A DNA stretch of 63,186 nt, counting the filler, from Asterionella formosa (taxonomy: Eukaryota), in the NCBI GenBank assembly GCA_002256025.1. It is 15 parts of 15 records of this genome, joined end to end, with 100 filler letters (N's around TTAATTAATTAA, not from the genome) between each part and the next. Parts side by side here need not be neighbours in the genome. Positions count along the whole stretch, not along the records: positions 1 to 16,494 come from NKIB01004854.1; 14 more parts are not named here. One strand, written 5' to 3'. The notes beneath the pieces are model-generated. The model ran no database searches. It had not been told where the DNA came from and saw nothing but the letters and a program-made list of their open reading frames with translations. A program made the translations under genes and the position numbers. Shown here one piece after another: positions 1 through 63,186 of this stretch. How positions within the stretch are numbered: position 1 is the stretch's first letter; each line of letters starts with the position of its first letter.

Positions 1-172
1 GAAGTTGAATGGTGATAGGGTTGGTGGTAGGTCGTTTGTTGATGACAGGTAAATCAACAGTGGCGTAATTGCCAGAACTACCAGAATCAGCAATGAGTGT
101 GACGGGGGGACAAGTGATGGGAGATAACTTTGTGTTAATAGTATTATCGGCAGCAACTTGCTCCCCTCCACA

Positions 173-1261
173 TCAAGCAAGTGGTGAAGGTGGCGGTGAA
201 ACACGGGGTGGCCGGGTAGGACGGGGACCATCACTGAACAGACGGACGCTGCCACCCAGACGTCGATCAAGGGTGGCATTGAGTTGATGGCCAGAAGCTG
301 GATGATTGCAAGTTGCACTGGTATGGTCAGGGTTTTTGGTAAGACCATGAGTCCAACAATAGCCTAATTGGACATTGTTGTAAGTGTATCCAGAAGGGAC
401 AGCACGAGCAGCGGCAGCAATAGCTGGCAATGGGGGAGGGCCACTGGTTTGAATGGCAGCATGGGCACCATGATAACCGGCAGTGGTGGCGGTGGCAAGG
501 CGCAATCGTTCCTTATCAGCATGCATGAAATGTGGGCAAAAATTAACCCATGTACGGTCCAGCTCAGCGCGATCACGCCAAGTTTGAATGCTATGCGAAT
601 ATACACCAGCCTGTTCTAAAGCAGAAAGAGTCAATCGCATGACAGTACTGTCAGAGAAAGGTTCTCCACCAGCATCAGCAATGGCACGAAGATGTTTGAT
701 GCGGATCCATAAATGCTCAATAGGTTCCTCTGGTGTCCAAGCATCGGCCAAGCGCATGCGATTGAGTTCCAAATCATCCGCACTCAATGTTGCATATGTA
801 GATTCTAAGTGAGCAAGTAAGGTCAGAACAGTGATGTCTGCATATCCAAATGTAGCATCTTCCAGAACGTTGTAGTAGGTTGGGTCAATGGCTGTTAGAA
901 TTTGTTGTCGGAGAATTTCACGGATTTGGGAGTAACGGCGGAATGCGTCAAGGGAGGTGTCAAAGAGACGGTTGGCAGCAGTGATTTGGGACTGTGTTGC
1001 AGTAGCACTGTGTGTCGGCTGGATGCCGGGATGTTCGGGCGGTACAAAGGGTTCACCGGCACGTAAGAGATAAGGAGCAGCAGCCATGACAATACCAAGG
1101 AAACCATTGGCACCACCACCACTGGTACAGTGGACAGAGCGAGCATTGGCAAAGAGTTCCTTGCGAAGGCGGGTTACAGTGAAGGCTGTAGGTTTGCCCT
1201 CGATCGGCGTCAAGAGCGGATGAGGGAAGGGGAAAACAGCGGAAACGATTGGAGTCGTCAT
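173..1261 (-). CDS. gag: Copia gag protein (362 aa)
   Basis: Intact ORF with motifs typical of diatom Copia gag; near-identical second copy at 43328-44203. Confidence 0.88.
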   Translation of the reverse strand: MTTPIVSAVFPFPHPLLTPIEGKPTAFTVTRLRKELFANARSVHCTSGGGANGFLGIVMAAAPYLLRAGEPFVPPEHPGIQPTHSATATQSQITAANRLFDTSLDAFRRYSQIREILRQQILTAIDPTYYNVLEDATFGYADITVLTLLAHLESTYATLSADDLELNRMRLADAWTPEEPIEHLWIRIKHLRAIADAGGEPFSDSTVMRLTLSALEQAGVYSHSIQTWRDRAELDRTWVNFCPHFMHADKERLRLATATTAGYHGAHAAIQTSGPPPLPAIAAAARAVPSGYTYNNVQLGYCWTHGLTKNPDHTSATCNHPASGHQLNATLDRRLGGSVRLFSDGPRPTRPPRVSPPPSPLA

Positions 1262-1408
1262 GGTGGAAGAAGGCCTGAGAGACAGGGACAGCGAACGGGC
1301 AAGCGGTGCTGGACGGTTGATTGTTGAGACCAGTGCTGGTTTGCACTGTCGACAAGAGCCGCAACTTCGCAGGTGCGGACAAGAGAGAAAGAACAGATAT
1401 TGTAGTTC

Positions 1409-1579
1409 TGTTGAGGGGAACCTTATCGTGAATAAAGGTGAACTACAATATTATGACTATTCTATTGCTGTTCCAAGTACATCGTTGTTAGCACTCATGC
1501 ATGTACCTAACTAATCTGGTGGCTGCGCCGGTATGGTTCGTGCGGCGCATGTATGGAGCATCATATGCATATATTAACA
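1409..1579 (-). repeat. 5' LTR (~171 bp)
   Basis: Minus strand begins TGTTAA and ends TCAACA (TGTT..AACA termini). Lies upstream of gag; host reading frame resumes right after 1580. Partner LTR is outside the window. Confidence 0.7.
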
Positions 1580-1580
1580 G

Positions 1581-3905
1581 AATATCGCCCCTAATTTTGT
1601 CGCCCCTACGCACCATCATGCTCAAATTGTAAATGAGCATGGTGTACAAGCAGAGTACGCAAGGAATGGACTCTGTCCTTATCATCCAGACATTCAGCTT
1701 CGTAAAAAGAATGTGATTGGAGTTGACGAGACTGTGCGAGACAGCTGCCCTAAATGCGATCGTCTGAATACCCAAGGGCCTACTTCTCCAGCGACTCCAA
1801 TGCCTCAGCAGTCTCCTTCTTTGCCAGCAATCCAAATTCAAACCACTTCAAGTTCGTGTCCGATTGCTGCAATTCTTTCAAATATGCAAATGAATGAACG
1901 GAATGCTGACATTCAAATAAAAGGTTGTTCAGAACTTTGTGACTTGGCTGCGAATAATGACAACAAGGTGACGATTGCTGCAGCAGGAGGTATCACTACG
2001 ATTCTGTCTGCAATGAAGGCTCATTCCTCAAATGCTAATGTACAACACTATGGTTGTGGAGCACTTATGAACTTGGCTGTTAATGACAAGAACAAGGTGA
2101 CGATTGTTGAAGCAGGAGGTATAACTACGATTCTGTCTGCAATGAAGACTCATTCCTCAAATGCTAATGTACAATACGAAGGTTGTGGAGCACTTCAGAA
2201 CTTGGCTTTGAGAAACGACAAGAACAAGGTGACGATTGTTGAAGCAGGAGGTATAACTACGATTCTGTCTGCAATGAAGACTCATTCCTCAAATGCTAAT
2301 GTACAATACTATGGTTGTGGAGCACTTTTTTACTTGGCTGTGAATGACAATAACAAGGTCACGATTGCTGATGCAGGAGGTATCACTACGATTCTGTCTG
2401 CAATGATGACTCATTCCTCCAATGATGATGTGCAACACTTGATGAAGACTAATTCCTCTAATGCTACTGTACAACAGTATGGTTGTAGAGCACTTGGGAC
2501 CTTGGCTACTACTAATAAAAGGATCAAGCTGATAATTGCCGATGCTGGTGGAGAAGATGTAATTAAATCTGCTATTCGAAATCACTCATCCAATGCTGGT
2601 GTCTCTGAAAAAGGTAATGAAGCACTTCGTATCTTTCAACCAGTCTCAACAACATCCAAGAGATCGCATCTTCCTTCCTTAACAACTCCAACACCAAGCA
2701 TTGGTAATTCAACTGATCTCATTTCTGAAGGTCAATCGAAAATGAAGGAAGCAATGTACAATGAGAATTCAAGACCAATTGAGCTTTCTGTTGAATTCAT
2801 TACTTATTGTACAAACAACTTTGATGAAGAGAGAAAACTTGGTCAAGGAGCTTTTGGTGCTGTCTACAAAGGCAAGGATAACAATCGGTATTTTGCTGTT
2901 AAACGCATTCGTTTCAATATTGCTGTTGAGAAAGATAAGGTGAAGGAAGTTACCAAGGGTTTTAAAAGAGAATTGCAGGTGAGCTCATTTGTGTATCAAA
3001 TATTGCATTTTGTTTCAAGTCTTTATGTTTCTCATTCCACTGTCATACTATTTCAGGCATTGAAGAGGTTCCGACACCCCAATATTGTAACTTTGTATGG
3101 CTATCACTTGTCCTCTGGTTCACCTAATCAATACCTTGTGTTTGAGTATGCATCCAAGGGTTCTCTTGATAAATTTTATGAGAATGAAGAAAGCAGAGCA
3201 ACTCTCTCAAGTGAGATCAGACTTCAAATCATGTTCGACATTATTCGTGCCATCCACTTCCTTCATACTGGTACAGAGGACAATCTTGGTCTGTTTCATC
3301 GTGATATCAAGTCAGCTAATATCTGCCTTGATCAGAACTATACTGCCAAGCTGATTGATTATGGTCTAGCCAAATTTGTTCTTGTAGATGACTCCAATGA
3401 AACCAGTGCAAATTCTTTTTCAGTTCAGATCACATCAAATTGTGGAGTGTTTGGGTCACGTGGCTACATATGTCCATGGTATTCTAGGGGAGGTAAAAAA
3501 TTTGAAGCATCATGTGATGTTTACTCATTTGGCATTGTCATGATTGAGCTTGTGACAGGCTGCCTTCAAAATGATAAGACAATGTTGGGAGATTTCTACG
3601 AACAATACTTCCCAGATGAATTTGAAGGAAACATTAATGAGGCATTGGAGTTGGCAATTCTAAAACTGGTAGAAGATTTTGATCCTCTAGCAAAGAATTG
3701 GGATGATGGAATTCTGGCCTCGGTGTGTACATTAGCCATTCGTTGCATTCAGAAAAATCGCAAAAAGAGGCCAACAACTATTAAATTGGTTGAAGAGTTG
3801 GCGTGTTTGGTTGAAGAGTTGGGTCAACTTGTAAGTGCAACAGATCATTATGTTGGATGTGAATCGTCACAATTGATAATTGCCTTAGACAAACATAAGG
3901 TTTAG
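1581..3905 (+). CDS. Zn-ribbon + armadillo-repeat + IRAK/Pelle(RLK)-like Ser/Thr kinase; 5'-truncated by LTR; one intron 2979-3056
   Basis: Frame open from 1581 (CPYHPDIQLRKK...CPKC motif). About five to six 43-44 aa ARM repeats. Kinase motifs GQGAFGAVYKG, AVK, HRDIKSAN, DYGLAK, DVYSFG. Removing the 78-nt GT..AG intron restores FKRELQ|ALKRFRHPNIV. Confidence 0.85.
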   Translation, partial: NIAPNFVAPTHHHAQIVNEHGVQAEYARNGLCPYHPDIQLRKKNVIGVDETVRDSCPKCDRLNTQGPTSPATPMPQQSPSLPAIQIQTTSSSCPIAAILSNMQMNERNADIQIKGCSELCDLAANNDNKVTIAAAGGITTILSAMKAHSSNANVQHYGCGALMNLAVNDKNKVTIVEAGGITTILSAMKTHSSNANVQYEGCGALQNLALRNDKNKVTIVEAGGITTILSAMKTHSSNANVQYYGCGALFYLAVNDNNKVTIADAGGITTILSAMMTHSSNDDVQHLMKTNSSNATVQQYGCRALGTLATTNKRIKLIIADAGGEDVIKSAIRNHSSNAGVSEKGNEALRIFQPVSTTSKRSHLPSLTTPTPSIGNSTDLISEGQSKMKEAMYNENSRPIELSVEFITYCTNNFDEERKLGQGAFGAVYKGKDNNRYFAVKRIRFNIAVEKDKVKEVTKGFKRELQVSSFVYQILHFVSSLYVSHSTVILFQALKRFRHPNIVTLYGYHLSSGSPNQYLVFEYASKGSLDKFYENEESRATLSSEIRLQIMFDIIRAIHFLHTGTEDNLGLFHRDIKSANICLDQNYTAKLIDYGLAKFVLVDDSNETSANSFSVQITSNCGVFGSRGYICPWYSRGGKKFEASCDVYSFGIVMIELVTGCLQNDKTMLGDFYEQYFPDEFEGNINEALELAILKLVEDFDPLAKNWDDGILASVCTLAIRCIQKNRKKRPTTIKLVEELACLVEELGQLVSATDHYVGCESSQLIIALDKHKV

Positions 3906-4072
3906 GGTTAGGGAAAAGGGAAGACGCCTCTAGGCGTCATCCCTATGGAGCATCCAGCCGTTAGGGTAGGGTTAGGGCAAAGGGACGACGCCTCCAGGCA
4001 CCATCCCTATAGAGCATCCAGCCCTTCTAGGGCTGGGCATGTATCTGTAGCACACAGTATGACTAATCCTAT
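3902..4072 (+). repeat. Tandemly duplicated TTAGGG + hairpin module; homologue at 15075-15148
   Basis: Two ~60-bp units, each TTAGGG-like tract + AGGGA-x-GACGCC..GGC(G/A)(T/C)C-A-TCCCT hairpin + GAGCATCCAGCC; third hairpin CCAGCCCT-TCT-AGGGCTGG at 4018-4036. Confidence 0.8.
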
Positions 4073-6169
4073 AGATGGAAACTGGTATGATAATGAATGT
4101 GTTATGGCTGGGTGCATGATCGAAGAACATATAGTAGCTCTAGTAGGCCTGGTACAAACCATTATTTCTAAAAATATAGCTAAATATTTTGTGCGATGAA
4201 TCTCTTGTTGTTACAACCATCACCATGTTGATTGAACTCGGTTGGTTCCATTTGCTTCCCTTCAGTGCCTTGTGTTTTGCGATATAGTATTAGAACCATG
4301 ATCATAGCGCTGATCGGAAACCAAACCGCAAAACAGATGACATCAAACTTTCACTTGTTTGGACGATATTTTTCTTTGGTGATGGCGGAGTCATCACTAC
4401 GTGGGTGCTGGATTCCGGCCGACCTCCTCATTCACTACATGAACCAAAAAAACAACATTGGAAGCAACATGCTATTGACTACGCAAACATTGATGACAGA
4501 CATGAACAAGTGCTACCCTATTGAATTGGATCATCAATTTACTGGATGGCTTGGCTCATTGCTGACATATTTTTTAAAATCTAATTTCAGATTCCAGATC
4601 AGAACCTTCATCAGTCGAACCGTCAACCGGACAGGCAGTCGGCAGTCGGCAGAGAAGGGTGTGTCGAACAGTCATCGATCCCCAGGTCTTCCGTTGAGTC
4701 ACACCCTCGTATTTGATTCAATTCTGATACCGGTAGGCGATAAAAGAATATAGCGTCGATGTGGTAGACAAAGGACAGCGGTGAGGCCGTGAGGCCGTCG
4801 ACAGAACCTCATGGTGTTTTAATTCAACAAGAACAGAAGTGTGTGTGATCTGGTCTGTAAGATATGCATACCACAACGGTACCTGGTACCAGGGTACTGT
4901 ACGGCAATTCGAATGTCGTCCTGACGCTCCCCGCTTTGGTACCGTACCTGGTACAATACAAGTGCAAGTACATACCGTCATGTACAGTACATTCCTGTGT
5001 ACTCTGTTCCTGGGTGGTACATACAAAAAATTCAAACCCCACTGTAATGAAACTTTTTACGACCGTAGTGAAAGCTAATGTACTACCGGTACCTGGTACC
5101 CTGGTAGTAGCAGTCAACTAGCACTGTGTACAAGGTACCAGGTACCTGGTACCAGTAATCTTGCGAAATAGAATGTGTATGGATGTATTACCGAAATATC
5201 TGATAGCTACTATAGGTGCTGATAATAAAATTGCTTACTGGCATGCATGTGTACACCGCCTCTTAATTTACAAGCAGAATCAAAGTGTTGAAGCCAAGGC
5301 ATATCCATCCTGATGCTCTATTGGAACAACTTGATGATGCTGGTGGCAACAAGTGCCAATGCTGAAGGAGGTCTTGGCATGACATCTGCTGCATTGGACT
5401 TGAGCCGCCAATTGAGTGGAATTGCTGAGGAGGTTGTGATTGCAGGAACAATTCATGTCGCTTGCTTTTGCACCTTGATTTTACAGTGGCTGCTATTGAT
5501 TTGAAATGCTGAATATGTAGAATGTAGAAACTCTGCTTATTTGATGGAGGAGAATTGTCATGAAGTTCCCCTGCTAGCTAGCTACTAATTCGAGTGGAAG
5601 GTAGCTATATTGAATGGCTGCCTGGTGGTGAACTTGTTACTATCCTTGCTTCTGAAAAGTCGACATTTGCATAAGGTTGTTGCAACTGACCGTGTTACTA
5701 TGTGTGTCCAAACATGTATAGGATGCATTGTTGACAACGAAAAAACAAAGCCAGTTTTTTCAGTGCCTTGATGTGCCACCTTGCTTGTTAGGCAGCATGC
5801 CACATAGAGAAGCATGATATGTATTTGCCACATTGCAAGTGATAACTTCAGAACAATGTTGGATAGATTGAGTTTATCATTTCCGCCTCTTTCTTCACAA
5901 AAAGTGAAGGCTTTATTCAGTGCCAATGATGAGCGATGCAATGCAAAACCCTTTTTGGAAAAACTTCGACAGGAAATTGGTGCCATCACCACAATTGATT
6001 CTGAAGAAAAAGAAAGCAATGATCAGCGATGCGGAGGACAAAACTTTGGCTTGCTTGTTGCTACATCGTCTCATGATTGTAGAATAATGAAAAATCTAGC
6101 TAGTAGTAGCTAGTATATATATTTTAGTGTTAATGATAGTCAATGTATTGTTATTTCCAGGAAACTTAA

Positions 6170-8580
6170 CTTGTAGAAGTGGATGGGCTGGTGCCCACCA
6201 TTGTTGCAACAATCCGCCCTTCATCATTTGGTTGATTAGCTAGCTATCTGGGAGACTGTTTTGTCAACACCATATGCTTCACTCATAAATGCGGTCAATG
6301 GCTACATGAGCAGTATAGCTATCCAGCTCAAATTAAGTGTGCCACTGCTTCCTACAAGACCTTGCGCCAAGTAGCAACAATAGAGGCACTTTACACGCCC
6401 CCCCCTTTCAACCCTTGTAAATAGCAGCCTAGCATGCTTGCTTTCGAACACCAATTCCCACTTCAAACTCCTGTCAGAGTCCCTGTCAGAGTACAAAGAG
6501 TGTTGTTGGAGTCTTACTAAGCAAGAAGACTGCCGTGGTGGTATTCTGGCTCCACAACCAGCCTGCCATTACACCCACGTCAAATCCAAATTCATTTTCA
6601 TGTTGTGTTTCCTTGTCTTTTAGATTGTTTGCTTATTCACTCTTGGAGCCTGAAATTAAATTCGAAATTTCCATCATTGAAAGTTGGGGTCACAGCTGCA
6701 GGGGCGACCTTGAGACCAACAACTTTAAACCTTTGCCCTGCCTGACATTCTTGTAAGGCGCGCAATTGCGACTTTTACTTGTATTCAACTTTGTCATCCC
6801 CTTTTGCATAGCTGACTTGAGTACCAGAAAAGCCCAGCCACTATTTGCGCCAGCCTGCATCCATCTCTTTCATGTCGCTCTCGTTGTGTTTGCTTCTGCA
6901 GTGAATACAGCCCAAGTAGCTACTACCTCATTCCTCTGCTGACCAGCTAGTCGTCGCTTGTTGTGCTCCACCTGCCGCCTGTTCCCCTTGTGGTACCACC
7001 TGCTTGCATACACCAGCACCAGCACCAGCACCTTGATCGAGATCCACACCAATTTCGTCAATATATACCACCTCACCTTGCTTCTGAATCAGTACTACTA
7101 CTAATAATAGGAATTTTCTCCACTGGAGTGGCAGCTGCTGGAAGGCGACGCACAAATGCGTAGCTATTGCGACCTGACGCGCTCTGTCAGCAGTTTATCT
7201 GGTAATCTGGTAGGTAGCCATGTAGGTGTGGCTCAAAAACGGCCCATAGCAGTGGCTGTGCTTGGCAGCGTCAATGGTACTACTTCACGTGGGAACTGCA
7301 GAAGAATACCTACCTATTTGGAACGCACTACAGTTCTTTACAAAAGCCAATCATCAGTCACACCACCGCACCTCTCTTTGAGCACATGCATACTTACATG
7401 CTCCTCCAATACACAGCCAGCCAGGGCTGCTGCCACCTTGGCATCAGGATATGGAGAAGGAGATCAACATCAATGTAAGTTTCTACTTGCTTTGTGTGCC
7501 GTTTCCAGCAACTGCGGAAATCTATATCATCGCGGGAGCATCCATTCCTTCATGCATGGGCTGGGTTGAGGGATATTTGCGAAGGCTGTGTGTTCCAATT
7601 AATTCAATGATGCCAAGCTTGTTGAACTCACTAACTGACCAAACTTCATCATGCAGGATACAGTATGCCTTTTTTTTTCCATTCTGAGCAAGGATTATTG
7701 GTGGCTTCCAAGAGGAAAAACCCAGTCATTCTCCGGCCCAGTGAGCTGCCATTGGAGCGACATTCCTTCTGTCTCCAGGTGGATTACCAAGTTAAAGTAG
7801 TACACAATACTGTGGCTCGCTCCATTGCACCCATGAGTAATTGATCTGGTGCATCCCTCTCATGATCCTTGCTTGACATTCTTGGACCAACACAGCTGAC
7901 ATAGTATCAGGGTAAAAGGAAGCAAAACGAAGATTGGGCTTCAAGTTTTCCTTCGTCTTCAATCTGAATTGGACACAATCGTCGATCCGGCCGACCATGT
8001 GGAATTGGAAGGCCAGGAACATAGAGAAAGCAACTATCTGGTAGCGGCGGATACTGTCTTTGCATCGTTGAAGTGCAGCAATTGTGTTGGTAAGGCAAAT
8101 TCTTGGGCTTCAAGCAGCGCAAGTGGACGACGTGCTGCTGATGCTTTTCCTTGCTTGCGGAGCAACCCGACCTCCTTTTTCTTTACAGCCTTGCTTGATT
8201 AGTAGCTAGGTCAAGAACAAGCACAGATCTGCCTGGTTGGATTTCCACAGTTGGCTGGTCATGACATTCCAAGTTGAGAGCCGGAGTGGCATGAAGTACT
8301 ATTAGGACAATGCCGCCCTTCTTGTAATAGCTAGCTACTATTCCATTGAGGTTGATCTAGTAGTACCATCTGTTGGATTGTTGTTTTGGCTTGGATTTGG
8401 TTTACTGCACCATAAGTCTTCACAGCCATCCATTTGTACATGTGTTCAGGCTTGATTTCTGCTAGCTGCTCTAGACTTAACTCATAGTCAGTAGCATATT
8501 CTATCCCGTGCATCTTTGTAGGTCGCTCATCATAGCTAATAGAATCCTCCTGGTGTGCGTGTATTGATGGCATTGCAAAA
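6170..8580 (-). pseudogene. Decayed Crypton-type (CryptonS-like) tyrosine recombinase with C-terminal GCR1_C-like domain
   Basis: Fragments in several frames: YKWMAVKTYG, FQFHMVGRIDD, HSLRKYPST, PDAKVAAAL, ARLLFTRVERGGRVK; homologous to 48042-49797 and 51013-51459; many stops and frameshifts; ends approximate. Confidence 0.8.
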
Positions 8581-8785
8581 GTTGGTTCATTCCTATCAAC
8601 ATGGTCTAGATTTGTATTGCTTTATTCAGGAAGCCTTCTATAAATAGTGGTGTGTGGCTGGGGGCAACCATCTACCGGCGGTATTATGGTACCTGGTACC
8701 AGTACCATTCACTTGGTGGTTCCTGGTCCTCTGTGTACCAGGTACCGGTAGTGCATACAACTATATATATATAAATCTTACATAC

Positions 8786-8975
8786 ATGGACACATAAGAT
8801 TGATTTATGATGATGCTATGGTTGAATTTCCCAAGAGATTACAACAATATACTACGCACGACTAATTTGAGTTGAAAATTCAACCAAAAGAAGAGAAAAA
8901 ATTCAACCCCCAGCCAACAATGCAACCGATTTGAAAAGGCAACTTGGGTTGAATTTTAGCTACCAATAACAGTAC
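8786..8975. repeat. Dispersed repeat rich in GGTTGAA/TTCAACC, upstream of the Crypton ORF; inverted copy at 35061-35331
   Basis: ATGGACACATAAGATTGATTTATGATG...GGTTGAATTTCCCAAGAG...GAGTTGAAAATTCAACCAAAAGAAGAG matches the reverse complement of the end of contig 4. Confidence 0.8.
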
Positions 8976-11481
8976 ATACTGTACACCGAAAGTTGGCTTT
9001 GTTCTTATGTGAGGGACAAGGTCCCGGTAAATGAGTACCAGGTACAGGCAATTTAGCCTCAAGAAGAGTATGGTAAGATAAATTCCTCCAATGGGAAGCA
9101 AATGAAAAATGTATCATTGACTTTGAATTTGAATTGATCTGCTGGTCCTGTGGGGGTGGGGGTGCCGCATGTAGCTTCTCGAGGTGGAGTGGTTGCTGAT
9201 GAGAAATTTGCGGAATCTAACCTGCTTGGCAAATCTTATTGTGCCATCTGTCATGGTGATATGGTCATTGGCAAACTTGGCTTGCCAGATGGCAGCCAGG
9301 TATATGTACTATATTCCTTTCACTTTTCGCTGAGGCCAGGCAGAGTCTCCACATGATATTTTATCTTACCCAGAACATTGTATTCTGACTGTCCATATCA
9401 AGTCAGATAACAGGCAGGCAGGCAGGCAGGTCGAAGGAAGTGTATGCAAATTGATACCAAAGTGGCTGGTGCACCACTTTGTTCTTTAGGGGAAGGTACG
9501 CACGTACAGAGTATTCTGTAATGTTGATGACAATAAATAAGTTTTTGAATTGATAATCGAAACATGCGGCCCATCCTTGTTCTTGGATAGGATACTGGCT
9601 GGCTGGCTGATAGGCAGACGGACATGTACTGCTAGTACCTCTCTGTGCTTCCCAATTAAAATCCGCCATTGCCTTGTCCTTCTCTGGCCCGCCAGCAAAT
9701 CGTCGTCGTCACAAATACTTTCTAGAAAAATGCACTTGCCTCCAATGTTTGCTTCCATTAGGGTTAAGCTTATGGTAGGCTTGTGTAGTAAACAGCAGTC
9801 TGAACTTCCAACTTGCAAACAGTCTGAACTTCCAACTCTTGACATGATGCTTTGCTTGCCTACACCCTGCAAAATCATCATTTCCATCTGTATTCTATAA
9901 AGGAATGCATTGCTTGCATTGCTTGTCAAAAAACCGAAAGCTCTGCAATATTGGTAAGGAAATGCAGCCAGTGCTATGAGGAAAAATAGCTATCTGCAAT
10001 CTGCAATCTGCAGTCTGTAATCTACAATCTACATTACGGGCTTTGACAGGCTCGCTTCGATTTATCGCTACATGAGCATGCTGGTTTTCGACGCCAAAGC
10101 CATACCAACATGAATCGCAGTTTAGCAGCATGTAACAAGCACAATATAGCTACCTCATCTGGAAAGTGTGTGAGTCGATTTTGTGACAAAATAAACAAGT
10201 CGCTTCAACTGGAGCAACAATCACTTCTCAGGGAGTGACACCAAATCACAATTACTGAAATCCTGAAATCAAGAGCTATGCATGGCTGCTTTTGGACTGG
10301 AAGCAAATTAAACCACCAACACATCTGAAATCCCTGTGAGTGGATTTCCAGCCAAAGATAGCTAGTACCTAGTTTATGCATAGAATTTGCTTCCCAATGC
10401 CATGTGTGACCATCAGGACCTTCATAAGCATGTTAGTGCGTAGTGTGCAGTGGCCAAATTCGCAAGACAGAGCTTTCTTTTAAAGGGAAAGCTGATGGAT
10501 TGCATCGCACTGGTCCAACAATAATATAACTAGCCAATTTAACTAATTCAACTTTATTGAGTTGTTTCTAGAGCTTGAAAGCAGCTGATTCCGAAGCTTG
10601 CTTCTTGAGCAGGAACTTCGACACCACCAGTGGGGAAAATCAAGAAGGAGGACATTCCTACTATCATCAAGACCCCATTCCTTGGTACAAATGCTTTGTT
10701 ATAAATTCCATACTGGTCCGATGCGCACGCCTCTGAACAACAATCAATCTGTAGGTTGTGGTACAGTGCAGTGCCGGTGGTATTGTTGTATGGTGGTATG
10801 GTGGTATTCTTCTTTGTGTCTTGTACAGAAGGCAGGTGCAGCACCTACACCTAGCGAAGGGAAGATTGAGACTTGGGAGGAGGCATTCTTCGATTCTTGT
10901 TCCTTTTGAGTGTCAGTAAAACTGGTCCGAAAAAGTTGATTGTCAAGATAGGGCATGAGAGACTCAGGCTAGAACAAATAACGGATTCAATAAGCAATCA
11001 CAAAAGAGACTTTGACTTTGACTTTGCCACTTCGCTCTGCTCTGTTGCTTGCTTGCTTCCTTTTCATTGACCGGAAGAAGCAATACAACCAGCTGAGGGA
11101 AACCACCGAATATCAAATACAAATAAACGTAGTTTAATAACAAATAAGACAGGATCAATATCGAACGAATCTATTTTAGTTATATGAGATAGTATCGTCA
11201 TTTCCACAAAAGGTAACTCATCAACCATCAGTTGGATCGCTCACAAAACGGCAACAAGAGAAGACCGGGAACATTCGAATATACATGAATGACACCTGTA
11301 ACATCGCCCATACCACCTCTCAAATCGATACTGATATGTCGAGGAGGACCCAGCAGCTTTGATGAATCCATGTGTGCCATGTTGGTGAAATGTGGGTTTG
11401 ATGATGACATGTTGATTGTGGTGAAATCCGAGATGATTTGTTGTTGTTGTTCTCGACAGTGTGGTCCCCTTGTACCTGGTA

Positions 11482-12519
11482 CCAGTTAAAAACTGCTGTG
11501 ACCCACTAAAAAAATTTGGAACCGCTGTGACCCACTGAACAGGAGAAAAACACGGTTTGACCCTACCAAATGCAGATTTGTTAATTTTAAAACTTCGACC
11601 CCAATCCTGAGAATGTGCGGTTTAAGGCTATGCCATTAGATATAAGTTTATAGCAATTGGTTTCTCCTAAAATATTGGTTGAAAAGTGCGATCGACGAAA
11701 ATATTGCCAGAACACGGATTACCCCATGTTTTGAGGACTCACTGTTATATGATATACGCAGCTTAATACAAAAATATCGCCTTCGATTTATTTGTTGTCT
11801 GATTCCTGTTATATCCTTCTTATCCCTGTCACTTGATAGTGCCTAAATAACTTGAGCATCATAAAATGAGCGCCCTTTCACCCATACACTTGTAAGGAAA
11901 TGTGTACATACCAGTATAGAATTTTTAGCTCATAATATTCATCCAAACTATGGCAAAAAAATCGACTGTGCCTTCGGGCAAGGCGGCTCAGTCTAATAAC
12001 AGCACAAACAAAGCCAGGATGATTGAACATTGCCTATTAAACATCTCTACAAATATGGAAGTGCTGAAAGCGAACAAAAATGGAAAACTACCATATGGCG
12101 CAATTTCTCGTGCTGTGCACGATGTACAAGAACTTGTCCCATGGGTGACTACACAGAAAGTGAAATACTTTCTAAGGAAAATGATATAAATACTGGATGC
12201 GAAAATTCTTAAAAATAATTTTGCGAAAACCAAACGGGGTAATCCGTGATAATAATGGTATATAAAATTATATACAATTATAGATAAAAATTTAAGTACT
12301 GCTGTGACCCATTACCGGCAAATTTTGTCCACATAAAATGGTTCGTATCTCAGTACCAGGTACCTCGACCTTCAATGAGAATACCGACTGATCCACAACC
12401 TGCTGACTCCTTTGGTTAACAAGACCTGGAAGTTTGATTCTCGCAAGGCATGGAATAGGTTTAGTCGAACTAATCAAACGAATAGGAGAACTCAGTGGGT
12501 CACAGCAGTTCTTTACTGG
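11482..12519 (+). mobile_element. Non-autonomous Tc1/mariner-pogo-like element (MITE/deletion derivative), TA target duplication
   Basis: TA|CCAGTTAAAAACTGCTGTGACCCACT ... AGTGGGTCACAGCAGTTCTTTACTGG|TA (26-bp TIR, 2 mismatches). Subterminal GCTGTGACCCA copies at ~11524 and ~12301. Internal ORF 11950-12189 (NGKLPYGAI..PWVT) resembles a transposase N-terminus. Confidence 0.85.
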
Positions 12520-12659
12520 TACCAGGTACCAGAGTACCGTATAGCTATTGTTGTGTCTATGTATGATATACTGGTAAATGATGCGTCCTATATGTACTGA
12601 TTCTACGATGATAATAATTGTGTTTCTAGTGACTACATTCATAGTAGTCAATATGGAAT

Positions 12660-12860
12660 CCTACGTTTAGGTAACTTTGGGAAAATAAAACCCAAACGTA
12701 ATGCGTTTGGGTAACTTATTGGAATATGGGCACGGAATCCCCTAAACGTAATGCGTTTGCGTTGGGTTTTTCACTCCCGTTGTTTTTAGCATCGTTTTTT
12801 AGGGTTACCGAAACCAAAACACTGTTTGGTTTGCGTTTTGGTCCACCGTTAGCAACGGCC
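12660..12860. mobile_element. Probable single end of a PIF/Harbinger-like element with palindromic subterminal repeats
   Basis: AAACGTAATGCGTTTG repeated (one copy forms a CCCAAACG/CGTTTGGG hairpin); ends GTTAGCAACGGCC|TCA, whose reverse complement resembles the GGTCGTTCTTATC terminus at 41075. Confidence 0.35.
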
Positions 12861-12893
12861 TCATGCATGAGGAATGAATGAGTTGCATCTTTT

Positions 12894-12929
12894 ACGTAGA
12901 ATTCTACGACAAGTGGTAGAGAAACTATT
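12894..12929 (+). repeat. Direct repeat, left copy (partner 15318-15353), flanking the LRR gene
   Basis: 31/36 identity, last 21 nt (ACAAGTGGTAGAGAAACTATT) identical. Confidence 0.9.
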
Positions 12930-13047
12930 TTGGCAGCACGAGTAAAAGGAGTTTTTTCAACACAAAAAACACTTTTCACTCGAGCAAGGAAAAAGTCGCT
13001 CGTCAACACAATAGACAACTTTCATTACATTCAAGAGAACATTGACA

Positions 13048-15087
13048 ATGCTAAGAGCATTTGGTCGAAAGAAGATAGAAACAGAATTTGAGAAATATGT
13101 CAAACGGTTGAAAGCGAATGATTCCAGTTTGACTACATTTGATCTCGATAAAAATATCATTGGTGTTGATGGAGCCAAGGCCATTGCAGAGGCACTCAAG
13201 GTCAATACTGTCTTGACTACACTTTATCTCGATAGTAATTCAATTGTCGTTGATGGAGCCAAGGCCATTGCAGTGGCTCTCAAGGTCAATACTTTCTTGA
13301 CTACACTTGATCTCGGAAGTAATTCAATTGCTCTTGACGGAGCCAAGGCCATTGCAGAGGCTCTCAAGGTCAAAAGTGTCTTGACTTCACTTAATCTCAG
13401 AGACAATTCAATTGGTGTTGACGGAGCCGAGGCCATTGCAGTGGCTCTCAAGGTCAATACTGTCTTGACTTCACTTAATCTCGGAAGTAATTCAATTGGT
13501 GTTGACGGAGCCGAGGCCATTGCAGAGGCTCTCAAGTTCAATACTGTCTTGACTTCACTTAATCTCGGAAGTAATTCAATTGGTGAAGAACTAGAAAATG
13601 AAATTCAAAAACAGCTTGATGACAAGAGGAATGATCAACCATCATTCAGGGGTGATTTTCAGACAAATGCACTCGTAGAGGAAATGATTGAAAAGGATAG
13701 AACAGGTCATCATATTACTGATTATGATGGTTTGCCAAAGGTTATTACAAATCAAAAAGTCTGTTGGCCATTCATTGAATGTAAGCATAAGGGTTGGGAA
13801 CCAAATCAGTCAAGAAGAATCATGTCATATTCAAAAGTGTGGGTAGATTCAAAATGTTGCAGTGAACCAACAGACATACACAAAGAAACATTAGTTGTTC
13901 TTTCAAGTCCCAACTTCAGCCAACCCTCACATATTCTTCTTAAGGCATATCGATCTGTGATGAATTTATCAATATCAAATGATTTTGTTGATACTGACAC
14001 CTTTCTCAGGTCGATTACCATGACCAGGTATGGCATATTGCTCTGCAATAGATCAATTCCAGAAAACCCTGGCAGATCTGGTATTGAAATGTTTTTTCCA
14101 AAATGGATCTCAAGATTTTGGAACAAAGGTATTGATAATCTTTACTGGCGACATGAATCCTTCAAAATAAATTCAAGAAACGGCAGTGAACGTGAAGCTG
14201 TCCTGTACTTCAAAATTGGGGCTTTATGCTACAAGATTCCATTTTGTAAATATTTGTATGGCCATGCTCTTATATATGGTACAGGTGGCACTAAGAAGGA
14301 TATTGTAATGGGAATGGGACTTCTGCATGAAGCAGGGAATGAGCTTTGTATTGCAGAAGCCTTCTTTGAACTAGGTGTCCTTTATGAGCATGGTGTGATG
14401 GGAAAAGATGAACAATGCATAGCCAAAGACTATGTGATGGCTCAAGGCTTTTATGAAGACTCGATAAAAGCTGCCTTTGAAAATATTCATGATGAAAATA
14501 AATCCGTTTGGATTCCACCAATTGGAATAATGAATCAACTGCTTCATGTTGACAGCGTACATTTGCAAGAAGATTCAGTACATAATGATGCAGGAATGCA
14601 TTATTCTTGGATCATTCTAGGTCATTCTTTCCTGTTTGCTACTGCAGCAACCCTTGCAAGCGGCTCTCAACCTTTTCACTACTCACTTCTACTGTTTTTT
14701 ATTCCCTTACTTGGCATTCTCCTGGCATATTATTCCTATTTAGATAGCTATTTTGCATTGGGAGTAATATCAAGAAACCAAGAAGATGTCGATTTAATGG
14801 TGCAAAGAAAATTTCATGCATACACACTTATCTTGGAACAAGCACAACATCATGGCAGCAACGATGATGATTTAGTTTTTTTATCCAATGAACAAAACCG
14901 TTGTATAAAAGAAAAAGAAGATGTCATTTGCAGATTTGTGAACCATCATATGTTGGCATATTGGCAAATTTTTATCTTTTTTTTTATAGGGTGCATCTGG
15001 GCTCTACTTCTTGTGAATGAGATTTATTCACGTTACTTTGAGTGCTCTTACTGGTTTTATACATGTAAGCTTCCTCCCTATGAGTAG
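13048..15087 (+). CDS. RI-like/NLRC3-like LRR + Sel1-like repeats + C-terminal 3-TM domain protein
   Basis: Single ORF from ATG 13048. Six 28-aa LRRs (LKVNTVLTSLNLGSNSIGVDGAKAIAEA). Sel1-like YGHALIYGTGG / FELGVLYEHG. Three hydrophobic helices at the C-terminus. Confidence 0.88.
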   Translation: MLRAFGRKKIETEFEKYVKRLKANDSSLTTFDLDKNIIGVDGAKAIAEALKVNTVLTTLYLDSNSIVVDGAKAIAVALKVNTFLTTLDLGSNSIALDGAKAIAEALKVKSVLTSLNLRDNSIGVDGAEAIAVALKVNTVLTSLNLGSNSIGVDGAEAIAEALKFNTVLTSLNLGSNSIGEELENEIQKQLDDKRNDQPSFRGDFQTNALVEEMIEKDRTGHHITDYDGLPKVITNQKVCWPFIECKHKGWEPNQSRRIMSYSKVWVDSKCCSEPTDIHKETLVVLSSPNFSQPSHILLKAYRSVMNLSISNDFVDTDTFLRSITMTRYGILLCNRSIPENPGRSGIEMFFPKWISRFWNKGIDNLYWRHESFKINSRNGSEREAVLYFKIGALCYKIPFCKYLYGHALIYGTGGTKKDIVMGMGLLHEAGNELCIAEAFFELGVLYEHGVMGKDEQCIAKDYVMAQGFYEDSIKAAFENIHDENKSVWIPPIGIMNQLLHVDSVHLQEDSVHNDAGMHYSWIILGHSFLFATAATLASGSQPFHYSLLLFFIPLLGILLAYYSYLDSYFALGVISRNQEDVDLMVQRKFHAYTLILEQAQHHGSNDDDLVFLSNEQNRCIKEKEDVICRFVNHHMLAYWQIFIFFFIGCIWALLLVNEIYSRYFECSYWFYTCKLPPYE

Positions 15088-15317
15088 GACCAAGCCCTTC
15101 CAGTGCTGGGTGTGATGACCATGAAGCACATGGTACGCATAATCCTATGAAAGTCATGGAATAGTAAGGGTCAGGGTTACTTTAATAGCTACTGTTGCAA
15201 GTTTGTAGTAGTATAAGACACCAGTTTTTTAATTGAATTGCAGCAAGTGTTGTTCACTATGGATGTGTTGTCTAAAACCCTAAAACACAATGATGATGAT
15301 CTCAACCTAACCCTAAC

Positions 15318-15353
15318 ATGTACAATTCAGCAACAAGTGGTAGAGAAACTATT
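15318..15353 (+). repeat. Direct repeat, right copy, immediately after an AACCTAACCCTAAC tract
   Basis: Matches 12894-12929; preceded by C-strand telomere-like repeats at 15304-15317. Confidence 0.9.
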
Positions 15354-16443
15354 AAGGTTGTGGCCCTGCAGTTACGCATTGCCAGGTCTGTTTTTTTTCA
15401 AAATAATTTTTTGATGTACTTCAATCTACACATTACGGACAACTAATAAAGTAGACCAATTTGCATATGCTTAGATACAGTCATTCCTCGACTTGAGAGT
15501 ATGATCTAGTACCGGTATATCCAGATATGGTAAGGACATCATTTCTGGAGTGAAGTGGCAGTTATCCCTCTTGGAATCATAACTATCCAAAAGCTTTAAA
15601 AAAAATCTACAAGGGATATCTGCCACTTTTCTGCAGAAGTTAAATCCTGACATTATAGGGTACACAGCTATCTATTTCATTCTTCATGAAACCCCGTAGA
15701 TGTAGAGCAATTCTCCTACAAAAAGTCGACCTGATCGGCTTTTCAACAGTCGCCAAAATATTGGAATCAAAATTTGTGTATGCAAAATGTTCTTGTCTAC
15801 TTAGAGTCTTGCGTAGGTATGTTTCGTTGAATAATTCTCAGTCCAAAAAGATTCCAGGGTAAGTTCCGGCGTCACTACCGGTACACATATTCTGATTGGT
15901 TGAATTGAATATACTCACCTGCTCCAGATTCGCTGAAGTATCCCGGTCTTATAAAATCTCGCTCGCCAGCCACACTTGAACTATACGTATTAGGTGTACT
16001 GAAAAAGCAGTACTGGTACTACTGGTAGTTTCATCTTGTCTTCCATCATGATGAACCAAGATTATGTAATACCTAGTACTCCTAGTACCAGTAGGTCTAT
16101 GGTGGTGCAATGTGGTGCAGCGACAAAATGACGTCAGCAAGGAGTGCCTTACCGGTAGTTAAAAATTCATTACCGGTAGTAACCTATATACATGATACAA
16201 AATGCTTGCAATACTTTATTAGTACCGGTATGTCCCATTACATGTATGTACCGGGTGGCCTACGGCCGTTGGCTACTACAAAATACATATCTTATATGAA
16301 TCTGATCGTGATCCTATGTAGAAAATATCACTACGGTAGTGCAGGCCGTAGCACGGATTTTGTAAGTGGGTAGTCTGATGGTGCAATTTTGGTGTCTCTA
16401 AGTAATAGTGGTGCAATCGGTGGTGCAATTGTGGTGCAAATGA

Positions 16444-16494
16444 TAGGGTTAGGGTTAGGGTTAGGGTTAGGGTTAGGGTTAGGGTTAGGGTTAG
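16444..16494 (+). repeat. Telomere, (TTAGGG)n
   Basis: TAGGG + 7 perfect TTAGGG + TTAG running to the contig end, G-strand pointing outward; GGTGCAA-rich telomere-adjacent sequence at 16379-16440. Confidence 0.93.
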
Positions 16495-16594
16495 NNNNNN
16501 NNNNNNNNNNNNNNNNNNNNNNNNNNNNNNNNNNNNNNTTAATTAATTAANNNNNNNNNNNNNNNNNNNNNNNNNNNNNNNNNNNNNNNNNNNN
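16495..16594. other. Artificial contig linker (first of 14)
   Basis: N44-TTAATTAATTAA-N44 (stops in all six frames); others start at 17623, 18750, 35332, 36459, 37586, 38713, 39840, 40974, 42101, 43228, 44354, 60935, 62061. Confidence 0.98.
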
Positions 16595-16789
16595 TAACTA
16601 GAAGTAGTAGTATTTGTTGAATATATGAGCTTATTTGTTAATCCTTGTGTGTAACTCGTTCTCCAAGTCGACACCAAAGTATACAATGAGGGTTAGTCGA
16701 GTTCTCTCATTATTGAGTTCTTATACATATATGATATAACACTAACCCTATATACATCTGTATTGATGCGCAAGATCGCTCACCTGGTA

Positions 16790-17468
16790 CCACCTAAAAA
16801 CTGCTTTGAACCTCTATCGAAATTTGTTACCACTTTGAACCACCACACGTAGAATAGCACGTTTTGTAACGAATTTCTGAGAGTTTACAAATCTGAAACG
16901 ATCCGTCTGTAGCTGAGCATGTATCGCTTCTCTTAGTATGAACGAGCTACACTGAACATTCATTTGTGTAATCAATATTTATACGTGAAAGTGTCGATCG
17001 ACCTTTTTTGGACAAATTAGCGGTTTACCACGACCTCGGAGTATACAGGCATATGTACACATTCATGAATTTGGTAAACCTTGTTATCATATATTTATTT
17101 AGATCGCACATTGATTTGTTCAGCCCCATAGTAGAAATCATACCAGGTGAACGTAGTATTGGAAATTGATCCCGAATATCATTAAGAAGCGCTGTAATCC
17201 GTCTTCCCTGTAGAATACTGGTTAATTCTACGGTATTGAGATATTTTAATTTACCGCTTTGAACCTCTATAATGGATAAACCCATCAATAGAAACAATCA
17301 TTTCTTCCGCTGTCGATGGAACCTGACTGAATCGTTTGTCCAATCATAATCCCCCACCTCTCGTGAATGACTGGAGCATCTAAGATGATTGAAATGAATA
17401 AATCAGTGTTTAGTCGTACTAATCGATCAAGCGCAGTGAAATAGAGGTTCAAGGCAGTTTTTAGGTGG
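16790..17468. mobile_element. MITE related to 11482-12519, TA target; a second element end starts directly at 17471
   Basis: TA|CCACCTAAAAACTGCTTTGAACCTCTAT ... ATAGAGGTTCAAGGCAGTTTTTAGGTGG|TA (28-bp TIR, 1 mismatch); shares GTTTAGTCG-ACTAATC subterminal motif with ~12459; then TA|CCACTAAAAAACTG. Confidence 0.85.
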
Positions 17469-18354
17469 TACCACTAAAAAACTGTAAGCCAACGTTATTT
17501 TACTCTATCTTTCGACTAAAAATATTTATGTAATTCAACGATCAAAACTTGACGCAAGTACAAAGCTTATGTTAGACAATGCTCTCTGCTATACTATTAA
17601 GTTATCAGTTTTGATTCTGTGTNNNNNNNNNNNNNNNNNNNNNNNNNNNNNNNNNNNNNNNNNNNNTTAATTAATTAANNNNNNNNNNNNNNNNNNNNNN
17701 NNNNNNNNNNNNNNNNNNNNNNGAATCAATTGTTTTTTAAACCCTAGCCTCGAGCAAGGTTTTCAGATTTAGGAACCTCACGTAAAACAACGTTCTATGT
17801 ACCAGGGGTACTGGTACCAGGTACTGTCACTCTACCGGGTACCGGTACGTACATACATATTGCATTGATGTTGATATAGCTGCCTGTGTACCGGTTGACT
17901 ACAATGTACCGGTAAGTAAGATACCAATAAATCATTATGAAGAACAACTGCACACACCAGGATGACTGTGCAGGTGATGCTTGCTTTATTTTTATTTTTT
18001 GAATATATGAAATGCGCGCCATTTATGATACTTGGCTAGTGACAGGACGACTGCCTTATGGACATCATACAAAGTGTACACGACTATGGCACATGACTAG
18101 CTCGAGCCGAAGAAAGATTCCTTCAATTCAAACAATGATTTTCGGAATTGTGAATGCGAATCTTCGTGTAGGTCTAGATTCGTAATGACTACCGGTACAG
18201 TATTAACCAGGTAACAGGTACCTGGTAGCCGATACGTATGGACACAGACAGGATTTACGATGTTCACAGTTTATATCCGGCGAGTATGCAGCTGGACCTT
18301 CTGTCCATACTACCGGTAACTATGATACATTAAGCGTCCCTTGTCCATGGTTAG

Positions 18355-18645
18355 GTACTGGTACCTGGTACCAGTACTGTTACCAGGAGGACAGTGTGCA
18401 GTACCAGGGTACTACCGTGGTGCAGCCAAACAGCCTATCAATCATACTTCCTGGTACCTAGTGCCTGGTACCGGTAACTACGATTGTTGCTCACCAACAC
18501 CAGAGACTGGCTGAGGTAATACCGGTACCGAATATTGGTACCGGTACCAGGGTACCAGGTACCAGGTTAAGACCTGGTACCTGGTACTACCTGGTCTCAA
18601 TACCAGCACCTGTGAGTACCTGGTACCTGGTACCAGCTACCGGTA
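18355..18645. repeat. GGTACC(A/T) / TACCGGTA low-complexity array
   Basis: Dense GGTACCA/GGTACCT heptamers; similar tracts at 4875-5155, 33640-33720, 34735-35010, 60795-60860. Confidence 0.85.
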
Positions 18646-19279
18646 CATTGTTATCCGGCAGCCGTGCTTTTTGGCTGCCGCTTGTTTTCCCATGGCTGAT
18701 TTTAGCTACCGGTATGCACATGTACTGTATGTACACTGTACATCATACANNNNNNNNNNNNNNNNNNNNNNNNNNNNNNNNNNNNNNNNNNNNTTAATTA
18801 ATTAANNNNNNNNNNNNNNNNNNNNNNNNNNNNNNNNNNNNNNNNNNNNCGGAGACATGCAATGCTCAACGATGCTCAACAAGTACCAACGGTGCTTTAT
18901 TTCCAATCTGGCAGGCTATTGTAATCTCTACAATCAACAATGACTTAATTATGTGTCTACAACATCAACTACTACTTCTACGTGTGCTGAATTCTACAGT
19001 GTGAATCTTCCTCTTGCATGTGTTATTCTTTGCCAGTTCAGATCAAAGAAATATGTCGGAGCGGAAAAAATAATAAGTGAATCGGAATTGGCGACTCTTT
19101 CGTTCATTATATGGTGAAAGCAGCATAATATTGCGGCAGAGCAGCATAATTTCGCTTTTAAACTGTTGCGATGGCTAGTTGGTCAACATATATTGTCACG
19201 AACACACATAATTATTGGTGTGATCACATAATTATTCGATAAGTGAAATAAATTTTTGTTTAACCCGAATAAATTAGGG

Positions 19280-19357
19280 AAAAAGTAGCATAATATTTCA
19301 AAAAAGTAACATAATATTTTAGAAAAGTAACATAATATTTTAAAAAAGTAGCATAAA
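19280..19357. repeat. 21-bp tandem repeat, ~4 copies
   Basis: AAAAGTA(G/A)CATAATATTT repeated. Confidence 0.85.
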
Positions 19358-19403
19358 TACGTCACTTTACACATAAATTCGAAAAAGTGCCGTAAACGGC
19401 GTC

Positions 19404-22190
19404 TTAGATGTAGATGTGCCCATCACTGATTTTGGGAGCTAGGTTGTAGAGGGTTTGAATGTGTGGGGGGATCATCCATATAGGGATGTGCACGTATTCA
19501 TACTCGGCAGCGGGGCAATCGGCACACACAATGCGGATGTAAGTGGCGCATTTGTGTGAGGGCATCTCATGCTTATGAATGAAAAAACAGCAATTAGTAC
19601 CCGTGGGCATGTCAGAATGGGGTCCCAAGCCCTGAAAAAACCGACCAATTTCTAGGCCATTGGCGGTGGCCCACAGGGGAGCAGTGCTGCAATTCAATAA
19701 TTCTTTATAGACAGCAATTTTGCCATTGTCAGGGTTGATAGCGGTGCCATGGAAACAAAAGTGAGTGTCCAGGGATGCGCATGTATTCATAATCAACAGG
19801 TGCAAGATGACTTTCGAGATAAAAATCAGATAAATCCAAAGTCTTGAAGCGGTTGTTGGGGGTACTAATGGTGCTGTTAAACAAACATTTTGCCGTAGTG
19901 AGATCAGCAATCTTGGTGCTGACATTGCCGTTTTAAATCACACAATCACCCCCAGCGGTCCAACAAACGCGTTGGGGAATGTTTTTTTTGGGGCGATTGG
20001 CACAAACAATGCGGATATAAGTGGCGCATTTGTGTGAGGGCATCTCATGCTTATGAATGAAGAAACAGCAATTAGTACCCATGGGCATGTCAGAATGGGG
20101 TCCCAAGCCCTGAAATAACCAGCCAATTTCTAGTCCATTGGCAGTGGCCCACAGGGGAGCAGCGCTGCAAGTCAATAATTCTTTATAGACAGCAATTTTG
20201 CCATTGTCAGGGTTGATAGCGGTGCCATGGAAACAAAAGTGAGTGTCCAGGGGAGGCGCACTAGTTTGAGGAGGAACGGAGCAAGCACAGTTGGCAAGGA
20301 AATATTGGGAGTGGCAACGAGTGGCATGTGGTGCATCACGTGGTGTGTTTGTATGGCGATGACGGCTCTTGAGTGCAGTGGTAGTTTGGTAAGTGACCGG
20401 AGAGCTAGGTGGCAAGGGACTGGGCAGCACAATAGCATCGCCATAGGTGCAAGGGGGTGCTGGAATGATCTTCCGGCCACTGGCAGGAGGGGACCTAGGG
20501 GTAGGGGTAGGGTTACCAGCGAGGGGAGGGTTAGGGTTAACAACACTCGGGTCGGTAGGGGTAGGGGTAGGGTTAAGCACCCTCAGTGGTTGGTCAGCAC
20601 CATCGAGGGCTGGAGAGACCGGGAAAGGTGTACAGGCATCAGGATCAGGTAGAAGGGGGATGGTGGATGCTGTGGGTGTACCGGGCACCCTCAGTGATGG
20701 AATGGGGCTTTGTAGGAGGGGAGCAATGGGTAGTTGGGTGAGCTCAGGCGGTGAGAGAATTTCAAGGAGCTGCTGGAGAGCAGCTTTGTGGGTTGCAGTG
20801 AGTGGGGCAACGGGAGACCGAGTGGTGGGATGTAACAAGGCATAGACAATGTCCTGAAAACTTGTTGTGATGAGGTCATTGGAGGAGTTACAGGGTAGGT
20901 GGACTTTGATTGGAAACCACGAGACCACCACCACAGTAGTATCACAGATTCTGATGGATCATGTATCCCACATCCAAATGCGGTAACATCAATAGGAATC
21001 AACAGCAGGGCCTACATACCAACCATCAAGAGCATGCGGAGCCCATGTTGTGCGGTGTTGGGGCTTGGCATGAACAAGGACCCGACAGCCAGGTGGAGTG
21101 AGGGGGACACGGTTGTAATCAAATGTTCCATTGACCTGTGCCCAAGCAGACAGTTTGGGGTTGATGCGTGAGCCACGGAGGAGATTAAGAGTAAGTTCAG
21201 CTTGAACTAATAGTTGGTCCCACAAGTGGAGAGGAAAGTGTTTGTCGACACTGCATACTAGACCGGCAATGAAATGGTTTTGAAAGGTGCGAATTGCACG
21301 TTCAGCGGCATTGCGACGATGGACAGCCGGCTGGACCAACTGAAAGTCAATAGCTTCGGCGTCCAAGAATTCTTTGAGGAGTGTAGAACACTCATTGTCA
21401 AGGCGTTGAAGATTGGGACGTAAGCCAGCTTTGCACAAGCGTTGGTGTAATGTTTTATATGCTGCAAGGAGGCAGGAAGCGGTTTGGTTATGAAAAGGCT
21501 GAACAAAAATGTAGTTGCTGTCATAATCATATAAAATCATGATGTAGTTGTTTCCAGTGCTGGAGGGGAGGATGAATTTTTCGGTTTGATAGGTGTAAAT
21601 TTGGCCTGTGGGTGCAATAATGGATGCAAAACACATATGGGTAGGGGTTGCAAGACCCTCAGGGTGGAAATCAGCATCACCCAGCACATTGGTAGGAATG
21701 GATGAAAGTTCGGGCTCAATGATAGTTGGGGGCACATGTGTGGACCTTAATTTTTGATGTGTTTGACCGAGGTGGCCTTTGATGGTTGCGATGGAATGAG
21801 GGGGATGTTTGCGTAGTGTATTTAAAGTTAGACCTGGAAAATTGACAAGATACCCATGGATTATTGCTCATTCCAAAGTAGAGATAACAGGAGAAAAGAG
21901 GGCCGCATGGGCAAAGGCAACAAGGGCTGGTGCATTGGAACTGCCAAGTGGAGGTAGCAGCGTAGTGTTTAGTGGTAGGCAATGGTGGATCAATAGTGGC
22001 AGTGGTGACATGCCATAATCGAGTAGTGGTGGAGCGATGGCCCTGAAGGATGCAATGACCATTGGATAAGACAGACATGTGCAGTTTGGTGAAGAGTACC
22101 TTGTAGCCGGAGTCACATAGTTGTCAAATTCTCAATAAAGAGCAATTGTGCAGACCAGGGGGGACAATGTGTACATGACAAGCAGTGGGT
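19404..22190 (-). pseudogene. pol: Decayed Copia pol (protease end, integrase, start of RT) with internal duplication
   Basis: Integrase core GNNYIMILYDYDSN..QRLDNE..HRRNAAERAIRTF..LWDQLL, and GWYVGP. It is upstream of RT-proximal TYIRIVC..RVCWTAGGD (Copia order). 19500-19775 duplicates ~19990-20250. Frameshifted; ends approximate. Confidence 0.88.
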
Positions 22191-23957
22191 AATAGCATAA
22201 TAGCATAGGTAAAGCTAATTCGGCCTTATGTGTAGATTTAACATCGCCTGCAAATAAAAAGTATCATGCATATAGGATCAAGGGTATTGTACGCTAAGTG
22301 GCACAGGATTTTCGTCTAATTGATAATTTTTGGATCAATACTTGTATGATCAAGGTATCCTATAACTATGATGATTTATTAATATTTTACCAACCTTGAA
22401 GTATAATGATAATAACAACATTATAATCTCACAATGTATATCAACTGATCAACAACATTACTCATCATCATCATAAACCTTTTCATATTATTCTCAATTC
22501 TCGTAATTGCCCGATGTAAATTATTAATACAATGCATCCTAAAATCAGCTGAACTCTATACTATCAGCCCATGAGAATTGTTTCATCGTAAATCTATCGT
22601 AAACATCATCATAATTCTATTCACAAGAACTGTTCGAAATAGATTGAAATGGATCGTTATTTAACTATCAAATTTAGCAATGCTATCTATTAATCTACAT
22701 GCCAGCAACCCAACGTTTCTCTCTCTACTCAGCTCAATGTATATTGTTCCTGTCTCGCCCTATTCTTCCTCTTTTCTGAATCTTTTGCCAAGCAATGCCT
22801 TACTAATGTTGCGTCTCTCTCCATGCTGTTAGTGTCATTCTAAACTCGCCGACTATTCCGTTGTTTGATCATTTGTATTGTCCTATGCAGTTACATCAAC
22901 AATGAGAAGGAACGACTTGTTAGCTAGACATGTTACACTGACACAACATCACGCCATTCCATAGTATCCTCTTGCTTGCTTCACTTACGACAGCCAAATC
23001 AAAGCAAGTGATGTATAAGTCTGCAATAGTAAATTGTCAGTAAATTCTTGAATAAGTAAGTTTCAGGTTTCCAATGTTGTCGAATAAAACTTACCGATTC
23101 ATTTTCATTAGGTTAACTTTGAGAGAAAGTAAAGTGGCGTGTCCATCAGTTATGTTCCATCAGAAGTGAATAAGTCCAATGACAAGAGCACTTACCAATT
23201 TTCTTTTGTTTTGTTTTACATTGGTGCTCCCCAACAAGCGAAACAAGCTGTTGATTCAACTGAGAAAAAAGGAAATGTGCATTTAGTTTACAATTTGTTG
23301 TTGTCCTGCCTTCCAACAATTGTCATCCAAGTACCACATTGATGGCTTCATTACCTTAAACATACTCCATCCTTAGAAGGCGCAATGTGTCGAAGCCACA
23401 ATGTTTTTCGTTATTGCTTAAACTTTCCTTACTGCGATATTTCTTTTCATGAAGCAGGCATTATTTGTTAACATGACAGAACGATTTCAAATATATTTGC
23501 CATTTATATAGTTATAAAATTTGTAAATATATAAATATATCAAGTGTCGTACATTTATAAAAATCAATAGCACTCTCAATATGGAACGTCTGGTATTGTT
23601 GAGATGATCATATTTGCATATAGATAATTCGAAAATATTCAATGCACTATATGTCCATTGATTTCCACGACTTTGTGTACCGGTACTGTTTTTTGAAATT
23701 TATTTGCATTAATATTTTCTATGTCCGTTGGAACTAATTATTTAGACCATTCAATTGGTGTACTAAGTCATAACCCATTTGTATCATTATTTATACGCGA
23801 GGATTGTGGTAGCAAATTGTGTAAGCCCCTTTTTAGGGCGGGAGTTCTTCATGTGTACTGGTACATCACACAACAACAACATTTTATCATATATATACAG
23901 AGTACCAGTAGCAGGTAGGAAGTGATATACTGGGGATACCAGGTAGTCAGAGTACCA

Positions 23958-24279
23958 GGTAGTAAGCGAGCAAGAGAACACCATATGTTCATGACTGTTG
24001 CTACTGCAGTGGGACAGTAAATTATCATAGTTTCAGGATCGTATGATGATAAAATTGAAAAAAGATAGTTGGAGTAGTGAGCAAGCAACAGAGCACCATA
24101 TGGTCATGACTGCTGCTACTGCAGCGGGACATTAAATCATCATATTTTTAGGATTGTATGATCATAAAATCTTGAAAAAGAATAGATGGTGTAGTAAGTG
24201 AGCAACAGAACACCATATGCTCATGACTGTTGCTACTGCAGTGGGACAGTAAATCATCATAGTTTCAGGATTGTACGAT
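23958..24279. repeat. ~118-bp tandem repeat, ~2.7 copies
   Basis: CACCATATG-TCATGACTG-TGCTACTGCAG-GGGACA-TAAAT-ATCATA recurs three times. Confidence 0.88.
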
Positions 24280-25859
24280 TTTAGTTATGGAGTGCTTCTT
24301 CCGGATTGGCAACCATGTCTGGAGTTGCCTTTAATTTACATTTTGCTTTTGATTTGGAAGGGGGAGATTTTATATAAAGTCTATCAGATTCGATAGACTC
24401 AATTAGACGCTCTGAGGAAGCAGAAACAAGATCTACCATGGGCATACAAGCAACACGATCTTTACTTTTTGGAATGGTATTAGGAGAAGATGAACTGGCA
24501 TCATCTATTTCGTTTTCACTCGCCTGTGTCAATGCATAAACGGAGAATACAAGACGTCAGTGACCTTTATTTGGAATGACAGGTATAACTAATTCCATCG
24601 GCTCGTCAGGAAAAAAGTTTCCCAATTTAGGCCGATGCTTCTCAAATGTGGCCGTAATGGTGCACAGAAGCTTGTTCCTCTTTTCTTCTGTATCAATACC
24701 AGTACCAGCAATATTAGTAAAAATACAGGGATCATTTGAAACGCCCCAATAACGGAGAAGTTTATCAACATCATTGGACTCATTTCGATAACCATTGTTG
24801 CTGTACGAAATTGGAATCAGCTATTGATTGAAAAATGGTTCTGGTACCCTCATAAATATTTTACACTTCTTCAGAGTGGCAAGAGCATATGTGTGGGACA
24901 AGCTACATTACATATGCATATATAAGCTATGTAAATATAGCGGTCACTTTGTGAAAAGTACATGTGTGGCAATGGGGTTAGGCTGTCCTATATAGTGCCT
25001 CTGATGTTGCCGATAAAAGGATTTCTTAAAACAATGGGATAGTAAAATGTTATTAAGCAAAGTTACGATTGTTATTTCGAACCCCCTGCTATTCACGGTT
25101 CATGTGATGCTACTATTTCCTGAATGAAATGAAGCTACTTCCTGATTAGTGATGTTGCGGCTCAAATTCTGCAGCATACAAACGTGCTCGCCAATAACTA
25201 GTCAATGAGAATGGAAGACCCATGGCTAATTAAGGCCATGAGCAACAAACTGCGCCGCCATCTGGTCCATCTTTACTTTGATCCACATCTCATCTTGAAG
25301 AATAGATTCGAAAAACGGATCGATGTTCGCAATTGGCGAATTATGATGATCAAAAGGTACTATCTTCTTGATTTCGGTTGGAATTGGAATCGGGTATGGC
25401 CCTCAATGCATCGTTCTCCAATTCTGTCATATAAATTGACTAAAGCTTTTGATTTCGAGTAACAAACAAACAATCAAACTTCTCCAGCACAATTCCCCAT
25501 CAATATCGAGACCATATCATTCGTTATAAGACTGAGATCATCGTTGTCCCCGCAAGAAGGTAGCTCGTAAGGGATTCAACAAACGCACAAGGCTTGTAAG
25601 AAATTCGATTACTGATATGCGAATGGAAAGATAATGACGAATACTACCAGTACAAGAATTGGATCAAAGCATGTACTGGTGGTAGAGCATTCGAATCGGA
25701 ATGGCAACAAGGAACGCACCGTTGTTGCACAGAAATCATTCTAATAGCATCGTCGGGTACAAGGTTTACATACACGTAAGGTGATCTGTGTAAAGTCATA
25801 ACCTTCGCTAAAACAATAATTGATCAAAGAGCAACAGCTATTGATCAATCAAACAACGT

Positions 25860-26216
25860 ATCAATACATCAAAGCATTTGGTTAGCATATTAGTTTTGAT
25901 AACTAATATATATGACTTCTATCTATGCGTAACCTGACATGATGTGTAAGAAAATAATCTGACAAACAAATTTGATTGACCACACCGACACGGTCATTGA
26001 TATATCAAAATTATCATCAACATAACAAAACATTTGATCAATATATCAACAATTTTGGTTAACCGATTAGATTTGGTAACTAATATATATGAGTTCTTAC
26101 TATATACGCATAACCTAACGTGTGTATGCTAGTAACCTAGCTAATGTACAAATTTGATTGATCATACAGACGCTCCCATTGATGTATCAAATTTACCATC
26201 AACATGTCAAAATATT
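25860..26216. repeat. ~180-bp degenerate tandem duplication in AT-rich block
   Basis: TAACTAATATATATGA, ACAAATTTGATTGA and CATTGAT-TATCAAA each occur twice in register. Confidence 0.75.
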
Positions 26217-27141
26217 CGAATAATCAATCAGTTTTTTAATGTATGCTGAGTAAAACGTTAGATCTAATGGAAAATTTATTCACAGACAGTTATATTTTTT
26301 TCCATGATTAGAAAGAAGAGAATGTCATTCATTCTGAGTGGACTGCTACTACTATGGAAAACAATCAAAATGATCTATTCCCAAAGAATTCGGCAAGATC
26401 ATAATTTGAAAAGCATACTGCTTCGTTTTCTAGTAAGGATACTAAGTAAATGATGACCCATGATGGAAAAATAGACTCTCCTGGGGAAGTGTTGGAAGTT
26501 ATAGAAACTCTGGGTGACATTGAGAGTCTAATGAGTCAAATTGTGAAATGACTAATGGGACTAAAAGTGGGATCAAAAGTAGTTGGAGTAGAAGCCTTGA
26601 ATTGTATTTTGTAGCTAAGATTGAATTTGGCAGGACTGGTTTCTTGGCAAGATTGATTGTTTAGAAATAATTACAATTAGTTCAGAATCTGAGAACCTGC
26701 TTGACTTGAGTAAGGTAGAACAGTGCAAGGTACTATTTTGAGTCTACCAAGTCATTCCCCATCTGGGTTACTTGGAACACTAGCTAATGGTAATCAGTCA
26801 CACTTCATGGCTTAGATACACTTAGCTACCGGTACAATCATCGCAAAATTCTACTAGTATAATACCCGTTTTATTTTTAATCCGGTATATCACAATGACT
26901 CTTATTTCAATTTGTACCATCTCGTCGTGCTTTATTATATTTTAAAAATCCTCTGTGAATTTCATTATCCTTGATGAAATGAACGCTATTGGGTCATTAT
27001 AATTATTAGAAACGGATCATGAGAAATTTGGACTGCAAGGAAAAGTGAAACTGCCTGTCAGGCATGACTGTCTGTAACACCCTAATATGCTATAGCATGT
27101 ATTTCTAACATAGCCATATTATCCCCATCGCAGATTTCATC

Positions 27142-28884
27142 ATGCTACCCACCACCATCAAGTCCTACTGCGGATTTGCATTAGACACGAACTACATGGT
27201 GGAACCATTTCGTATTTGCAGCAGCATTGCCAACAACACAGCCAGCTGTGCATCAAAGTCGGTTCTCGAGTCTGTTGGTTGCTTTTGGCAATCAGGGTCC
27301 TGCAGTCCCACCAAGGCTGGATTTGAGGGGTATTGTTCGTCGAAAGTAACTTCAACTACTTGCTTTGCGACACCTGTTCAACTATACACAGATGCTTGTG
27401 TCTGGTACCGAGTGGAAGTTGCTCTTAACGCTTTTTGCGGATTTCCTTTCGACAAAAACCCGTGGACGTATCCTCCATCGCTATGCAGTATCAAAGCGAA
27501 AACCGCAGGGGAATGCGAAGGTACTGGATTCCTATCTTCTTCATTTTGTATTTGGAAAGGAGACTCGTGTGAATCTGCCCCAAGCAACATCCAATTCGCC
27601 AACGAGTGCTCGTCGTTCAGTAATGCCGGAAAATGCTATGGTTATCGAGGTGGCGACGGAAACGGATTGTGCAAATGGTATGAGCCAACCAGGCCTCCCA
27701 CAATGTCTCCTACCCTGCACCCCACTGTCAACCCAACGTTGTCGTCCATTCCGTCTAGGTCTCCTTCAGTGGTCCCTTCCAAATCATTGAACCCGACTTT
27801 ATCTTCCATTCCGTCGCGGTCGCCTTCACTGATGCCTTCGATTTCGTCCTTACCTTCAAATGATCCGTCACCTGCTCCAACTTCGGCTCCTTCTGCTCGC
27901 CCAACACCCCGACCCGCGAACCGACTAGACGTTGCCCCAATTCAGTTGCTAACACCAAATCCGACGCACCAACCGACTTCAAATCCTACTCGTCCGCCAT
28001 CACCCTTTCCAACCAACCTTCCCTCAGCGATTCCGACTATAGTTTTGACTGAAAGACCAACTCAACGACCGACTCGCGCGCCGACCGTCTTAATTACGAT
28101 TTCGCCCATTGCTCCAAGTCGGTCACCTTCCGCAGTACCGTCTACAGATCCCACATTCACTCCCACTTCACTGCCTTCGAGAAAACCGTCAGCCTTGCCG
28201 TCCAATCAACCGTCGTTTTCACCTGCTCGATCACCGTCTGCAACACCGTCTGAATTTCCGTCAGCCGTCCCATCTAGATCGCCCACCGAAACTCCAACGC
28301 AAACTCCTTCTTTCTCGGATGCTCCCAAACCTGAAGCGACGAAGGACTCACCTGGCATGGGTGCCTGGACCATCGCAGCGTTTGGTGTTGCCGGTGCAGC
28401 AGTTGGAGGAGCTGGTTGCTGTGGAGCTTGCTTTTGGTTATCTAAAAAGAAGGATGAATCGGCAGATAGGAATGACACTGGTGATGGTTCCCATACAACA
28501 TTTGGGGCATTCAAGGCGAATGTGCGGCCAGATCCTCGTTCAGAAATTTCTATCCCAATTGGAAACAATGACAAAACAGTTGAATGCGACATTTCCAGCC
28601 ATGATGATATACGAATAAATCGTTTTGTTTCGACTGTGGCTTCCACAAAACGCCAGCGAGGGACTGTCCTTGTAACGCCATCCCCGCCAGGTTGGGTATG
28701 GGAGAAATGTCTTCGCAATGTCCTGGGGAAGCAGGAACCTGCCTTCCCAAAAACCTCAACTCTTGAAACAGCGGACGAAAACAAATCCATTGTTATTATT
28801 GGATCTCCACCTGGATGGATATGGGAGAAACTAATTCGCTTTATCAGAAAATCCGAGCTAACGGTTCATCCAGATGGAAAGTAG
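27142..28884 (+). CDS. Type I membrane protein: two Cys-rich repeats, Pro/Ser/Thr stalk, TM helix, cytoplasmic tail; probably has an upstream exon
   Basis: 580-aa ORF; duplicated CGF..D.N..C..W..C..CSS..C..WY module; PSxxPS repeats; TM AWTIAAFGVAGAAVGGAGCCGACFWL then KKK; acceptor-like CGCAG just upstream and no signal peptide in the ORF. Confidence 0.8.
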   Translation: MLPTTIKSYCGFALDTNYMVEPFRICSSIANNTASCASKSVLESVGCFWQSGSCSPTKAGFEGYCSSKVTSTTCFATPVQLYTDACVWYRVEVALNAFCGFPFDKNPWTYPPSLCSIKAKTAGECEGTGFLSSSFCIWKGDSCESAPSNIQFANECSSFSNAGKCYGYRGGDGNGLCKWYEPTRPPTMSPTLHPTVNPTLSSIPSRSPSVVPSKSLNPTLSSIPSRSPSLMPSISSLPSNDPSPAPTSAPSARPTPRPANRLDVAPIQLLTPNPTHQPTSNPTRPPSPFPTNLPSAIPTIVLTERPTQRPTRAPTVLITISPIAPSRSPSAVPSTDPTFTPTSLPSRKPSALPSNQPSFSPARSPSATPSEFPSAVPSRSPTETPTQTPSFSDAPKPEATKDSPGMGAWTIAAFGVAGAAVGGAGCCGACFWLSKKKDESADRNDTGDGSHTTFGAFKANVRPDPRSEISIPIGNNDKTVECDISSHDDIRINRFVSTVASTKRQRGTVLVTPSPPGWVWEKCLRNVLGKQEPAFPKTSTLETADENKSIVIIGSPPGWIWEKLIRFIRKSELTVHPDGK

Positions 28885-29051
28885 AAGACAAGTAGAAATT
28901 ACACATGTATATACAATAGGACAGTAGCGCTACATGGGAAATTTCAACCTCCCAGACATTGCGGAGATTAAGAGTATAACACTTCAGAAATACATAGCCA
29001 TGCTTACGTATTTCTACAACATTTAATCATTGTTTCACAGAAAATTCTCTA

Positions 29052-29949
29052 CTACAAATCAACAGTGTCGGTTGGATCTTGGTCCACCCTCTTGACATAG
29101 TAAACTTCCATTTCTCCTTCGCCTGATTCTGCTTCAACAACTGGCATCGTTTCGGGAGTCATGACTTCATTCTTTGACCGGCCTATTGGCGTTTGCATGG
29201 AAGAGCTCACTGAATATTCTTCGTCAGATTCCTCGGCAACTCGCTTTTCTATTTCTTTCAATTTCCGCCGCGAATAAAGTTCTCCATCGATGACCACCAG
29301 GTCATCTGTCACTGACCCGGAAAAGCAACAGGAAATTAAAAAGGCCACAAACCAAAGAATAACTGCAGCCACGGCTACCAACCCGCTGTCGGCTAGTTTG
29401 CATGAGGTACCTTCACCCACATCTTGACAAAGCCCCGATTGAAGGGTTAAAAATGATAGTCCTACAAGGATACATTGCACAAAGAGTATCACTGACATTG
29501 TTTTGGCTTGGCACTTTCCCAAAGTGAAGCATGCCATGAATATGATCCAAATTATCAATGCGATACTCATTAATACCGAAGTCACAACTAGATATTGGAC
29601 TGCGTAGAAGGTTTTATCACCGAATCCATCCGTTTGTGCTACAGTGTATCCTGCGCACTGACCCTGAGTATAGTCCAGTTCATCGTAAGGTTTCAACCAA
29701 TTGAACAATCCAGCCGAAATTCTGTAACTGGAATAGTAAGCTCCTGCTCCTCCATTCGTAAAGAGCTCGGGAAAGCCCCCCAGTTTGGATTGAAAGTCAA
29801 CAAAAACGAAGCGACAGCTCATGAACGCATACAATGTGGCTGCCATTGCTGATATCGATGCAAGAAGTAGTCCTACCAGGAGGGTGCGCCCATGAGGGGT
29901 TGAGCTATGGCAAGGAGTCAAATTGTGAGAACCAGTGCAACATCCCCAT
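29052..29949 (-). CDS. Claudin/PMP22-like four-TM protein; likely start MGCC at 29949 is out of frame by 1 nt
   Basis: Four hydrophobic helices, GLF..C..Y first loop, second loop LC..C.L; the ORF track starts at TTG 29921. Confidence 0.7.
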
Positions 29950-31139
29950 CACAAGTTGGTTGTCGATACTGTCACTGTCTTGATGTCTTGCCGAGTGCTC
30001 CTTCAAGATGTACGCACCAACAACCTCTAAAAGTCATCAATTTCATTGCCCCTTAACCTTGTTGTTGTATAAATTAAGCTGTGTTACGTAATGCAATAAG
30101 AAATTAAGAGTCGATGTGAAACAAAGAATCTACCGGTATTTCTCAATATAATCTAAAGCAACCAAAAACGAGGTGCAGTTTGGTTCTCGTGGCAAAAGGG
30201 AACACCCAGCGCGCCACCAAACATTGGCAGAGGAGGCGGCCCGGTCGTTCCTGGCCGGTTCTGGCTCCCAACACTGATGATAGGTTGTATTCTGGTGCCA
30301 GGTTGGAGTACCTGGTAGGAGTACCAGGGCACAGTATGGTAATCCTACAACACATCCAATTGTCTCGAGTGATATTTATATTTACATACCCGTATATCAA
30401 TGCAAATTCAAGACTCCGAAATTTGTCTACTACGAAATGTTTTCCTGAATTATTAAAAGAAGTAGGACGGTTTCAACGGTTCGAAAACCTCCTCTAAGAA
30501 TATTGCTATTAGTCCGATTCTACACCCAATACAGTACATAGAGTTGCTCCTGCACATTTGACCCGTTGAGGAATTCACCTCTTTCCACCTAGAGACTGGT
30601 TGGCGTTGCTTGAGAGAAGGGCTGGGGAGGATTGCTGGCTTTGGCTTTGTCACTCAATTAGTATAAAACCTCCTAGCAAATGCTCCTGTCTCGAATCTCC
30701 TCCTCAGCATCAGTTTAGACCAGCTGTGCGAGGGTCGATTGGCACCAAACGTGACGATCTGATAACATACGAAATACCGGTACCTGCCTGGTTCTCCGTT
30801 TATCGCATTGCTTGGCTGCTGCCTTATTTTATGAGTACTGTGTTGTTAATAATTTTAACCAGGATCATCTGCGTAGAAAAGTCATCAATTCACACGCGAT
30901 TCCCTCTCTTTTACCGGCATTCATATTTCGCCGTAGCAAAGCAAAAATTAGTGTACTCCGGACTTGTACTGAGTCCTCCGAGTGCATCATACCGGGGGTA
31001 GGATTGTTGTCTGTTGTATGTCCTGCATGCAAAATATCGGGATCCAGCAAAATCTAAAAACGCTGTGAATTGGATATTAATATCTACTTCATAAATTTCT
31101 CGACTACATTACAACATTCGACGATGCTGGTCCTGTAAA

Positions 31140-32432
31140 ATGACTGATTTATTACCTCACGACGATTTTCTCACTGCTCCATCTCATCGCTACAACTATG
31201 GAGATTACGATCAATATACGCTGCCCCAACATTTGAATGTTAGTTACCTCGATGACGATGAACTGAACATTGGCAATGCTGTCGAGATGGTTCCAGTTGA
31301 ACTCGCCGGGCGAGCCAAACTTCGGACAATAGCTGGCCATCATGATGATGAATTGGATCGAGACCGACCTTCCAACGAACGATTGTTGTTGACTGCGTTT
31401 TTCTCCTTCATGGGGTTTACTATCGCTCAATCGATCGCTTCGTATTTTGCAGGCTCCGAAGCCATGATGGGAGACTCGGCTGCCATGGGAGTGGACGCAC
31501 TGACTTATTTGTTTAATTTACTAGCCGAACGCCGTAAATCTCGCTTTGAAGAATTTTGGACTGGCACGGATGAAACTGATCCAGAGAAGAAGAAACGCAC
31601 GAAACAAAGAGCGAAACGGAAAATGATACTGCAATTGGAAATTTTTACCCCCATCCTTTCCGTCACGACCTTGCTGGTTGTCACCGGGGTTGTTCTTCAC
31701 TCCAGTATCGGTACTTTGGTGCTAGATTCTCATCGTGATCAGACAGAACAGGGAGATCCCAACGTGAACTTGATGTTGGGCTTTTCACTTTTTAATATTG
31801 TGTTGGATGTCATGAATGTCTGTTGTTTTGCCCGCGCCAACAGATTTTGTGGTTATAACACCTCCAATGTGGAGACACATCCTCACGGAAAGGAGTTTTC
31901 TGGGGACGCTGTGAATTCGAAGTCTCTACCACCAAGGAATTATGCTGCAGTTGGATTGGGAGAGGCTTTTGATGGCCGAGAAGTCCCCAACAGTGATTCG
32001 AACGGCCGTGATCCGAGAATACCTGGTGAGCAGGCCAACAGCAATGGTCATTATTCGCCTGGAGGACAGACTGATTCATGGCAGCAACCAAATCATAACG
32101 ATCATTCGAGAATAGAAGACGAGGGTGAAGACGAAGCCAACCTCAACATGTGTTCAGCCTATACGCACGTCTTTGCCGACACATTGCGATCTGTTGCTGT
32201 CGTCATTGCCGCAAGTTTGGCAGAATTAGTTGATGGAGTAACTTCAGAAGAAGCCGATGCTGCGGCCGCTGTTACCGTTTCGATTCTCATTATTCTGTCT
32301 TTGCTACCGCTCGCGCGTGGCCTTTGTCGGTCAGGTGCTGAATTGCGAGGGATCTACGCAGAGGAGCGCGACGAGAAACTATATAACTCCGGAGTCAGCA
32401 AGGTAGAAAACAAAACAAATGAAATTACTTAG
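31140..32432 (+). CDS. Cation diffusion facilitator (ZnT/CDF-like) transporter
   Basis: Six TM segments, SEAMMGDSAAMGVD (TM2), NLNMCSAYTHVFADTLRS (TM5), ADAAAA in TM6, long polar loop between TM4 and TM5. Confidence 0.85.
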   Translation: MTDLLPHDDFLTAPSHRYNYGDYDQYTLPQHLNVSYLDDDELNIGNAVEMVPVELAGRAKLRTIAGHHDDELDRDRPSNERLLLTAFFSFMGFTIAQSIASYFAGSEAMMGDSAAMGVDALTYLFNLLAERRKSRFEEFWTGTDETDPEKKKRTKQRAKRKMILQLEIFTPILSVTTLLVVTGVVLHSSIGTLVLDSHRDQTEQGDPNVNLMLGFSLFNIVLDVMNVCCFARANRFCGYNTSNVETHPHGKEFSGDAVNSKSLPPRNYAAVGLGEAFDGREVPNSDSNGRDPRIPGEQANSNGHYSPGGQTDSWQQPNHNDHSRIEDEGEDEANLNMCSAYTHVFADTLRSVAVVIAASLAELVDGVTSEEADAAAAVTVSILIILSLLPLARGLCRSGAELRGIYAEERDEKLYNSGVSKVENKTNEIT

Positions 32433-32445
32433 AAGTATTGCTAAG

Positions 32446-33353
32446 TTAATCAAAATAAATGTGAGCCATGATTCTTGCTGCATTCCATCCCATCCCGAAC
32501 GGATAACCTACTAGATTAAGAATGTAAATCAAGCAAATACCCGCAATGGGAAATAAAAAGACTTCAGTATTGCTCAGGAAGGGTAAAGAACGATAACCCA
32601 AATGAGTAATGTACCAATACCACGAAAGTGCTACCGCGTAAAGCGTATTGGCGAGAATCAAGGCCATGAGGGACTTGCCCAAGACAAAGGGTAAAAGAAA
32701 GAATTGGAGCCCGTCTAATTTTGAGGCATGACCGAGGGATGCGGATAGTTAGTTTTCGAGAATTTATTTCTGAAAGCAACATATTATTCAGTAGTAGGCA
32801 GCAACTTACAAAGCAGCGCAAACAGCGGAAAGAAGGCATTGCAATGAATGTCAAAGGCATACAACCACTCCACAGATTGCCTGACATGAGAAGAGCTCTG
32901 CACAACAGTCAAATGCCGGTTGGCGATCTCCCTCAAAATCGTCGACACAATCATTCCACTCACAAGCCAATTCCAAAGGATGGAATGAACCAAAAAAGAC
33001 AGGGCTCCAGTGAGCGGTACCCGAAAGGCCACACTGTAGGCAATGCTGGCAACAAACAGAAACGCTCCTTGCAAGCCCACAAAGGCAGGGTCATCCCGGG
33101 CCCAATGGTTCTTGGTTTGTTTTCTATAGTATGCCGTCTTGTATACGGTCTGTGGGCGGCCCGAAATCAAGGAGCGCATTTGATCTAGAGCAGATTGGAC
33201 GTCCATCTGACGAATGTCGGCAAGGCGGGCAAAGTATTGCGAGCTAGTTCTTGTTGAGGCAATGATTCCTTTCTGGGAAAAGCTGTCTGCTCCCGACGGA
33301 ACTGTCAAGCGAGACTTGCGCGAACTAATGTCGGCAGTTGATGTCGACGCCAT
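32446..33353 (-). CDS. UNC50: UNC-50/Gmh1 family Golgi membrane protein (exons 33353-32810, 32714-32446; 270 aa)
   Basis: QMD, YRKQTKNHWARDDPAF, VEWLYAFDIHCNAFFP, ITHLGYRSLPFL motifs; 95-nt GT..AG intron joins FALL|YGLQFFLLP in frame. Confidence 0.93.
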
Positions 33354-33929
33354 GGTTTGTTTGTGTGAGCGTATAGGAGTTGACGATGAGTACGATGGAA
33401 CGATGGGAGAGTAGACTATTCATATGTTTTGAAGTATGGTGGCGAGGTTGCTGCCGAATATATTGCTAAACTACAAATATTGTTGATTAGACCTGCTGCT
33501 TGAATCTAATACAGTACCAGTACGCGGTATGTTTAGGGGAATCGTACATGTACCGGTATAGTGAAGGCACCACCAGTACTGGTACATACCTCCATAAAAA
33601 CCGAGAGCCCACGACGTTCAAGCTTCCTGAATTTGAACCAGTACTGCCGGTAGTCTACTACCTGGTACCAGGTACCAGGTACCGGTAGCTCGAACGAGTG
33701 CGTACCAGGGCACCGGTAGGAGGGTAAAGAAACATTATACCCAGTACTGTATTGATTCAGAGTGCCGTACCGTAATCAAACACAAAATTTTCATGAGTAT
33801 GGAAGATAATACCGGTAGACTCTAGCTAAATTGCCGGTAGTACATCTACGACTACTCGGAGCTTTCACCATTTGACACCCTTTCCATAAGCGTTAATAAC
33901 TGGTAGCTTAGTAACTCACAATAAGAATA

Positions 33930-34450
33930 TAGCAAGTGTCTGCCTAATAGTCTAATGGGTGAGGAAACACATCTCAAATTGAAACACATAACAACCACTT
34001 ATTAAATTGCGCTAGTGCAATTCTTCCTTAGGGTTACCCACTGGGATCCTGTCCACCTCCTTCTAGTGAAAAAACCAAAAAAACCCAAACTATTGCTCAC
34101 TGCCCTTGAGTCCAGAATCCAAGCCTGGCAGGATGACAACCGCCAAGCCACTTGGACATTACCCCTCCCCATCCACGTCAATCTTCTCTCAACCAGCCTT
34201 CATACTAGAACAATCACAGATTGGCTGGAATCATCTCTCTTCGTCAACAACCATCTCCTAGTAGGTTAGGAAGGATTTATGTCTCTTTATCAGACCCAAA
34301 GCTTCCCTTTCAACATGCACAAACCACACTGATCAATAGACTCGACCACTGATTCACCGATTCACCCAGCCACGCTGCCCATCCAGAATTATCTAGGACA
34401 ACAAATATCCTATGGGGCAGCCACTACACACCTCAGTTTGACCCACCAGC
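33930..34450 (+). pseudogene. Possible decayed 3' fragment of a non-LTR retrotransposon
   Basis: EQSQIGWNHL resembles the Q..IGW motif near the C-terminus of diatom LINE proteins; C/A-rich strand bias; otherwise degenerate. Confidence 0.35.
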
Positions 34451-35060
34451 CTCCACCTTGCTTCTGTCGAGTTTTGTTGATGTTTCCTTTTAAAATATTT
34501 TTATCCACTATTTAAGGTATCTGGTACCACCAGGATTCAGTTCATATTTTCCCTGGAGGCAACAAATTAATTATGATGATGAGTGAGAGTGATCATGATA
34601 GGGTGAGGGAGAGGTCTTCATAAACTATAAACCATACCTCCTCTGCTCCTGCTTGTGGTGGCTGGTACTGCTACACAGTATGAATTATTCCCTTTCTTAC
34701 TCATAGTGGCAGTATTATTTTACGAACATAATTACTGGTACCTGTATATGGTACCAGTTCCTACGATACCGGTACGGTAAGAGAAGTACGGTACGAATAT
34801 GGCGCTGTGCATGGTACCAGTACTGGTACCAGCCACTCCGAGTAATCATAAACATGCATTCCGTCACGTACATGTATCTACGTACCTTGGTACCTGGTAC
34901 CAGGTACCAGGTCCAGCCTGATCATGAGCGAGCAGATCATCATACCGGTACCTGGTACCTGGTACCTGGTACCTGGTACTCGTTCTCATAATAGGGTACC
35001 TGGTACCTCATACTCCTAGTTACTAATGAACATACCGTAGCGATATATGTTGGTATCATA

Positions 35061-35331
35061 CTGTTATTGGTAAAATTCAACCCAAGTTGTATTTTTCTGT
35101 AGACCCCTGGTATTGTCCTACTCGGGACATGATGGTACCTTGACAGTATTGACAACATTTTACCGTGGTAAAATTAGGTACTGACCTCCAAGAATTTCAA
35201 CCCGGTTGCATTGGCGGTTGAATTTTTCCTCTTCTTTTGGTTGAATTTTCAACTCAGATTAGTCGTATATTGTTGTAACCTCTTGGGAAATTCAACCACT
35301 GCACCATCATAAATCAATCTTATTTGTCCAT
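35061..35331. repeat. Inverted copy of the 8786-8975 dispersed repeat
   Basis: Reverse-complement match including CAACTTGGGTTGAATTTT and GTTGAAAATTCAAC. Confidence 0.8.
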
Positions 35332-35665
35332 NNNNNNNNNNNNNNNNNNNNNNNNNNNNNNNNNNNNNNNNNNNNTTAATTAATTAANNNNNNNNNNNNN
35401 NNNNNNNNNNNNNNNNNNNNNNNNNNNNNNNGTATTATACACTATATATCGATGCAAAATCTTATTCACATTTTCGTTTAAAAATACTGTCAATGAGGAA
35501 TATATTGAGTCCCGGTATTATAAACACGACAAGAAAAGGATAGGCGAGCACTAGTCCTAGCTTCTTGTGATTCTTCGTGAAGCTTATATTAAGGACGAAG
35601 CTGACATCTTGTTTTCTGTGATTCCCATTTATGATCTGGAGAAATCACAGGAATAATAGTTGACA

Positions 35666-36458
35666 ATGGGACTGCTGGGAAAGTTTCGTCAATCACCATT
35701 GTTTCGCACGAAACAACGCAAGCACGCCGGCGGACATGATGTTTTAACAGTTCTCACATTTGATGCAGCAGAGAAAGAATCGTCAATCATTTTGAGCACA
35801 GATGAATTTGATCTTCTCTTCGCGGAGCGCAACGTGAAGGGATTGGTGCCTCTTTGTCAAACACGTGAGGAAGAATCTGCCATGAGGAATAGTGAGGATG
35901 CCTTGCTTCTTGCTCAAGTTCGTTCGCTCAAGAAAACGACATTCCCGGCGCTTGATAAAAAGGTGTATCACGTTAACGCTCAAAAGGATATCACATCAGA
36001 GCACGAGCCACACCAATTTTCACATTGGCATCAGGATGATAGCAGCGAAAGCGACGACGTAGAAGGGCTTCGTACATTGAGAGCAGAAATTGCGAATACT
36101 ACGCTATCGATGGTGGAGGCGGGCGTGGCTATGGCGTGTGATAGTAAAATCAACACAAGAACTTCTGAAACCTTGTTGCATCGCAAGGGGATTCCCTTTT
36201 CCAGGAATCTAGGTCATAAATTTATTGAAGAACTTCCGACCTTGTATGAAGATGAAGCTGGCCAGTCAACGTCCAATGGGTCAGATAATGGAGAGACAAC
36301 ATCCAAATTCAAACTGGTTCAAAAAGAAGGTGAAAGTAACATTCGGGCTAGATGGGATTACGCTCTGGAATGCATGTCGAGAATGGGACAGTGCGTCGAA
36401 GACACGACTTCCCGAAGCGCCTTTATAGCGTCGCCGTCGTTCATAATGCCACCTACAC
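35666..36458 (+). CDS. Hypothetical protein, 3'-partial (contig end)
   Basis: ~264 open codons from ATG 35666 to the linker; no recognisable domain. Confidence 0.6.
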
Positions 36459-36558
36459 NNNNNNNNNNNNNNNNNNNNNNNNNNNNNNNNNNNNNNNNNN
36501 NNTTAATTAATTAANNNNNNNNNNNNNNNNNNNNNNNNNNNNNNNNNNNNNNNNNNNN

Positions 36559-37585
36559 GTGCAGAGGTCAATGTCGAAATTATTTCTACTACCGATGCAC
36601 ATGTTAGTCTCCTCAAGACCATTTTTGATTTTAATGCCATTAAAGGCCTGCTCGATCGTGATGATTTCTCGATGGTCTATGACTGTATGCATGGGGTCAA
36701 TGGTCCTTACGCCAAGGCTGTTTTTGTAGGAGAGCTCGGTCAGTCTGAGGACACATGCCTCAATGCCGTCCCTAAGGATGATTTCAATGGAGGACATGCT
36801 GACCCCAATCTCACCTATGCTAAGGAACTCGTCAAATTGCTAGGACTTGATCGAACGGGCGCCAAAATTGACGTTGGTGACGCCAAAGTTCCCTCGTTCG
36901 GCGCTGCTGCCGATGGTGACGCTGACCGCAACATGATTCTCGGGTCTCAGTTTTTTGTCACACCCTCAGATTCCCTTGCGATTATTGCAGCCTATGCTGA
37001 TGTCATCCCATTTTTCCGCACCCAGGGTGGTTTGAAAGGTGTCGCTCGTTCCATGCCTACCAGCGGTGCCGTTGACCTCGTTGCCAAAGACAAAAATTTT
37101 GAACTTTTTGAGACCCCCACTGGTTGGAAGTACTTTGGAAATTTGATGGACTCGAAGGCGCTTTACGGCGGAACCAATTACACTCCGTTCATTTGTGGTG
37201 AAGAGTCCTTCGGAACCGGTTCTGACCACGTGCGTGAGAAGGATGGTATCTGGGCTGTTTTGGCGTGGCTTTCAATCCTTGCGTCTGTGAACACAACAGG
37301 TGAGCCTTTAGTGTCGGTCGAAGACGTCGTTAAGGCGCACTGGGGACGTTATGGTCGCAACTACTACTGTAGATGGGACTTTGAGGGTGTGGATAAAGTT
37401 GCAGCCACCGCTATGATGGATAAGATGCGCAATGATTCTTCTGTCAATACCGGAAGGGCTGTGGGAAAGTATGTTATCGACACTGCTGACGATTTCACCT
37501 ACGTCGACCCAGTTGATGGATCTATTTCTAAGAAGCAAGGCATTCGTTTCTTGATGACTGATGGTTCCCGTGTGGTCTTCCGCCT
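36559..37585 (+). CDS. PGM: Phosphoglucomutase, internal fragment (haplotype A)
   Basis: Frame open across the whole contig; DFNGGHADPNL, metal loop DGDADRN, FETPTGWKYF, CGEESFG, REKDG. Confidence 0.95.
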
Positions 37586-38812
37586 NNNNNNNNNNNNNNN
37601 NNNNNNNNNNNNNNNNNNNNNNNNNNNNNTTAATTAATTAANNNNNNNNNNNNNNNNNNNNNNNNNNNNNNNNNNNNNNNNNNNNGTCTAATTCAGATAA
37701 ACGAGAGACGGAGGAGCAATCTTGTCATGTCTCATTTGGAGAGGAACGAACGCGATCCAACTTTAGTGTTGAACAAAATGTTCTGAAAATGTGGAGTCAA
37801 AGTACCTACCAGGTACTGTTTCCACCAACTACCGGCACCGGTAATATATACTGATTCCATGTTCATGCAGATTTCTTTAACATTTTTATGTACATGTTAA
37901 CCGGTATTATTTTTATGCAAAAGAATTTTATTTTTGCAATACCATAATAACGGCATCCTTAAACGTACCCCCGAGTTTCGCCCTCCCTGCTTCAACACAA
38001 TTATCGTAGACATTCATGTATCTAAGTACCGGTACATGTGCTTCCGTTGAGTCTTTTCAACGGCAATTGGAAGTTTGTATATAAATCTAAGTGCATACAT
38101 TCAAACGTGAATATACATATCAATTCTTCAACATAATGTGTATGTATATCTTCACATGGTTAGAAAGCAAGACTCTGAAGGCCAGCACGGTATACTCGTC
38201 GTAAACAAAACATGTTGCGCGCGTACGACATTTCAAATTTTTGACTGGCGGTAAGTGCCGGTACCGGTATGCGTTCTAATAGGCGGCCGTGCTGGCTGGT
38301 TATGAGTGTGCGCGCTGTTCGTGGTCGTATTTTTTTCTTGCTGCTTGCTTCGTCGTCTCTTACAGTCAGTCAGTCAGTCAGTCATCCAACGCTCATTGTT
38401 GGAATCGTATTGGTTTGCGCACACTGTTTGTTCTACCGCCCAGCACGACCAGGAATCATCAAGGGAACGCACGTACGAAAGGGGAACCATGGAGCACTGA
38501 CGAGAGCAGACGAAGCAAAGATGGGCCATTCAACTATATTTTATGTAAAAATAGAAGCAATGATGGAAATCATCATACATAGGAGTTCCTAAATCAATGA
38601 TTATTTTGGGAGTATAATGCATACCGGTAGTATTTAAGGATATGTGCCTATGTCATTTGATTACCGGTATACTCCAGTAGACTACTGTACTCTACGGAAT
38701 ATTTGTTTATCANNNNNNNNNNNNNNNNNNNNNNNNNNNNNNNNNNNNNNNNNNNNTTAATTAATTAANNNNNNNNNNNNNNNNNNNNNNNNNNNNNNNN
38801 NNNNNNNNNNNN

Positions 38813-39839
38813 GTGCAGAGGTCAATGTCGAAATTATTTCTACTACCGATGCACATGTTAGTCTCCTCAAGACCATTTTTGATTTTAATGCCATTAAAGG
38901 CCTGCTCGATCGTGATGATTTCTCGATGGTCTATGACTGCATGCATGGGGTCAATGGTCCTTATGCCAAGGCTGTTTTTGTAGGAGAGCTCGGTCAGTCT
39001 GAGGACACCTGCCTCAATGCCATCCCTAAGGATGATTTCAATGGAGGACATGCTGACCCCAATCTCACATATGCTAAGGAACTCGTCAAATTGCTAGGAC
39101 TTGATCGAACGGGCGCTAAAATTGACGTTGGTGACGCCAAAGTTCCCTCGTTCGGCGCTGCTGCCGATGGTGATGCTGACCGCAACATGATTCTCGGATC
39201 TCAGTTTTTTGTCACCCCCTCAGATTCCCTTGCGATTATTGCAGCCTATGCTGATGTCATCCCATTTTTCCGTGCCCAGGGCGGTTTGAAAGGTGTCGCT
39301 CGTTCCATGCCTACCAGCGGTGCCGTTGATCTCGTTGCCAAAGACAAAAATTTTGAGCTTTTTGAGACCCCCACTGGTTGGAAGTACTTTGGAAATTTGA
39401 TGGACTCGAAGGCGCTGTACGGCGGAACCAATTACACTCCGTTCATTTGTGGTGAAGAGTCCTTCGGAACCGGTTCTGACCACGTGCGTGAGAAGGATGG
39501 TATCTGGGCTGTTTTGGCGTGGCTTTCGATCCTTGCGTCTGTGAACACGACAGGTGAGCCTTTAGTGTCGGTCGAAGACGTCGTTAAGACGCACTGGGGA
39601 CGTTATGGTCGCAACTACTACTGTAGATGGGACTTTGAGGGTGTGGATAAAGTTGCAGCCACCGCTATGATGGATAAGATGCGCAATGATTCTTCTGTCA
39701 ATACCGGAAGGACTGTGGGAAAGTATGTTATCGACACTGCTGACGATTTCACCTACGTCGACCCAGTTGATGGATCTATTTCTAAGAAGCAAGGCATTCG
39801 TTTCTTGATGACTGATGGTTCCCGTGTGGTCTTCCGCCT
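38813..39839 (+). CDS. PGM: Phosphoglucomutase, internal fragment (haplotype B)
   Basis: Same boundaries and length as 36559-37585; differs only by scattered substitutions. Confidence 0.95.
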
Positions 39840-41074
39840 NNNNNNNNNNNNNNNNNNNNNNNNNNNNNNNNNNNNNNNNNNNNTTAATTAATTAANNNNN
39901 NNNNNNNNNNNNNNNNNNNNNNNNNNNNNNNNNNNNNNNCTATTTTGTGACACTATGATTTTCGCTGTTTTCATTCTGACGTTTTTGATGTATTTTACCA
40001 GTATGCCAATGAATTGCTGAAGGCAATTCCCGCTCCAGCTACCGTCTTCCCATTCGGGTACTTCTTAAGTAATTTTTAGGCTCTAAGTAATTTCTTAAGT
40101 AATTTTTTTTAAAGGGCAATATGGGGCACATCGAATTTTTCGGCAATAAAATTGCCGATTTTAGCATGACAACCAGAATAACGGTAATATGCATAGAATT
40201 GGTACAACAAGCGTAAAACACACGAGAATGATTGTAACATGAAACATCAATGAAAATTGAACATGATGTTTGGAGCAACCAAAGTATGAAATGCGATGTA
40301 ATAAGTAGCATCAAATGAGAAATAGAAAAAATTGTTTTGGGTTAGAAATGAAATTAAAAAATAAGAGTTCCAATGGAGAAGTATGCATTGTGAATCATTG
40401 TAGTACTTACACAGGCCACATTGACTTTCCATCAACACAAAATCGAAGACCGAAAGAAGAATAAAAAAAGCTGAACCCAATTTAGACCTGCATCGTTATC
40501 TAGCGTAAATTTTCGGGTTGCTGCAACCATGCGCATCGCTCTAGCTAGTAGCAGCCTGACACCAGTAGCAGTATTTCCGCCACAGTCATTCCTCTCTGCC
40601 CACCAAACAAGCAACCCTGATCATTCCATTCTGAGCAAGAAGCATGATCGCCACGCTGCTCCAGCACTATTGACTCTCTCTAGCTGAGTATTCATGTAGC
40701 TTCTGATACGAACTTGTAGTAGAAATGTAGCAAAGCGTGTTAGTACAAGAAAAGCATTGCTTGGTGGCAATATTGACATGATTGTCAATGACTATTCAAA
40801 TCAACAAATACGATCAACAACGGCACAATACCACATCTTCAATGAGTAGTCATTGATAAATGCATTGGTTCTTATGTAGATATGTACAATTGAAACAAAA
40901 CGACAGTGCGTAACAACAAACAACGATGGAAGCAATCAAAACAAACCACGGAAGCAATCAAATCGGAAAGTCGNNNNNNNNNNNNNNNNNNNNNNNNNNN
41001 NNNNNNNNNNNNNNNNNTTAATTAATTAANNNNNNNNNNNNNNNNNNNNNNNNNNNNNNNNNNNNNNNNNNNNA

Positions 41075-42100
41075 GGGTCGTTCTTATCATTTTTTTTCGT
41101 GTATCACGGAATTTGAATTTTTTTGAAAATGTATCAGCAACGGTAACTCGATTTGAACTGAATTTCATTCATTCCAAAAGTGTCACTGTATCACTAATTT
41201 GTGATCACATTGTATCATGGAGTAAAATGAATCTTCAACGGCAACTGGCTGGCGAAGATCATGTGTATATCCCTCCGGAATATAATGATGGTCTTGATAT
41301 CAAGCAACAACAAAATATAATTACCGGGAAACTAAATATAATATTAAAAACACACATTTGCATGAATCATGTCGTCGCCATTTGATTTACTTGATGATAA
41401 TGACGATGACAGTAGTGATCTTGATTTCTTCTTCCTCTGTCATTTAGCTAAGGAAGCAGAGGAAAAAGAACACTCATCCAAACGACAAAGGCGACGCTGT
41501 AAACGGCAGCTTCAGTCATCTGAACGACGACGACAACGAAGGCACAAGTGGCACCACGAAAGAATCTCCTGGCAATCACATGTCGAGAAACTCAATCACG
41601 AGATTGCTTTCGAGAAGACATACAGAATGTCACACAGAGCATTCAAAAAACTCACCTCCATGCTGGAAATTCAGATTGCAGGGAATTATTCCAAATGTGG
41701 CACTTCTGAGCCCATAATTCCCGAAATTGTGGTAGCCATTAAGGAAATAGTGGAGTCCTTCTTGCCATTCCTGTACCCTGACACTTTAAATCTCACGCAA
41801 ATTTTTCGAAGTACCTTGACAGATATATGTTTTATGTCGATTCCTTTTATATGAATCAATCCCAGCCCACTTTCATCCAGAATAAAGTCATCTGGTACTA
41901 TGAGCGAGTTGACGAACTCATCAATATTGGCTAGCCAACCGGGAAAGGGTTTCCTCTTTTCAGGGGGACCAAGAATCTCGTTAATGTCAAGAAGTGTACC
42001 AGTAGTAGTTGCAGGTACGACATTTTCGGATGGATCCATCTCGTCAATGTCGAGTGTGTCAGCAGTTGGAGGTATTTTCATTTCAGGTGGAGGAACCATC
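41075..42100. mobile_element. Internally deleted PIF/Harbinger element: transposase N-terminus (+, from 41369) fused head-on to remnant of the convergent accessory ORF (-, from 42099)
   Basis: FEKTYRMSHRAFKKL and IIPEIVVAI are Harbinger transposase N-terminal motifs; similarity stops near 41740 where the opposite-strand ORF (LRKICVRFKVSGYRN) takes over; GGGTCGTTC terminus. Confidence 0.7.
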
Positions 42101-42549
42101 NNNNNNNNNNNNNNNNNNNNNNNNNNNNNNNNNNNNNNNNNNNNTTAATTAATTAANNNNNNNNNNNNNNNNNNNNNNNNNNNNNNNNNNNNNNNNNNNN
42201 TTGTGGTGTCTAATGTCATCCATCTGAGATCAAAGTTTTACGGTTGTACACATCACATGAAGAACTCACACTTACCGGTAAAAAAGCTCCCTCTTCCCAG
42301 TTTTCATGTTATGTAGGTAATTACCGGTACTAGCTAGGTAAATGTACTACTAGCCAGTGGTAGGCAACCCAATTTTTTTACGTGATTATTATTACTCAAA
42401 ATCAACACTGGTGAAATTATGTCTACTGATGAGGATGGTACCAGGTAGTATTGTTTGCCAAATATGTGCTGAACAAGGTCCATTATTTTAGCTACCTGTT
42501 ATTCTTATTTTTCTCTCGCCAACACAGCACTACAACGACAGTAAATATC

Positions 42550-42996
42550 ATGGATCTGTGTGACAATAACGACGAGGACAAATGTCAATTCTGTGGTAAA
42601 GGTCCTTTTAAATCAATTCGTGGTCATCACAGACACAGCCCCTCGTGTGGGCAACAAGATATGATTCAATCTCAGATTCAAGCATCGCAGACATCATCAA
42701 TGGTAGCGACTTCTCGAAGAGATGGACGACACCACTCTCAAGACCCCCTTGCAAAATTCCTGAAACAATCGCCAGCAGCCATTGATTTCGTTCAAACAGT
42801 TTGTTTTGATGCCGATGACTATGATAATGGTTTATTCCTTGATAGTTTAGTAGATCATGATGCTGCTGCTATTAATGGTCCAATCATTCAGAACGGAGAA
42901 ATAAACGACATTATAAACCCTACCAATCCGATTTTGCGCACAAAGTATATCCGTTTCGTCCACTACAGCATGACAATCTCGCCAATCAACCCGTAA
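42550..42996 (+). CDS. Zn-finger-bearing ORF, possibly N-terminal remnant of a (Plavaka-like) transposase
   Basis: CQFCGKGPFKSIRGHHRHSPSC followed by acidic low-complexity region; no catalytic domain visible. Confidence 0.35.
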   Translation: MDLCDNNDEDKCQFCGKGPFKSIRGHHRHSPSCGQQDMIQSQIQASQTSSMVATSRRDGRHHSQDPLAKFLKQSPAAIDFVQTVCFDADDYDNGLFLDSLVDHDAAAINGPIIQNGEINDIINPTNPILRTKYIRFVHYSMTISPINP

Positions 42997-43327
42997 ACAA
43001 ACACATTCTACCGGTACTTGTTCTCGTTGAAATTTTCAATTCTCACATGATACTACATCTACTATTTCGATTCATCATAGAAGGAGATACAAAAATGTGC
43101 GTAACAGACTACTGTCCACATAGCTATAGTTATAGAATGATTCTGATTAGAACGCATTTCATTTTCATATCGCTCGCTCGTTTCTGCATTTGGCATATTG
43201 TACTTGAATTAACTATTGAACTTGTCCNNNNNNNNNNNNNNNNNNNNNNNNNNNNNNNNNNNNNNNNNNNNTTAATTAATTAANNNNNNNNNNNNNNNNN
43301 NNNNNNNNNNNNNNNNNNNNNNNNNNN

Positions 43328-44353
43328 TTTTTACCGCCCGAACATCCCGGCATCCAGCCGCCACACAGTGCTACTGCAACACAGTCCCAAATCACTGCTG
43401 CCAACCGTCTTTTTGACACCTCCCTTGACGCATTCCGCCGTTACTCCCAAATCCGTGAAATTCTCCGCCAACAAATTCTCACAGCCATTGACCCAACTTT
43501 CTACAACGTTCTGGAAGATGCTACATTTGGATATGCAGACATCACTGTTCTGACCTTGCTTGCTCACTTAGAATCTACATATGCAACATTGAGTGCGGAT
43601 GATTTAGAACTCAATCGCATGCGCTTGGCCAATGCTTGGACACCAGAGGAATCTATTGAACATTTATGGATCCGCATCAAACATCTTTGTGCCATTGCCG
43701 ATGCTGGTGGGGAACCTTTCTCTGACAGTACTGTCATGCGATTGACTCTTTCTGCTTTAGAACAGGCTGGTGTATATTCTCATAGCATTGAAACTTGGCG
43801 TTATCGCGCTGAGATGGACCGTATATGGATTAATTTTTGCCCGCATTTCATGCATGCTGATAAGGAACGATTCCGCCTTGCCACCGCCACCACTGCCGGT
43901 TATCATGGTGCCCATGCTGCCATTCAAACCAGTGGCCCTCCCCCATTGCCAGGTATTGCTGCAGCTGCTTGTGCTGTCCCTTCTGGATACACTTACAACA
44001 ATGTTCAATTAGGCTATTGTTGGACTCATGGTCTTACCAAAAACCCTGACCATACCAGTGAAACTTGCAATCATCCAGCTTCTGGCCATCAACTCAATGC
44101 CACCCTTGATCGACGTCTGGGTGGCAGCGTTCGTATTTTCAGTGATGGTACCCGTCCTACTCGGCCACCCCGTGTTTCACCGCCACCTTCACCACTTGCT
44201 TGATGTGGAGGGGAGCAAGTTGCTGTTGATAATACTATTAACACAAACTTATCTCCCATCACTTGTCCCTCCGTCACACTCATTGCTGATTCTGGTAGTT
44301 CTGGCAATTATGCAACTGTTGATTTACCTGTCATCAACAAATGACCTACCACC
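43328..44353 (+). pseudogene. gag: Second, decayed copy of the Copia gag-protease region
   Basis: Near-identical to reverse complement of 24-1050; same TGA at 44201-44203 then LIADSG in frame; extra CGA>TGA at 44342. Confidence 0.92.
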
Positions 44354-45688
44354 NNNNNNNNNNNNNNNNNNNNNNNNNNNNNNNNNNNNNNNNNNNNTTA
44401 ATTAATTAANNNNNNNNNNNNNNNNNNNNNNNNNNNNNNNNNNNNNNNNNNNNAGAAATTGAATGGTGTCTGAGCAGAGGTGGCCAAGACGGAAGTGCCA
44501 GTGAAGATATTCCTTTTGAGCCTCAGTAAGGTTTTGGTTTGTTTCGTCTGTGAACATAAATTAAGGGAGGCTTCTTTGTCGCACACAGATGAAGCACGAA
44601 TGCCATGACTGGTAGGAAGAGAGTTTACGGGATCATAGGGAATAGTCAAGGTGGGTGATCCATCAATTACAAGGCGTGCGCAATCAGCGGTTACCTCGAA
44701 AATTCCCACATGGCCATTTTCTTTGTCGAAGATACGTTGAGGAGAAAAAAGGCGTTGTTTGCATTGAGTCACATAATATGCAGTGAGATGAAGTGTCAAG
44801 AGGCGACCAGAGTCAGAAAGGAAAGTCCACTGTACAGTGCCGATGCCAGCAACTGTGAGACCAGAAGCAATGCCACCAAGTTGAAGGGGAATGTAGGGTT
44901 GAAGAATGGGACCGACAAAATCGGTGGAATAGGAAGAAACAGGAAGTGAGGCACCAGTGTCCCAAATGACGGTGAAATGTTGTTCAAGGCCACCAAACAA
45001 GGAGATGGGGTCCATTTCAATGGGACGAAAGAAGGATGAAGGCAAAGGTTTGGATGTGGGAAGAATGTTGATGGCTGGAGTGCAGATGGAGTCAAGAATG
45101 ACAGAAAGAGGTTAAAAATCAAGAAATGAATCTTGGAAGATGGTGTAGGCAAAGAGTGATGGAGCCATGATGGGAGGAGTAGAACGTAGAATACTTTGTG
45201 TACCAGTGGGGAGAAATTTGCGTAAGGAAGACAGAAAAGGAGTAGAATAAGGGATGGTAAAAAGGGAAAAAGAAATCCCAGGTGACCCAGGCAAAGGATC
45301 AGGAGGTTTAGGAGGAAAGAAAAAAAGAAAGAAGGGAGCAATATCCGACAAGAGTGGAGAACAAGGACCATGCGAGGTGACCATGTTATCATATGCGCCA
45401 CCAAGAAACATTGCAGTAAACAACATGTTAATCATGATCCCACCAAAAATCAACCATACTGTCGGGTAGCCCTGTAATTTAATGTCGGTGACACGCCGAC
45501 AACCAAAGATATCAAACATTGGGAATATACCAACAGAGACGCATTGCTGTTGGTAAGTCTGTCAAAAGAAGCAAGGAGCACCAACCTTGGGAGAACAATT
45601 AGACGGATTCATAGGACTGGTAGCAAAAGGGGTGGTAGGGTTCAATGATAAGTCAATGGACAAAGTCAAAGGAACAAGAAAGTGCGAG

Positions 45689-47372
45689 TCAGTGAGATGA
45701 GGATTGGAAGGCGACATGCATAGTAATGGTGGTAGAGTTGGAAAGGTCTGGCACAGTACCACCAGTCCAACAGAGGGCATCTGCATGAGTGTTATGCCCA
45801 AGGGGCGATATAAAATCATTATTAACAATCAAAGACAAATTATTATCGACCGACCAAGTGACATGAGAGTCATCACAAGTAGCAATAAATCCAAAACTTG
45901 TAAATTGAGGAACAAGAGCATTGTTTTCATTTTGAGAGACAGTTTTGCAAGCCAACTTCGCTGTACTAGGACTATTAGTGTCCTCAGTGAATTTCACAGT
46001 GGGTGAAATGGTAACAGTGTTGGGATCACGAGCAATGTGAGTAGCATCTGTATGCCTTTTAACCCAACGTTTGCACTTGGTACACCAGTAAAAACTTGTA
46101 TCATGGCGGAAGATCGTTGTTGGAGCACCAGCAGGTGGAGGAAGGTGCGTCCACTTAGTAGGACTTGGACAATTGTTTCTCATGTGCCCTTTCTTTCCAC
46201 AATGATAGCAGGCAGATGCTATTAGAAAGTTTCAAGGTGACAGAATCATCAGGAACTGCAGTGCCAGGTTTGATTGAGTTGCGGAGGGACTTCAACTCTG
46301 CAACAATGGCTTGATATGCAGCATTGGAAGAATCCTGGAAAGCGGCGGGTAGGAAGTCTGGCTGAGACTTGGGAAGATTTAAGCCAGCAATCCAGCGACC
46401 ATTGTCAAGTAGATGCTTGTAGTTGCGGAGAGTGATGTTACACAATGCATTTACACCAAGATCTGTTGATTGGAAGCGAAGCATTGCAGCATTGTCTTTT
46501 CCAATGAGGCGTTTTTCTTGGATGTCAATTTCTCCAGAGAGAACATGAAATGCACTGCGAAAACCTCCAGTGCTGCAAAATAGAAACTTGTTAACAAGAA
46601 TAGTAGAAGCAGTTTGATGAATGGAATCACCACCAGCCATTAGATTGTAGGTAGTTTGCACATCCTCAATGAGGAGTCGAACATTTTCCCCTGGATAATC
46701 CGACAATTTGAGGTTCTGAAACTTGGAGTGAATATCGACCATGACTTGAGCAGATCCAGAAGTAACATCATCAACCAGAGCAAAAAATAACAATAAACCA
46801 GGACCTCGATTTCCATATGATGCAAGATGTGCCCGAAGTCCAAATAGAATTGATTCATCAACATGGGACACAATAATATTCCACAAATGTGAAGAGTCTT
46901 CATGAGCTTGTTCATCGAAAACTTGAGCACGAGAAAGGGCAGAGGCAGGAGTTTCAACGCCTAATGCATCAAGAACAGGAGCAGGTTCTGGCGCAAGGCA
47001 GTGATCAATGTAAGCCTTCGCTTCAGCAAATGAGATGCGTGTGTAGTTTGTACTCATGTCCCACACATTTCCTTCATAGTCTGGAGCATGGAAGAAAGTG
47101 TCAACTCCACAGTTTTGAGCAGCAAGGAGAAGAGCTTGACAGAGTCCACTGAGAGTGTAGTCCTTGAGGGGATCATTAGCATTGGGTCCCCGGTAGAGCC
47201 GTTTAGGTTCTTTATTACAGTATTCAAACAGACTGCGTCGTTCCTTAGCATCACCAAGCCGAGCTTGATAAGGTGACCACTGAGGGCGGCGGGCGACAGA
47301 AAAGTCATTGTTAAGGGTTCCACCAGAGTAACCAGAATCTAGGCGATCAACATGTCCGAACTTGGTAGCCAT
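45689..47372 (-). pseudogene. gag: Copia gag with a 4-bp duplication frameshift near 46212
   Basis: ATC TGC C TGC TAT CAT TGT: removing one CTGC joins ORF 47372-46155 to the CCHC knuckle frame. Confidence 0.8.
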
Positions 47373-47388
47373 TGTAACAGAAAAGAAA

Positions 47389-47590
47389 AGAAGGAAGTAT
47401 TCAGAAGGAAAGAAAGAAAGGGCTAGTCGAAGAAGACTACCGATGGAAGTAATGTAAATGAAAGAAGGAAGTATTCAGAAAGAATGGAAGGGCCAGTCGA
47501 AGAAGACCACCAATAGAAGTAAAGTAAATGAGAGAAGGAAGTAATCAGAAAGAAAGGAAGGGCTAGTCAAAGAAGACTACCGATAAAATT
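47389..47590. repeat. ~70-bp tandem repeat x3 in the Copia leader
   Basis: GAAGGAAGTA-TCAGAA...GGGC-AGTC-AAGAAGAC-ACC-AT repeated three times. Confidence 0.85.
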
Positions 47591-47649
47591 AAAATAAAGG
47601 AGAAGAATAAAAGAAATATGATGTTGGAAGGTTTGGGCTCATAACCACT

Positions 47650-48041
47650 TGAAAGTGTTATGGAAACTGTAGATAATTGAAGAATAGTAACTTAAATGAA
47701 GGCTTGTAGACTCTATGTTTCGGAATAAAGTGAGCTAAATGTTAAATGATAAAAGTAGAAGCTAGGAGTTGTCGCCAGTTGACAACAGTCAAGTTGGAGA
47801 GACAGGAAATTATTAATAGTGGAGTTACCACGATGGACATGACTGTTGTGGGACCGGAACTTGTTAATAGGGGAGTAAGAACCACGATGGACAGGACTGT
47901 TGTGGGACAAGAAAATAGTAATAGAGGAGAAACAACAGTCCTGGCAGGACTGTTAAGAGACAGGAAGTTAGTAGTAGGAGTGGTGGAGTACTAGTATCCA
48001 CGATGGTCAGAGAGGTATTAGTTGGTATTTAACTCAGCGCA
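47650..48041 (-). repeat. 5' LTR (~390 bp) with internal ~58-bp repeats
   Basis: Ends ..TTTCA just before the PBS; starts TG where Crypton homology stops; CCACGATGGACA-GACTGTTGTGGGAC repeated. The 48041 boundary is inferred. Confidence 0.65.
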
Positions 48042-49797
48042 ACGATCTTGCATCATTTGATTGACAATCTGTGTTACTGTTTTATCTTGACCATAGACCT
48101 CATATATTTTTTCATTTGCAGTGTGAGCAGTGAATCCAGCTCGAACTAAGGTAGCCACAGTATCCCACACAACCCGGTGCCGACAATACTGCACCTTGAC
48201 TCTTCCCCTCTCAACCCTTGTAAATAGTCTAGCTGCCTTTCGTCCCCCAATTCCAACTTCGAATTCCTGCCAAAGAAGAAATAGTGTCTTTGGTGCCTTG
48301 GAAAGGCTACTGACATAATTGCTACCTCCATCCTCCACATCCATCAAGTCTGGATCAGCTGTAGCATCAAATTGTTCATTATTGCTTGCATTGCATACCA
48401 CATTTGCGGTGCTGGCAGCTGCCGAATTTTGGTTACCTGCTGCTAATCTTTGTGATGGCATCTGTGACATTCTTGAAAGGGTAGTTTGCATCTTTTTTAT
48501 CTCTTTCATAACTTTAACCTGATTGTGTCCCACTTGTGTCTGTAACTGTATCATCCCATGTTGTGTCTCCCTCTGCTGGGAGTACAGCCCAAGGATCTTG
48601 TTTCGACTATGCCTGGCAGCTCGAGCTTGTTGTCCACCTCCTCCTTCACCTGTGGTTGTTGTTTTTGTTGTTCCACCAGCTTTAATCCTACGCGTTAGTG
48701 ATTGAGGTAGGTAACCCTGCAGTATTGGCTCAAACACTGCCCACAAAAGTGGAGGTGCCAGCACCAGTGCAACGTCACATGCGTACTCAGTGCAAATATT
48801 TGGGACCACATACTGTAAAAGCCAGCTGTCTGACACTCCGTTTGATTCCTTTATGACATATTTGCATGCTCCACCAATGCAAAGTGCTGCGGCCACCTTG
48901 GCATCAGGGTAGGGAAGCTCTACATCTATGTACGTATCCACTTGCCTTGTATGTATTTTCCAGCGCCCGCGGAAGTCAATATCATCCCTGGAGCATCCAT
49001 TTCTTCGTGGATGCGTCGACGGATATTTGCGGAGTCTGTGAGTTCAAATGAGACCTGTCACAACTTTCTCGAACTCACTCTTTGCCCAAACATCGTCTCG
49101 CAGGATCCGATATGCTCTGTTCTTTGCGTTTTTGGGGGAGTCAGTTTGAATATCAAAGACAAAGCGGCTGGTTTGTTTGCGAAACACTGCTTTCGATGGA
49201 CGTTTCAAGGTGCACAGCCAAAGTAAGTAGAACACTGTAGATTGTAGACATTGAACCGATAAGGACTTGCTTTGGTGCCTCACGCTCCTCTTTCACATTC
49301 TTTGACCAGCAGAGCTTAGCTGCCAATGTAAAGGGAAAGCGCCGGTTGCTTGTCAAATTTCCTTTCAAGAATTTGCAATAATCATCAAGGCATCCAATCA
49401 TGTGGAACTGGAAGGTGCATAGAGCAGGCATTTGAAATCGTCGTAGAATGTCAGGGTATTTTCGTCATAAATTCAATGTCAAAGCAGACTCTTCTTCCTC
49501 TAGTGGTCGCACTGCTGATGTTGCCTTTCCTTGTTTTCGAACTTCCTTTTTCTTGACTGCTTTGATCAGGTCTATGATGGGTTGAGACCTTGTTGGGTTG
49601 CCAGAATTCGTCATGGGATTCCAGGAGGCAAGTCTGTAAGGAATGAAATATGACAAGGCCTTCTTGTAATATGCCAGGGAACTCGAACGTCCAAGTGTTG
49701 GATTGTCATCATGTCCAGGGTCAGGACGGCCATACACCTTGTTTGCCAGCCATTTGTATACATCCTCGGGCATAATCTCACCTAGCTGCTCATCACT
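48042..49797 (-). pseudogene. Crypton-type tyrosine recombinase + GCR1_C-like domain (best-preserved copy)
   Basis: GNPTRS, FQFHMIG(C)LDD, WSKNV, THRLRK, RGRWK, DTYID (catalytic Tyr position), then LWQEFEVGIGGRKAARLFTRVERGRVK; a few frameshifts and stops. Confidence 0.88.
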
Positions 49798-51012
49798 GCG
49801 AGAATGAGGATTGATACCAGATCACTTATCAATCAAGCATGATGGGCGATGTAAGTTATATGCTCTTTACCTGTTCATCTATCATTAATGATAGATGTCT
49901 ACTACAAGGAAGTCGACATTAATAATATCTCTCGTCCCTACCACTTATCAATCAAGCATGATGGGCGATGTAAGTTATATTCTCTTTATCTGTTCAAATG
50001 TCTATTGGAGCGCAACGTTTTATTTTCTCTTCAATTATGTTTATATAGAAACCCTTGCTTGCTTGTTATTGATTCTTTTGCTTCATGTTGTTGTTACAAC
50101 ATCTTCTCGGTGCACTTGAGTGTAAAGAAGAGCGGTTGTGATCATATATATTTTTTTGTTGCCTCTATGTGGAGATGGTTTACTCATTGCAACACTTTGT
50201 TCGCTAACATTGTTCTTATCTCCTACAGGAAAATCAGATAAAAAGGTTAGAGAATATGAGTTTGCTGCCATTCGTAATGGTGGAATTTTGAATGTTACAT
50301 CAGCAACTTCGATGACTCTTTCATTTCATCTTTAAGACTGTCAAAGTGAATGATAGATGTCACTGAAACAAAAGGAATCAACGATGACCTATGTGCTCAT
50401 TCTGTTAAAGGATTTGAAAAGGGAACGGATGTTGCATGCATAAAGGATATAAAATTAAGTAGCAATACATGTAACTCGACTTTTCTAGATCGTTGATCGA
50501 ACATCATAATATGTTTGACCAAAAGTAAGATTGCTTTAGATCTGTAGAAATGAATGCGTAAGGTCGAAAGCTTAGTATTATTTGATCAAACACTCCAAAT
50601 GTTAGATCAATAGATCAATTGACTTCATCGATCGGTTGGAATCATTAGATCATAAGTTGGAACATTACTTGATAAAAAAGTAACGGTTCTGTATTAACGA
50701 TGGTGCCATTGTTGGAACGATTAATTTTTGCGTGCATTGATATATAAATAGATTGAATGTATAATACTAAGGGAACACAACCTGATGCAACAACAAAAAC
50801 TGTTTGATAAAAGAACAGTATGTATATAAACATGCATACATATGTTTATGATCAACCACGCAAAAAGTTATTGATCATTAACGTTTTTTGTGTGATCAAT
50901 AACTTGTTATATATGATGATCAATCTAAAAATACGTCATACTGCGATAATTTTGGGGCAGTCGACAATTAAGCAAAAATGTTAGGCCTAACGCATTTTTC
51001 ATTCATAGACGA

Positions 51013-51459
51013 TAGAATATGCCAGTGACTATGAGTTTAGTCTAGAGCAGCTTGCAGATATCAAGCCTGAACATATCCACAAATGGATGGCTGTGAAGAC
51101 TTATGGTAAACCACCAAAATCAAGCCAAAACGAGAATCCAACACATGGTAGATCAACCTCATTGGAATATTGTTACAAGAAGGCGATGTATTATGATTTC
51201 ATGCCACTCCGGCGCCTCTCAACTTGGAATGTCATGACCAACTGTGAAAACCCAACCAGATCTGTGCTTGTTCTTGACCTAATCAAAGATTTAAAGAAAA
51301 AGGACTGCAAGCAAGGAAAAGCATCAGAAGCACGTCGTCCACTGAAAGCCCAAGAATGTACCAACACAATCAATGCACTTCAAAGATGCAAAGACAGTAT
51401 CCGCCGCTTCCAGATGGTTTCCCTATGTTCCTTCCAATTCCACATGGTTGGCCGGATCT
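51013..51459 (+). pseudogene. Crypton recombinase N-terminal fragment
   Basis: KWMAVKTYG, GRSTSLEY, ENPTRS, QGKASEARRPL, FQFHMVGR; DNA closely similar to the copy at ~7990-8505. Confidence 0.85.
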
Positions 51460-52594
51460 TGCTTTCGAACTACCAGTTACATGATTCTTGGGACAAACAT
51501 GTTCCTTGATTGGTTTCTTGTACCGTATAGCCCTGTTGCACACATTACAGATCTTAGATTTCACTGTGTAGTCTAGTATATTTTTTGTGTAGGCGCCAAT
51601 ACAAAAAGCATGTCCACTTACAGAGTTGTACTTATTCCTGCTGGACCACTGCTGCCAGCAGCCCATATCGTAACTAACAGTGAGTCGAGGCATATTCAGT
51701 ACAGACAAGCGATCTGTACCAGTCAGACTGTTCCACAACTGAAAATCACGTCCTTTGTCAGCCCAGTCTCCTCGTTCATGCACATTGAGTGTCAGATATG
51801 ATTCCTCCTGACACGCCTCTTTCATTGCAAGAGCGGTTGCAGTAACTTCAGAGTTTCCTACCAGTTCCTCTACTGCACCAAAGTTACCTTGCGTAGACCA
51901 AAATCCAAAGGTAAATGGAAGATTCATTGCGGAGCAGATGATATCTGCATCTGCTGGTCCCATTCCGGCTTCGTGACAACCCAAAATAAACTTTTTGTTG
52001 ATAGAAAAGTGTTTTGCTTCTATTGCGTTATTTCTTATCTCATCATTTCTGTCTCCATTGCTGTTGCTTCTTGCAGGTTCGAGTTTAGAAATCAGTTTCT
52101 GACAGGTCAAACAAGAGACTTTGAATTCGCTTGCCAAGCCGTAATTTTTGGTAGAGACACCAATCAATGGTTGTTTCATTGTTGAAATCGGAAAGTCAAA
52201 CACATCCTGCTCCAGAAATCATTCACATTGCTGTTCAATGGACAGCTTTTGTTGTCTATTTGATGTAAAGTAAGTTACAAAGTCACAAAGTGATTGTTTG
52301 CAATATTCTTTTACAAATTTATTAACACATCTTTTGCAATACATATCTTCCTGCCGAAATTTCGACAATGTATTATAGTCGATTATATGATTCATGTTCA
52401 GTTGAGCAAGAGCAGTCTGTTTTAATTGGTGACGATGTGATTGCTAGTTCAATTGGTGAAGTGGTTGTTGTAGGGGGACAAAAAAGCATCTTAGAGGTCC
52501 ACCAATTTTGATTTTCATCGGACGCTATATTTCGTCCTCCTTGACCACCAACACCAATTTCGGAAATGAGACGGCTACCACTGGAACTTGGCAT
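51460..52594 (-). pseudogene. DDE transposase fragment (Kolobok / 'Mutator-like' domain)
   Basis: GLASEFKVSCLTC, INKKFILG, LTVSYDMGCWQ..S.SGHAF, KSKICNVC..HVCPKNH.GSSK; truncated at the Crypton junction. Confidence 0.8.
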
Positions 52595-52780
52595 GATTTT
52601 GTCTTATAATAGTTGGCTGGTGTTGCTGTTTTTTATGGCTGGTTGATTCGTTAGATTGTGTAAAAATAAAAATATATTTGTCATTCATGCCACCTCATTT
52701 CTAGAAGGTTTTGAAACATCATATGTAGGTGGATTGAAGTTCTTGATTTACTAATGAAATAAATGAAAATCGTAAAAACA

Positions 52781-53239
52781 CTAATCACAAATAGATTTAG
52801 AACATTTAGAACGTTTGGAAGTTGGTTTGAAAACAGTGTACACTTCCTTTGGGTCCTTGTTCTTCAAAAGAGATCGAAACCCCTTCAAACAACAGTCAGG
52901 AAGTTGCATCCAAACACCTGTTCCCAATGGACCACTGAAAACTCTGATTAGAAACTTGTACAGAAGATTGCGGGCTCTTGATGCCGTAATGTCTTCATCC
53001 TTCAACCTGGTAAGAATGGATTCACCTTCCAGAAACTTCTACACCAACTCTTCGACTTCATCCCATTGGCACTGACATTCAGGGCAGCAAAAATCGCAGC
53101 ATTCGCAGAAGATGCGATCCTCACATCCCTCCACATACGACTCTACAATCAACCGGTCTTGGCAGGTAGGACAACTATCATGTCTGTAGTTAAATTCATC
53201 ATTACCATTGTCATCATTTTGATGTGTAATTTCGCTCAT
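52781..53239 (-). pseudogene. KolX-like (P2X7 C-terminal-like) Cys-rich accessory protein with in-frame TAG at 53041-53039
   Basis: ORFs 53356-53039 and 53005-52781 share a frame; Cys cluster then RNLLYK..GPLGTGVWMQLPDCC..FR..YTVFK. Confidence 0.65.
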
Positions 53240-54339
53240 GGTTGATTGTTGCGTTTTTTGTTTCTTACCGGTAGTCATCAACAATATTTGCCATGCTGCC
53301 AGCTCGTCTGACACATATTTGTTGATTGTATGATAGGGTTTATAAACATTGAGCAATGGAGAATGTTTATGTATATATTTATTAATTCGAAAAGGAATCT
53401 ATGTATGTATGCGCAAATTTCCAGTGATTCAAATATTTCAAATGGAATCACGTCATTCAAAATTAATTCATAAAAATTCTTAGTTCCAGGGAAATGCAGG
53501 AACCTTAAATCCAGAACGAAGGATATGTGGTAGTTAATGAATTCTGTGTCCACCGCCTTCCCAGTGATCGATCTCCAGCTGCCAAAGCTTTACTTGATCA
53601 TCCAGCAGCGCACTCACTTGCCTTGGGTACTGCAATTGCTGATCTGATCCCCAGCTGAACTCCATTGTTTGCATCCCTGTCAAAAGGCAGTTGTGTTCTC
53701 CTTTCCATGGCCATCTATCTTGAGACGGAGCGTATGGACCAATGCACTAACTCGAAAATCCGTGGGTTTCCCGCTCCAACAAATGCTAAAGAAAGGCCTA
53801 GACAATTCTGCAAGATGATGTGTAGGAAAATCATGAGTTCTGACAATTGAACAATGGTTAATTGGCAAAACAGAATCTGTAAGTACGACTCATCAACAAA
53901 TACAAGTTGAAATGAATGCTCCTGGGATGATATTGCATGAATGATGGCACACATAGTGGTCACGGGCAGTGTTCCTAAAGTTGCTTTTGCTGCAACAAAC
54001 GCCAACAGCAACCCAAATGGAAATATCTGCCCTCTGCTATCCTAGGCAATTTGTCATCTGCCCTATGCTATCCTAGGCAATCAGTCGTAAACAAGTTCAG
54101 AGGTAACAAACAGAGTAAAATGATTTAAAACGAAAAGATTATTTATTCTATATTCGATTCTTCAATGCTCATGAACAAAAAATTGCGGCAAATACACATT
54201 TAAATATCCATACATTCCCCTCCCCCCCCATCAAGCTTTTAAAATCTACAAGTGCCTAGTGCATTCCAACATCGTACATCAACAATAACACATAAAACCA
54301 AAACTAATTTATTTGTTTCAGAGTTTTGGGTTGCTTCCA

Positions 54340-55190
54340 TCTTCAAATAAAGACTCCAACAATGCCCGACAACTCTTCCGACGAAATTGGTTTCGCCTTT
54401 TCGACTTTTTTGGCCACTGAAGTATGACTCTCAAAATCTACAATTGGTGTTAGTACTATACAGTGGGAACATTTTTCATTATGCCTCTTGGTAGATGAAA
54501 CGCATGGTACCTACGAGGCAACATAAAAGGCAGCATCACCCACAGAAATTGCAACTCAGATGTAGATATGCTCATGGTGGCGAGCGGCCTGTGTCAGCGG
54601 TTCCCCTTTCCATTTTTGCTTTCGATCCCCCGTCATCTTCGGGTGTGACGTTTGTTTACTAGATAGTCACCATATCTATCTAAAGGGAAATTTCTCTGGT
54701 CCCCCCCTGAAGCCGTTTCGTCCGACAACGACAAATACTCCTCATTCTGTAAAATTAATAATTTACATTGATTCAGCAAGCTTTATCCACATGTATATGC
54801 CAACATCTTTCATGCACATTCCCAATCCAAAGCAGCATGATCTAAAAAAGGGAAGTGTCTTTTGTCCCCTGAAGCCGGGGACCATTCATTTCGTTCGACA
54901 AAGACAACCCCTCCTCAAACAGTAAAAATAATAATTTACATCGATTCGGCAAGCTTTATACAGTAAAAATAATAATTTACATCGATTCGGCAAGCTTTAT
55001 AAACGTGTACATTTCATTCGACAAAGACAACCCCCTCCTCAAAAAGTAAAAATAATAATTTACATCGATTCAACCCGCCTCCTCAAACAGTAAAAATAAT
55101 AATTTATATCGATTCGGCAAGTTTTATCCACATGTAGATCCCAACATCTTTCATGCACAGTCCCAATCCAAAACAGCCGTATCTAAAAAT
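54340..55190 (-). pseudogene. Degenerate duplicate of the mucin gene's 3' end plus short tandem repeats
   Basis: GTTTCGCCTTTTCGACTTTTT and CACCCACAGA-ATTGCAA--CAGATGTAGAT match 55350-55590; AAAATAATAATTTACATCGATTC repeated about five times. Confidence 0.75.
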
Positions 55191-58100
55191 TTACATTGAT
55201 TGGGCAAGCTTTAATCCACATGTACATCCCAACATCTTGCATGCACAGTCCATATCCAAAGCACTCTTATCTTCCCCATTCGTTATTTCGGAAGCGTGGG
55301 TTTCATCGTCAAACAATGGCTGCGTAGCCTCACGACTCCTACGACGAAATAGTTTCGCCTTTTCGACTTTTTCGACCACTGAAGTATTGCTGTCAAAATC
55401 AACATGTGGTGTAACTACCGTGGGAACCACGGGGGATGACCATGTGTACATCTCTTCTTCCTCTTCTTCTTCTTGTTCTCCATCCTCCTGTTCCTCATGG
55501 CGCTTTTTGTATATGAATCGCATTGTACCAAGAGAGACAACAAATAGGAAAGCACCACCCACAGATATTGCAATCCAGATGTAGATGCTCACGGCAGCCG
55601 GGGAATTCAAGCTGCCGTTCCCTGCGGTTCCACCTTCCACAGGTGAATTTTTTGACCTCCCGTCTTCAACCGGTGTATAGTTTGTTGACTTGACAGTCAC
55701 CACTTGACTAAATGCAGTGTCTTTGGTCTCCTGAAGCCGTACAACAAGGACAATCCCATTGTCATCAAAGATGGTATTGCATATTGCGGCTAAATCCAAA
55801 TCCCCCACTTTTGTATCTCCCCTTACAAGCATACTTATTATAATATCAGTACCCTGAGCTAGTCGTCGTCGAAGTGTCGACTTTGATAATGATTGATTCA
55901 ACACTGAAACTTTCACGCGTGAGACAGGAGGTACTTGGAGGCGTAACCAGTTGCCCAAAAATGCTTCAGTGGTATTTCGAAATGTCTCCATGGAACTGAC
56001 ATCCATTTCAGCCACCACATGGGCCATAGTGACAGATACATTGCCTTGTAAAGAATACACTTTGGTCAATGCAGGTTCAAGAGTAAAAGCAGATGGGGTG
56101 AATGTAGGATAATCAATAGGAGCAGTTGTAGGGCCCACAGATGGGGTGAATGTAGGATAATCAGTAGGTGCAGTTGTAGGGCCTTCAGTCGGTTCCAATG
56201 TAGGATGTTCAGAAGGAGAAGCTGTGGGTTCCGAAGTCGGTTCCAAAGTAGGATAAGCTGTTGGGTCCGCAATCGGTTCTAACGTAGGTTCCAATGAAGG
56301 ATGCTCAGTAAGTGAAGCAGTGGGATTCGCAGTAGGTTCCAACGTAGGTTCCAATGACGGATGCTCAGTAGATGAAGCGGTGGGGACTATAGTCGGGGGT
56401 TTTGTAGGATAATCAGTTGGAGGTGCTGTGGGTTCTGTAGTTGGGGTCATTGTTGGATCAGGAGTAGGAGAAGCAGTGGGTTTATTAGAAGGTGCCAATG
56501 TAGGATCAGGAGTAGGAGAAGCTGAAGTGGGATTAACGGTCGGTTCAACAGAAGGTGAAGCGCTAGGAGAAGCTGACGGGTCTGCTGTCCTTGTCAACGA
56601 CTTGAGTGCGATCACTTGACTAAAGGAGGTGTTGTTAGTAGCCTGAAGCTGCTCAACAAGGATATATCCCTTGTAGTCAAAAATATTGTTGCACATTGTT
56701 GTCAAATCCAAATTGTCTACTACTGCTTCTCCAGTTACCATCATACTTATTATGATGTCAGTGGCCTGCGCTATTCGTCGACGCAGTGTCGACTGAGTTA
56801 ACAATTGATTCAGCACCGTAACTCTTACGTTCAAAACGGGAGGTACTTGGAGGCGCAACCAATTTCTCAAAAATGCTTGACTGGTATTGAGAAATGTCTC
56901 CGTGAAGCTATCACCCAATTCAGCCCCCACGAGGGCCATAATTACAGATACGTTGGCTTGTAAAGCATACACTACAGCTTTTGTAGGTGCCGGTGTAGGC
57001 GCTGTTGGTATCAAGACCGTAGGTTCAGGTGTAGGAAAAGCTGTAGGACGTAAAGTGGGAATATATGTAGGTTGCATAGTAGGTGAAGCAGTGGGGTTGG
57101 CAGTCGGTTTCAATGTAGGAGAATCCGTTGGAGATGCTGTTGGGTCAGCAGTCGGGCTAGACGATGGATAATCAGTAGGAGCAGCTGTTGGGTCGGCAGT
57201 AGGGGCCGACGTAGGATGCATAGTCGGTGAAGCTGTTGGGTGGGCAGTAGGTTCCAACGTCGGATAATTAGTAGGAACCGCCGATGGTTCGGCAGTAGGG
57301 GTCGACGTAGGATGATCAGTAGGAGGGGCTGTCGGCTCCGCAGTCGGTTTCATCGTGGGATGATGAGTAGGAGAAGCTGTGGGCTCGGTAGTCGGTGCCA
57401 ACGTCGGATGATCAGTAGGAGATGATGTTGGCTCTTTTGTCGGCGTCGATGTGGGTGCTACAGTTGGTGTAGCTGTGGGATCCACAGTCGGGGCTAAAGA
57501 CGGTGCATCGGTAGGAGGACAACTGGGGTCAATAGATGGTGACGACGTAGGTTTAAAAGTAGGAGAACCCGTAGGTTCAGCAGTAGGTGTCATTGTAGGA
57601 TAATCCGTAGGAAAAGCTGTGGGCACAATAGTCGGTGCCAACGTCGGATGATCAGTAGGAGAAAATGTTGGCTTTTTTGTCGGTTTCAGTGTAGGCGAGT
57701 CCGTTGGAGTGGGATTCACAGTCGGAGCCAAAGTAGGTCGATCTGTAGGAAGACAACTGGGGTCAGTAGATGGTGCTGACGTAGGTTCAAGAGAAGGAAA
57801 AGTAGTAAATGTCATTGTAGGATGATCGGTACGAGAAACTGTAGGCACAGTAGTCAATGCAAACGTAGGATGAATAGTAGGAATAGAGGTTGGCTCATTT
57901 GTTATGCTCAATGCAGGTGCAACAGTCAGGGCAGCCGTAGGGATCAAAATCGGTGTCAAAGTAGGTGTATCGGTAGGAGGACAACTTGGGTCAGTAGATG
58001 GTGCCGAAGTAAGTTCAAAAGTAGAAGAAGCCGTAGGGTCAGCAGTAGGTCCCAATGCTAGATGATCAGTAGGAGAAGCTGTAGGCACAGTAGTCTGTGC

Positions 58101-63186: not shown

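Follow-up and report, generated by a model that had tools for sequence, protein, structure and literature searches.

A candidate self-priming site at the LTR boundary of a Ty1/copia-type retrotransposon from aquatic metagenomes, with arms that covary among relatives

The window, by which we mean the whole 63,186-nt stretch of DNA that was analysed, is composed of pieces (many of about 1 kb; for example 16495–18849, 35332–44453 and 60935–62160) joined by linkers of 44 N, TTAATTAATTAA and another 44 N. It holds 28 N runs, and the neighbourhood of features across linkers is artificial. At its beginning, on the minus strand, lies the 5′ portion of an LTR retrotransposon, whose order on that strand is ...GTCATA ATATTGTAGTTC ACCTTTATTCACGATAAGGTTCCCCTCAACA GAACTACAATAT CTGTTC.... 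The parts of this element, its second copy and three other coding regions of the window are as follows.

1409–1579, minus strand: 5′ LTR, 171 bp, TGTTAA...TCAACA (TG...CA), its ends placed by the start of homology and by contig break points
1451–1455, minus strand: CATAA motif, putative initiator and 5′ end of the genomic RNA
1440–1451, minus strand: first arm of an inverted repeat (IR1), ATATTGTAGTTC, the proposed self-primer; exact partner of IR2, covarying with it in relatives
1409–1439, minus strand: loop of 31 nt between IR1 and IR2, the proposed rest of R plus U5
1397–1408, minus strand: second arm (IR2), GAACTACAATAT, the candidate primer-binding site (PBS), 0 nt from the LTR end and covarying with IR1
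1262–1396, minus strand: untranslated leader
173–1261, minus strand: gag ORF, 362 amino acids, stop codon TGA, without a Pfam family
1–172, minus strand: start of pol, 57 codons with the protease motif DSG, in frame past the gag TGA and cut by the start of the window
43328–44353, plus strand: second partial copy, gag only, 96.1% identical over 1026 nt by blastn, on a 1-kb piece between N linkers
51370–52203, minus strand: Mutator-like transposase ORF
13042–15087, plus strand: leucine-rich-repeat protein with 84-nt tandem repeats
55191–59465, minus strand: PT-repeat protein, 1424 amino acids, with 48-nt repeats

The cluster closest to the gag of the window is P0001, at 99% identity and with 124 members, and 54 gag homologues were found in all. 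An alignment of 10 gag sequences, searched against metagenome contigs, yielded 33 loci, and L001 and L003 hold the full element, consisting of gag, an in-frame TGA and then pol (1377 amino acids in L001). Across the 12 loci examined, gag and pol invariably share one frame and are split by a single stop codon, which may be TGA, TAG or TAA (173–175 on the minus strand of the window; 1289–1291 in L001), and in 11 of these 12 a G-rich motif (GGGGAG, GGGGAC, GGGAAG or CGGGAG) lies some 6–9 nt past the gag stop. The combination of a single in-frame stop with a downstream G-rich motif suggests that Gag-Pol may be made by programmed stop-codon readthrough.

Elsewhere in the window, a second, unrelated LTR retroelement occupies 44454–48010 on the minus strand. 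It has a gag ORF (46155–47372) without a Pfam family and a protease motif, DTGA, followed by an LHWHFRLGH-type motif, read by eye. Just past its putative LTR end, TGGTTATGAGCCC (47647–47635) holds the complement of a CAU anticodon loop and hence resembles a half-tRNA primer site, putatively for initiator tRNA-Met, as in some Copia lineages. The motif GGTTATGAGCCC, attributed to this other Copia element in the initial annotation, is found there at 47646–47635 on the minus strand. Short arrays of a palindromic GGTACC(A/T)-type 7-mer at 5088–5146, 8688–8746, 18464–18634, 34896–34979 and 60826–60857 are the source of most perfect inverted repeats in the window. The element with which we are concerned is flanked by an ARM-repeat/protein-kinase ORF (1713–3905, plus strand), and over the 5′ end of this ORF, at 1598–1727, the summed depth of the poly(A) metatranscriptome X19 reaches about 270,000, counted over short contigs of at least 90% likeness; a possible source of this peak is a gene-family motif that is both conserved and strongly expressed.

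That the element belongs to Ty1/copia, as had been stated at the outset, is supported by the order of its domains and by the type of its reverse transcriptase. Specifically, in the pol of L001 the DSG motif at about residue 29 is followed by integrase-like residues D276, D341 and E373 (read by eye), by a match to SH3_retrovirus at 441–497 (E 1.2e-5, under the gathering score) and by RVT_2 at 914–1030, with VVDD at about residue 973; integrase precedes reverse transcriptase, the PR-INT-RT-RH order by which Ty1/copia elements are recognised. All six of the family pol proteins scanned match RVT_2, although only L022, at 36.8 bits, clears the gathering score of 31.6 bits, and the remaining five score 20.9–26.8 bits. 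The nearest ESM Atlas clusters all carry RVT_2, and one of them is named Ty1/Copia (scores 0.95–0.99); a PDB sequence search with pol gave no match. Membership in the Tf1/sushi group of Ty3/gypsy chromoviruses was considered and rejected, as integrase lies before reverse transcriptase, the reverse transcriptase is of the RVT_2 type and there is no Chromo match.

The position of the LTR ends is of particular importance to what follows. At the nucleotide level, L002, L003 and L017 (86% identical) are homologous to the window from 1579 onwards, and upstream of this point there are three distinct flanks (in the window, L003 and L017) as well as, in collapsed contigs, the polypurine tract GGTGAGGGTG. 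When assembled Logan contigs of four public runs (X15, X17, X8 and X19) were aligned to 1000–1750, divergence at 1579 was seen in one contig of X15, five of X17 (plus one at 1580) and one of X8; past this position the X15 and X8 contigs enter the polypurine tract and the X17 contigs enter mixed sequence (consensus agreement 0.54). At the other end, four X17 contigs with differing flanks (consensus agreement 0.6) and one X8 contig diverge at 1409, and two X19 pieces start exactly there. With TG at 1579–1578, CA at 1410–1409 and GGTGAGGGTG directly upstream of the LTR in internal contexts, the LTR is 1579–1409, 171 bp in length, and the boundary that had been placed at 1409 is borne out by 3′-LTR or solo-LTR junction contigs that break at this base. 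None of the insertions is represented with both of its flanks, between which a target-site duplication would be expected. The mapping applies to the window's own lineage; the LTR end of other lineages was placed by homology (TCAAYA|GA) with the L009 group left out, and no 3′-LTR/flank junctions of those lineages were found among the 33 loci.

Several further properties of the contigs deserve mention. Isolated loose ends at 1370, 1476, 1509 and 1510 resemble variant or indel copies; the ends at 1409 and 1579 are seen again from run to run, but these are not. Summed contig depth is raised over 1390–1467 in X17 and 1390–1441 in X19, a rise that we leave uninterpreted because the sum spans related families at 90% likeness or more and the block is the conserved one. 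Among the 33 loci, the long contigs are for the most part pol-LTR-gag assemblies that have collapsed and whose two ends are identical. In L001, L002, L007, L012 and L031, the terminal overlaps measure 91–739 nt and are 100% identical (98.9% in L012), in the order pol-LTR-gag, and such contigs represent either real circles with one LTR or places where the assembly graph collapsed into a one-LTR circle.

Directly at the mapped LTR end lies the inverted repeat. On the minus strand, GAACTACAATAT at 1408–1397 is the exact reverse complement of ATATTGTAGTTC at 1451–1440, as the initial annotation had claimed and as both direct reading and a pattern search confirm; likewise, the claim that this LTR is not followed by a TGG-type site holds, in that no TGG occurs within 20 nt after 1409. 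The two arms form a 12-bp stem with a 31-nt loop (1439–1409), and the stem cannot be extended in either direction, since 1452 A stands opposite 1396 C and 1439 A opposite 1409 A. The minimum-energy RNA fold of 1455–1262 contains this stem together with a smaller hairpin in its loop and has a z-score of −3.55, none of 200 shuffles being as stable. Over 1200–1700, Rfam finds no family and no tRNA-like RNA, with one miRNA match at chance level (E 1.6), and neither the window nor the 33 loci yielded a tRNA gene. In simulation, perfect inverted repeats of at least 12 bp with a loop of 3–70 nt arise 0.455 times per window, and 28% of 200 simulated windows have at least one; a lone 12-bp repeat in 63 kb is therefore not rare by chance, and the weight of the argument rests on its position and on the relatives. 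In this regard, a 10-bp stem in the 330 nt upstream of gag arises in 3 of 300 mononucleotide shuffles, as against stems of 10–14 bp in 10 of 10 lineage representatives.

Comparison among relatives reveals that the pairing is kept while the sequence drifts. In 26 of 29 sequences (28 loci and the window), no perfect inverted repeat within the 330 nt upstream of gag is longer than the homologous one; the repeat of L021 carries one mismatch, and L016 and L018 start inside theirs. Four loci (L008, L019, L020 and L025) are without the region, and L031, which was read separately, represents a tenth lineage with the arms TTAACCAGCTC/GAGCTGGTTAA. The ten lineages span gag identities down to about 33%. 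Stem lengths across the relatives are 9–14 bp, and loops are 31–32 nt in most, 28 nt in L023, 41 nt in L022 and 20–21 nt in the L009 group. Examples of arm pairs from other lineages are CGTCTAGTTC/GAACTAGACG, TTTATCTAGCTC/GAGCTAGATAAA, TATTCTAGCTC/GAGCTAGAATA, ATTTACGTAGTTC/GAACTACGTAAAT, ACTTATATAGCTC/GAGCTATATAAGT, TTAGTCAGTTC/GAACTGACTAA and AATTTAGTCAAGTA/TACTTGACTAAATT. IR2 thus occurs in nine versions (GAACTACAATAT, GAACTAGACG, GAGCTAGATAAA, GAGCTAGAATA, GAACTACGTAAAT, GAACTGACTAA, GAGCTATATAAGT, GAGCTGGTTAA and TACTTGACTAAATT), none of which starts with TGG and each of which matches its own LTR. A single host tRNA cannot explain nine differing sites that each match their own LTR, and this makes a tRNA primer unlikely.

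Several lines of comparative evidence bear on whether the two arms change together. In alignment A6, which comprises 20 sequences (18 distinct), 9 of the 14 stem pairs show changes on both sides, and 85.7% of cells are paired compared with a shuffled mean of 67.6%, the observed score being reached by none of 500 shuffles. When the partners are slid against one another in the same alignment, 23.7–37.2% of cells are paired, and within the ten inner pairs 179 of 180 cells are paired, leaving one unpaired. Alignment A5 agrees with A6 on covariation. Because the shuffle control takes no account of how the sequences are related, it overstates significance; the slid-partner controls and the distinct pair types are the fairer measure. 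Both A5 and A6 were made from arms-only extracts anchored on the best inverted repeat, which leans them towards structure (MAFFT, given the L009 group and 24-nt flanks, misregistered the 3′ arm), whereas A4, with its 24-nt flanks, is free of this register bias in 14 of its 16 rows. On A4, RNAalifold returned the same 10-bp stem as the sole consensus structure, with 6 of 10 pairs compensated. Furthermore, L027 and L029 have a G:U wobble (U:G) where their sisters have C:G, which suggests that the pairing takes place in RNA. Compensatory change in family members had been put forward as a check on the original observation; run on the ten lineages, it finds the complementarity kept. An exact scan with the conserved 22-mer of the loop gave 0 matches in viral_contigs and 0 in genome_contigs.

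Other conserved features near the repeat are also informative. CATAA is invariant in 20 of 20 aligned relatives, and conservation between lineages starts abruptly at this motif, the alignment columns upstream of it being unconserved (A3 and A4); likewise, the complementarity never runs 5′ of CAT|AA in any lineage. We read this abrupt onset of conservation, coinciding with the limit of pairing, as marking the likely start of the genomic RNA at or just after CATAA (about 1452–1451). Within the loop, the 5-bp hairpin (ACCTT, 1439–1435, with AAGGT, 1424–1420) is present in most lineages and is 90.7% paired over 15 distinct sequences, with both-sided change in only one of its five pairs. A different hairpin, formed by AACAGA (1412–1407) and TCTGTT (1397–1392), had been suggested as a competitor that could sequester the site. 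It is indeed present in the window but is not conserved, as 6 of 12 lineage representatives have no equivalent of at least 5 bp; we reject it as a conserved feature, and it is probably incidental.

Considering the conserved, covarying arms together with the LTR end at 1409, we think it probable (roughly 0.8) that this Ty1/copia-type LTR retrotransposon starts its minus-strand synthesis by Tf1-like self-priming, and the comparisons support the initial annotation in having predicted this from sequence. The genomic RNA would start at or just after the invariant CATAA, at about 1452–1451, and its first 12 nt or so (IR1, 1451–1440) would fold back over the 31-nt R-U5 loop to pair with IR2 (1408–1397). 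By analogy with Tf1, the RNase H of the element would then cut after IR1, and the freed 3′ end would be extended through 1409–1439, so that the strong-stop DNA would be very short, at about 31 nt. The standard model has the primer copied during plus-strand strong-stop synthesis. If this model applies, the PBS would be re-templated from IR1 in each cycle, and this would help to explain why the arms remain near-perfectly complementary despite the drift of their sequences. The geometry of the site counts as well: minus-strand synthesis sets the end of U5, and with the LTR ending at 1409 and IR2 beginning at 1408 without a spacer, a primer of any kind must anneal at IR2. The passages on primer sites in Neumann 2019 (PMC6317226) predict a self-primer where at least 10 bp are complementary to the 5′ LTR and lie 0–5 bp past it; here there are 12 bp at a distance of 0 bp.

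Two observations weigh on the other side. One RNA-library contig (X15 record 7, 1261 nt) runs unbroken through pol-PPT-LTR-PBS-gag near 1451, and it could be a transcript that reads through, library DNA, or the result of an assembly that collapsed across R. In addition, R and U5 together would measure just 31 nt after the primer (20–21 nt in the L009 group and 41 nt in L022), and this leaves very little homology for the first strand transfer.

It is also worth considering other explanations for these data. We regard it as unlikely that the stem is a conserved RNA structure with some other role, such as packaging or dimerisation, or control of translation or of a poly(A) site, or that IR1 of the 3′ LTR, then part of U3, pairs over a long range with the 5′ PBS, with transcription starting downstream of IR1. 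The AT-rich CATAAT(T/A)T can be read as a TATA-like element and not an initiator, and retroviruses have U5-leader stems that surround the PBS. Likewise, the fungal Copia element GalEa has a hairpin, conserved at the PBS position, to which the passages describing it in PMC5445492 assign no known role. However, the 3′ arm of the stem starts at the first base past the mapped LTR end, which is the defining position of a PBS, and no alternative conserved PBS is present downstream, nor can the loop hold one, because it sits inside the LTR.

Less probable again is that a host RNA, whether a piece of a tRNA (such as a 5′ or internal stretch) or some other small RNA, primes at IR2 and that the hairpin only regulates access to it. 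Half-tRNA priming is common in Ty1/copia, and the neighbouring retroelement of the window has a half-tRNA-like site of its own. Against this, the nine IR2 sequences found across lineages are each matched by their own LTR, a host primer gives IR1 no reason to covary, and the site has no TGG and, by Rfam over 1200–1700, neither a tRNA-like nor a known RNA. Finally, although single 12-bp repeats do turn up in more than a quarter of simulated windows, the notion that the repeat is a product of chance or that the LTR boundary is wrong is refuted by the junction contigs that map both LTR ends, by the covariation in A6, kept with compensatory changes in 10 lineages, by the RNAalifold consensus and by the 3 in 300 shuffles that reach 10 bp.

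Self-priming at IR2 thus remains the reading that we favour, and it has several consequences. It predicts that the RNA starts at CATAA, that strong-stop cDNA comprises about 31 nt plus the primer, and that mutations in the primer are inherited by the PBS. For the annotation of LTR elements, tools that depend on a tRNA-type PBS would mislabel the whole family as having no PBS. The stretch is present in 20 of the 24 public sequencing runs listed, 18 of them with half or more of the sampled words. The runs belong to 16 studies, chiefly metagenomes of fresh water, lakes, estuaries and the sea, and include six RNA libraries, in which detection signifies presence and is not proof of transcription. 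The host is a widespread aquatic eukaryote, and the ORFs of its element are intact.

One can also ask how old this mode of priming might be. It is possible, though we hold the idea only tentatively and think it more doubtful than otherwise, that self-priming is the shared ancient state of an entire deep clade of aquatic-protist Copia elements (the 10 lineages), with an R-U5 of 20–41 nt and a PBS that is continuously re-templated. If true, these R-U5 segments would be among the shortest strong-stop templates proposed, and the clade, together with the plant TAR lineage and the Tf1/sushi group, would speak for hairpin self-priming being old and perhaps ancestral, and against rare convergence. An old, possibly ancestral role for hairpin self-priming in the start of LTR-retroelement reverse transcription is a speculation already found in PMC3601003.

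It is informative to examine the element in light of known systems that depart from priming by a full-length tRNA end. Within aquatic protists, the diatom CoDi elements are, like the family described here, divergent Copia-like elements with weak Pfam matches; Maumus et al. 2009 (PMC2806351), who treat CoDi, make no mention in their main text of primer binding, tRNA, priming or hairpins. A full-text literature search, outside whose coverage most subscription journals lie, gave no link of self-priming to protist or algal Copia elements.

Half-tRNA-primed Copia elements provide a second comparison, and Drosophila copia is one of them. In the passages of Neumann 2019 (PMC6317226) on such primers, a half tRNA-Met is given for Osser, Bryco and Gymco-II and a half tRNA-Ile for Bianca. 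Elements such as Osser, Bryco and Bianca belong to the same superfamily as the window element and are also primed in a non-canonical way, but their PBS matches an internal part of a host tRNA and is constant within a host, whereas the PBS of the window family varies and matches its own LTR.

A third comparison is with GalEa, a Copia element described as having no tRNA-type PBS and a conserved hairpin at the expected PBS position in the pertinent passages of Donnart et al. 2017 (PMC5445492). According to these passages, both 9-bp arms lie downstream of the LTR, the authors found no complementary sequence in the LTR, and the first arm forms a palindrome together with the LTR's last A, with a conserved A/A mismatch. 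In the window element, one arm lies inside the LTR (1451–1440), the arms are not palindromic and the pairing is perfect, and for these reasons we rejected its identity with the Conserved Hairpin Site of GalEa.

The elements in which self-priming is established, Tf1 and the Tf1/sushi group, are of the gypsy type, and the original proposal that a Copia element might prime itself was reportedly made by Capy in 2005. To our knowledge, experimental proof exists for Tf1 only, and what we know of in Copia are sequence-based predictions in plants. The initial annotation knew of no description of self-priming in Ty1/copia, yet those parts of Neumann 2019 (PMC6317226) that deal with the plant TAR lineage give it as predicted there, Houba and Osr-1 included. 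TAR elements are Ty1/copia like the window element, and their self-primer is predicted by the same standard of complementarity to the 5′ LTR, according to the same parts of that paper (PMC6317226); their hosts are land plants, whereas the window family comes from aquatic metagenomes. Hence, self-priming in Copia is not unprecedented, and the window element adds a well-supported member from a protist clade.

The closest mechanistic parallel is nonetheless Tf1 itself. In the passages of PMC7175516 on its priming, the initial 11 bases of the Tf1 RNA anneal to the PBS, and cleavage by RNase H falls between bases 11 and 12. In Tf1 and Tf2 of S. pombe and in the Tf1/sushi group, as in the window element, the PBS directly follows the 5′ LTR and has its complement in a stretch inside it (11 nt in Tf1; 10–14 nt here), and Tf1 and the window element share an extra small stem between primer and PBS and probably also the lack of tRNA complementarity. 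In contrast, the Tf1/sushi elements are Ty3/gypsy, and the window element has the PR-INT-RT-RH order, an RVT_2 and a loop of just 31 nt; its sequence therefore supports an element that would work like Tf1 while lying outside the Tf1/sushi group. Likewise, the RNA 5′ end and the cleavage have been demonstrated experimentally for Tf1, whereas for the window element we infer them from its sequence and from the Tf1 analogy. What sets this family apart is the strength of the comparative evidence for a Copia self-primer, namely many compensatory changes that arose independently, G:U wobbles and an LTR/PBS junction mapped to the base, together with a very short putative R-U5.

Follow-up and report, generated by a model that had tools for sequence, protein, structure and literature searches.

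A repeat module linked to telomere tracts behind two repeat-protein genes near a chromosome end of Asterionella formosa

Given the findings below, we lean toward reading a short repeated module, M, as the trace of former chromosome ends within a patchwork subtelomere of the freshwater pennate diatom Asterionella formosa. M lies behind an ARM-repeat kinase gene (gene 1) and, as a diverged copy (M'), at the end of an LRR gene (gene 2). It is present in many copies and is constantly linked to telomere tracts, and both genes form junctions with these elements. M is best explained as part of the telomere-associated repeat set of the species, not as a gene signal. An earlier note on this DNA had proposed a shuffled gene family with a shared 3' cis-element; relatives of both genes support the shuffling of domains, but the module is not gene-specific.

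The contig and its two long genes

The window, that is, the whole stretch of DNA that was analysed (63,186 nucleotides), holds 14 spacers (28 runs of N) and is consequently a string of contigs. The filler beyond 16494 consists of 44 N, a 12-nt spacer and another 44 N, and directly before it a repeat scan finds a (TTAGGG)8.5 array at 16444-16494, with its G-strand on the + strand; thus, 16494 is the end of a contig with a true telomere. Gene 1 starts 14.9 kb from this array, in agreement with the proposal that the genes lie within 15 kb of a telomere, and both genes, on the + strand, point at the telomere as proposed. There are six stop-to-stop ORFs of at least 150 aa in 1-16494, and the two longest, 1578-3905 (+) and 13015-15087 (+), are the ones in which Pfam identifies ARM and kinase domains and LRRs, respectively, as had been claimed. 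The features of the contig are collected in Table 1.

Table 1. Features of the telomere-bearing contig, in window positions
Feature	Position	Strand	Description
425-aa ORF	173..1450	-	Part of a repeated element, possibly Gag-like
Gene 1	1578..3905	+	N-terminal Cys motif, ~5 ARM repeats, linker, RLK/Pelle-like Ser/Thr kinase, without TM segment
Tandem ARM units, 129 nt	1962..2439	+	TRF: 3.7 copies, 89 % matches
Intron of gene 1, 78 nt	2979..3056	+	GT..AG, in frame, stop-free
TTAGGGTTAGGG tract	3902..3913	+	Holds stop codon of gene 1
U1	3914..3960	+	Right-truncated M copy with 6-bp stem hairpin; 64-nt direct repeat, 88 %
Second telomere-like tract	3961..3977	+	Telomere-repeat scan (3966-3977)
M	3978..4103	+	Full module copy, hairpin 4017-4035; 95 % identical to L001
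N	4104..4199	+	Different repeat joined to M; matched by short ORFs of other contigs
D7 copy 1	12896..12929	+	Upstream of gene 2; 34-nt direct repeat, 88 %, spacing 2424 nt
Gene 2	13048..15087	+	LRR cap, 6 RNI-type LRRs, Sel1-like helical region, hydrophobic helices
RNI-type LRRs of gene 2	13129-13632	+	Six 28-aa units; LRR_6 E=7.7e-25 (Pfam)
Sel1-like helical region of gene 2	~14190-14450	+	Family-level Sel1 matches; AF2 secondary structure
Hydrophobic helices of gene 2	~14600-15030	+	Hydropathy
M'	15074..15148	+	Diverged M copy; overlaps last 4 codons and stop of gene 2
Degenerate C-strand (inverted) telomere-like repeats	15276..15318	+	From sequence; 15305-15316 on minus strand
D7 copy 2	15320..15353	+	34-nt direct repeat, 88 %; cut off by E
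E	15349..16089	+	Repeat of high copy number, short terminal inverted repeats; identity to L001 77 % over 827 nt

The surroundings of the genes had been described as dead transposons. Several stretches of the contig do have further copies, both elsewhere in the window and in many contigs of the sequencing runs, but none of 19 intergenic ORFs of the contig matches a Pfam family. No Pfam family was found in the 425-aa ORF either; 23-1048 recurs at 96 % identity on another window contig, and the ORF falls in an Atlas cluster of diatom hypothetical proteins (score 0.98). In a cluster related to that one, 21 % of the members have a zf-CCHC domain, which is no more than a lead. Between M' and the true telomere lie E, whose places 15551 and 15827 are covered by 107-112 contigs of run X1 and 13-33 of run X2, and telomere-like tracts in both orientations.

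Gene 1 is best explained as a cytosolic protein with ARM repeats and an RLK/Pelle-type kinase. Its Pfam matches (Arm, E=1.7e-14; ARM_LRRK2, 6.6e-14; Pkinase, 5.9e-35; PK_Tyr_Ser-Thr, 1.3e-26) and its catalytic motifs (GQGAFG, HRD and DYG; it is an RD kinase whose Gly loop and HRD motif are intact) bear out the description of an ARM gene with a kinase, probably of IRAK/Pelle-like type. By sequence comparison, the named proteins that match the kinase domain best are RLK-Pelle proteins of plants (26-33 % identity). Hydropathy peaks at 1.45. The ARM units measure 43 aa by unit alignment, with ~42 aa expected for the class. The first in-frame ATG is codon 75 (nt 1800); a relative, P0003, has Met at its start where gene 1 has Gln. 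The residues of the intron are absent from another relative, P0004, and matches to RNA contigs begin at 3055/3056.

Gene 2 is best explained as a membrane-anchored protein with RNI-type LRRs and a Sel1-like region. The LRRs agree with the RNI type, which has 28-aa repeats around an LxxLxLxxN core, and they appear as beta-alpha units in the AF2 secondary structure, which comes from a low-confidence model. The earlier assignment of LRR plus Sel1 holds firmly for the LRRs; Sel1 reaches only E=0.12 in the gene 2 protein, below the cut-off, with E<=0.01 in 10 of the 15 proteins of its family (best 5.5e-07) and an Atlas lead of 0.79. Similarly, two of the three supposed transmembrane segments are strongly hydrophobic (residues 552-577 and 645-672) and the third is weaker. 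Near-identical internal DNA repeats had been noted in both genes, and they are present as 129-nt units at 89 % in gene 1 and as 5.4 copies of an 84-nt unit at 88 % matches in gene 2. Their variation is less concentrated than had been supposed: 16 of the 28 LRR codons vary among units 1-5, and it is only at positions 5, 7, 8 and 12 that three residues occur. The ratio pN/pS among the LRR units is 1.37, from 10 non-independent pairs.

The module, its copies and its junctions with the genes

Homology between gene 1 and the tails of its paralogues reaches 3902, and ~4 tail codons are missing. At that point the gene sequence is joined directly to a G-strand telomere tract, which has the same orientation as the terminal array and supplies the TAG stop. 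Behind the tract come U1, a fresh telomere tract and the full copy of M, in that order. P0004, which has a kinase 70 % identical to that of gene 1, a different N-terminus and its intron removed, ends in translated TTAGGG repeats ~17 codons earlier than gene 1.

Outside the window, the sole DNA copy of M seen is L001, the 1 locus given by one metagenome pattern scan; M is 95 % identical to it over 117 nt, and ~110 nt after the M of L001 there is one TTAGGG and then E. In addition, translated M was found in 12 short ORFs from other environmental contigs (seven of the 20 matches of a protein search, plus five cluster members), and 3972-4103 is matched at E=9e-34 by a profile built on 11 translated copies. 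Directly to the left of the same M start, 10 of these 12 have a translated telomere tract, and in the other two the junction lies inside M; L001 included, 13 further copies follow or border a telomere tract. The telomere units at the head of the copies vary from 1 to 4, and the copies differ by 5-25 %. On the right side, 9 of the 12 continue as L001 does, P0140 having M, ~100 nt, four telomere repeats and then part of E, and the differing continuations among copies set the right border of M. Behind the M of gene 1 itself lies N, to which 10 short ORFs from other contigs correspond (4083/4104-4196, 64-100 % identity), each with different upstream sequence.

The residues upstream of the 12 translated copies represent at least eight contexts. 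M is not special to the two genes: it follows a telomeric tract in these 12 other contigs, behind at least eight different upstream sequences, and the idea that it is their dedicated 3' module is not supported. What lies upstream consists, though, of short translated stubs, which could also be gene ends. The contigs that cover places 3995 and 4000 in M number 23-26 in X1 and 6-7 in X11. M is present in poly(A) RNA contigs; consequently, it must at the least be co-transcribed, and a function in transcripts is conceivable. No Rfam family matches M. An identification as a Helitron 3' end was rejected, since the similarity runs ~55 nt past the hairpin and a shared CTRR end is absent.

As for M', the claim that both genes end in the same hairpin module is right about the ~74 nt of 3' similarity and wrong about the hairpin. 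The local score of 43 between 4003-4072 and 15074-15148 was reached by 0 of 500 dinucleotide shuffles (mean 18.9, sd 2.5), and M' is the best match of M among 708 control windows of the 63-kb window, the next best scoring 27. The stem, however, which is a perfect 8 bp in the gene 1 module, is broken in the gene 2 copy, and the fold of M' is no better than that of shuffles (z = -0.12). M' is not detected by the M protein profile, and comparison of the flanks of the two genes, upstream and further downstream, revealed no similarity. Telomere-like repeats had been reported beside both modules, and they are there, on the + strand behind gene 1 and on the minus strand beside M' (Table 1). To the left of M' there is no telomere tract; this, its likeness of only ~73 % to M and its escape from the M protein profile weigh against the reading of M as a mark of former chromosome ends.

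Homology of gene 2 to its paralogues stops at 15072, two bases short of M'. The gene is without ~20 codons of the paralogue tail, takes its last 4 codons and stop from M', and no match to the conserved tail lies further on in the contig. Among the 15 family members, five with an identical C-terminal block end in M'-derived residues and four more keep a longer, conserved tail. The other C-termini of the paralogues show that the module replaced the ancestral tail.

It is very improbable that assembly created the junctions by chimeric joining of the genes to telomere repeats and M. The window is a short-contig assembly in which repeats break contigs at 3931-3944 and 15170-15193, and the mosaic relatives described below could themselves be assembly chimeras. 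However, contigs of other studies hold the same junctions. At 3902, an RNA contig of X9 covers 3547-3944, 43 letters past the junction, with 5 other letters; a DNA contig of X2 covers 3547-3931 with 0 other letters and goes 30 letters past it, one below the bridging rule. At 15074, where DNA and RNA contigs cover 13557-15193 of the gene 2 region, DNA contigs of X2 and RNA contigs of X9 and X11 bridge the gene into M', reaching 15170-15193 with 1-6 other letters. Furthermore, the join of telomere tract to M is repeated in L001 and the 12 translated copies.

Origin of the junctions

The order of events and the copying mechanism at the junctions we infer as follows. Terminal breakage or recombination in the subtelomere would have cut each gene a few codons before its natural stop; a telomere would then have been added, and next M-containing telomere-associated DNA. 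The canonical order is a short TTAGGG tract, M and ~100 nt, another TTAGGG tract, E and the telomere. If so, the end of gene 1 would be an old chromosome end that later came to lie under ~12 kb of newer terminal DNA, and the gene families would shuffle and duplicate as a side effect of lying in an unstable region. The M DNA could have been copied from another chromosome end after a break, as in break-induced copying, or from an RNA with terminal CCCUAA repeats, with the telomere as primer. Against such breakage, it should be noted that both junctions lie 4-20 codons from the natural stop, which is unlikely if breaks are random; selection, ascertainment of ORFs that are still open, or a link to gene 3' ends is consequently needed.

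Alternatively, M could be an ordinary SINE- or MITE-like interspersed element with a telomere-like head, inserted at or near gene 3' ends without any chromosome breakage. Its many copies, its defined left start and right end, the variable number of head units, and the wealth of other repeats in the region (N, E and a repeat upstream of gene 2) are what such an element would show. However, a target-site duplication was not seen, telomere tracts stand on either side of the canonical copy, and U1 followed by a new telomere tract resembles serial terminal additions. In addition, the tails of gene 2 paralogues are not found behind M' in the contig, nor is the long C-terminal extension of P0008 found anywhere in the window. 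Given these observations, insertion of this kind is unlikely.

A further alternative is that M is the DNA copy of a small RNA ending in CCCUAA repeats, reverse-transcribed onto chromosome ends. The RNA might belong to a telomere-specific retroposon or, most boldly, be the 5' part of the diatom telomerase RNA, with telomerase overrunning its template boundary. The minus strand of M ends in a hairpin, ~9 nt and CCCUAA repeats, which is how a template bounded by a helix is laid out (PMC8287931); that paper mentions no diatom telomerase RNA, the word "diatom" occurring in it 0 times. The left junction constant in 10 of 12 copies, the truncated U1 with its renewed telomere repeats, and the canonical long form between telomere tracts fit as well. 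On the other hand, an Rfam match is absent, the z-scores of the fold (-1.2 and -2.5) are modest, Pfam shows no reverse transcriptase among the 19 intergenic ORFs nearby, and break-induced copying gives the same layout. The differences of M copies would, moreover, call for many or old sources. We regard a copied RNA as quite improbable. Equally speculative is the wider proposal that an unrecognised telomere-specific copying of such an RNA, possibly the 5' part of telomerase RNA, builds ends and in so doing caps and fixes 3'-truncated, recombined ARM and LRR sensor-effector genes; if it were true, subtelomeres would be a nursery for a receptor-like repertoire.

Known systems offer both likenesses and differences. 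Patchwork subtelomeres in which interstitial telomere tracts mark the block borders, and in which telomere healing has truncated genes, have examples in humans and in the repair of chromosome ends of Plasmodium falciparum (PMC5550746). As in these two, G-strand tracts oriented like the terminal array separate blocks here, coding sequence runs into telomere repeats, and the region holds multigene families. Unlike in them, a specific element of ~130-240 nt stands behind the tract in many contexts, always with one constant type of junction, and the truncations leave almost complete ORFs that are found in RNA contigs. Endonuclease-deficient Penelope-like elements such as Athena and Coprina have a telomere-targeting mechanism. 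These elements (PMC8557442) and MoTeR of Magnaporthe, a telomere-targeted retroelement (PMC7367193), share with M a fixed telomere junction, truncated copies interleaved with short tracts, and, as is probable for M, a location at chromosome ends, but M is very short and no reverse-transcriptase ORF was found among the 19 intergenic ORFs. If M is only a telomere-associated repeat, then the locus is a tidy example, in a new lineage, of known subtelomere dynamics. Even so, M, a defined telomere-linked element with a constant junction, is a usable probe for all chromosome ends and old ends in long-read assemblies, and the locus allows one to ask whether truncated gene variants that are expressed can arise by telomere healing.

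Modular gene families and receptor-like systems

Comparison of their sequences supports the view that both genes belong to very large, modular, transcribed families. The domains found in relatives of the ARM part are kinase, ART, caspase-like, C2, TAZ, U-box, RING, ankyrin and DUF4062, with TIR_2 borderline, and the linker and kinase unit is found behind ARM repeats, a different N-terminus or another kinase. Relatives show mosaics in which blocks of 100 % identity stand beside diverged ones, and 0 of 14 relatives of the C-terminal part of gene 2 have LRRs.

On the reading of the earlier note, M would be a functional 3' cis-element of mobile or convertible sensor-effector cassettes in an innate-immune-like repertoire; it might, for instance, be a block of homology at which gene conversion stops on the 3' side, or a regulatory element of the 3' UTR. 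Both genes do have M or M' at their ends, only a few codons away from the natural stops, M' is carried as 3' UTR in RNA contigs, the relatives combine many domains, and gene 2 is flanked by the direct repeat D7. LRR and ARM stretches are also joined in contigs of X2 and X11 (side 49-50), at a likeness threshold of 85 %, a level prone to repeats. Nevertheless, M'-derived ends occur in only 5 of the 15 gene 2 family members, translated M or telomere repeats in 0 of the 72 kinase-paralogue tails listed, and a tail of this kind, among the first 136 proteins scanned, in P0004 only. The many upstream stubs behind which M stands, the hairpin that is not conserved, and the dissimilar flanks of the two genes also argue against a cis-element, which we consider improbable.

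The VSG cassettes of Trypanosoma brucei are telomere-proximal, point at the telomere and have a conserved 3' block. Genes 1 and 2 are likewise telomere-proximal and telomere-directed, with a common 3' block, but a VSG-like cassette was rejected on the same counts for family members and kinase tails and on the many non-homologous contexts of the block.

To our knowledge, the innate-immune receptor repertoire of diatoms is undescribed, and little work exists on their subtelomeres and telomerase RNA; in the open-access literature, no paper was found on diatom subtelomeric receptor families or diatom telomerase RNA. Candidates are offered here in the form of ARM-kinase and LRR-Sel1-TM genes from very large families in lake metatranscriptome contigs. 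An NLR or STAND receptor was rejected for both proteins, as neither has a central NACHT or NB-ARC domain in Pfam at E<=0.01. Fungal NLRs are known for highly similar repeats. For the candidate receptors of Ectocarpus, ROCO-LRR and NB-ARC-TPR proteins, exon shuffling is described (PMC3341825; PMC11378527). Like the fungal and Ectocarpus proteins, the diatom ones have highly similar repeat units that vary on the predicted binding face, join sensors to effectors in many combinations and show rapid turnover, but ROC-COR, NACHT and NB-ARC modules are absent, and the LRR and ARM arrays are continuous ORFs, unlike the one exon per repeat of Ectocarpus. Gene 1 resembles plant RLK/Pelle proteins and animal IRAK in its RD kinase, for which plant RLK-Pelle proteins are the best named matches. 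It differs from them in being without a TM segment or ectodomain, in having DYG for DFG, and in its ARM repeats, which stand in for the extracellular LRR or the death domain.

Domain make-up and relatives of the two genes

As the earlier note had assumed, the first contig (1-16494) terminates in a true telomere, (TTAGGG)8.5, in the correct orientation. The closest named proteins to those encoded here come from Fragilaria crotonensis (kinases, 42-50 % identity) and also from Nitzschia and Bacillariaceae, and the recorded taxa of a protein cluster containing a repeat ORF of the window are mostly Bacillariophyta. The 63-kb window is a chain of contigs, many about 1 kb long, and each of its 14 spacers (28 N runs) is a 12-nt all-frame stop set between two blocks of 44 N; features that cross them are not real.

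Positions of the two genes and of neighbouring features in the window
Feature	Position	Strand	Description
425-aa ORF region	23-1048		
Copy of 425-aa ORF region	43328-44353	opposite orientation	other contig, 96 % identical
Gene 1	1578-3905	+	ARM repeats and RLK/Pelle-like kinase
Cys/His motif	1660-1770		CPxH ... CPxC, gene 1 N-terminus
Gene 1 intron	2979-3056		GT..AG, 78 nt
U1	3914-3960		right-truncated M, 47 nt
M	3978-4103		module 3' of gene 1
N	4104-4199		repeat
GGTACC-rich motifs	4877-5159; 8687-8756; 11463-12539		direct and inverted repeats
45-nt arms	11463; 12494		986 nt apart
Upstream repeat of gene 2	12690-12860		high-copy, paired short palindromes (D8)
D7	12896-12929; 15320-15353		34-nt direct repeat
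Gene 2	13048-15087	+	LRRs, Sel1-like region, hydrophobic helices
M'	15074-15148		diverged M at the gene 2 end
E	15349-16089; within 1-1212 of L001		repeat
Telomere	16444-16494	G-rich strand on +	end of first contig
First spacer	16495-16594		13 others elsewhere

Gene 1 encodes about five ARM repeats (129-nt units, 89 % alike), followed by a linker rich in Ser/Thr and by a kinase domain (Pkinase, E=5.9e-35) that retains an intact Gly loop and HRD and carries DYG in place of DFG. Its intron, in frame by chance, was placed from residues missing from P0004, a relative, and from RNA contig matches that start at 3055/3056. Because the start Met of P0003, an 83-87 % identical relative, is Gln in gene 1 and the earliest in-frame ATG is codon 75, this copy may start elsewhere, draw on an exon further upstream or be in decay. 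The N-terminal Cys/His motif, which P0003 also has, matches no Pfam family and may represent a zinc-binding cap, as yet unnamed, of the gene 1 family. RNA contigs of paralogues switch to other 5' sequence near 1634.

Gene 2 opens with an LRR cap, followed by six RNI-type LRRs of 28 aa (LRR_6, E=7.7e-25; 84-nt units, 88 % alike) and a helical region; of the three hydrophobic helices near the C-terminus, two are strong and the third is weaker. No hydrophobic segment was seen by hydropathy in gene 1, and Pfam gave no NACHT or NB-ARC domain in either protein. Although the ARM and kinase domains and the LRRs of the earlier note stand, its Sel1 repeats and three transmembrane segments are weaker: the window copy matches the Sel1 profile at only E=0.12 and one of the three helices is the weaker one. 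Across the family, the helical region nevertheless appears to be Sel1-like, with profile matches at E<=0.01 in 10 of the 15 members. The Atlas lead for this gene is also Sel1, a weak one (score 0.79), and its AF2 model is poor (mean pLDDT 54.8, pTM 0.32).

The note had further described near-identical DNA repeats in which variation is concentrated at a few codons. The near-identity holds, but the concentration is less marked, since 16 of 28 codons vary among LRR units 1-5, the most variable being positions 5, 7, 8 and 12 of the LxxLxLxxNxIg part. The pN/pS of these units is 1.37, from 10 non-independent pairs. Such variation is weak evidence, consistent with relaxed or diversifying change on the predicted binding face. 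The core of the earlier observation is sound, with two sub-claims weaker than stated, so that it is partly confirmed; its interpretation is partly supported.

The portion of that interpretation that is borne out is the shuffled family. Relatives of the ARM part (35-46 % identity, from metagenomes) combine it with ADP-ribosyltransferase, caspase-like peptidase C14, C2, TAZ, U-box, RING, ankyrin, DUF4062 or an N-terminal kinase, and also with TIR_2, a match at cut-off. The linker and kinase unit occurs behind ARM repeats (gene 1, P0003), behind the quite different N-terminus of P0004, which begins like the gene 2 LRR cap, and behind a second kinase domain (P0172, P0184, P0192). About 42 of 95 kinase matches are at least 57 % identical to the gene 1 kinase, and LRRs are absent from all 14 relatives of the C-terminal 500 residues of gene 2. 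The families of both genes are large and modular, and shuffling is therefore supported. The 14 gene 2 relatives have blocks of 100 % identity adjoining blocks of about 50 %, a mosaic that could reflect gene conversion among paralogues or their chimeric assembly. In P0172, P0184 and P0192, the kinase units are in tandem in a single ORF, the end of one kinase reading directly into the linker and the start of the next. No other member of either family was found on the remaining contigs of the window.

Window sequence was also found in runs labelled as algae, freshwater and lake-water metagenomes and metatranscriptomes. Together with the closest named proteins, these labels identify the source as a freshwater diatom. 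All four runs (X1; X2, DNA; X9, RNA; X11, poly(A) RNA) consist of contigs, so their counts are no measure of copy number or expression level and show neither strand nor transcript ends, and stretches of 5400-10400 that lack RNA cover carry no information. Place 13331 in the LRR part is covered by 110 contigs of X1 and 32 of X11, the unique part of gene 2 by just 2-4 contigs, and place 3107 in the kinase gene region by 45 contigs of X1 and 13 of X2. In contigs of X2 and X11, an LRR unit runs into the beginning of the ARM region; the sides of this joint are 49-50 letters, at a likeness threshold of 85 % where repeats may mislead, and joints at this likeness with sides of fewer than 30 letters were disregarded.

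Where the genes meet M and M'

Gene 1 takes its stop codon, a TAG, from the first telomere repeat. Its tail is homologous to those of the paralogues P0170, P0190, P0187 and P0191 until nt 3902, where the telomere tract starts, leaving about 4 codons missing. Other paralogues (P0008, P0020, P0026, P0219) continue with a RING-like region and one more domain, an extension found nowhere in the window; six kinase paralogues (P0162-P0164, P0169, P0171 and P0178) carry short 'TDHIE-stop' ends, which may be telomere junctions too. P0004 runs out into translated telomere repeats about 17 codons before the junction of gene 1, and this is a second, independent junction. It was the sole case of such an ending in the first 136 proteins scanned, with none among the 72 kinase-paralogue tails listed. 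At gene 2, homology to paralogues ceases at 15072, and M' contains the final four codons and the stop. A conserved Cys-rich tail of about 20 residues, common to four gene 2 paralogues, is absent from contig 1-16494. Residues derived from M' end 5 of the 15 gene 2 family members, all with one identical C-terminal block.

The gene 1 junction is spanned by an X9 RNA contig (3547-3944) and, with no difference and one letter below the bridging rule, by an X2 DNA contig (3547-3931), and the gene 2 junction at 15074 is bridged by X2 DNA, X9 RNA and X11 RNA contigs with 1-6 other letters. Since the same joins occur in contigs of X2, X9 and X11, they are not assembly errors, and an artefact is extremely improbable.

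The earlier note had both genes ending in the same hairpin module. The similarity itself is real, but the shared hairpin is not. Gapped local alignment of 4003-4072 with 15074-15148 gives a score of 43 over 74 positions, reached by 0 of 500 shuffles, and when M is compared with 708 control windows taken from both strands of the whole window, M' is its best match and the runner-up scores 27. Gapped alignment was needed, as blastn-short at E<=10 did not report the match, and a protein profile of translated M did not detect M'. The hairpin is perfect in the gene 1 copy alone; the stem is broken in M', whose fold is no better than that of shuffles, and a conserved RNA hairpin is rejected for M'. 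No further similarity was found between the flanks of the two genes.

Copies of M on other contigs

The gene 1 end carries, in order, TTAGGGTTAGGG, U1, another telomere-like tract and the complete M. A pattern scan of metagenome DNA for M found one contig, L001, whose sequence opens within the repeat and matches 3984-4100 at 95 % identity. To the right, L001 has about 110 nt unlike the window, one TTAGGG, and then E (77 % over 827 nt), which in the window sits between M' and the true telomere. When the open frame across M (3912-4199) was translated and searched against 1.84 billion representative proteins, there were 20 matches: seven are short spurious ORFs of translated M, ten represent the repeat N, and three (P0144, P0154, P0155) look unrelated, P0144 and P0154 being repetitive proteins. 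With five further cluster members, the seven give 12 translated M copies on other contigs. A telomere tract of 1-4 translated units lies immediately left of one and the same M start in 10 of these; the remaining two have a single context in common, and their tract meets M at a more internal point. Upstream of the tract the residues differ, with at least eight contexts. On the right, nine copies are like L001, one runs into N as in the window, and two continue otherwise; in P0138, the repeat found just upstream of gene 2 reappears, inverted, behind M, and in P0140, M is followed by about 100 nt, four telomere repeats and part of E. At places 3995 and 4000 in M there are 23-26 contigs from X1 and 6-7 from X11, most of them with the perfect-stem form of the first hairpin. 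A 24-mer of M had 0 matches in viral contig and genome contig collections, and a Helitron 3' end was rejected for M, the similarity extending about 55 nt past the hairpin with no common CTRR terminus.

On the evidence of L001, the translated copies and the run contigs, M is a multi-copy element whose constant feature is its position after a telomeric tract and whose usual form continues into another tract and E. Subtelomeric multigene families, healed ends, and telomere-linked repeats and retroelements are already familiar; what is new here is the lineage and an element, M, with a constant junction. Repeat sensors joined to varied effectors are described for brown algae in PMC3341825. In the open-access literature, no paper was found on diatom subtelomeric receptor-like families or diatom telomerase RNA; the text of PMC8287931 does not mention diatoms, and PMC8329260 describes Nitzschia telomeres only.

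A possible history of the chromosome end

These results are probably, if only by a modest measure, best explained by a patchwork subtelomere in which M belongs to a telomere-associated repeat set and the tract and M behind gene 1 represent an old chromosome end. In this model, M would have been placed behind a telomere tract by break-induced copying from another end or, alternatively, by telomere-primed reverse transcription of an RNA ending in CCCUAA. About 12 kb, comprising gene 2 and M' as well as repeats, E and the present telomere, would later have covered the old end. Between M' and E there are telomere-like tracts of either orientation; these, the 34-nt repeat of the gene 2 upstream region that is cut off by E, and the repeat behind M in P0138 are compatible with repeated terminal rearrangement.

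Plain insertion of an interspersed element seems unlikely: it leaves the missing gene tails and the presence of U1 against it. A telomere-specific retroposon, or read-through of telomerase RNA, would fit the minus strand of M, where a hairpin is followed by about 9 nt and then, at the end, by telomere-complementary repeats; however, no Rfam family came near its gathering score and no reverse transcriptase was found among 19 intergenic ORFs, making this reading very improbable. Both gene-M junctions lie only 4-20 codons from natural stops, which disfavours a purely accidental history and calls for selection, ascertainment of open ORFs or a link to gene ends. A genuine link of this kind, the cis-element reading of the earlier note, would account for that proximity, and we regard it as quite unlikely.

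Several other repeats surround the genes. E is bounded by short inverted repeats, contains a palindrome, occurs in more than 100 contigs of X1, and could be a MITE or the terminal subtelomeric repeat of the species. The ten short ORFs matching N, on other contigs, are 64-100 % identical; each has its own upstream sequence, and the left border is sharp, at about 4104. The GGTACC-rich repeats are probably ends of non-autonomous DNA transposons. Finally, the copy of the 425-aa ORF region on another contig, at 96 % identity, points to recent activity of this repeat, which may be retroelement Gag-like.

Follow-up and report, generated by a model that had tools for sequence, protein, structure and literature searches.

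We identify a short repeat (module A), whose telomere-like tip contains the stop codon of a kinase gene in the freshwater diatom Asterionella formosa, as probably the terminal inverted-repeat region of a DNA transposon that moves by cut and paste and carries telomere-like tips, a reading to which we give a probability of roughly 55%. The stretch of DNA analysed (the window; 63,186 nucleotides) consists of contigs chained by N44-TTAATTAATTAA-N44 linkers, the first contig occupying positions 1-16494. According to the transposon reading, the module would be the outer 140-190 nt of a ~3.7-4.3 kb element encoding one ~990-aa ORF, a putative transposase from a large family without a Pfam model, and a copy of the module would form each end of the element, one inverted relative to the other. 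These ends would each begin with about two telomere-like repeats (TTAGGGTTAGGG), followed by two palindromes, ~16-41 and 53-71 nt from the tip, which may be protein-binding sites in double-stranded DNA, bound by the putative transposase, rather than RNA hairpins. One copy would have landed at the extreme 3' end of the Arm-kinase gene, turning the TAG of its tip into the stop codon and the inserted module into the kinase 3' UTR; an older, decayed copy would have done likewise for an LRR gene, and the tandem partial units may have arisen by slippage or aberrant repair at internal TAGG-like sites. The inverted ends of A come from separate copies, the left end in the window and the right end in the sequence L001, and we infer that a single A copy carries both.

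The Arm + Pkinase ORF ends in AAG GTT TAG with its stop codon inside TTTAGGGTTAGGG, as a preliminary description of this DNA had it. Two tandem units and a third hairpin had also been described after this stop, and both are borne out by a tandem period of 64 nt (Tandem Repeats Finder; 1.9 copies, 89% match, at 3903-4023), by 88% identity between 3903-3962 and 3967-4026 (repeat search) and by three palindromes, counting both copies of palindrome 1 (Table 1). Unit 1 breaks off after ~47 nt of A and is followed by a new telomere-like tract, and unit 2 contains a degenerate palindrome 1 (3981-4008) as well as palindrome 2 (4018-4036; CCAGCCC..GGGCTGG). With at most one mismatch, TTAGGGTTAGGG occurs 10 times in the window, compared with a mean of 0.21 in 100 shuffles. 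Further in, a 52-nt subterminal segment is common to both ends (200 shuffles scored 20.1 +/- 2.0, with a maximum of 28); in L001 its homologue has the long form of A on one side and the ~990-aa ORF's stop codon on the other.

Table 1. Features of the kinase-gene module, its diverged copy and neighbouring elements in the window.
Feature	Position	Strand	Remarks
Telomere-like tip TTTAGGGTTAGGG	3900-3913	+	Includes kinase stop codon TAG, 3903-3905
Unit 1, partial module A (tip, hairpin 1, start of hairpin 2)	3903-3962	+	Profile E=2.7e-18
Palindrome 1, GGGAAGACGCC TCTA GGCGTCATCCC	3917-3944	.	13-nt arms, 92% complementary; arms 3917-3929 / 3932-3944 (repeat search)
Second telomere-like tract TTAGGGTAGGGTTAGGG, between units 1 and 2	3961-3977	+	
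Unit 2, module A across entire conserved length (~140 nt)	3967-4104	+	Profile E=4.2e-46
52-nt subterminal segment	4103-4154	+	Local score 39
First 46 codons of the ~990-aa ORF family (P0001), ATG at 4382	4382-4519	+	89% identity, E=4.5e-20
Diverged copy A'	15064-15151	+	E=1.9e-7, 26.1 bits; profile positions 29-111
Small element C, 146 nt (15168-15313)	15165-15316	.	Inverted telomere-like tips GGGTCAGGGTTA... / ...TAACCTAACCC
Element B, left part: TTA then AGGTTGTGGCC...	15352-16089	+	77% identity over 827 nt to the L004 copy
(TTAGGG)8.5, end of first contig	16444-16494	+	Same orientation as module tip

Further copies of the module were sought and found in all five metagenome contigs retrieved with a 22-nt pattern (81-97% identity), in each of which it adjoins telomere-like repeats; on these matches, module A is a dispersed repeat. 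The telomere-like repeats at its tip vary in number from 1 to 5, and tandem partial units of ~19, 34, 47 and 100 nt stand outside the full unit, all starting at the same tip. In all six copies with an upstream flank, a long ORF directed towards the module abuts it with its 3' end. The flanking genes differ between copies and lie outside the repeat, giving no sign of the gene capture by the element that had been suggested. A tblastn search with the window LRR protein as query revealed no continuation of the L005 LRR gene downstream of the element, and a census of fused genes by the module's 54-aa open frame returned only 4 short proteins. Viral contigs gave no matches by DNA pattern or by protein profile, and the single match to the 22-nt pattern in the bacterial genome bin L006 (genome-contig scan) was dismissed as chance. 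The depth of the DNA run was higher across the module; contig depths were summed in this figure, so no copy number is drawn from it.

The kinase and LRR sites had been proposed to share a sequence, and the direct alignment of 4004-4072 with 15075-15148 (71.6% over 74 nt) reaches only E=0.016 within the window. E-values of 3e-5 to 4e-4 are reached when copies from foreign contigs are compared with 15066-15148, and an nhmmer profile built from 8 non-window copies alone recovers A' with the significance given in Table 1, which upholds the similarity; by this profile, 15064-15151 is a real, diverged copy of the module. A' has neither the telomere-like tip nor an intact palindrome 1. The stop codon of the LRR ORF (TAG, 15085-15087) falls within it and TAAGGGTCAGGGTTA lies 3' of it at 15165-15179, both as the earlier account had it.

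Two sister elements, B and C, have telomere-like inverted tips and a 3-bp TWA duplication on both sides. C is bordered by TAA at 15165-15167 and 15314-15316, and contains the sole reverse-oriented telomere-like 12-mer in the 63 kb, 141 nt after a forward one. A complete copy of B is present in L004 (1.2 kb, 24-nt inverted ends, TTA on both sides), where the 15-nt arms at positions 2-16 and 1196-1210 show 93% complementarity across a distance of 1179 nt and can be extended to 24 nt. Other inverted telomere-like ends amount to one weak pair (49593/51255; 15 of 20 positions matching). The 'TTAGGG' look of the B and C tips is partly the TTA duplication joined to a tip starting with GGG. A TA duplication cannot be distinguished from TTA at these tips.

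The multicopy ~990-aa ORF (P0001) is represented in the window by residues 1-46, on the module's strand and 277 nt inside the module, the homology ending at 4519/4520 where another repeat starts; residues 605-990 match L001 6-1163 (97%) on the strand opposite the module and converging on it. These are two different copies, with the module preceding the N-terminus in the window and following the C-terminus, inverted, in L001. One search returned 72 relatives, mostly on 3.4-4.5 kb contigs, the 90% cluster of P0001 has 192 members, and a profile search (E<=1e-3) yielded 14,567 representative clusters, the best 150 of which are all close family members and therefore offer no bridge to a named family. 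Atlas feature scores give a lead towards IS630/Tc1-type DDE_3 (0.90-0.92; 181-204 shared features), as do HTH_33 and IS630, found in 6 and 2 of 45 members, respectively. D527/E528, D661 and E884 are conserved in the family, with a D661-E884 spacing of 223 residues as against the 35-residue D287-E324 in 8 aligned bacterial IS630 proteins. Alignment of the whole family, or of three slices of it, with 8 bacterial IS630 proteins in hhalign was not significant (probability 0.2-0.6%), with the D and E motifs in register despite the low probability. Pfam returned only SAP, HTH_33 and scattered single-member rows (E up to 10) for the 45 members, and SAP in one and nothing in the others of 25 further members; neither DDE_Tnp_4 nor a reverse-transcriptase domain had a match in 8, 45 and 25 members, and a PDB profile search with the family gave no matches. 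No reverse transcriptase was found among the 93 window ORFs (>=100 aa) scanned, and no second ORF (Myb/MADF partner) was seen in L001 or the window. The P0001-family ORF looks like a mobile-element protein, and the ~990-aa ORF can be assigned, weakly, as a putative transposase.

The RNA contigs (3 runs) lack a 78-nt intron at 2976-3053, which has been spliced out, and are unspliced across 3547-3944 and 3666-3931 on the kinase side and across 14609-15170, 14592-15185 and 14609-15100 on the LRR side. Since these contigs continue without splicing from each gene into the module, it belongs to the 3' UTR rather than to an intron, and the transcripts of both genes include it as such. An introner-like (intron-generating) element that might be spliced out is hardly credible in view of these contigs, even with a donor-like GT at three junctions (AAG/GTTTAGGG, CAT/GTAAGC, ATG/GTAATT) and short GT..AG introns in the organism to recommend it: the same three runs that splice the 78-nt intron pass unspliced through both junctions, and among the joints listed none starts at 3899/3900 or 15063/15064. 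We rejected the intron reading on this evidence. The occurrence of the module in mature-looking transcripts of both genes would also suit a functional structured 3'-UTR RNA (stability, localisation or self-cleaving) recruited by unrelated genes, the structured element or ribozyme of the preliminary description, as would the change of the A.A mismatch of palindrome 1 to A-U in L001c and U-A in L001a. Canonical copies fold far better than shuffles (z -3.5 to -4.8), but they do so equally well on both strands, as DNA palindromes would, and the module adjoins the element's own ORF in either orientation. The LRR-gene diverged copy (15066-15165), without palindrome 1, folds like shuffles (z -0.6 to -0.7). 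Compensatory changes in the stems gave no signal in 11 close copies, a sample that lends the covariation test little power (pairing observed 87.2% vs 86.7% in shuffles; one pair changed on both sides, matched by 226 of 500 shuffles). Rfam gave 0 matches at gathering score in the whole window and, at E<=10, chance-level rows only for 3700-4500 and L001-L005, with no ribozyme and no hammerhead. Conserved RNA structure in the module is not supported by these comparisons of sequence, and we regard an RNA function of this kind as very improbable.

Several observations weigh against the transposon: varying tip repeats and tip-first partial tandems are more typical of chromosome-end additions, a two-ended element does not predict gene-3'-end flanks in 6/6 copies, the left end (window) and right end (L001) both read TTA-GGG inward, the module is oriented like the terminal repeats of its contig, and the closest kinase paralogue runs into telomere repeats. 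The main alternative, which we consider unlikely, starts from telomerase healing of breaks close to the 3' ends of kinase, LRR and NACHT genes in subtelomeres. Sequence bearing the module would afterwards have been joined on distally in one of two ways: through reverse transcription, with the G-overhang as primer, of an RNA ending ...hairpins-UUUU-CCCUAACCCUAA (the mode of Athena/Coprina/Terminons), or through break-induced copying of a different interstitial-telomere/A junction (the mode of yeast Y'), with repeated rounds producing tandem, distally truncated units split by fresh telomere repeats. Besides the gene-end flanks, such a history would accord with a constant proximal end and variable distal truncation (~19, 34, 47, 100, 140, 250 and >740 nt), with truncation points at TAGG-like sites and a varying number of new telomere-like repeats after each truncated unit, and with the shared orientation of the module and the contig's terminal (TTAGGG)8.5, at distances of 12.5 kb and 1.3 kb from the two copies. 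P0073, the closest kinase paralogue, ends ...GLGLGL, 18 codons before the window's junction, and continues directly into 3.5 or more telomere repeats. L001 has the ORF, the long form of A and a CCCTAA tail colinear in the ORF sense, like an mRNA with its 3' UTR, and EN(-) Penelope-like elements are reported to attach to G-overhangs via reverse-complement telomeric repeats (PMC8557442). However, the N-terminus of the ORF lies on the module's strand in the window, which RNA copying from a G-overhang cannot yield, no reverse-transcriptase family is represented in the scanned window ORFs or the P0001 family (an autonomous partner could lie elsewhere in the genome), and in the Rfam regions above no hammerhead adjoins the repeats. 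The neighbours B and C have inverted tips and TWA on both sides, features that addition at chromosome ends would not give; the 47 kb of ordinary genes after the first contig are in other contigs and thus carry little weight. Taken together, the evidence favours an inverted-repeat DNA-transposon end over addition at a former chromosome end. The preliminary suggestion of the terminus of a telomere-associated element therefore holds as regards a mobile-repeat terminus on a contig that ends in telomere repeats, and is less favoured as regards addition at a former chromosome end.

A view that we think quite improbable would take the tips as functional mimicry read by the telomere machinery, not as a coincidence of target duplication and GGG, and would have a DNA transposon build subtelomeres. 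Myb-type repeat binders and telomerase would act on the element ends, breaks made in the element or at it would receive a cap or an extension of new repeats, and copies of the element would become joined to chromosome ends, the kinase, LRR and NACHT-type genes gaining new stop codons and 3' UTRs. The tip-first truncated tandems, the gene-3'-end flanks of all six copies and the paralogue running into repeats would be its traces.

If the module is indeed a transposon end, diatoms have DNA transposons with telomere-repeat tips. Our literature search met such tips in ciliate germline elements alone, where the strand orientation is the reverse, and yielded no case from other organisms; a 2025 diatom transposon preprint contains 0 occurrences of 'telomer'. 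Gene ends would then contain short interstitial TTAGGG tracts made by the tips, which could be mistaken for healed breaks or telomeres in assemblies, and fast-evolving kinase, LRR and NACHT-type genes would receive stop codons and 3' UTRs from the tips. The ~990-aa protein is a member of a very large family without a Pfam model and merits classification.

Tetrahymena Tel-1 is a ciliate telomere-bearing element, as are TBE1-3 of Oxytricha. The latter are described as ~4 kb cut-and-paste DNA transposons of Tc1/mariner type whose inverted-repeat tips are the host telomere repeat; their 5' tip carries the C-rich strand (CAAAACCCCAAAACCCC...), just like the end of a free linear chromosome (PMC4724952). 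The diatom module is opposite to TBEs in having the G-rich strand at its 5' tip, so that the flank, not the element, looks like the capped end. To our knowledge, diatoms have no germline/soma DNA elimination. TBEs show an ANT duplication and carry three ORFs, whereas the diatom element has one ~990-aa ORF without a Pfam transposase match. PIF/Harbinger elements have inverted ends that vary in length and duplicate a 3-bp target, TWA (TTA/TAA) (PMC13668399), and the likeness to them and to their Tourist-like miniature derivatives is found in B (TTA/TTA) and C (TAA/TAA) only; unlike PIF/Harbinger, module A's ORF has no DDE_Tnp_4 match and no second Myb/MADF gene beside it was seen. EN-deficient Penelope-like elements/Terminons are characterized by reverse-complement telomere repeats at the 3' end, chromosome-end location and distally truncated copies (PMC8557442). 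The diatom repeat resembles Athena/Coprina/Terminons in its telomere-repeat stretch, its distally truncated copies and its chromosome-end location, and differs from them in having neither a hammerhead in the regions scanned with Rfam nor a reverse transcriptase in the scanned ORFs, and in the 5' end of its ORF lying on the 'wrong' strand beside the module. Yeast Y' elements are subtelomeric copies with internal TG1-3 tracts and resemble the diatom repeat in having short telomere tracts between copies. Vertebrate TERC-flanked interstitial telomeric sequences are short tracts beside telomerase-copied sequence (PMC8537989). Neither Y' nor TERC-flanked tracts are known to have inverted ends or target duplications, whereas the diatom tract, of only 1-5 repeats, marks the exact tip of a repeat found in inverted orientation as well.

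The module is a dispersed repeat, present in all five metagenome contigs collected with a 22-nt pattern (L001-L005) at 81-97% identity, with telomere-like repeats before each copy. The preliminary description had reported telomere-like tracts and hairpins at the kinase stop and a counterpart at the LRR gene, and both are real. The window contains 10 occurrences of the telomere 12-mer (at most one mismatch), where 0.21 would be expected; the within-window alignment to the LRR-gene counterpart is weak (71.6% over 74 nt, E=0.016), but the foreign module copies match this counterpart at E=3e-5 to 4e-4, and a profile from eight non-window copies alone scored 15064-15151 at E=1.9e-7. The conserved unit (A) spans ~140 nt, and a longer form is found in L001, L005 and partly L004, with ~670-760 nt common to L001 and L005. 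The window copy departs from the long form at ~140 nt and continues into a 52-nt segment that in L001 is located past the long form (local score 39, against 20.1 +/- 2.0 and a maximum of 28 in shuffles). Outside the full unit lie tandem partial units, all from the same tip and ending after ~19, 34, 47 or 100 nt, with spacers of one to five telomere-like repeats. In L002 (2349-2405), a 34-nt piece of the long-form interior sits between telomere-like repeats; in L004 (~250 nt into the long form) and in the protein P0197, the long form stops at the same place as that piece, and telomere-like repeats come next. Possibly the long form is itself a mosaic.

Features of the window and of the contigs carrying the module (window positions)
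Feature	Position	Strand	Remarks
Arm-kinase ORF	1713-3905	+	Arm repeats, protein kinase domain (Pfam)
Units 1 / 2	3903-3962 / 3967-4026		two 64-nt units, 88-89% alike
Strong palindrome	3917-3944		degenerate copy in second unit
Third palindrome	4018-4036		downstream of kinase ORF
C	15168-15313		146 nt, between A' and B; tips GGGTCAGGGTTA... and ...TAACCTAACCC; TAA both sides
B, left part	15352-16089		77% identical over 827 nt to L004 copy
Module copy	3902		flanking ORF Arm-kinase
Module copy (A')	15064		flanking ORF RNI-type LRR
Module copy, L001			flanking ORF P-loop/NACHT-like, 627 aa
Module copy, L002			flanking ORF plant-type LRR
Module copy, L003			flanking ORF plant-type LRR
Module copy, L005			flanking ORF RNI-type LRR, cut mid-repeat
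7-nt microsatellites	5084-5155, 12518-12538, 18206-18646, 33659-33687, 34882-34979		type GGTACCA/TACCTGG; also L004, L005
PT-repeat ORF	27109-28881	+	591 aa
PT-repeat ORF	55194-59519	-	1442 aa, PT-repeat match E=3.9e-60
Zinc-knuckle ORF	45692-46231	-	
Mutator-like transposase fragment	51373-52218	-	E=1.6e-27
Linker starts	16495 (-16594), 17623, 18750, 35332, 36459, 37586, 38713, 39840, 40974, 42101, 43228, 44354, 60935, 62061		

All six copies with an upstream flank (L004, which has none, is outside this count) have a long + strand ORF whose end lies 0-180 nt short of the module or inside it. The kinase ORF ends AAG GTT TAG, its stop being the first TAG in TTTAGGGTTAGGG, and its kinase domain matches the Pfam profile up to position 259 of 263. 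Contigs from three RNA runs have its 78-nt GT..AG intron (2976-3053) spliced out, and the DNA run retains it; the intron keeps the frame open, so that the six-frame 730-aa translation includes 26 intron-encoded residues. In the same RNA runs, unspliced contigs connect the kinase ORF with the module (3547-3944, 3666-3931) and, across the LRR stop, the LRR ORF with the diverged copy A' (14609-15170, 14592-15185, 14609-15100); the module therefore belongs to the 3' UTR and the TAG codons are working stops, although such contigs cannot reveal transcript ends or strand. That the module is an intron is ruled out by these unspliced contigs, which come from intron-splicing runs. The nearest relative of the kinase domain, the paralogue P0073 (70% identity, N-terminal half different), has the C-terminus ...PTDHIGLGLGL where its 2.4-kb contig ends; its frame therefore enters at least 3.5 TTAGGG repeats, 18 codons before the kinase junction of the window.

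The proposal that the module is a conserved structured RNA found no support. Canonical copies fold well on either strand (z -3.5 to -4.8), equal folding of both strands being expected of DNA palindromes, and A' folds no better than shuffled sequence (z -0.6 to -0.7). Across 11 aligned copies, 87.2% of cells were consistent with pairing versus 86.7% after shuffling, and a single pair was altered on both sides, equalled in 226 of 500 shuffles, in a test of low power because the copies are few and too similar. Nothing in Rfam reached the gathering score; the rows at E<=10 were at chance level and hammerhead was absent.

Next to the module lies an ORF of ~990 aa, the P0001 family. In L001 the last 386 residues (97% identity) lie on the strand opposite the module and converge on it, and in the window the first 46 residues (89% identity, E=4.5e-20) lie on the module's strand, starting with an ATG at 4382, which is 277 nt inward of the module; there the homology stops at 4519/4520, where another repeat starts. 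Read across these two different copies, the opposed strands of the C- and N-terminal parts indicate that the module stands inverted at both ends of the ORF. The family is large and multicopy, with 72 relatives in the 'longer' search, mostly on 3.4-4.5 kb contigs, 192 members in the 90% cluster of P0001 and, in a profile search (E<=1e-3), 14,567 representative clusters. Pfam yielded no catalytic domain in the family, SAP in 11 and HTH_33 in 6 of 45 members; NCBIfam IS630 matched 2 of 45, and the nearest Atlas neighbours are eukaryotic DDE_3 clusters (0.90-0.92). The conserved residues are D527/E528, D661 and E884, and hhalign aligns the conserved D/E with the D and E motifs of eight bacterial IS630 proteins at a non-significant probability of 0.2-0.6%. 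From this family evidence we infer a putative transposase.

Two small elements near A', B and C, have telomere-like inverted tips. In L004, the complete B is a 1.2-kb element that follows a fragment of A and TTA, with TTA again after its far end, and its inverted ends (15 nt, 93%, extendable to 24 nt) are 1179 nt apart. The right tip of C is the sole reverse-oriented telomere-like 12-mer in the entire window, 141 nt beyond a forward one. A 3-bp TWA duplication is a PIF/Harbinger hallmark (PMC13668399), and with such a duplication at the tips of B and C the TTAGGG look is thus partly the duplicated TTA plus a tip beginning GGG; the tip of A has one further full repeat beyond TTA + GGG. At 49593-51255, inverted 20-mers starting TTGGGTT (15/20 alike, 1.66 kb apart; shuffle mean 0.06 such pairs) may mark another element with G-rich tips.

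At its end the first contig (1-16494) carries (TTAGGG)8.5, and an 11-nt repeat (AATAGTGGTGC) stands three times before it; this terminus (16404-16494) probably represents either a genuine chromosome end or a long tract of interstitial repeats. The + strand thus corresponds to the G-strand heading to a chromosome-end-like contig end, which lies 12.5 kb and 1.3 kb from the two module copies. From 16495 on, 14 linkers (N44-TTAATTAATTAA-N44) separate contigs, many pieces being only ~1 kb, and features spanning a linker are artefacts. Named relatives of the neighbouring proteins come from the diatoms Fragilaria crotonensis and Thalassiosira exigua, and the stretch occurs in sequencing runs that bear the labels algae, freshwater or lake-water metagenome. 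Near-identical phosphoglucomutase fragments on separate short contigs (36507-37634 and 38761-39888; same three Pfam domains, nearly equal scores) may be alleles or duplicate contigs. The recurrent 7-nt microsatellites produce false long-range joints in the DNA run (e.g., 5152 to 12518). The Mutator-like fragment and the zinc-knuckle ORF are other mobile-element remains, in different window contigs. The PT-repeat ORFs are very long, and a similar ORF with a transmembrane segment and Ser-Pro-Thr repeat lies downstream of the element in L005 (1284-1571).

We consider the module to be the inverted-repeat terminus of a cut-and-paste element whose tips resemble telomere repeats, at a probability of roughly 0.55. 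On this view the palindromes would serve as sites for protein binding, and the kinase-gene copy would be an insertion that made the stop codon. This reading leaves unexplained that the partial units start at the tip with varying repeat numbers and end at TAGG-like sites, that six of six flanks are gene 3' ends, that P0073 runs straight into telomere repeats and that the module shares the orientation of the terminal tract, all of which speak for a history at chromosome ends, by healing and Athena-like retro-addition or by break-induced copying. Such a history is nevertheless unlikely, given the N-terminus of the ORF on the module's strand, the absence of both reverse transcriptase and hammerhead, and the two ends and duplications of B and C. 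As a probable transposon end the module is more ordinary than a ribozyme or the gene-capturing telomere element of the preliminary description, and still an unusual one.

Our search of the full-text literature, in which most subscription journals and Repbase were not covered, turned up telomere-tipped transposons in no group other than ciliates, which with this coverage falls short of proving novelty. EN(-) Penelope-like elements carry reverse-complement telomere repeats and a hammerhead, leading to attachment to G-overhangs (PMC8557442); their hallmarks, hammerhead and reverse transcriptase, were looked for in the present element and not found. Most similar among known systems are the telomere-bearing elements of ciliates, in which the host telomere repeat forms the tips of the inverted repeats (PMC4724952); their 5' tip strand is C-rich, whereas here it is G-rich.

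Follow-up and report, generated by a model that had tools for sequence, protein, structure and literature searches.

Results

Gene organization and transcription

The window analyzed here, a stretch of 63,186 nucleotides of Asterionella formosa DNA made up of 15 parts joined end to end, carries on its + strand one intronless open reading frame (ORF; 13042..15087, frame +1, first ATG at 13048), whose product contains, from the N to the C terminus, RNI-type LRRs, a Cys/Trp motif block, Sel1-like repeats, and a three-helix membrane module. The features of the gene are as follows (positions are those of the window, P0002-P0011 are relatives of the protein, and AF2 is AlphaFold2):

13048..15087, + strand: whole coding sequence, 679 amino acids plus a TAG stop codon, no intron required (ORF list, translation, RNA contigs)
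13123..13596, + strand: RNI-type LRR array, about 5.5 units of 28 amino acids (Pfam LRR_6; 84-nt DNA period)
13726..13869, + strand: Cys/Trp-rich family-specific motif block (DGLPKV, CWPF..C.HKGW, RRI, CC), common to P0002-P0011
14188..14478, + strand: Sel1-like helical repeats (weak Pfam Sel1; relatives; ESM-Atlas)
14551..14601, + strand: first, polar half of helix 1, DSVHLQEDSVHNDAGMH (within the AF2 helix at fragment residues 18-54)
14602..14661, + strand: TM1, YSWIILGHSFLFATAATLAS, with the motif W..LG(H/Q)(S/A)FLF.AAA.L, rich in small residues (AF2, conservation)
14680..14742, + strand: TM2, YSLLLFFIPLLGILLAYYSYL, with the motif LL...P.LG...A..S (AF2, hydropathy, conservation)
14743..14952, + strand: polar helical hairpin (stalk) linking TM2 and TM3 (AF2, conservation)
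14953..15024, + strand: TM3, LAYWQIFIFFFIGCIWALLLVNEI, with the motif F..W..LL..E (AF2, hydropathy, conservation; aligned with 8xMP TM3)
15043..15066, + strand: C-terminal CSxW(W/F)xxxC motif (C180, W183, and C187 conserved in 23-24 of 30 sequences)

Transcription was followed in four RNA runs, two of them polyA. In all four, contigs start at 13556-13562, within the last LRR, and continue without a joint to 15100-15219, and the flanks of the gene are mostly bare of contigs. Altogether, 13008-13188 and 13556-15219 are represented in RNA contigs, and joints occur nowhere outside the LRR repeats; the assembled contigs break at these repeats, so that no single one spans 13188-13556. One contig over 13008-13188 differs from the window at four positions and may therefore derive from a paralogue, and an in-frame 9-nt length variant was found at 14871 in the contigs of two of the four runs. 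No second copy of the gene was detected inside the window by tblastn with three parts of the protein, and an Rfam scan of the window gave no match. No hydrophobic N-terminal segment is visible by eye in the printed protein sequence. A Pfam scan of 14 further long ORFs in the window showed no SMODS-, SLOG-, or TIR-like domain, and operon logic is inapplicable in a eukaryote.

LRRs, Cys/Trp motif block, and Sel1-like repeats

The initial annotation had described the product as an LRR protein, which was borne out by Pfam: LRR_6 exceeds its cut-off widely (85.5 versus 23.4 bits, E 7e-25, six stretches) in the same ORF as the membrane module. Neighbouring LRR units, compared at a lag of 84 nt, share 85% identity, and RNA contigs pile up on the array to summed depths of 1e4-3e5, which points to a very large LRR family. 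The Cys/Trp motif block matches no Pfam family, and relatives P0002-P0011 begin just upstream of it.

The repeats that follow are recognized mainly through the relatives. Pfam Sel1 (PF08238) reaches 12.3 bits at residues 401-429 of the window's protein against a cut-off of 30.7, whereas in the aligned region of 41 relatives the cut-off is exceeded in 10 and E<=0.01 is reached in 25. In ESM-Atlas, residues 196-484 have Sel1 clusters as their neighbours (score, 0.93), and NCBIfam matches to MotX recur among 28 relatives because of the Sel1 repeats. The parts available of the one source found on Sel1, diatoms, and LRRs contain general gene-family statements only (PMC7335047).

Predicted fold and conservation of the membrane module

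The C-terminal strings quoted in the initial annotation are real and lie in frame +1 of the ORF, with HLQEDS beginning at 14560, and the proposed C-terminal three-TM domain is confirmed in its outline, as there are three hydrophobic segments with a polar stretch before the third. The AlphaFold2 model, built with a 36-sequence alignment, contains three long helices (at 18-54, 62-117, and 122-179 of the fragment; mean pLDDT, 86.9; pTM, 0.75), the second running on from TM2 and the third leading into TM3. A Kyte-Doolittle scan with a 19-residue window and a threshold of 1.6 detected TM2 and TM3 in almost every relative and mostly missed TM1, a less hydrophobic segment with many small residues. 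The polar half-helix upstream of TM1 is predicted to be cytosolic, beside the stalk, and the C-terminal Cys motif is predicted to lie outside the cytosol, given three membrane passes with the N terminus inside.

Among 30 sequences, conservation is strongest in the TM1-TM2 hairpin (W35, GQAFLF, AA, the short QPxHY loop that precedes TM2, LL, P67, G70, and S77), a pattern not usually seen in a simple anchor. The N-terminal helix contributes H19 and G30, conserved in at least 70% of the sequences; in the stalk, basic residues follow TM2, and K102 and A105 are invariant; W165, E172, and the C-terminal CSxWWxxxC motif are conserved as well.

A counterpart of solved structure was sought by sequence and by fold. 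The family profile found only a de novo nanopore in the PDB (E 7.5), relative P0016 found no match there by sequence, and Foldseek of the module model against the PDB, a check that had been proposed with the initial annotation, returned nothing at E<=1e-3. A four-copy complex prediction of the module, run without alignment or controls, gave a score of 0.07 against a mark of 0.32, which speaks neither for nor against self-assembly.

A small eukaryotic family defined by the module

The module profile retrieved 47 proteins at E<=1e-3 (26 at E<=1e-10) among 1.84 billion representatives, so that the module is not a chance ORF; it is the defining feature of a small eukaryotic family, so far unannotated, that includes diatom proteins, two of which come from Attheya sp. 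CCMP212. Most family members appear, from their domain matches, to carry Sel1 repeats, and known domains in the 41 relatives scanned by Pfam are of the Sel1/TPR type only. Many paralogues within the family are mosaic. LRRs were found in none of the 41 representative matches (Pfam) and in none of 10 relatives from the word-based search; the fusion to LRRs is thus unique to the window's protein among them, and the family at large is not made up of LRR receptors.

The module had been thought possibly to be horizontally acquired. None of the 47 proteins is recognizably bacterial, as judged by sequence and architecture in a library that does not give the source organism, and 58 pattern matches of family alignment A1 in prokaryote contigs yielded no confirmed relative; a recent transfer is therefore unsupported. 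A word-based homologue search with alignment A3 (E<=1) returned seven matches, all from the family and none Pfam labelled.

Likeness to bacterial 8xMP

PF24838, the Pfam "Octameric membrane protein family (8xMP)," comprises small bacterial membrane proteins of about 150-200 amino acids. The literature searches turned up no description of the family or of an octamer, so that "octameric" goes back to the Pfam family name alone. Matches to 8xMP below the cut-off of 30 bits occur in seven relatives, namely, P0011 and 6 of the 41 scanned by Pfam, at 17-23 bits and E values of 7.7e-5 to 6.3e-3 (P0016, 23.0; P0017, 21.9; P0022, 21.1; P0011, 19.6; P0025, 19.5; P0018, 18.7; and P0033, 16.8 bits). Six of these cover about positions 6-135 of the 136 in the profile, and P0033 matches partially, over positions 21-90. 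8xMP is the only family that recurs among the relatives in Pfam; single members match other membrane families (DUF2776, EMC3_TMCO1, Synaptobrevin, and Piezo anchor) at similar E values. The Pfam gathering cut-off is reached by no family member, the best standing at 23 bits, and neither the window's own protein nor its C-terminal fragment matches Pfam 8xMP at E<=1.

In profile-profile comparison against 29 bona fide 8xMP proteins from three bacterial phyla, three differently built family alignments (A1, A3, and A2) were aligned by hhalign with probabilities of 68.6%, 84.5%, and 65.9%, respectively, in one register, over 114-116 columns, and with P values of 4.6e-5 to 6.9e-6. It is well known that profile methods score one membrane helix against another too generously, and the controls are to be read with this in mind: local runs gave 76-92% versus 0.8-18% for reversed controls, and scores of 39.0 and 47.6 narrowly exceed all 40 block-shuffled nulls (maxima, 36.4 and 43.3). 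The probability depended on the diversity of the reference, climbing from 3-29% to 66-85% when the 8xMP set was made more diverse (2.7-29% against only 10 gammaproteobacterial sequences), and the family members that Pfam does not match to 8xMP (27 sequences) gave only 52%. A custom 8xMP HMM scored at least 10 bits on 12 of 35 family domains, 1 of 35 reversed domains, and 2% of block-shuffled ones; the window's own domain scored 1.1 bits. TM1 of the diatom module aligns with 8xMP TM1 in both hhalign and hmmsearch, and G70 of TM2, invariant in the 30 sequences, falls on the Gly that is nearly invariant in TM2 of 8xMP. The ESM-Atlas nearest neighbours of the module are small bacterial membrane proteins, the sole named one being an 8xMP cluster (score, 0.90; 180 shared features).

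Searches in the reverse direction were empty. The A3 profile matched none of the 13 8xMP-bearing genomes among 400 gammaproteobacterial genomes, where its only match at E<=0.01 contains stop codons, and the family HMM reached at best 3.5 bits on true 8xMP proteins versus 4.1 bits on reversed ones. The likeness to an octameric bacterial family proposed in the initial annotation is thus partly upheld, as a weak one, by the relatives, the hhalign probabilities, and the ESM-Atlas cluster; it did not extend to the window's own copy or to the reverse search. For RipA, which we take to belong to 8xMP, NCBIfam gave no match of this type in 28 relatives or in two true 8xMP proteins.

The AlphaFold2 model of a true 8xMP protein (L117; helices 11-72, 77-119, 128-139, and 143-173; pLDDT, 73.8) shares with that of the window's module the layout of an amphipathic helix into TM1, a short loop, TM2 running into polar helices, and TM3. 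The stalk hairpin of the diatom module is longer and continuous, whereas its N-terminal helix is shorter; the conserved Cys motif of the outer tail and the QPxHY loop set the eukaryotic family apart, as does its linkage to Sel1-type repeats. Bacterial 8xMP domains also stand behind other domains, being C terminal in a Hexapep+8xMP protein (L163) and a DUF7701+8xMP protein (L154), and in L167 a multi-TM N-terminal part precedes the domain and about 57 residues follow it. The 8xMP profile found nothing relevant in the PDB by sequence, and the E. coli K-12 record contains no 8xMP.

Matches to SLATT

The window's subtype of the module matches RTasSLATT of PADLOC (PDLC03794) at fragment residues 79-171 with an E value of 5.9e-5 and SLATT_5 of Pfam (PF18160) and NCBIfam (NF033631) with E values of 0.07-0.17, scores that miss the cut-offs widely (12.9 versus 29.5 bits in Pfam and 12 versus 60 bits in NCBIfam). 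All of these matches span the stalk and TM3 only. Among seven close relatives, SLATT was matched in two (PADLOC) and one (Pfam), and among wider relatives in none of 41 (Pfam, E<=0.01) and none of 28 (NCBIfam, E<=0.1). Only one SLATT_5/RTasSLATT gene was found among 300 genomes. True 8xMP proteins have no match to SLATT. The nucleotide-signal enzyme link typical of SLATT was not seen for the window's gene.

Discussion

The resemblance of the module to 8xMP can be explained by two alternative lines of reasoning. Judged from profile and embedding comparisons, the module is probably a remote, eukaryote-specific variant or branch of the 8xMP-type membrane module. On the other hand, it may be a lineage-specific, diatom-type membrane domain that shares no common descent with 8xMP or SLATT and serves as an anchor or assembly domain for the Sel1 scaffold, the likeness resulting from a shared simple layout and from membrane-helix composition; we consider this explanation possible but doubtful. 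It agrees with every database match falling below its curated cut-off, with the empty reverse searches, with the absence of a recognizably bacterial protein among the 47 and of any domain other than Sel1/TPR-type ones in the 41 scanned, and with the single-member matches to other membrane families at similar E values. It does not account well for the recurrence of 8xMP alone, in seven relatives and over nearly the full profile, or for probabilities of up to 66-85% with diverse 8xMP sequences when reversed controls gave 1-18%; moreover, the register sets the TM2 Gly on the conserved Gly of 8xMP, and an independent language-model search reaches 8xMP too. That the module instead belongs to the SLATT superfamily of bacterial conflict systems, and not to 8xMP, seems very improbable: the RTasSLATT and SLATT_5 matches and the same layout in the SLATT_5 protein L147 (a helix, two TMs, a long polar stretch, and a third TM) speak for it, while the coverage is confined to stalk and TM3, the wider relatives scanned gave no SLATT match, and hhalign of the family against one SLATT_5 sequence gave 0.3%, a weak test with a single sequence. 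True 8xMP proteins lacking a SLATT match tell against it as well.

Two further explanations concern the gene as a whole. The LRR array might lie outside the working protein, with the product starting downstream and the LRRs being a recent insertion or an untranslated leader, to which we attach hardly any likelihood. The LRR-less relatives P0002-P0011 start where the LRR part of the window's protein ends, LRR-bearing relatives were not found, and no single RNA contig crosses 13188-13556. However, the frame stays open from the ATG at 13048 across the whole array, the repeats are intact (E 7e-25), the contigs of all four RNA runs begin inside the last LRR, and another contig, albeit with four differences and perhaps from a paralogue, covers 13008-13188; short-read assemblies are unable to cross such repeats, and LRR-bearing relatives would therefore be cut short in databases. 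The initial annotation had also proposed that a cytosolic LRR/Sel1 sensor is fused to a bacterially derived, pore-forming killing effector, making the protein an immune-type death receptor. The architecture is compatible with this, repeat domains being followed by a conserved membrane module, and the family has many mosaic paralogues, as diversifying receptor families do. Two of eight bacterial 8xMP loci adjoin defence-type genes, one 8xMP gene lying directly downstream of two ThsB-type (Thoeris-type) TIR genes (L118) and another beside a SIR2+nSTAND gene (L123). The weak match of the window's subtype to SLATT points the same way, SLATT being described in the parts available of one source as a predicted pore-forming effector of bacterial conflict systems (PMC7159879). 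Against this, six of the eight bacterial contexts are of other kinds (housekeeping genes, a transposase, a methyltransferase/peptidase, a STAS-like domain, or no family), no recognizably bacterial relative appeared in the profile search and none in the prokaryote contigs, and LRRs occur in none of the 41 Pfam-scanned and none of the 10 word-search relatives. We found no test of pore formation for 8xMP in the literature, and the one cellular role of RipA found in print, in the parts available of the source, is an interaction with LpxA (PMC12444477). The pore-forming effector or cell-death receptor reading is thus not supported, and we deem it unlikely.

We give about an even chance to a model in which the product is a three-pass protein with cytosolic repeats, whose module, most likely a remote eukaryote-specific branch of 8xMP, forms a self-assembling platform. 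The large N-terminal part (LRRs, Cys/Trp block, and Sel1-like repeats) would face the cytosol, and the last 175 residues would lead from the polar helix into TM1, an outer loop, TM2, the cytosolic helical hairpin, TM3, and a Cys-bearing outer tail. Self-assembly in the membrane may be driven by the stalk together with the TM1-TM2 hairpin and its motifs of small residues and Pro/Gly, so that several copies of the cytosolic repeat domains would be displayed as a binding platform; binding by the repeats could then be coupled to a membrane event, such as recruitment of a partner, regulation, or possibly a leak. A more speculative extension, which we think unlikely, is that this eukaryotic descendant of 8xMP acts as an algal innate-immune receptor: 8xMP modules would be membrane-acting outputs of immune-type systems, the ligand sensed would be pathogen or stress derived, and sensing by the LRR/Sel1 part would switch an oligomeric 8xMP ring towards ion leak or cell death.

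Among the closest known systems we would name the alpha-helical pore-forming toxins ClyA, AhlB, and SmhA and, as a further comparison, the SEL1L/Hrd3 adaptors, in which Sel1 repeats are likewise joined to a C-terminal membrane segment. In SEL1L/Hrd3, the repeats are lumenal and there is one anchor helix, whereas in the diatom protein a cytosolic position is predicted for the repeats and the membrane part consists of a conserved module of three helices.

To conclude, the bolder reading of a bacterial-origin, pore-forming death receptor has no direct support so far. To our knowledge, few receptors that convey recognition from the cytosol to the membrane have been characterized in diatoms. Even without the 8xMP link, the gene reveals an unannotated, conserved, and expressed family of membrane domains in diatom-type algae, and the module boundaries and conserved residues are now defined precisely enough to be used for mutagenesis. 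If the link is true, 8xMP would cease to be an exclusively bacterial family without a known role and would be shared with eukaryotic algae and wired there to protein-binding repeats (Sel1 and, in this gene, LRRs), offering a handle both on the function of 8xMP and on the coupling of cytosolic recognition to the membrane in diatoms.

The gene and its transcripts

The gene occupies a +1 reading frame that has no stop codon between 13042 and its TAG (15085-15087); the first ATG, at 13048, gives a protein of 679 amino acids. Pfam finds six RNI-type leucine-rich repeats near the N-terminus (LRR_6, E 7e-25) and, at residues 401-429, a weak trace of Sel1; its sole signal in the last 195 residues is a faint one to SLATT_5 (E 0.07). 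The initial annotation had described three transmembrane helices at the C-terminus, and this observation is confirmed: the strings it quoted are present where it placed them, HLQEDS beginning at 14560, and the module is laid out as follows.

Features of the C-terminal membrane module, read from the sequence
14602-14661, + strand, hydrophobic helix 1 (TM1)
14680-14742, + strand, hydrophobic helix 2 (TM2)
14953-15024, + strand, hydrophobic helix 3 (TM3)
15043-15066, + strand, CSYWFYTC tail

The remaining DNA of the window is eukaryotic nuclear, and Rfam gave no match in the window. It carries an ORF joining Armadillo repeats (with an LRRK2-type ARM match too) to a protein kinase domain (1713-3905, +); two 321-aa ORFs with near-identical matches to phosphoglucomutase (PGM) domains II, III and C-terminal, ~2.2 kb apart (36672-37637 and 38926-39891), apparently part of a PGM gene duplicated in tandem; an ORF with a Mutator-like transposase domain (51370-52203, -; E 1.4e-27); and, in regions of strong GC skew, very long ORFs that consist largely of PT repeats (55191-59465, -, and 27142-28884, +; for the 1424-aa ORF, Pfam PT E 1.8e-60). 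A (GL)n-coding microsatellite at ~16430-16550, ~1.4 kb downstream of the gene, ends in an N block, an assembly gap.

The gene's stretch was found in public runs from lakes, other fresh waters and one algal sample, 8 of the 20 rows being RNA. Contigs from four RNA runs, including two polyA ones, were aligned to the window. In all four, one contig spans 13556-13562 to 14563-14627, starting within the last LRR (residues 170-172), and a second extends on to 15100-15219; in the flanks of the gene, RNA bins are mostly empty or far shallower. A single RNA contig covers 13008-13188, and its four differences from the window suggest that it may stem from a paralogue. The LRR DNA (13098-13553) is a near-perfect tandem repeat with an 84-nt period and 85 % identity from neighbour to neighbour, so that short-read graphs collapse there, which explains why no contig crosses 13188-13556 and perhaps why database relatives are cut short. 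Contig joints are confined to this array, several of them skipping 172-257 nt, that is, two or three repeat units. We take the single-exon LRR-Sel1-membrane gene to be transcribed and infer its continuity through the whole LRR array. Thousands of short RNA contigs also align to the array, and their depths add up to 1e4 to 3e5 in the four runs; the organism or community expresses RNI-type LRR genes that are nearly identical and form a very large family. At 14871, in the stalk loop, RNA contigs of two of the four runs lack 9 nt in frame, in agreement with the shorter DDD-LSNEQ form of the relatives P0003-P0005; this variant is an allele or a close paralogue.

The family of the membrane module

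A word-based search with residues 470-679 returned 10 proteins, in which the window protein's Cys/Trp motif block, Sel1-like part and membrane module recur and which begin just past the end of its LRRs. The close relatives P0002-P0010 (matching window 13633-15084) appear to be put together from a few block types, as mosaics: stretches identical to the Sel1 part or the membrane module of the window are joined to two or three different types of N-terminal and C-terminal block. Paralogues may have recombined, as happens in diversifying receptor families, or the metatranscriptome assembly may be chimeric. When a profile of seven C-terminal domains (alignment A1) was searched against 1.84 billion representatives, 47 proteins were recovered at E<=1e-3. 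Among the 41 relatives scanned with Pfam, 25 have Sel1 at E<=0.01 (10 of these above the cut-off) and none has an LRR. The diatom Attheya sp. CCMP212 is the source of two family members, and no relative was confirmed on prokaryote contigs. The LRR fusion is so far known from the window's gene alone, and the LRR part looks like a recent acquisition out of the very large LRR family, since its tandem repeats are near-identical.

Across 30 non-redundant domains, conservation peaks in the TM1-TM2 hairpin (W, GQAFLF, AA, QPxHY, LL, P, G, S); L43 and G70 of the hairpin and K102 and A105 of the stalk are invariant, and conservation extends to W165 and E172 at TM3 and to a CSxWWxxxC motif in the tail. 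Such a pattern would not be expected of a plain anchor. AlphaFold2, given 36 sequences, predicts three long antiparallel helices (pLDDT 86.9, pTM 0.75), the first half polar and half TM1, the second running from TM2 into the polar stalk, and the third returning along the stalk and into TM3. The N-terminus and stalk would be cytosolic and the Cys tail outside, because basic residues follow TM2, acidic residues and cysteines follow TM3, and no N-terminal hydrophobic segment is apparent by eye in the printed sequence.

Relationship to 8xMP and SLATT

The initial annotation had proposed a likeness to bacterial octameric 8xMP proteins, a genuine Pfam family (PF24838). Seven relatives (P0011, P0016, P0017, P0018, P0022, P0025 and P0033) match it below the cut-off, at E 7.7e-5 to 6.3e-3, and in six of them the match spans almost the entire profile; rival membrane families reach comparable E-values, each in just one or two members. 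True 8xMP genes above the cut-off occur in 13 of 400 gammaproteobacterial genomes, 16 of 301 genomes from the phylum of Flagellimonas and 6 of 281 from that of Bacillus testis. Against 10 8xMP sequences only, hhalign gave 2.7-29 % and, in a further comparison, 9.8 %; against 29 (A5), the three differently built family alignments gave 68.6 % (A1), 65.9 % (A2) and 84.5 % (A3), each over 114-116 columns that pair TM1, TM2 and TM3 with their counterparts. Reversed controls gave 0.8-18 %, and the observed scores of 39.0 and 47.6 narrowly exceed 40 block-shuffled nulls (means 23.4 and 25.9; maxima 36.4 and 43.3). With an HMM built from the 29 sequences, 12 of 35 family domains reach >=10 bits (best 25.9); the corresponding figures are 1 of 35 for reversed sequences and 2 % for block-shuffled ones. 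Modelled with AlphaFold2, a true 8xMP protein shows the helix order of the diatom module, although its first helix is longer and its return from the stalk is broken. As leads only, an ESM-Atlas feature search placed small bacterial membrane proteins nearest (0.92), the sole named neighbour being an 8xMP cluster (0.90; 180 of 256 features in common).

Several results speak against the relationship: (i) the window's own domain has no match to Pfam 8xMP and scores only 1.1 bits with the HMM of 29 sequences; (ii) the family profile recovered no 8xMP gene from the 400 gammaproteobacterial genomes, 13 of which hold one above the cut-off; (iii) with the family HMM, true 8xMP sequences score much like reversed ones; (iv) with the 27 members that have no Pfam 8xMP match, hhalign falls to just 52 %; and (v) matches stay below the curated Pfam threshold for membership. 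The proposed match survives in part, as a probable remote relationship but not as family membership, and the balance tips slightly towards true homology.

The window's subtype also resembles SLATT over the stalk and TM3 only (PADLOC RTasSLATT, E 5.9e-5; SLATT_5, E 0.07-0.17), and the one true SLATT_5 protein compared, the sole one from 300 genomes, has a similar layout. Two of seven close relatives match SLATT with PADLOC and one of seven with Pfam, but none of 41 wider relatives does so with Pfam or of 28 with NCBIfam, and true 8xMP proteins have no SLATT match. SLATT was set aside as a look-alike, its matches not recurring across the family. In the literature SLATT figures as an effector predicted to form pores (PMC7159879); that prediction is not transferable to the diatom module, and the pore, cell-death and horizontal-transfer proposals of the initial annotation found no support.

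Bacterial contexts and implications

A literature search found no paper on the 8xMP family. Among eight bacterial 8xMP loci, one gammaproteobacterial gene (L118:1462-2827; 135.5 bits) immediately follows two ThsB-type TIR genes of the same strand in a Thoeris-like layout, where 8xMP would take the effector's position. Another (L123:1456-3439) has a defence-type neighbour: ~390 nt downstream of it, in the same orientation, lies a SIR2-like and novel STAND NTPase (nSTAND) gene. The other six adjoin housekeeping genes (L122, L124), a transposase (L117), a methyltransferase and M48 peptidase (L121), a STAS-like domain (L119) or neighbours without family (L125). Some bacterial 8xMP domains stand behind hexapeptide (LbH) repeats (L163:835-1926), behind DUF7701 (L154:1474-2283) or behind a multi-TM region (L167:782-2332, with ~57 residues after the domain), so that bacteria, too, place membrane modules of the 8xMP type after an N-terminal domain. 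The LbH fusion stands out in view of RipA of Francisella, a putative 8xMP member, and its partner LpxA, an LbH enzyme. Their interaction is reported in a review (PMC12444477).

To conclude, the favoured reading, at about even odds, is that the gene encodes a repeat protein whose LRR/Sel1 repeats would face the cytosol and which a conserved, probably self-assembling module of the 8xMP type would anchor in a membrane.
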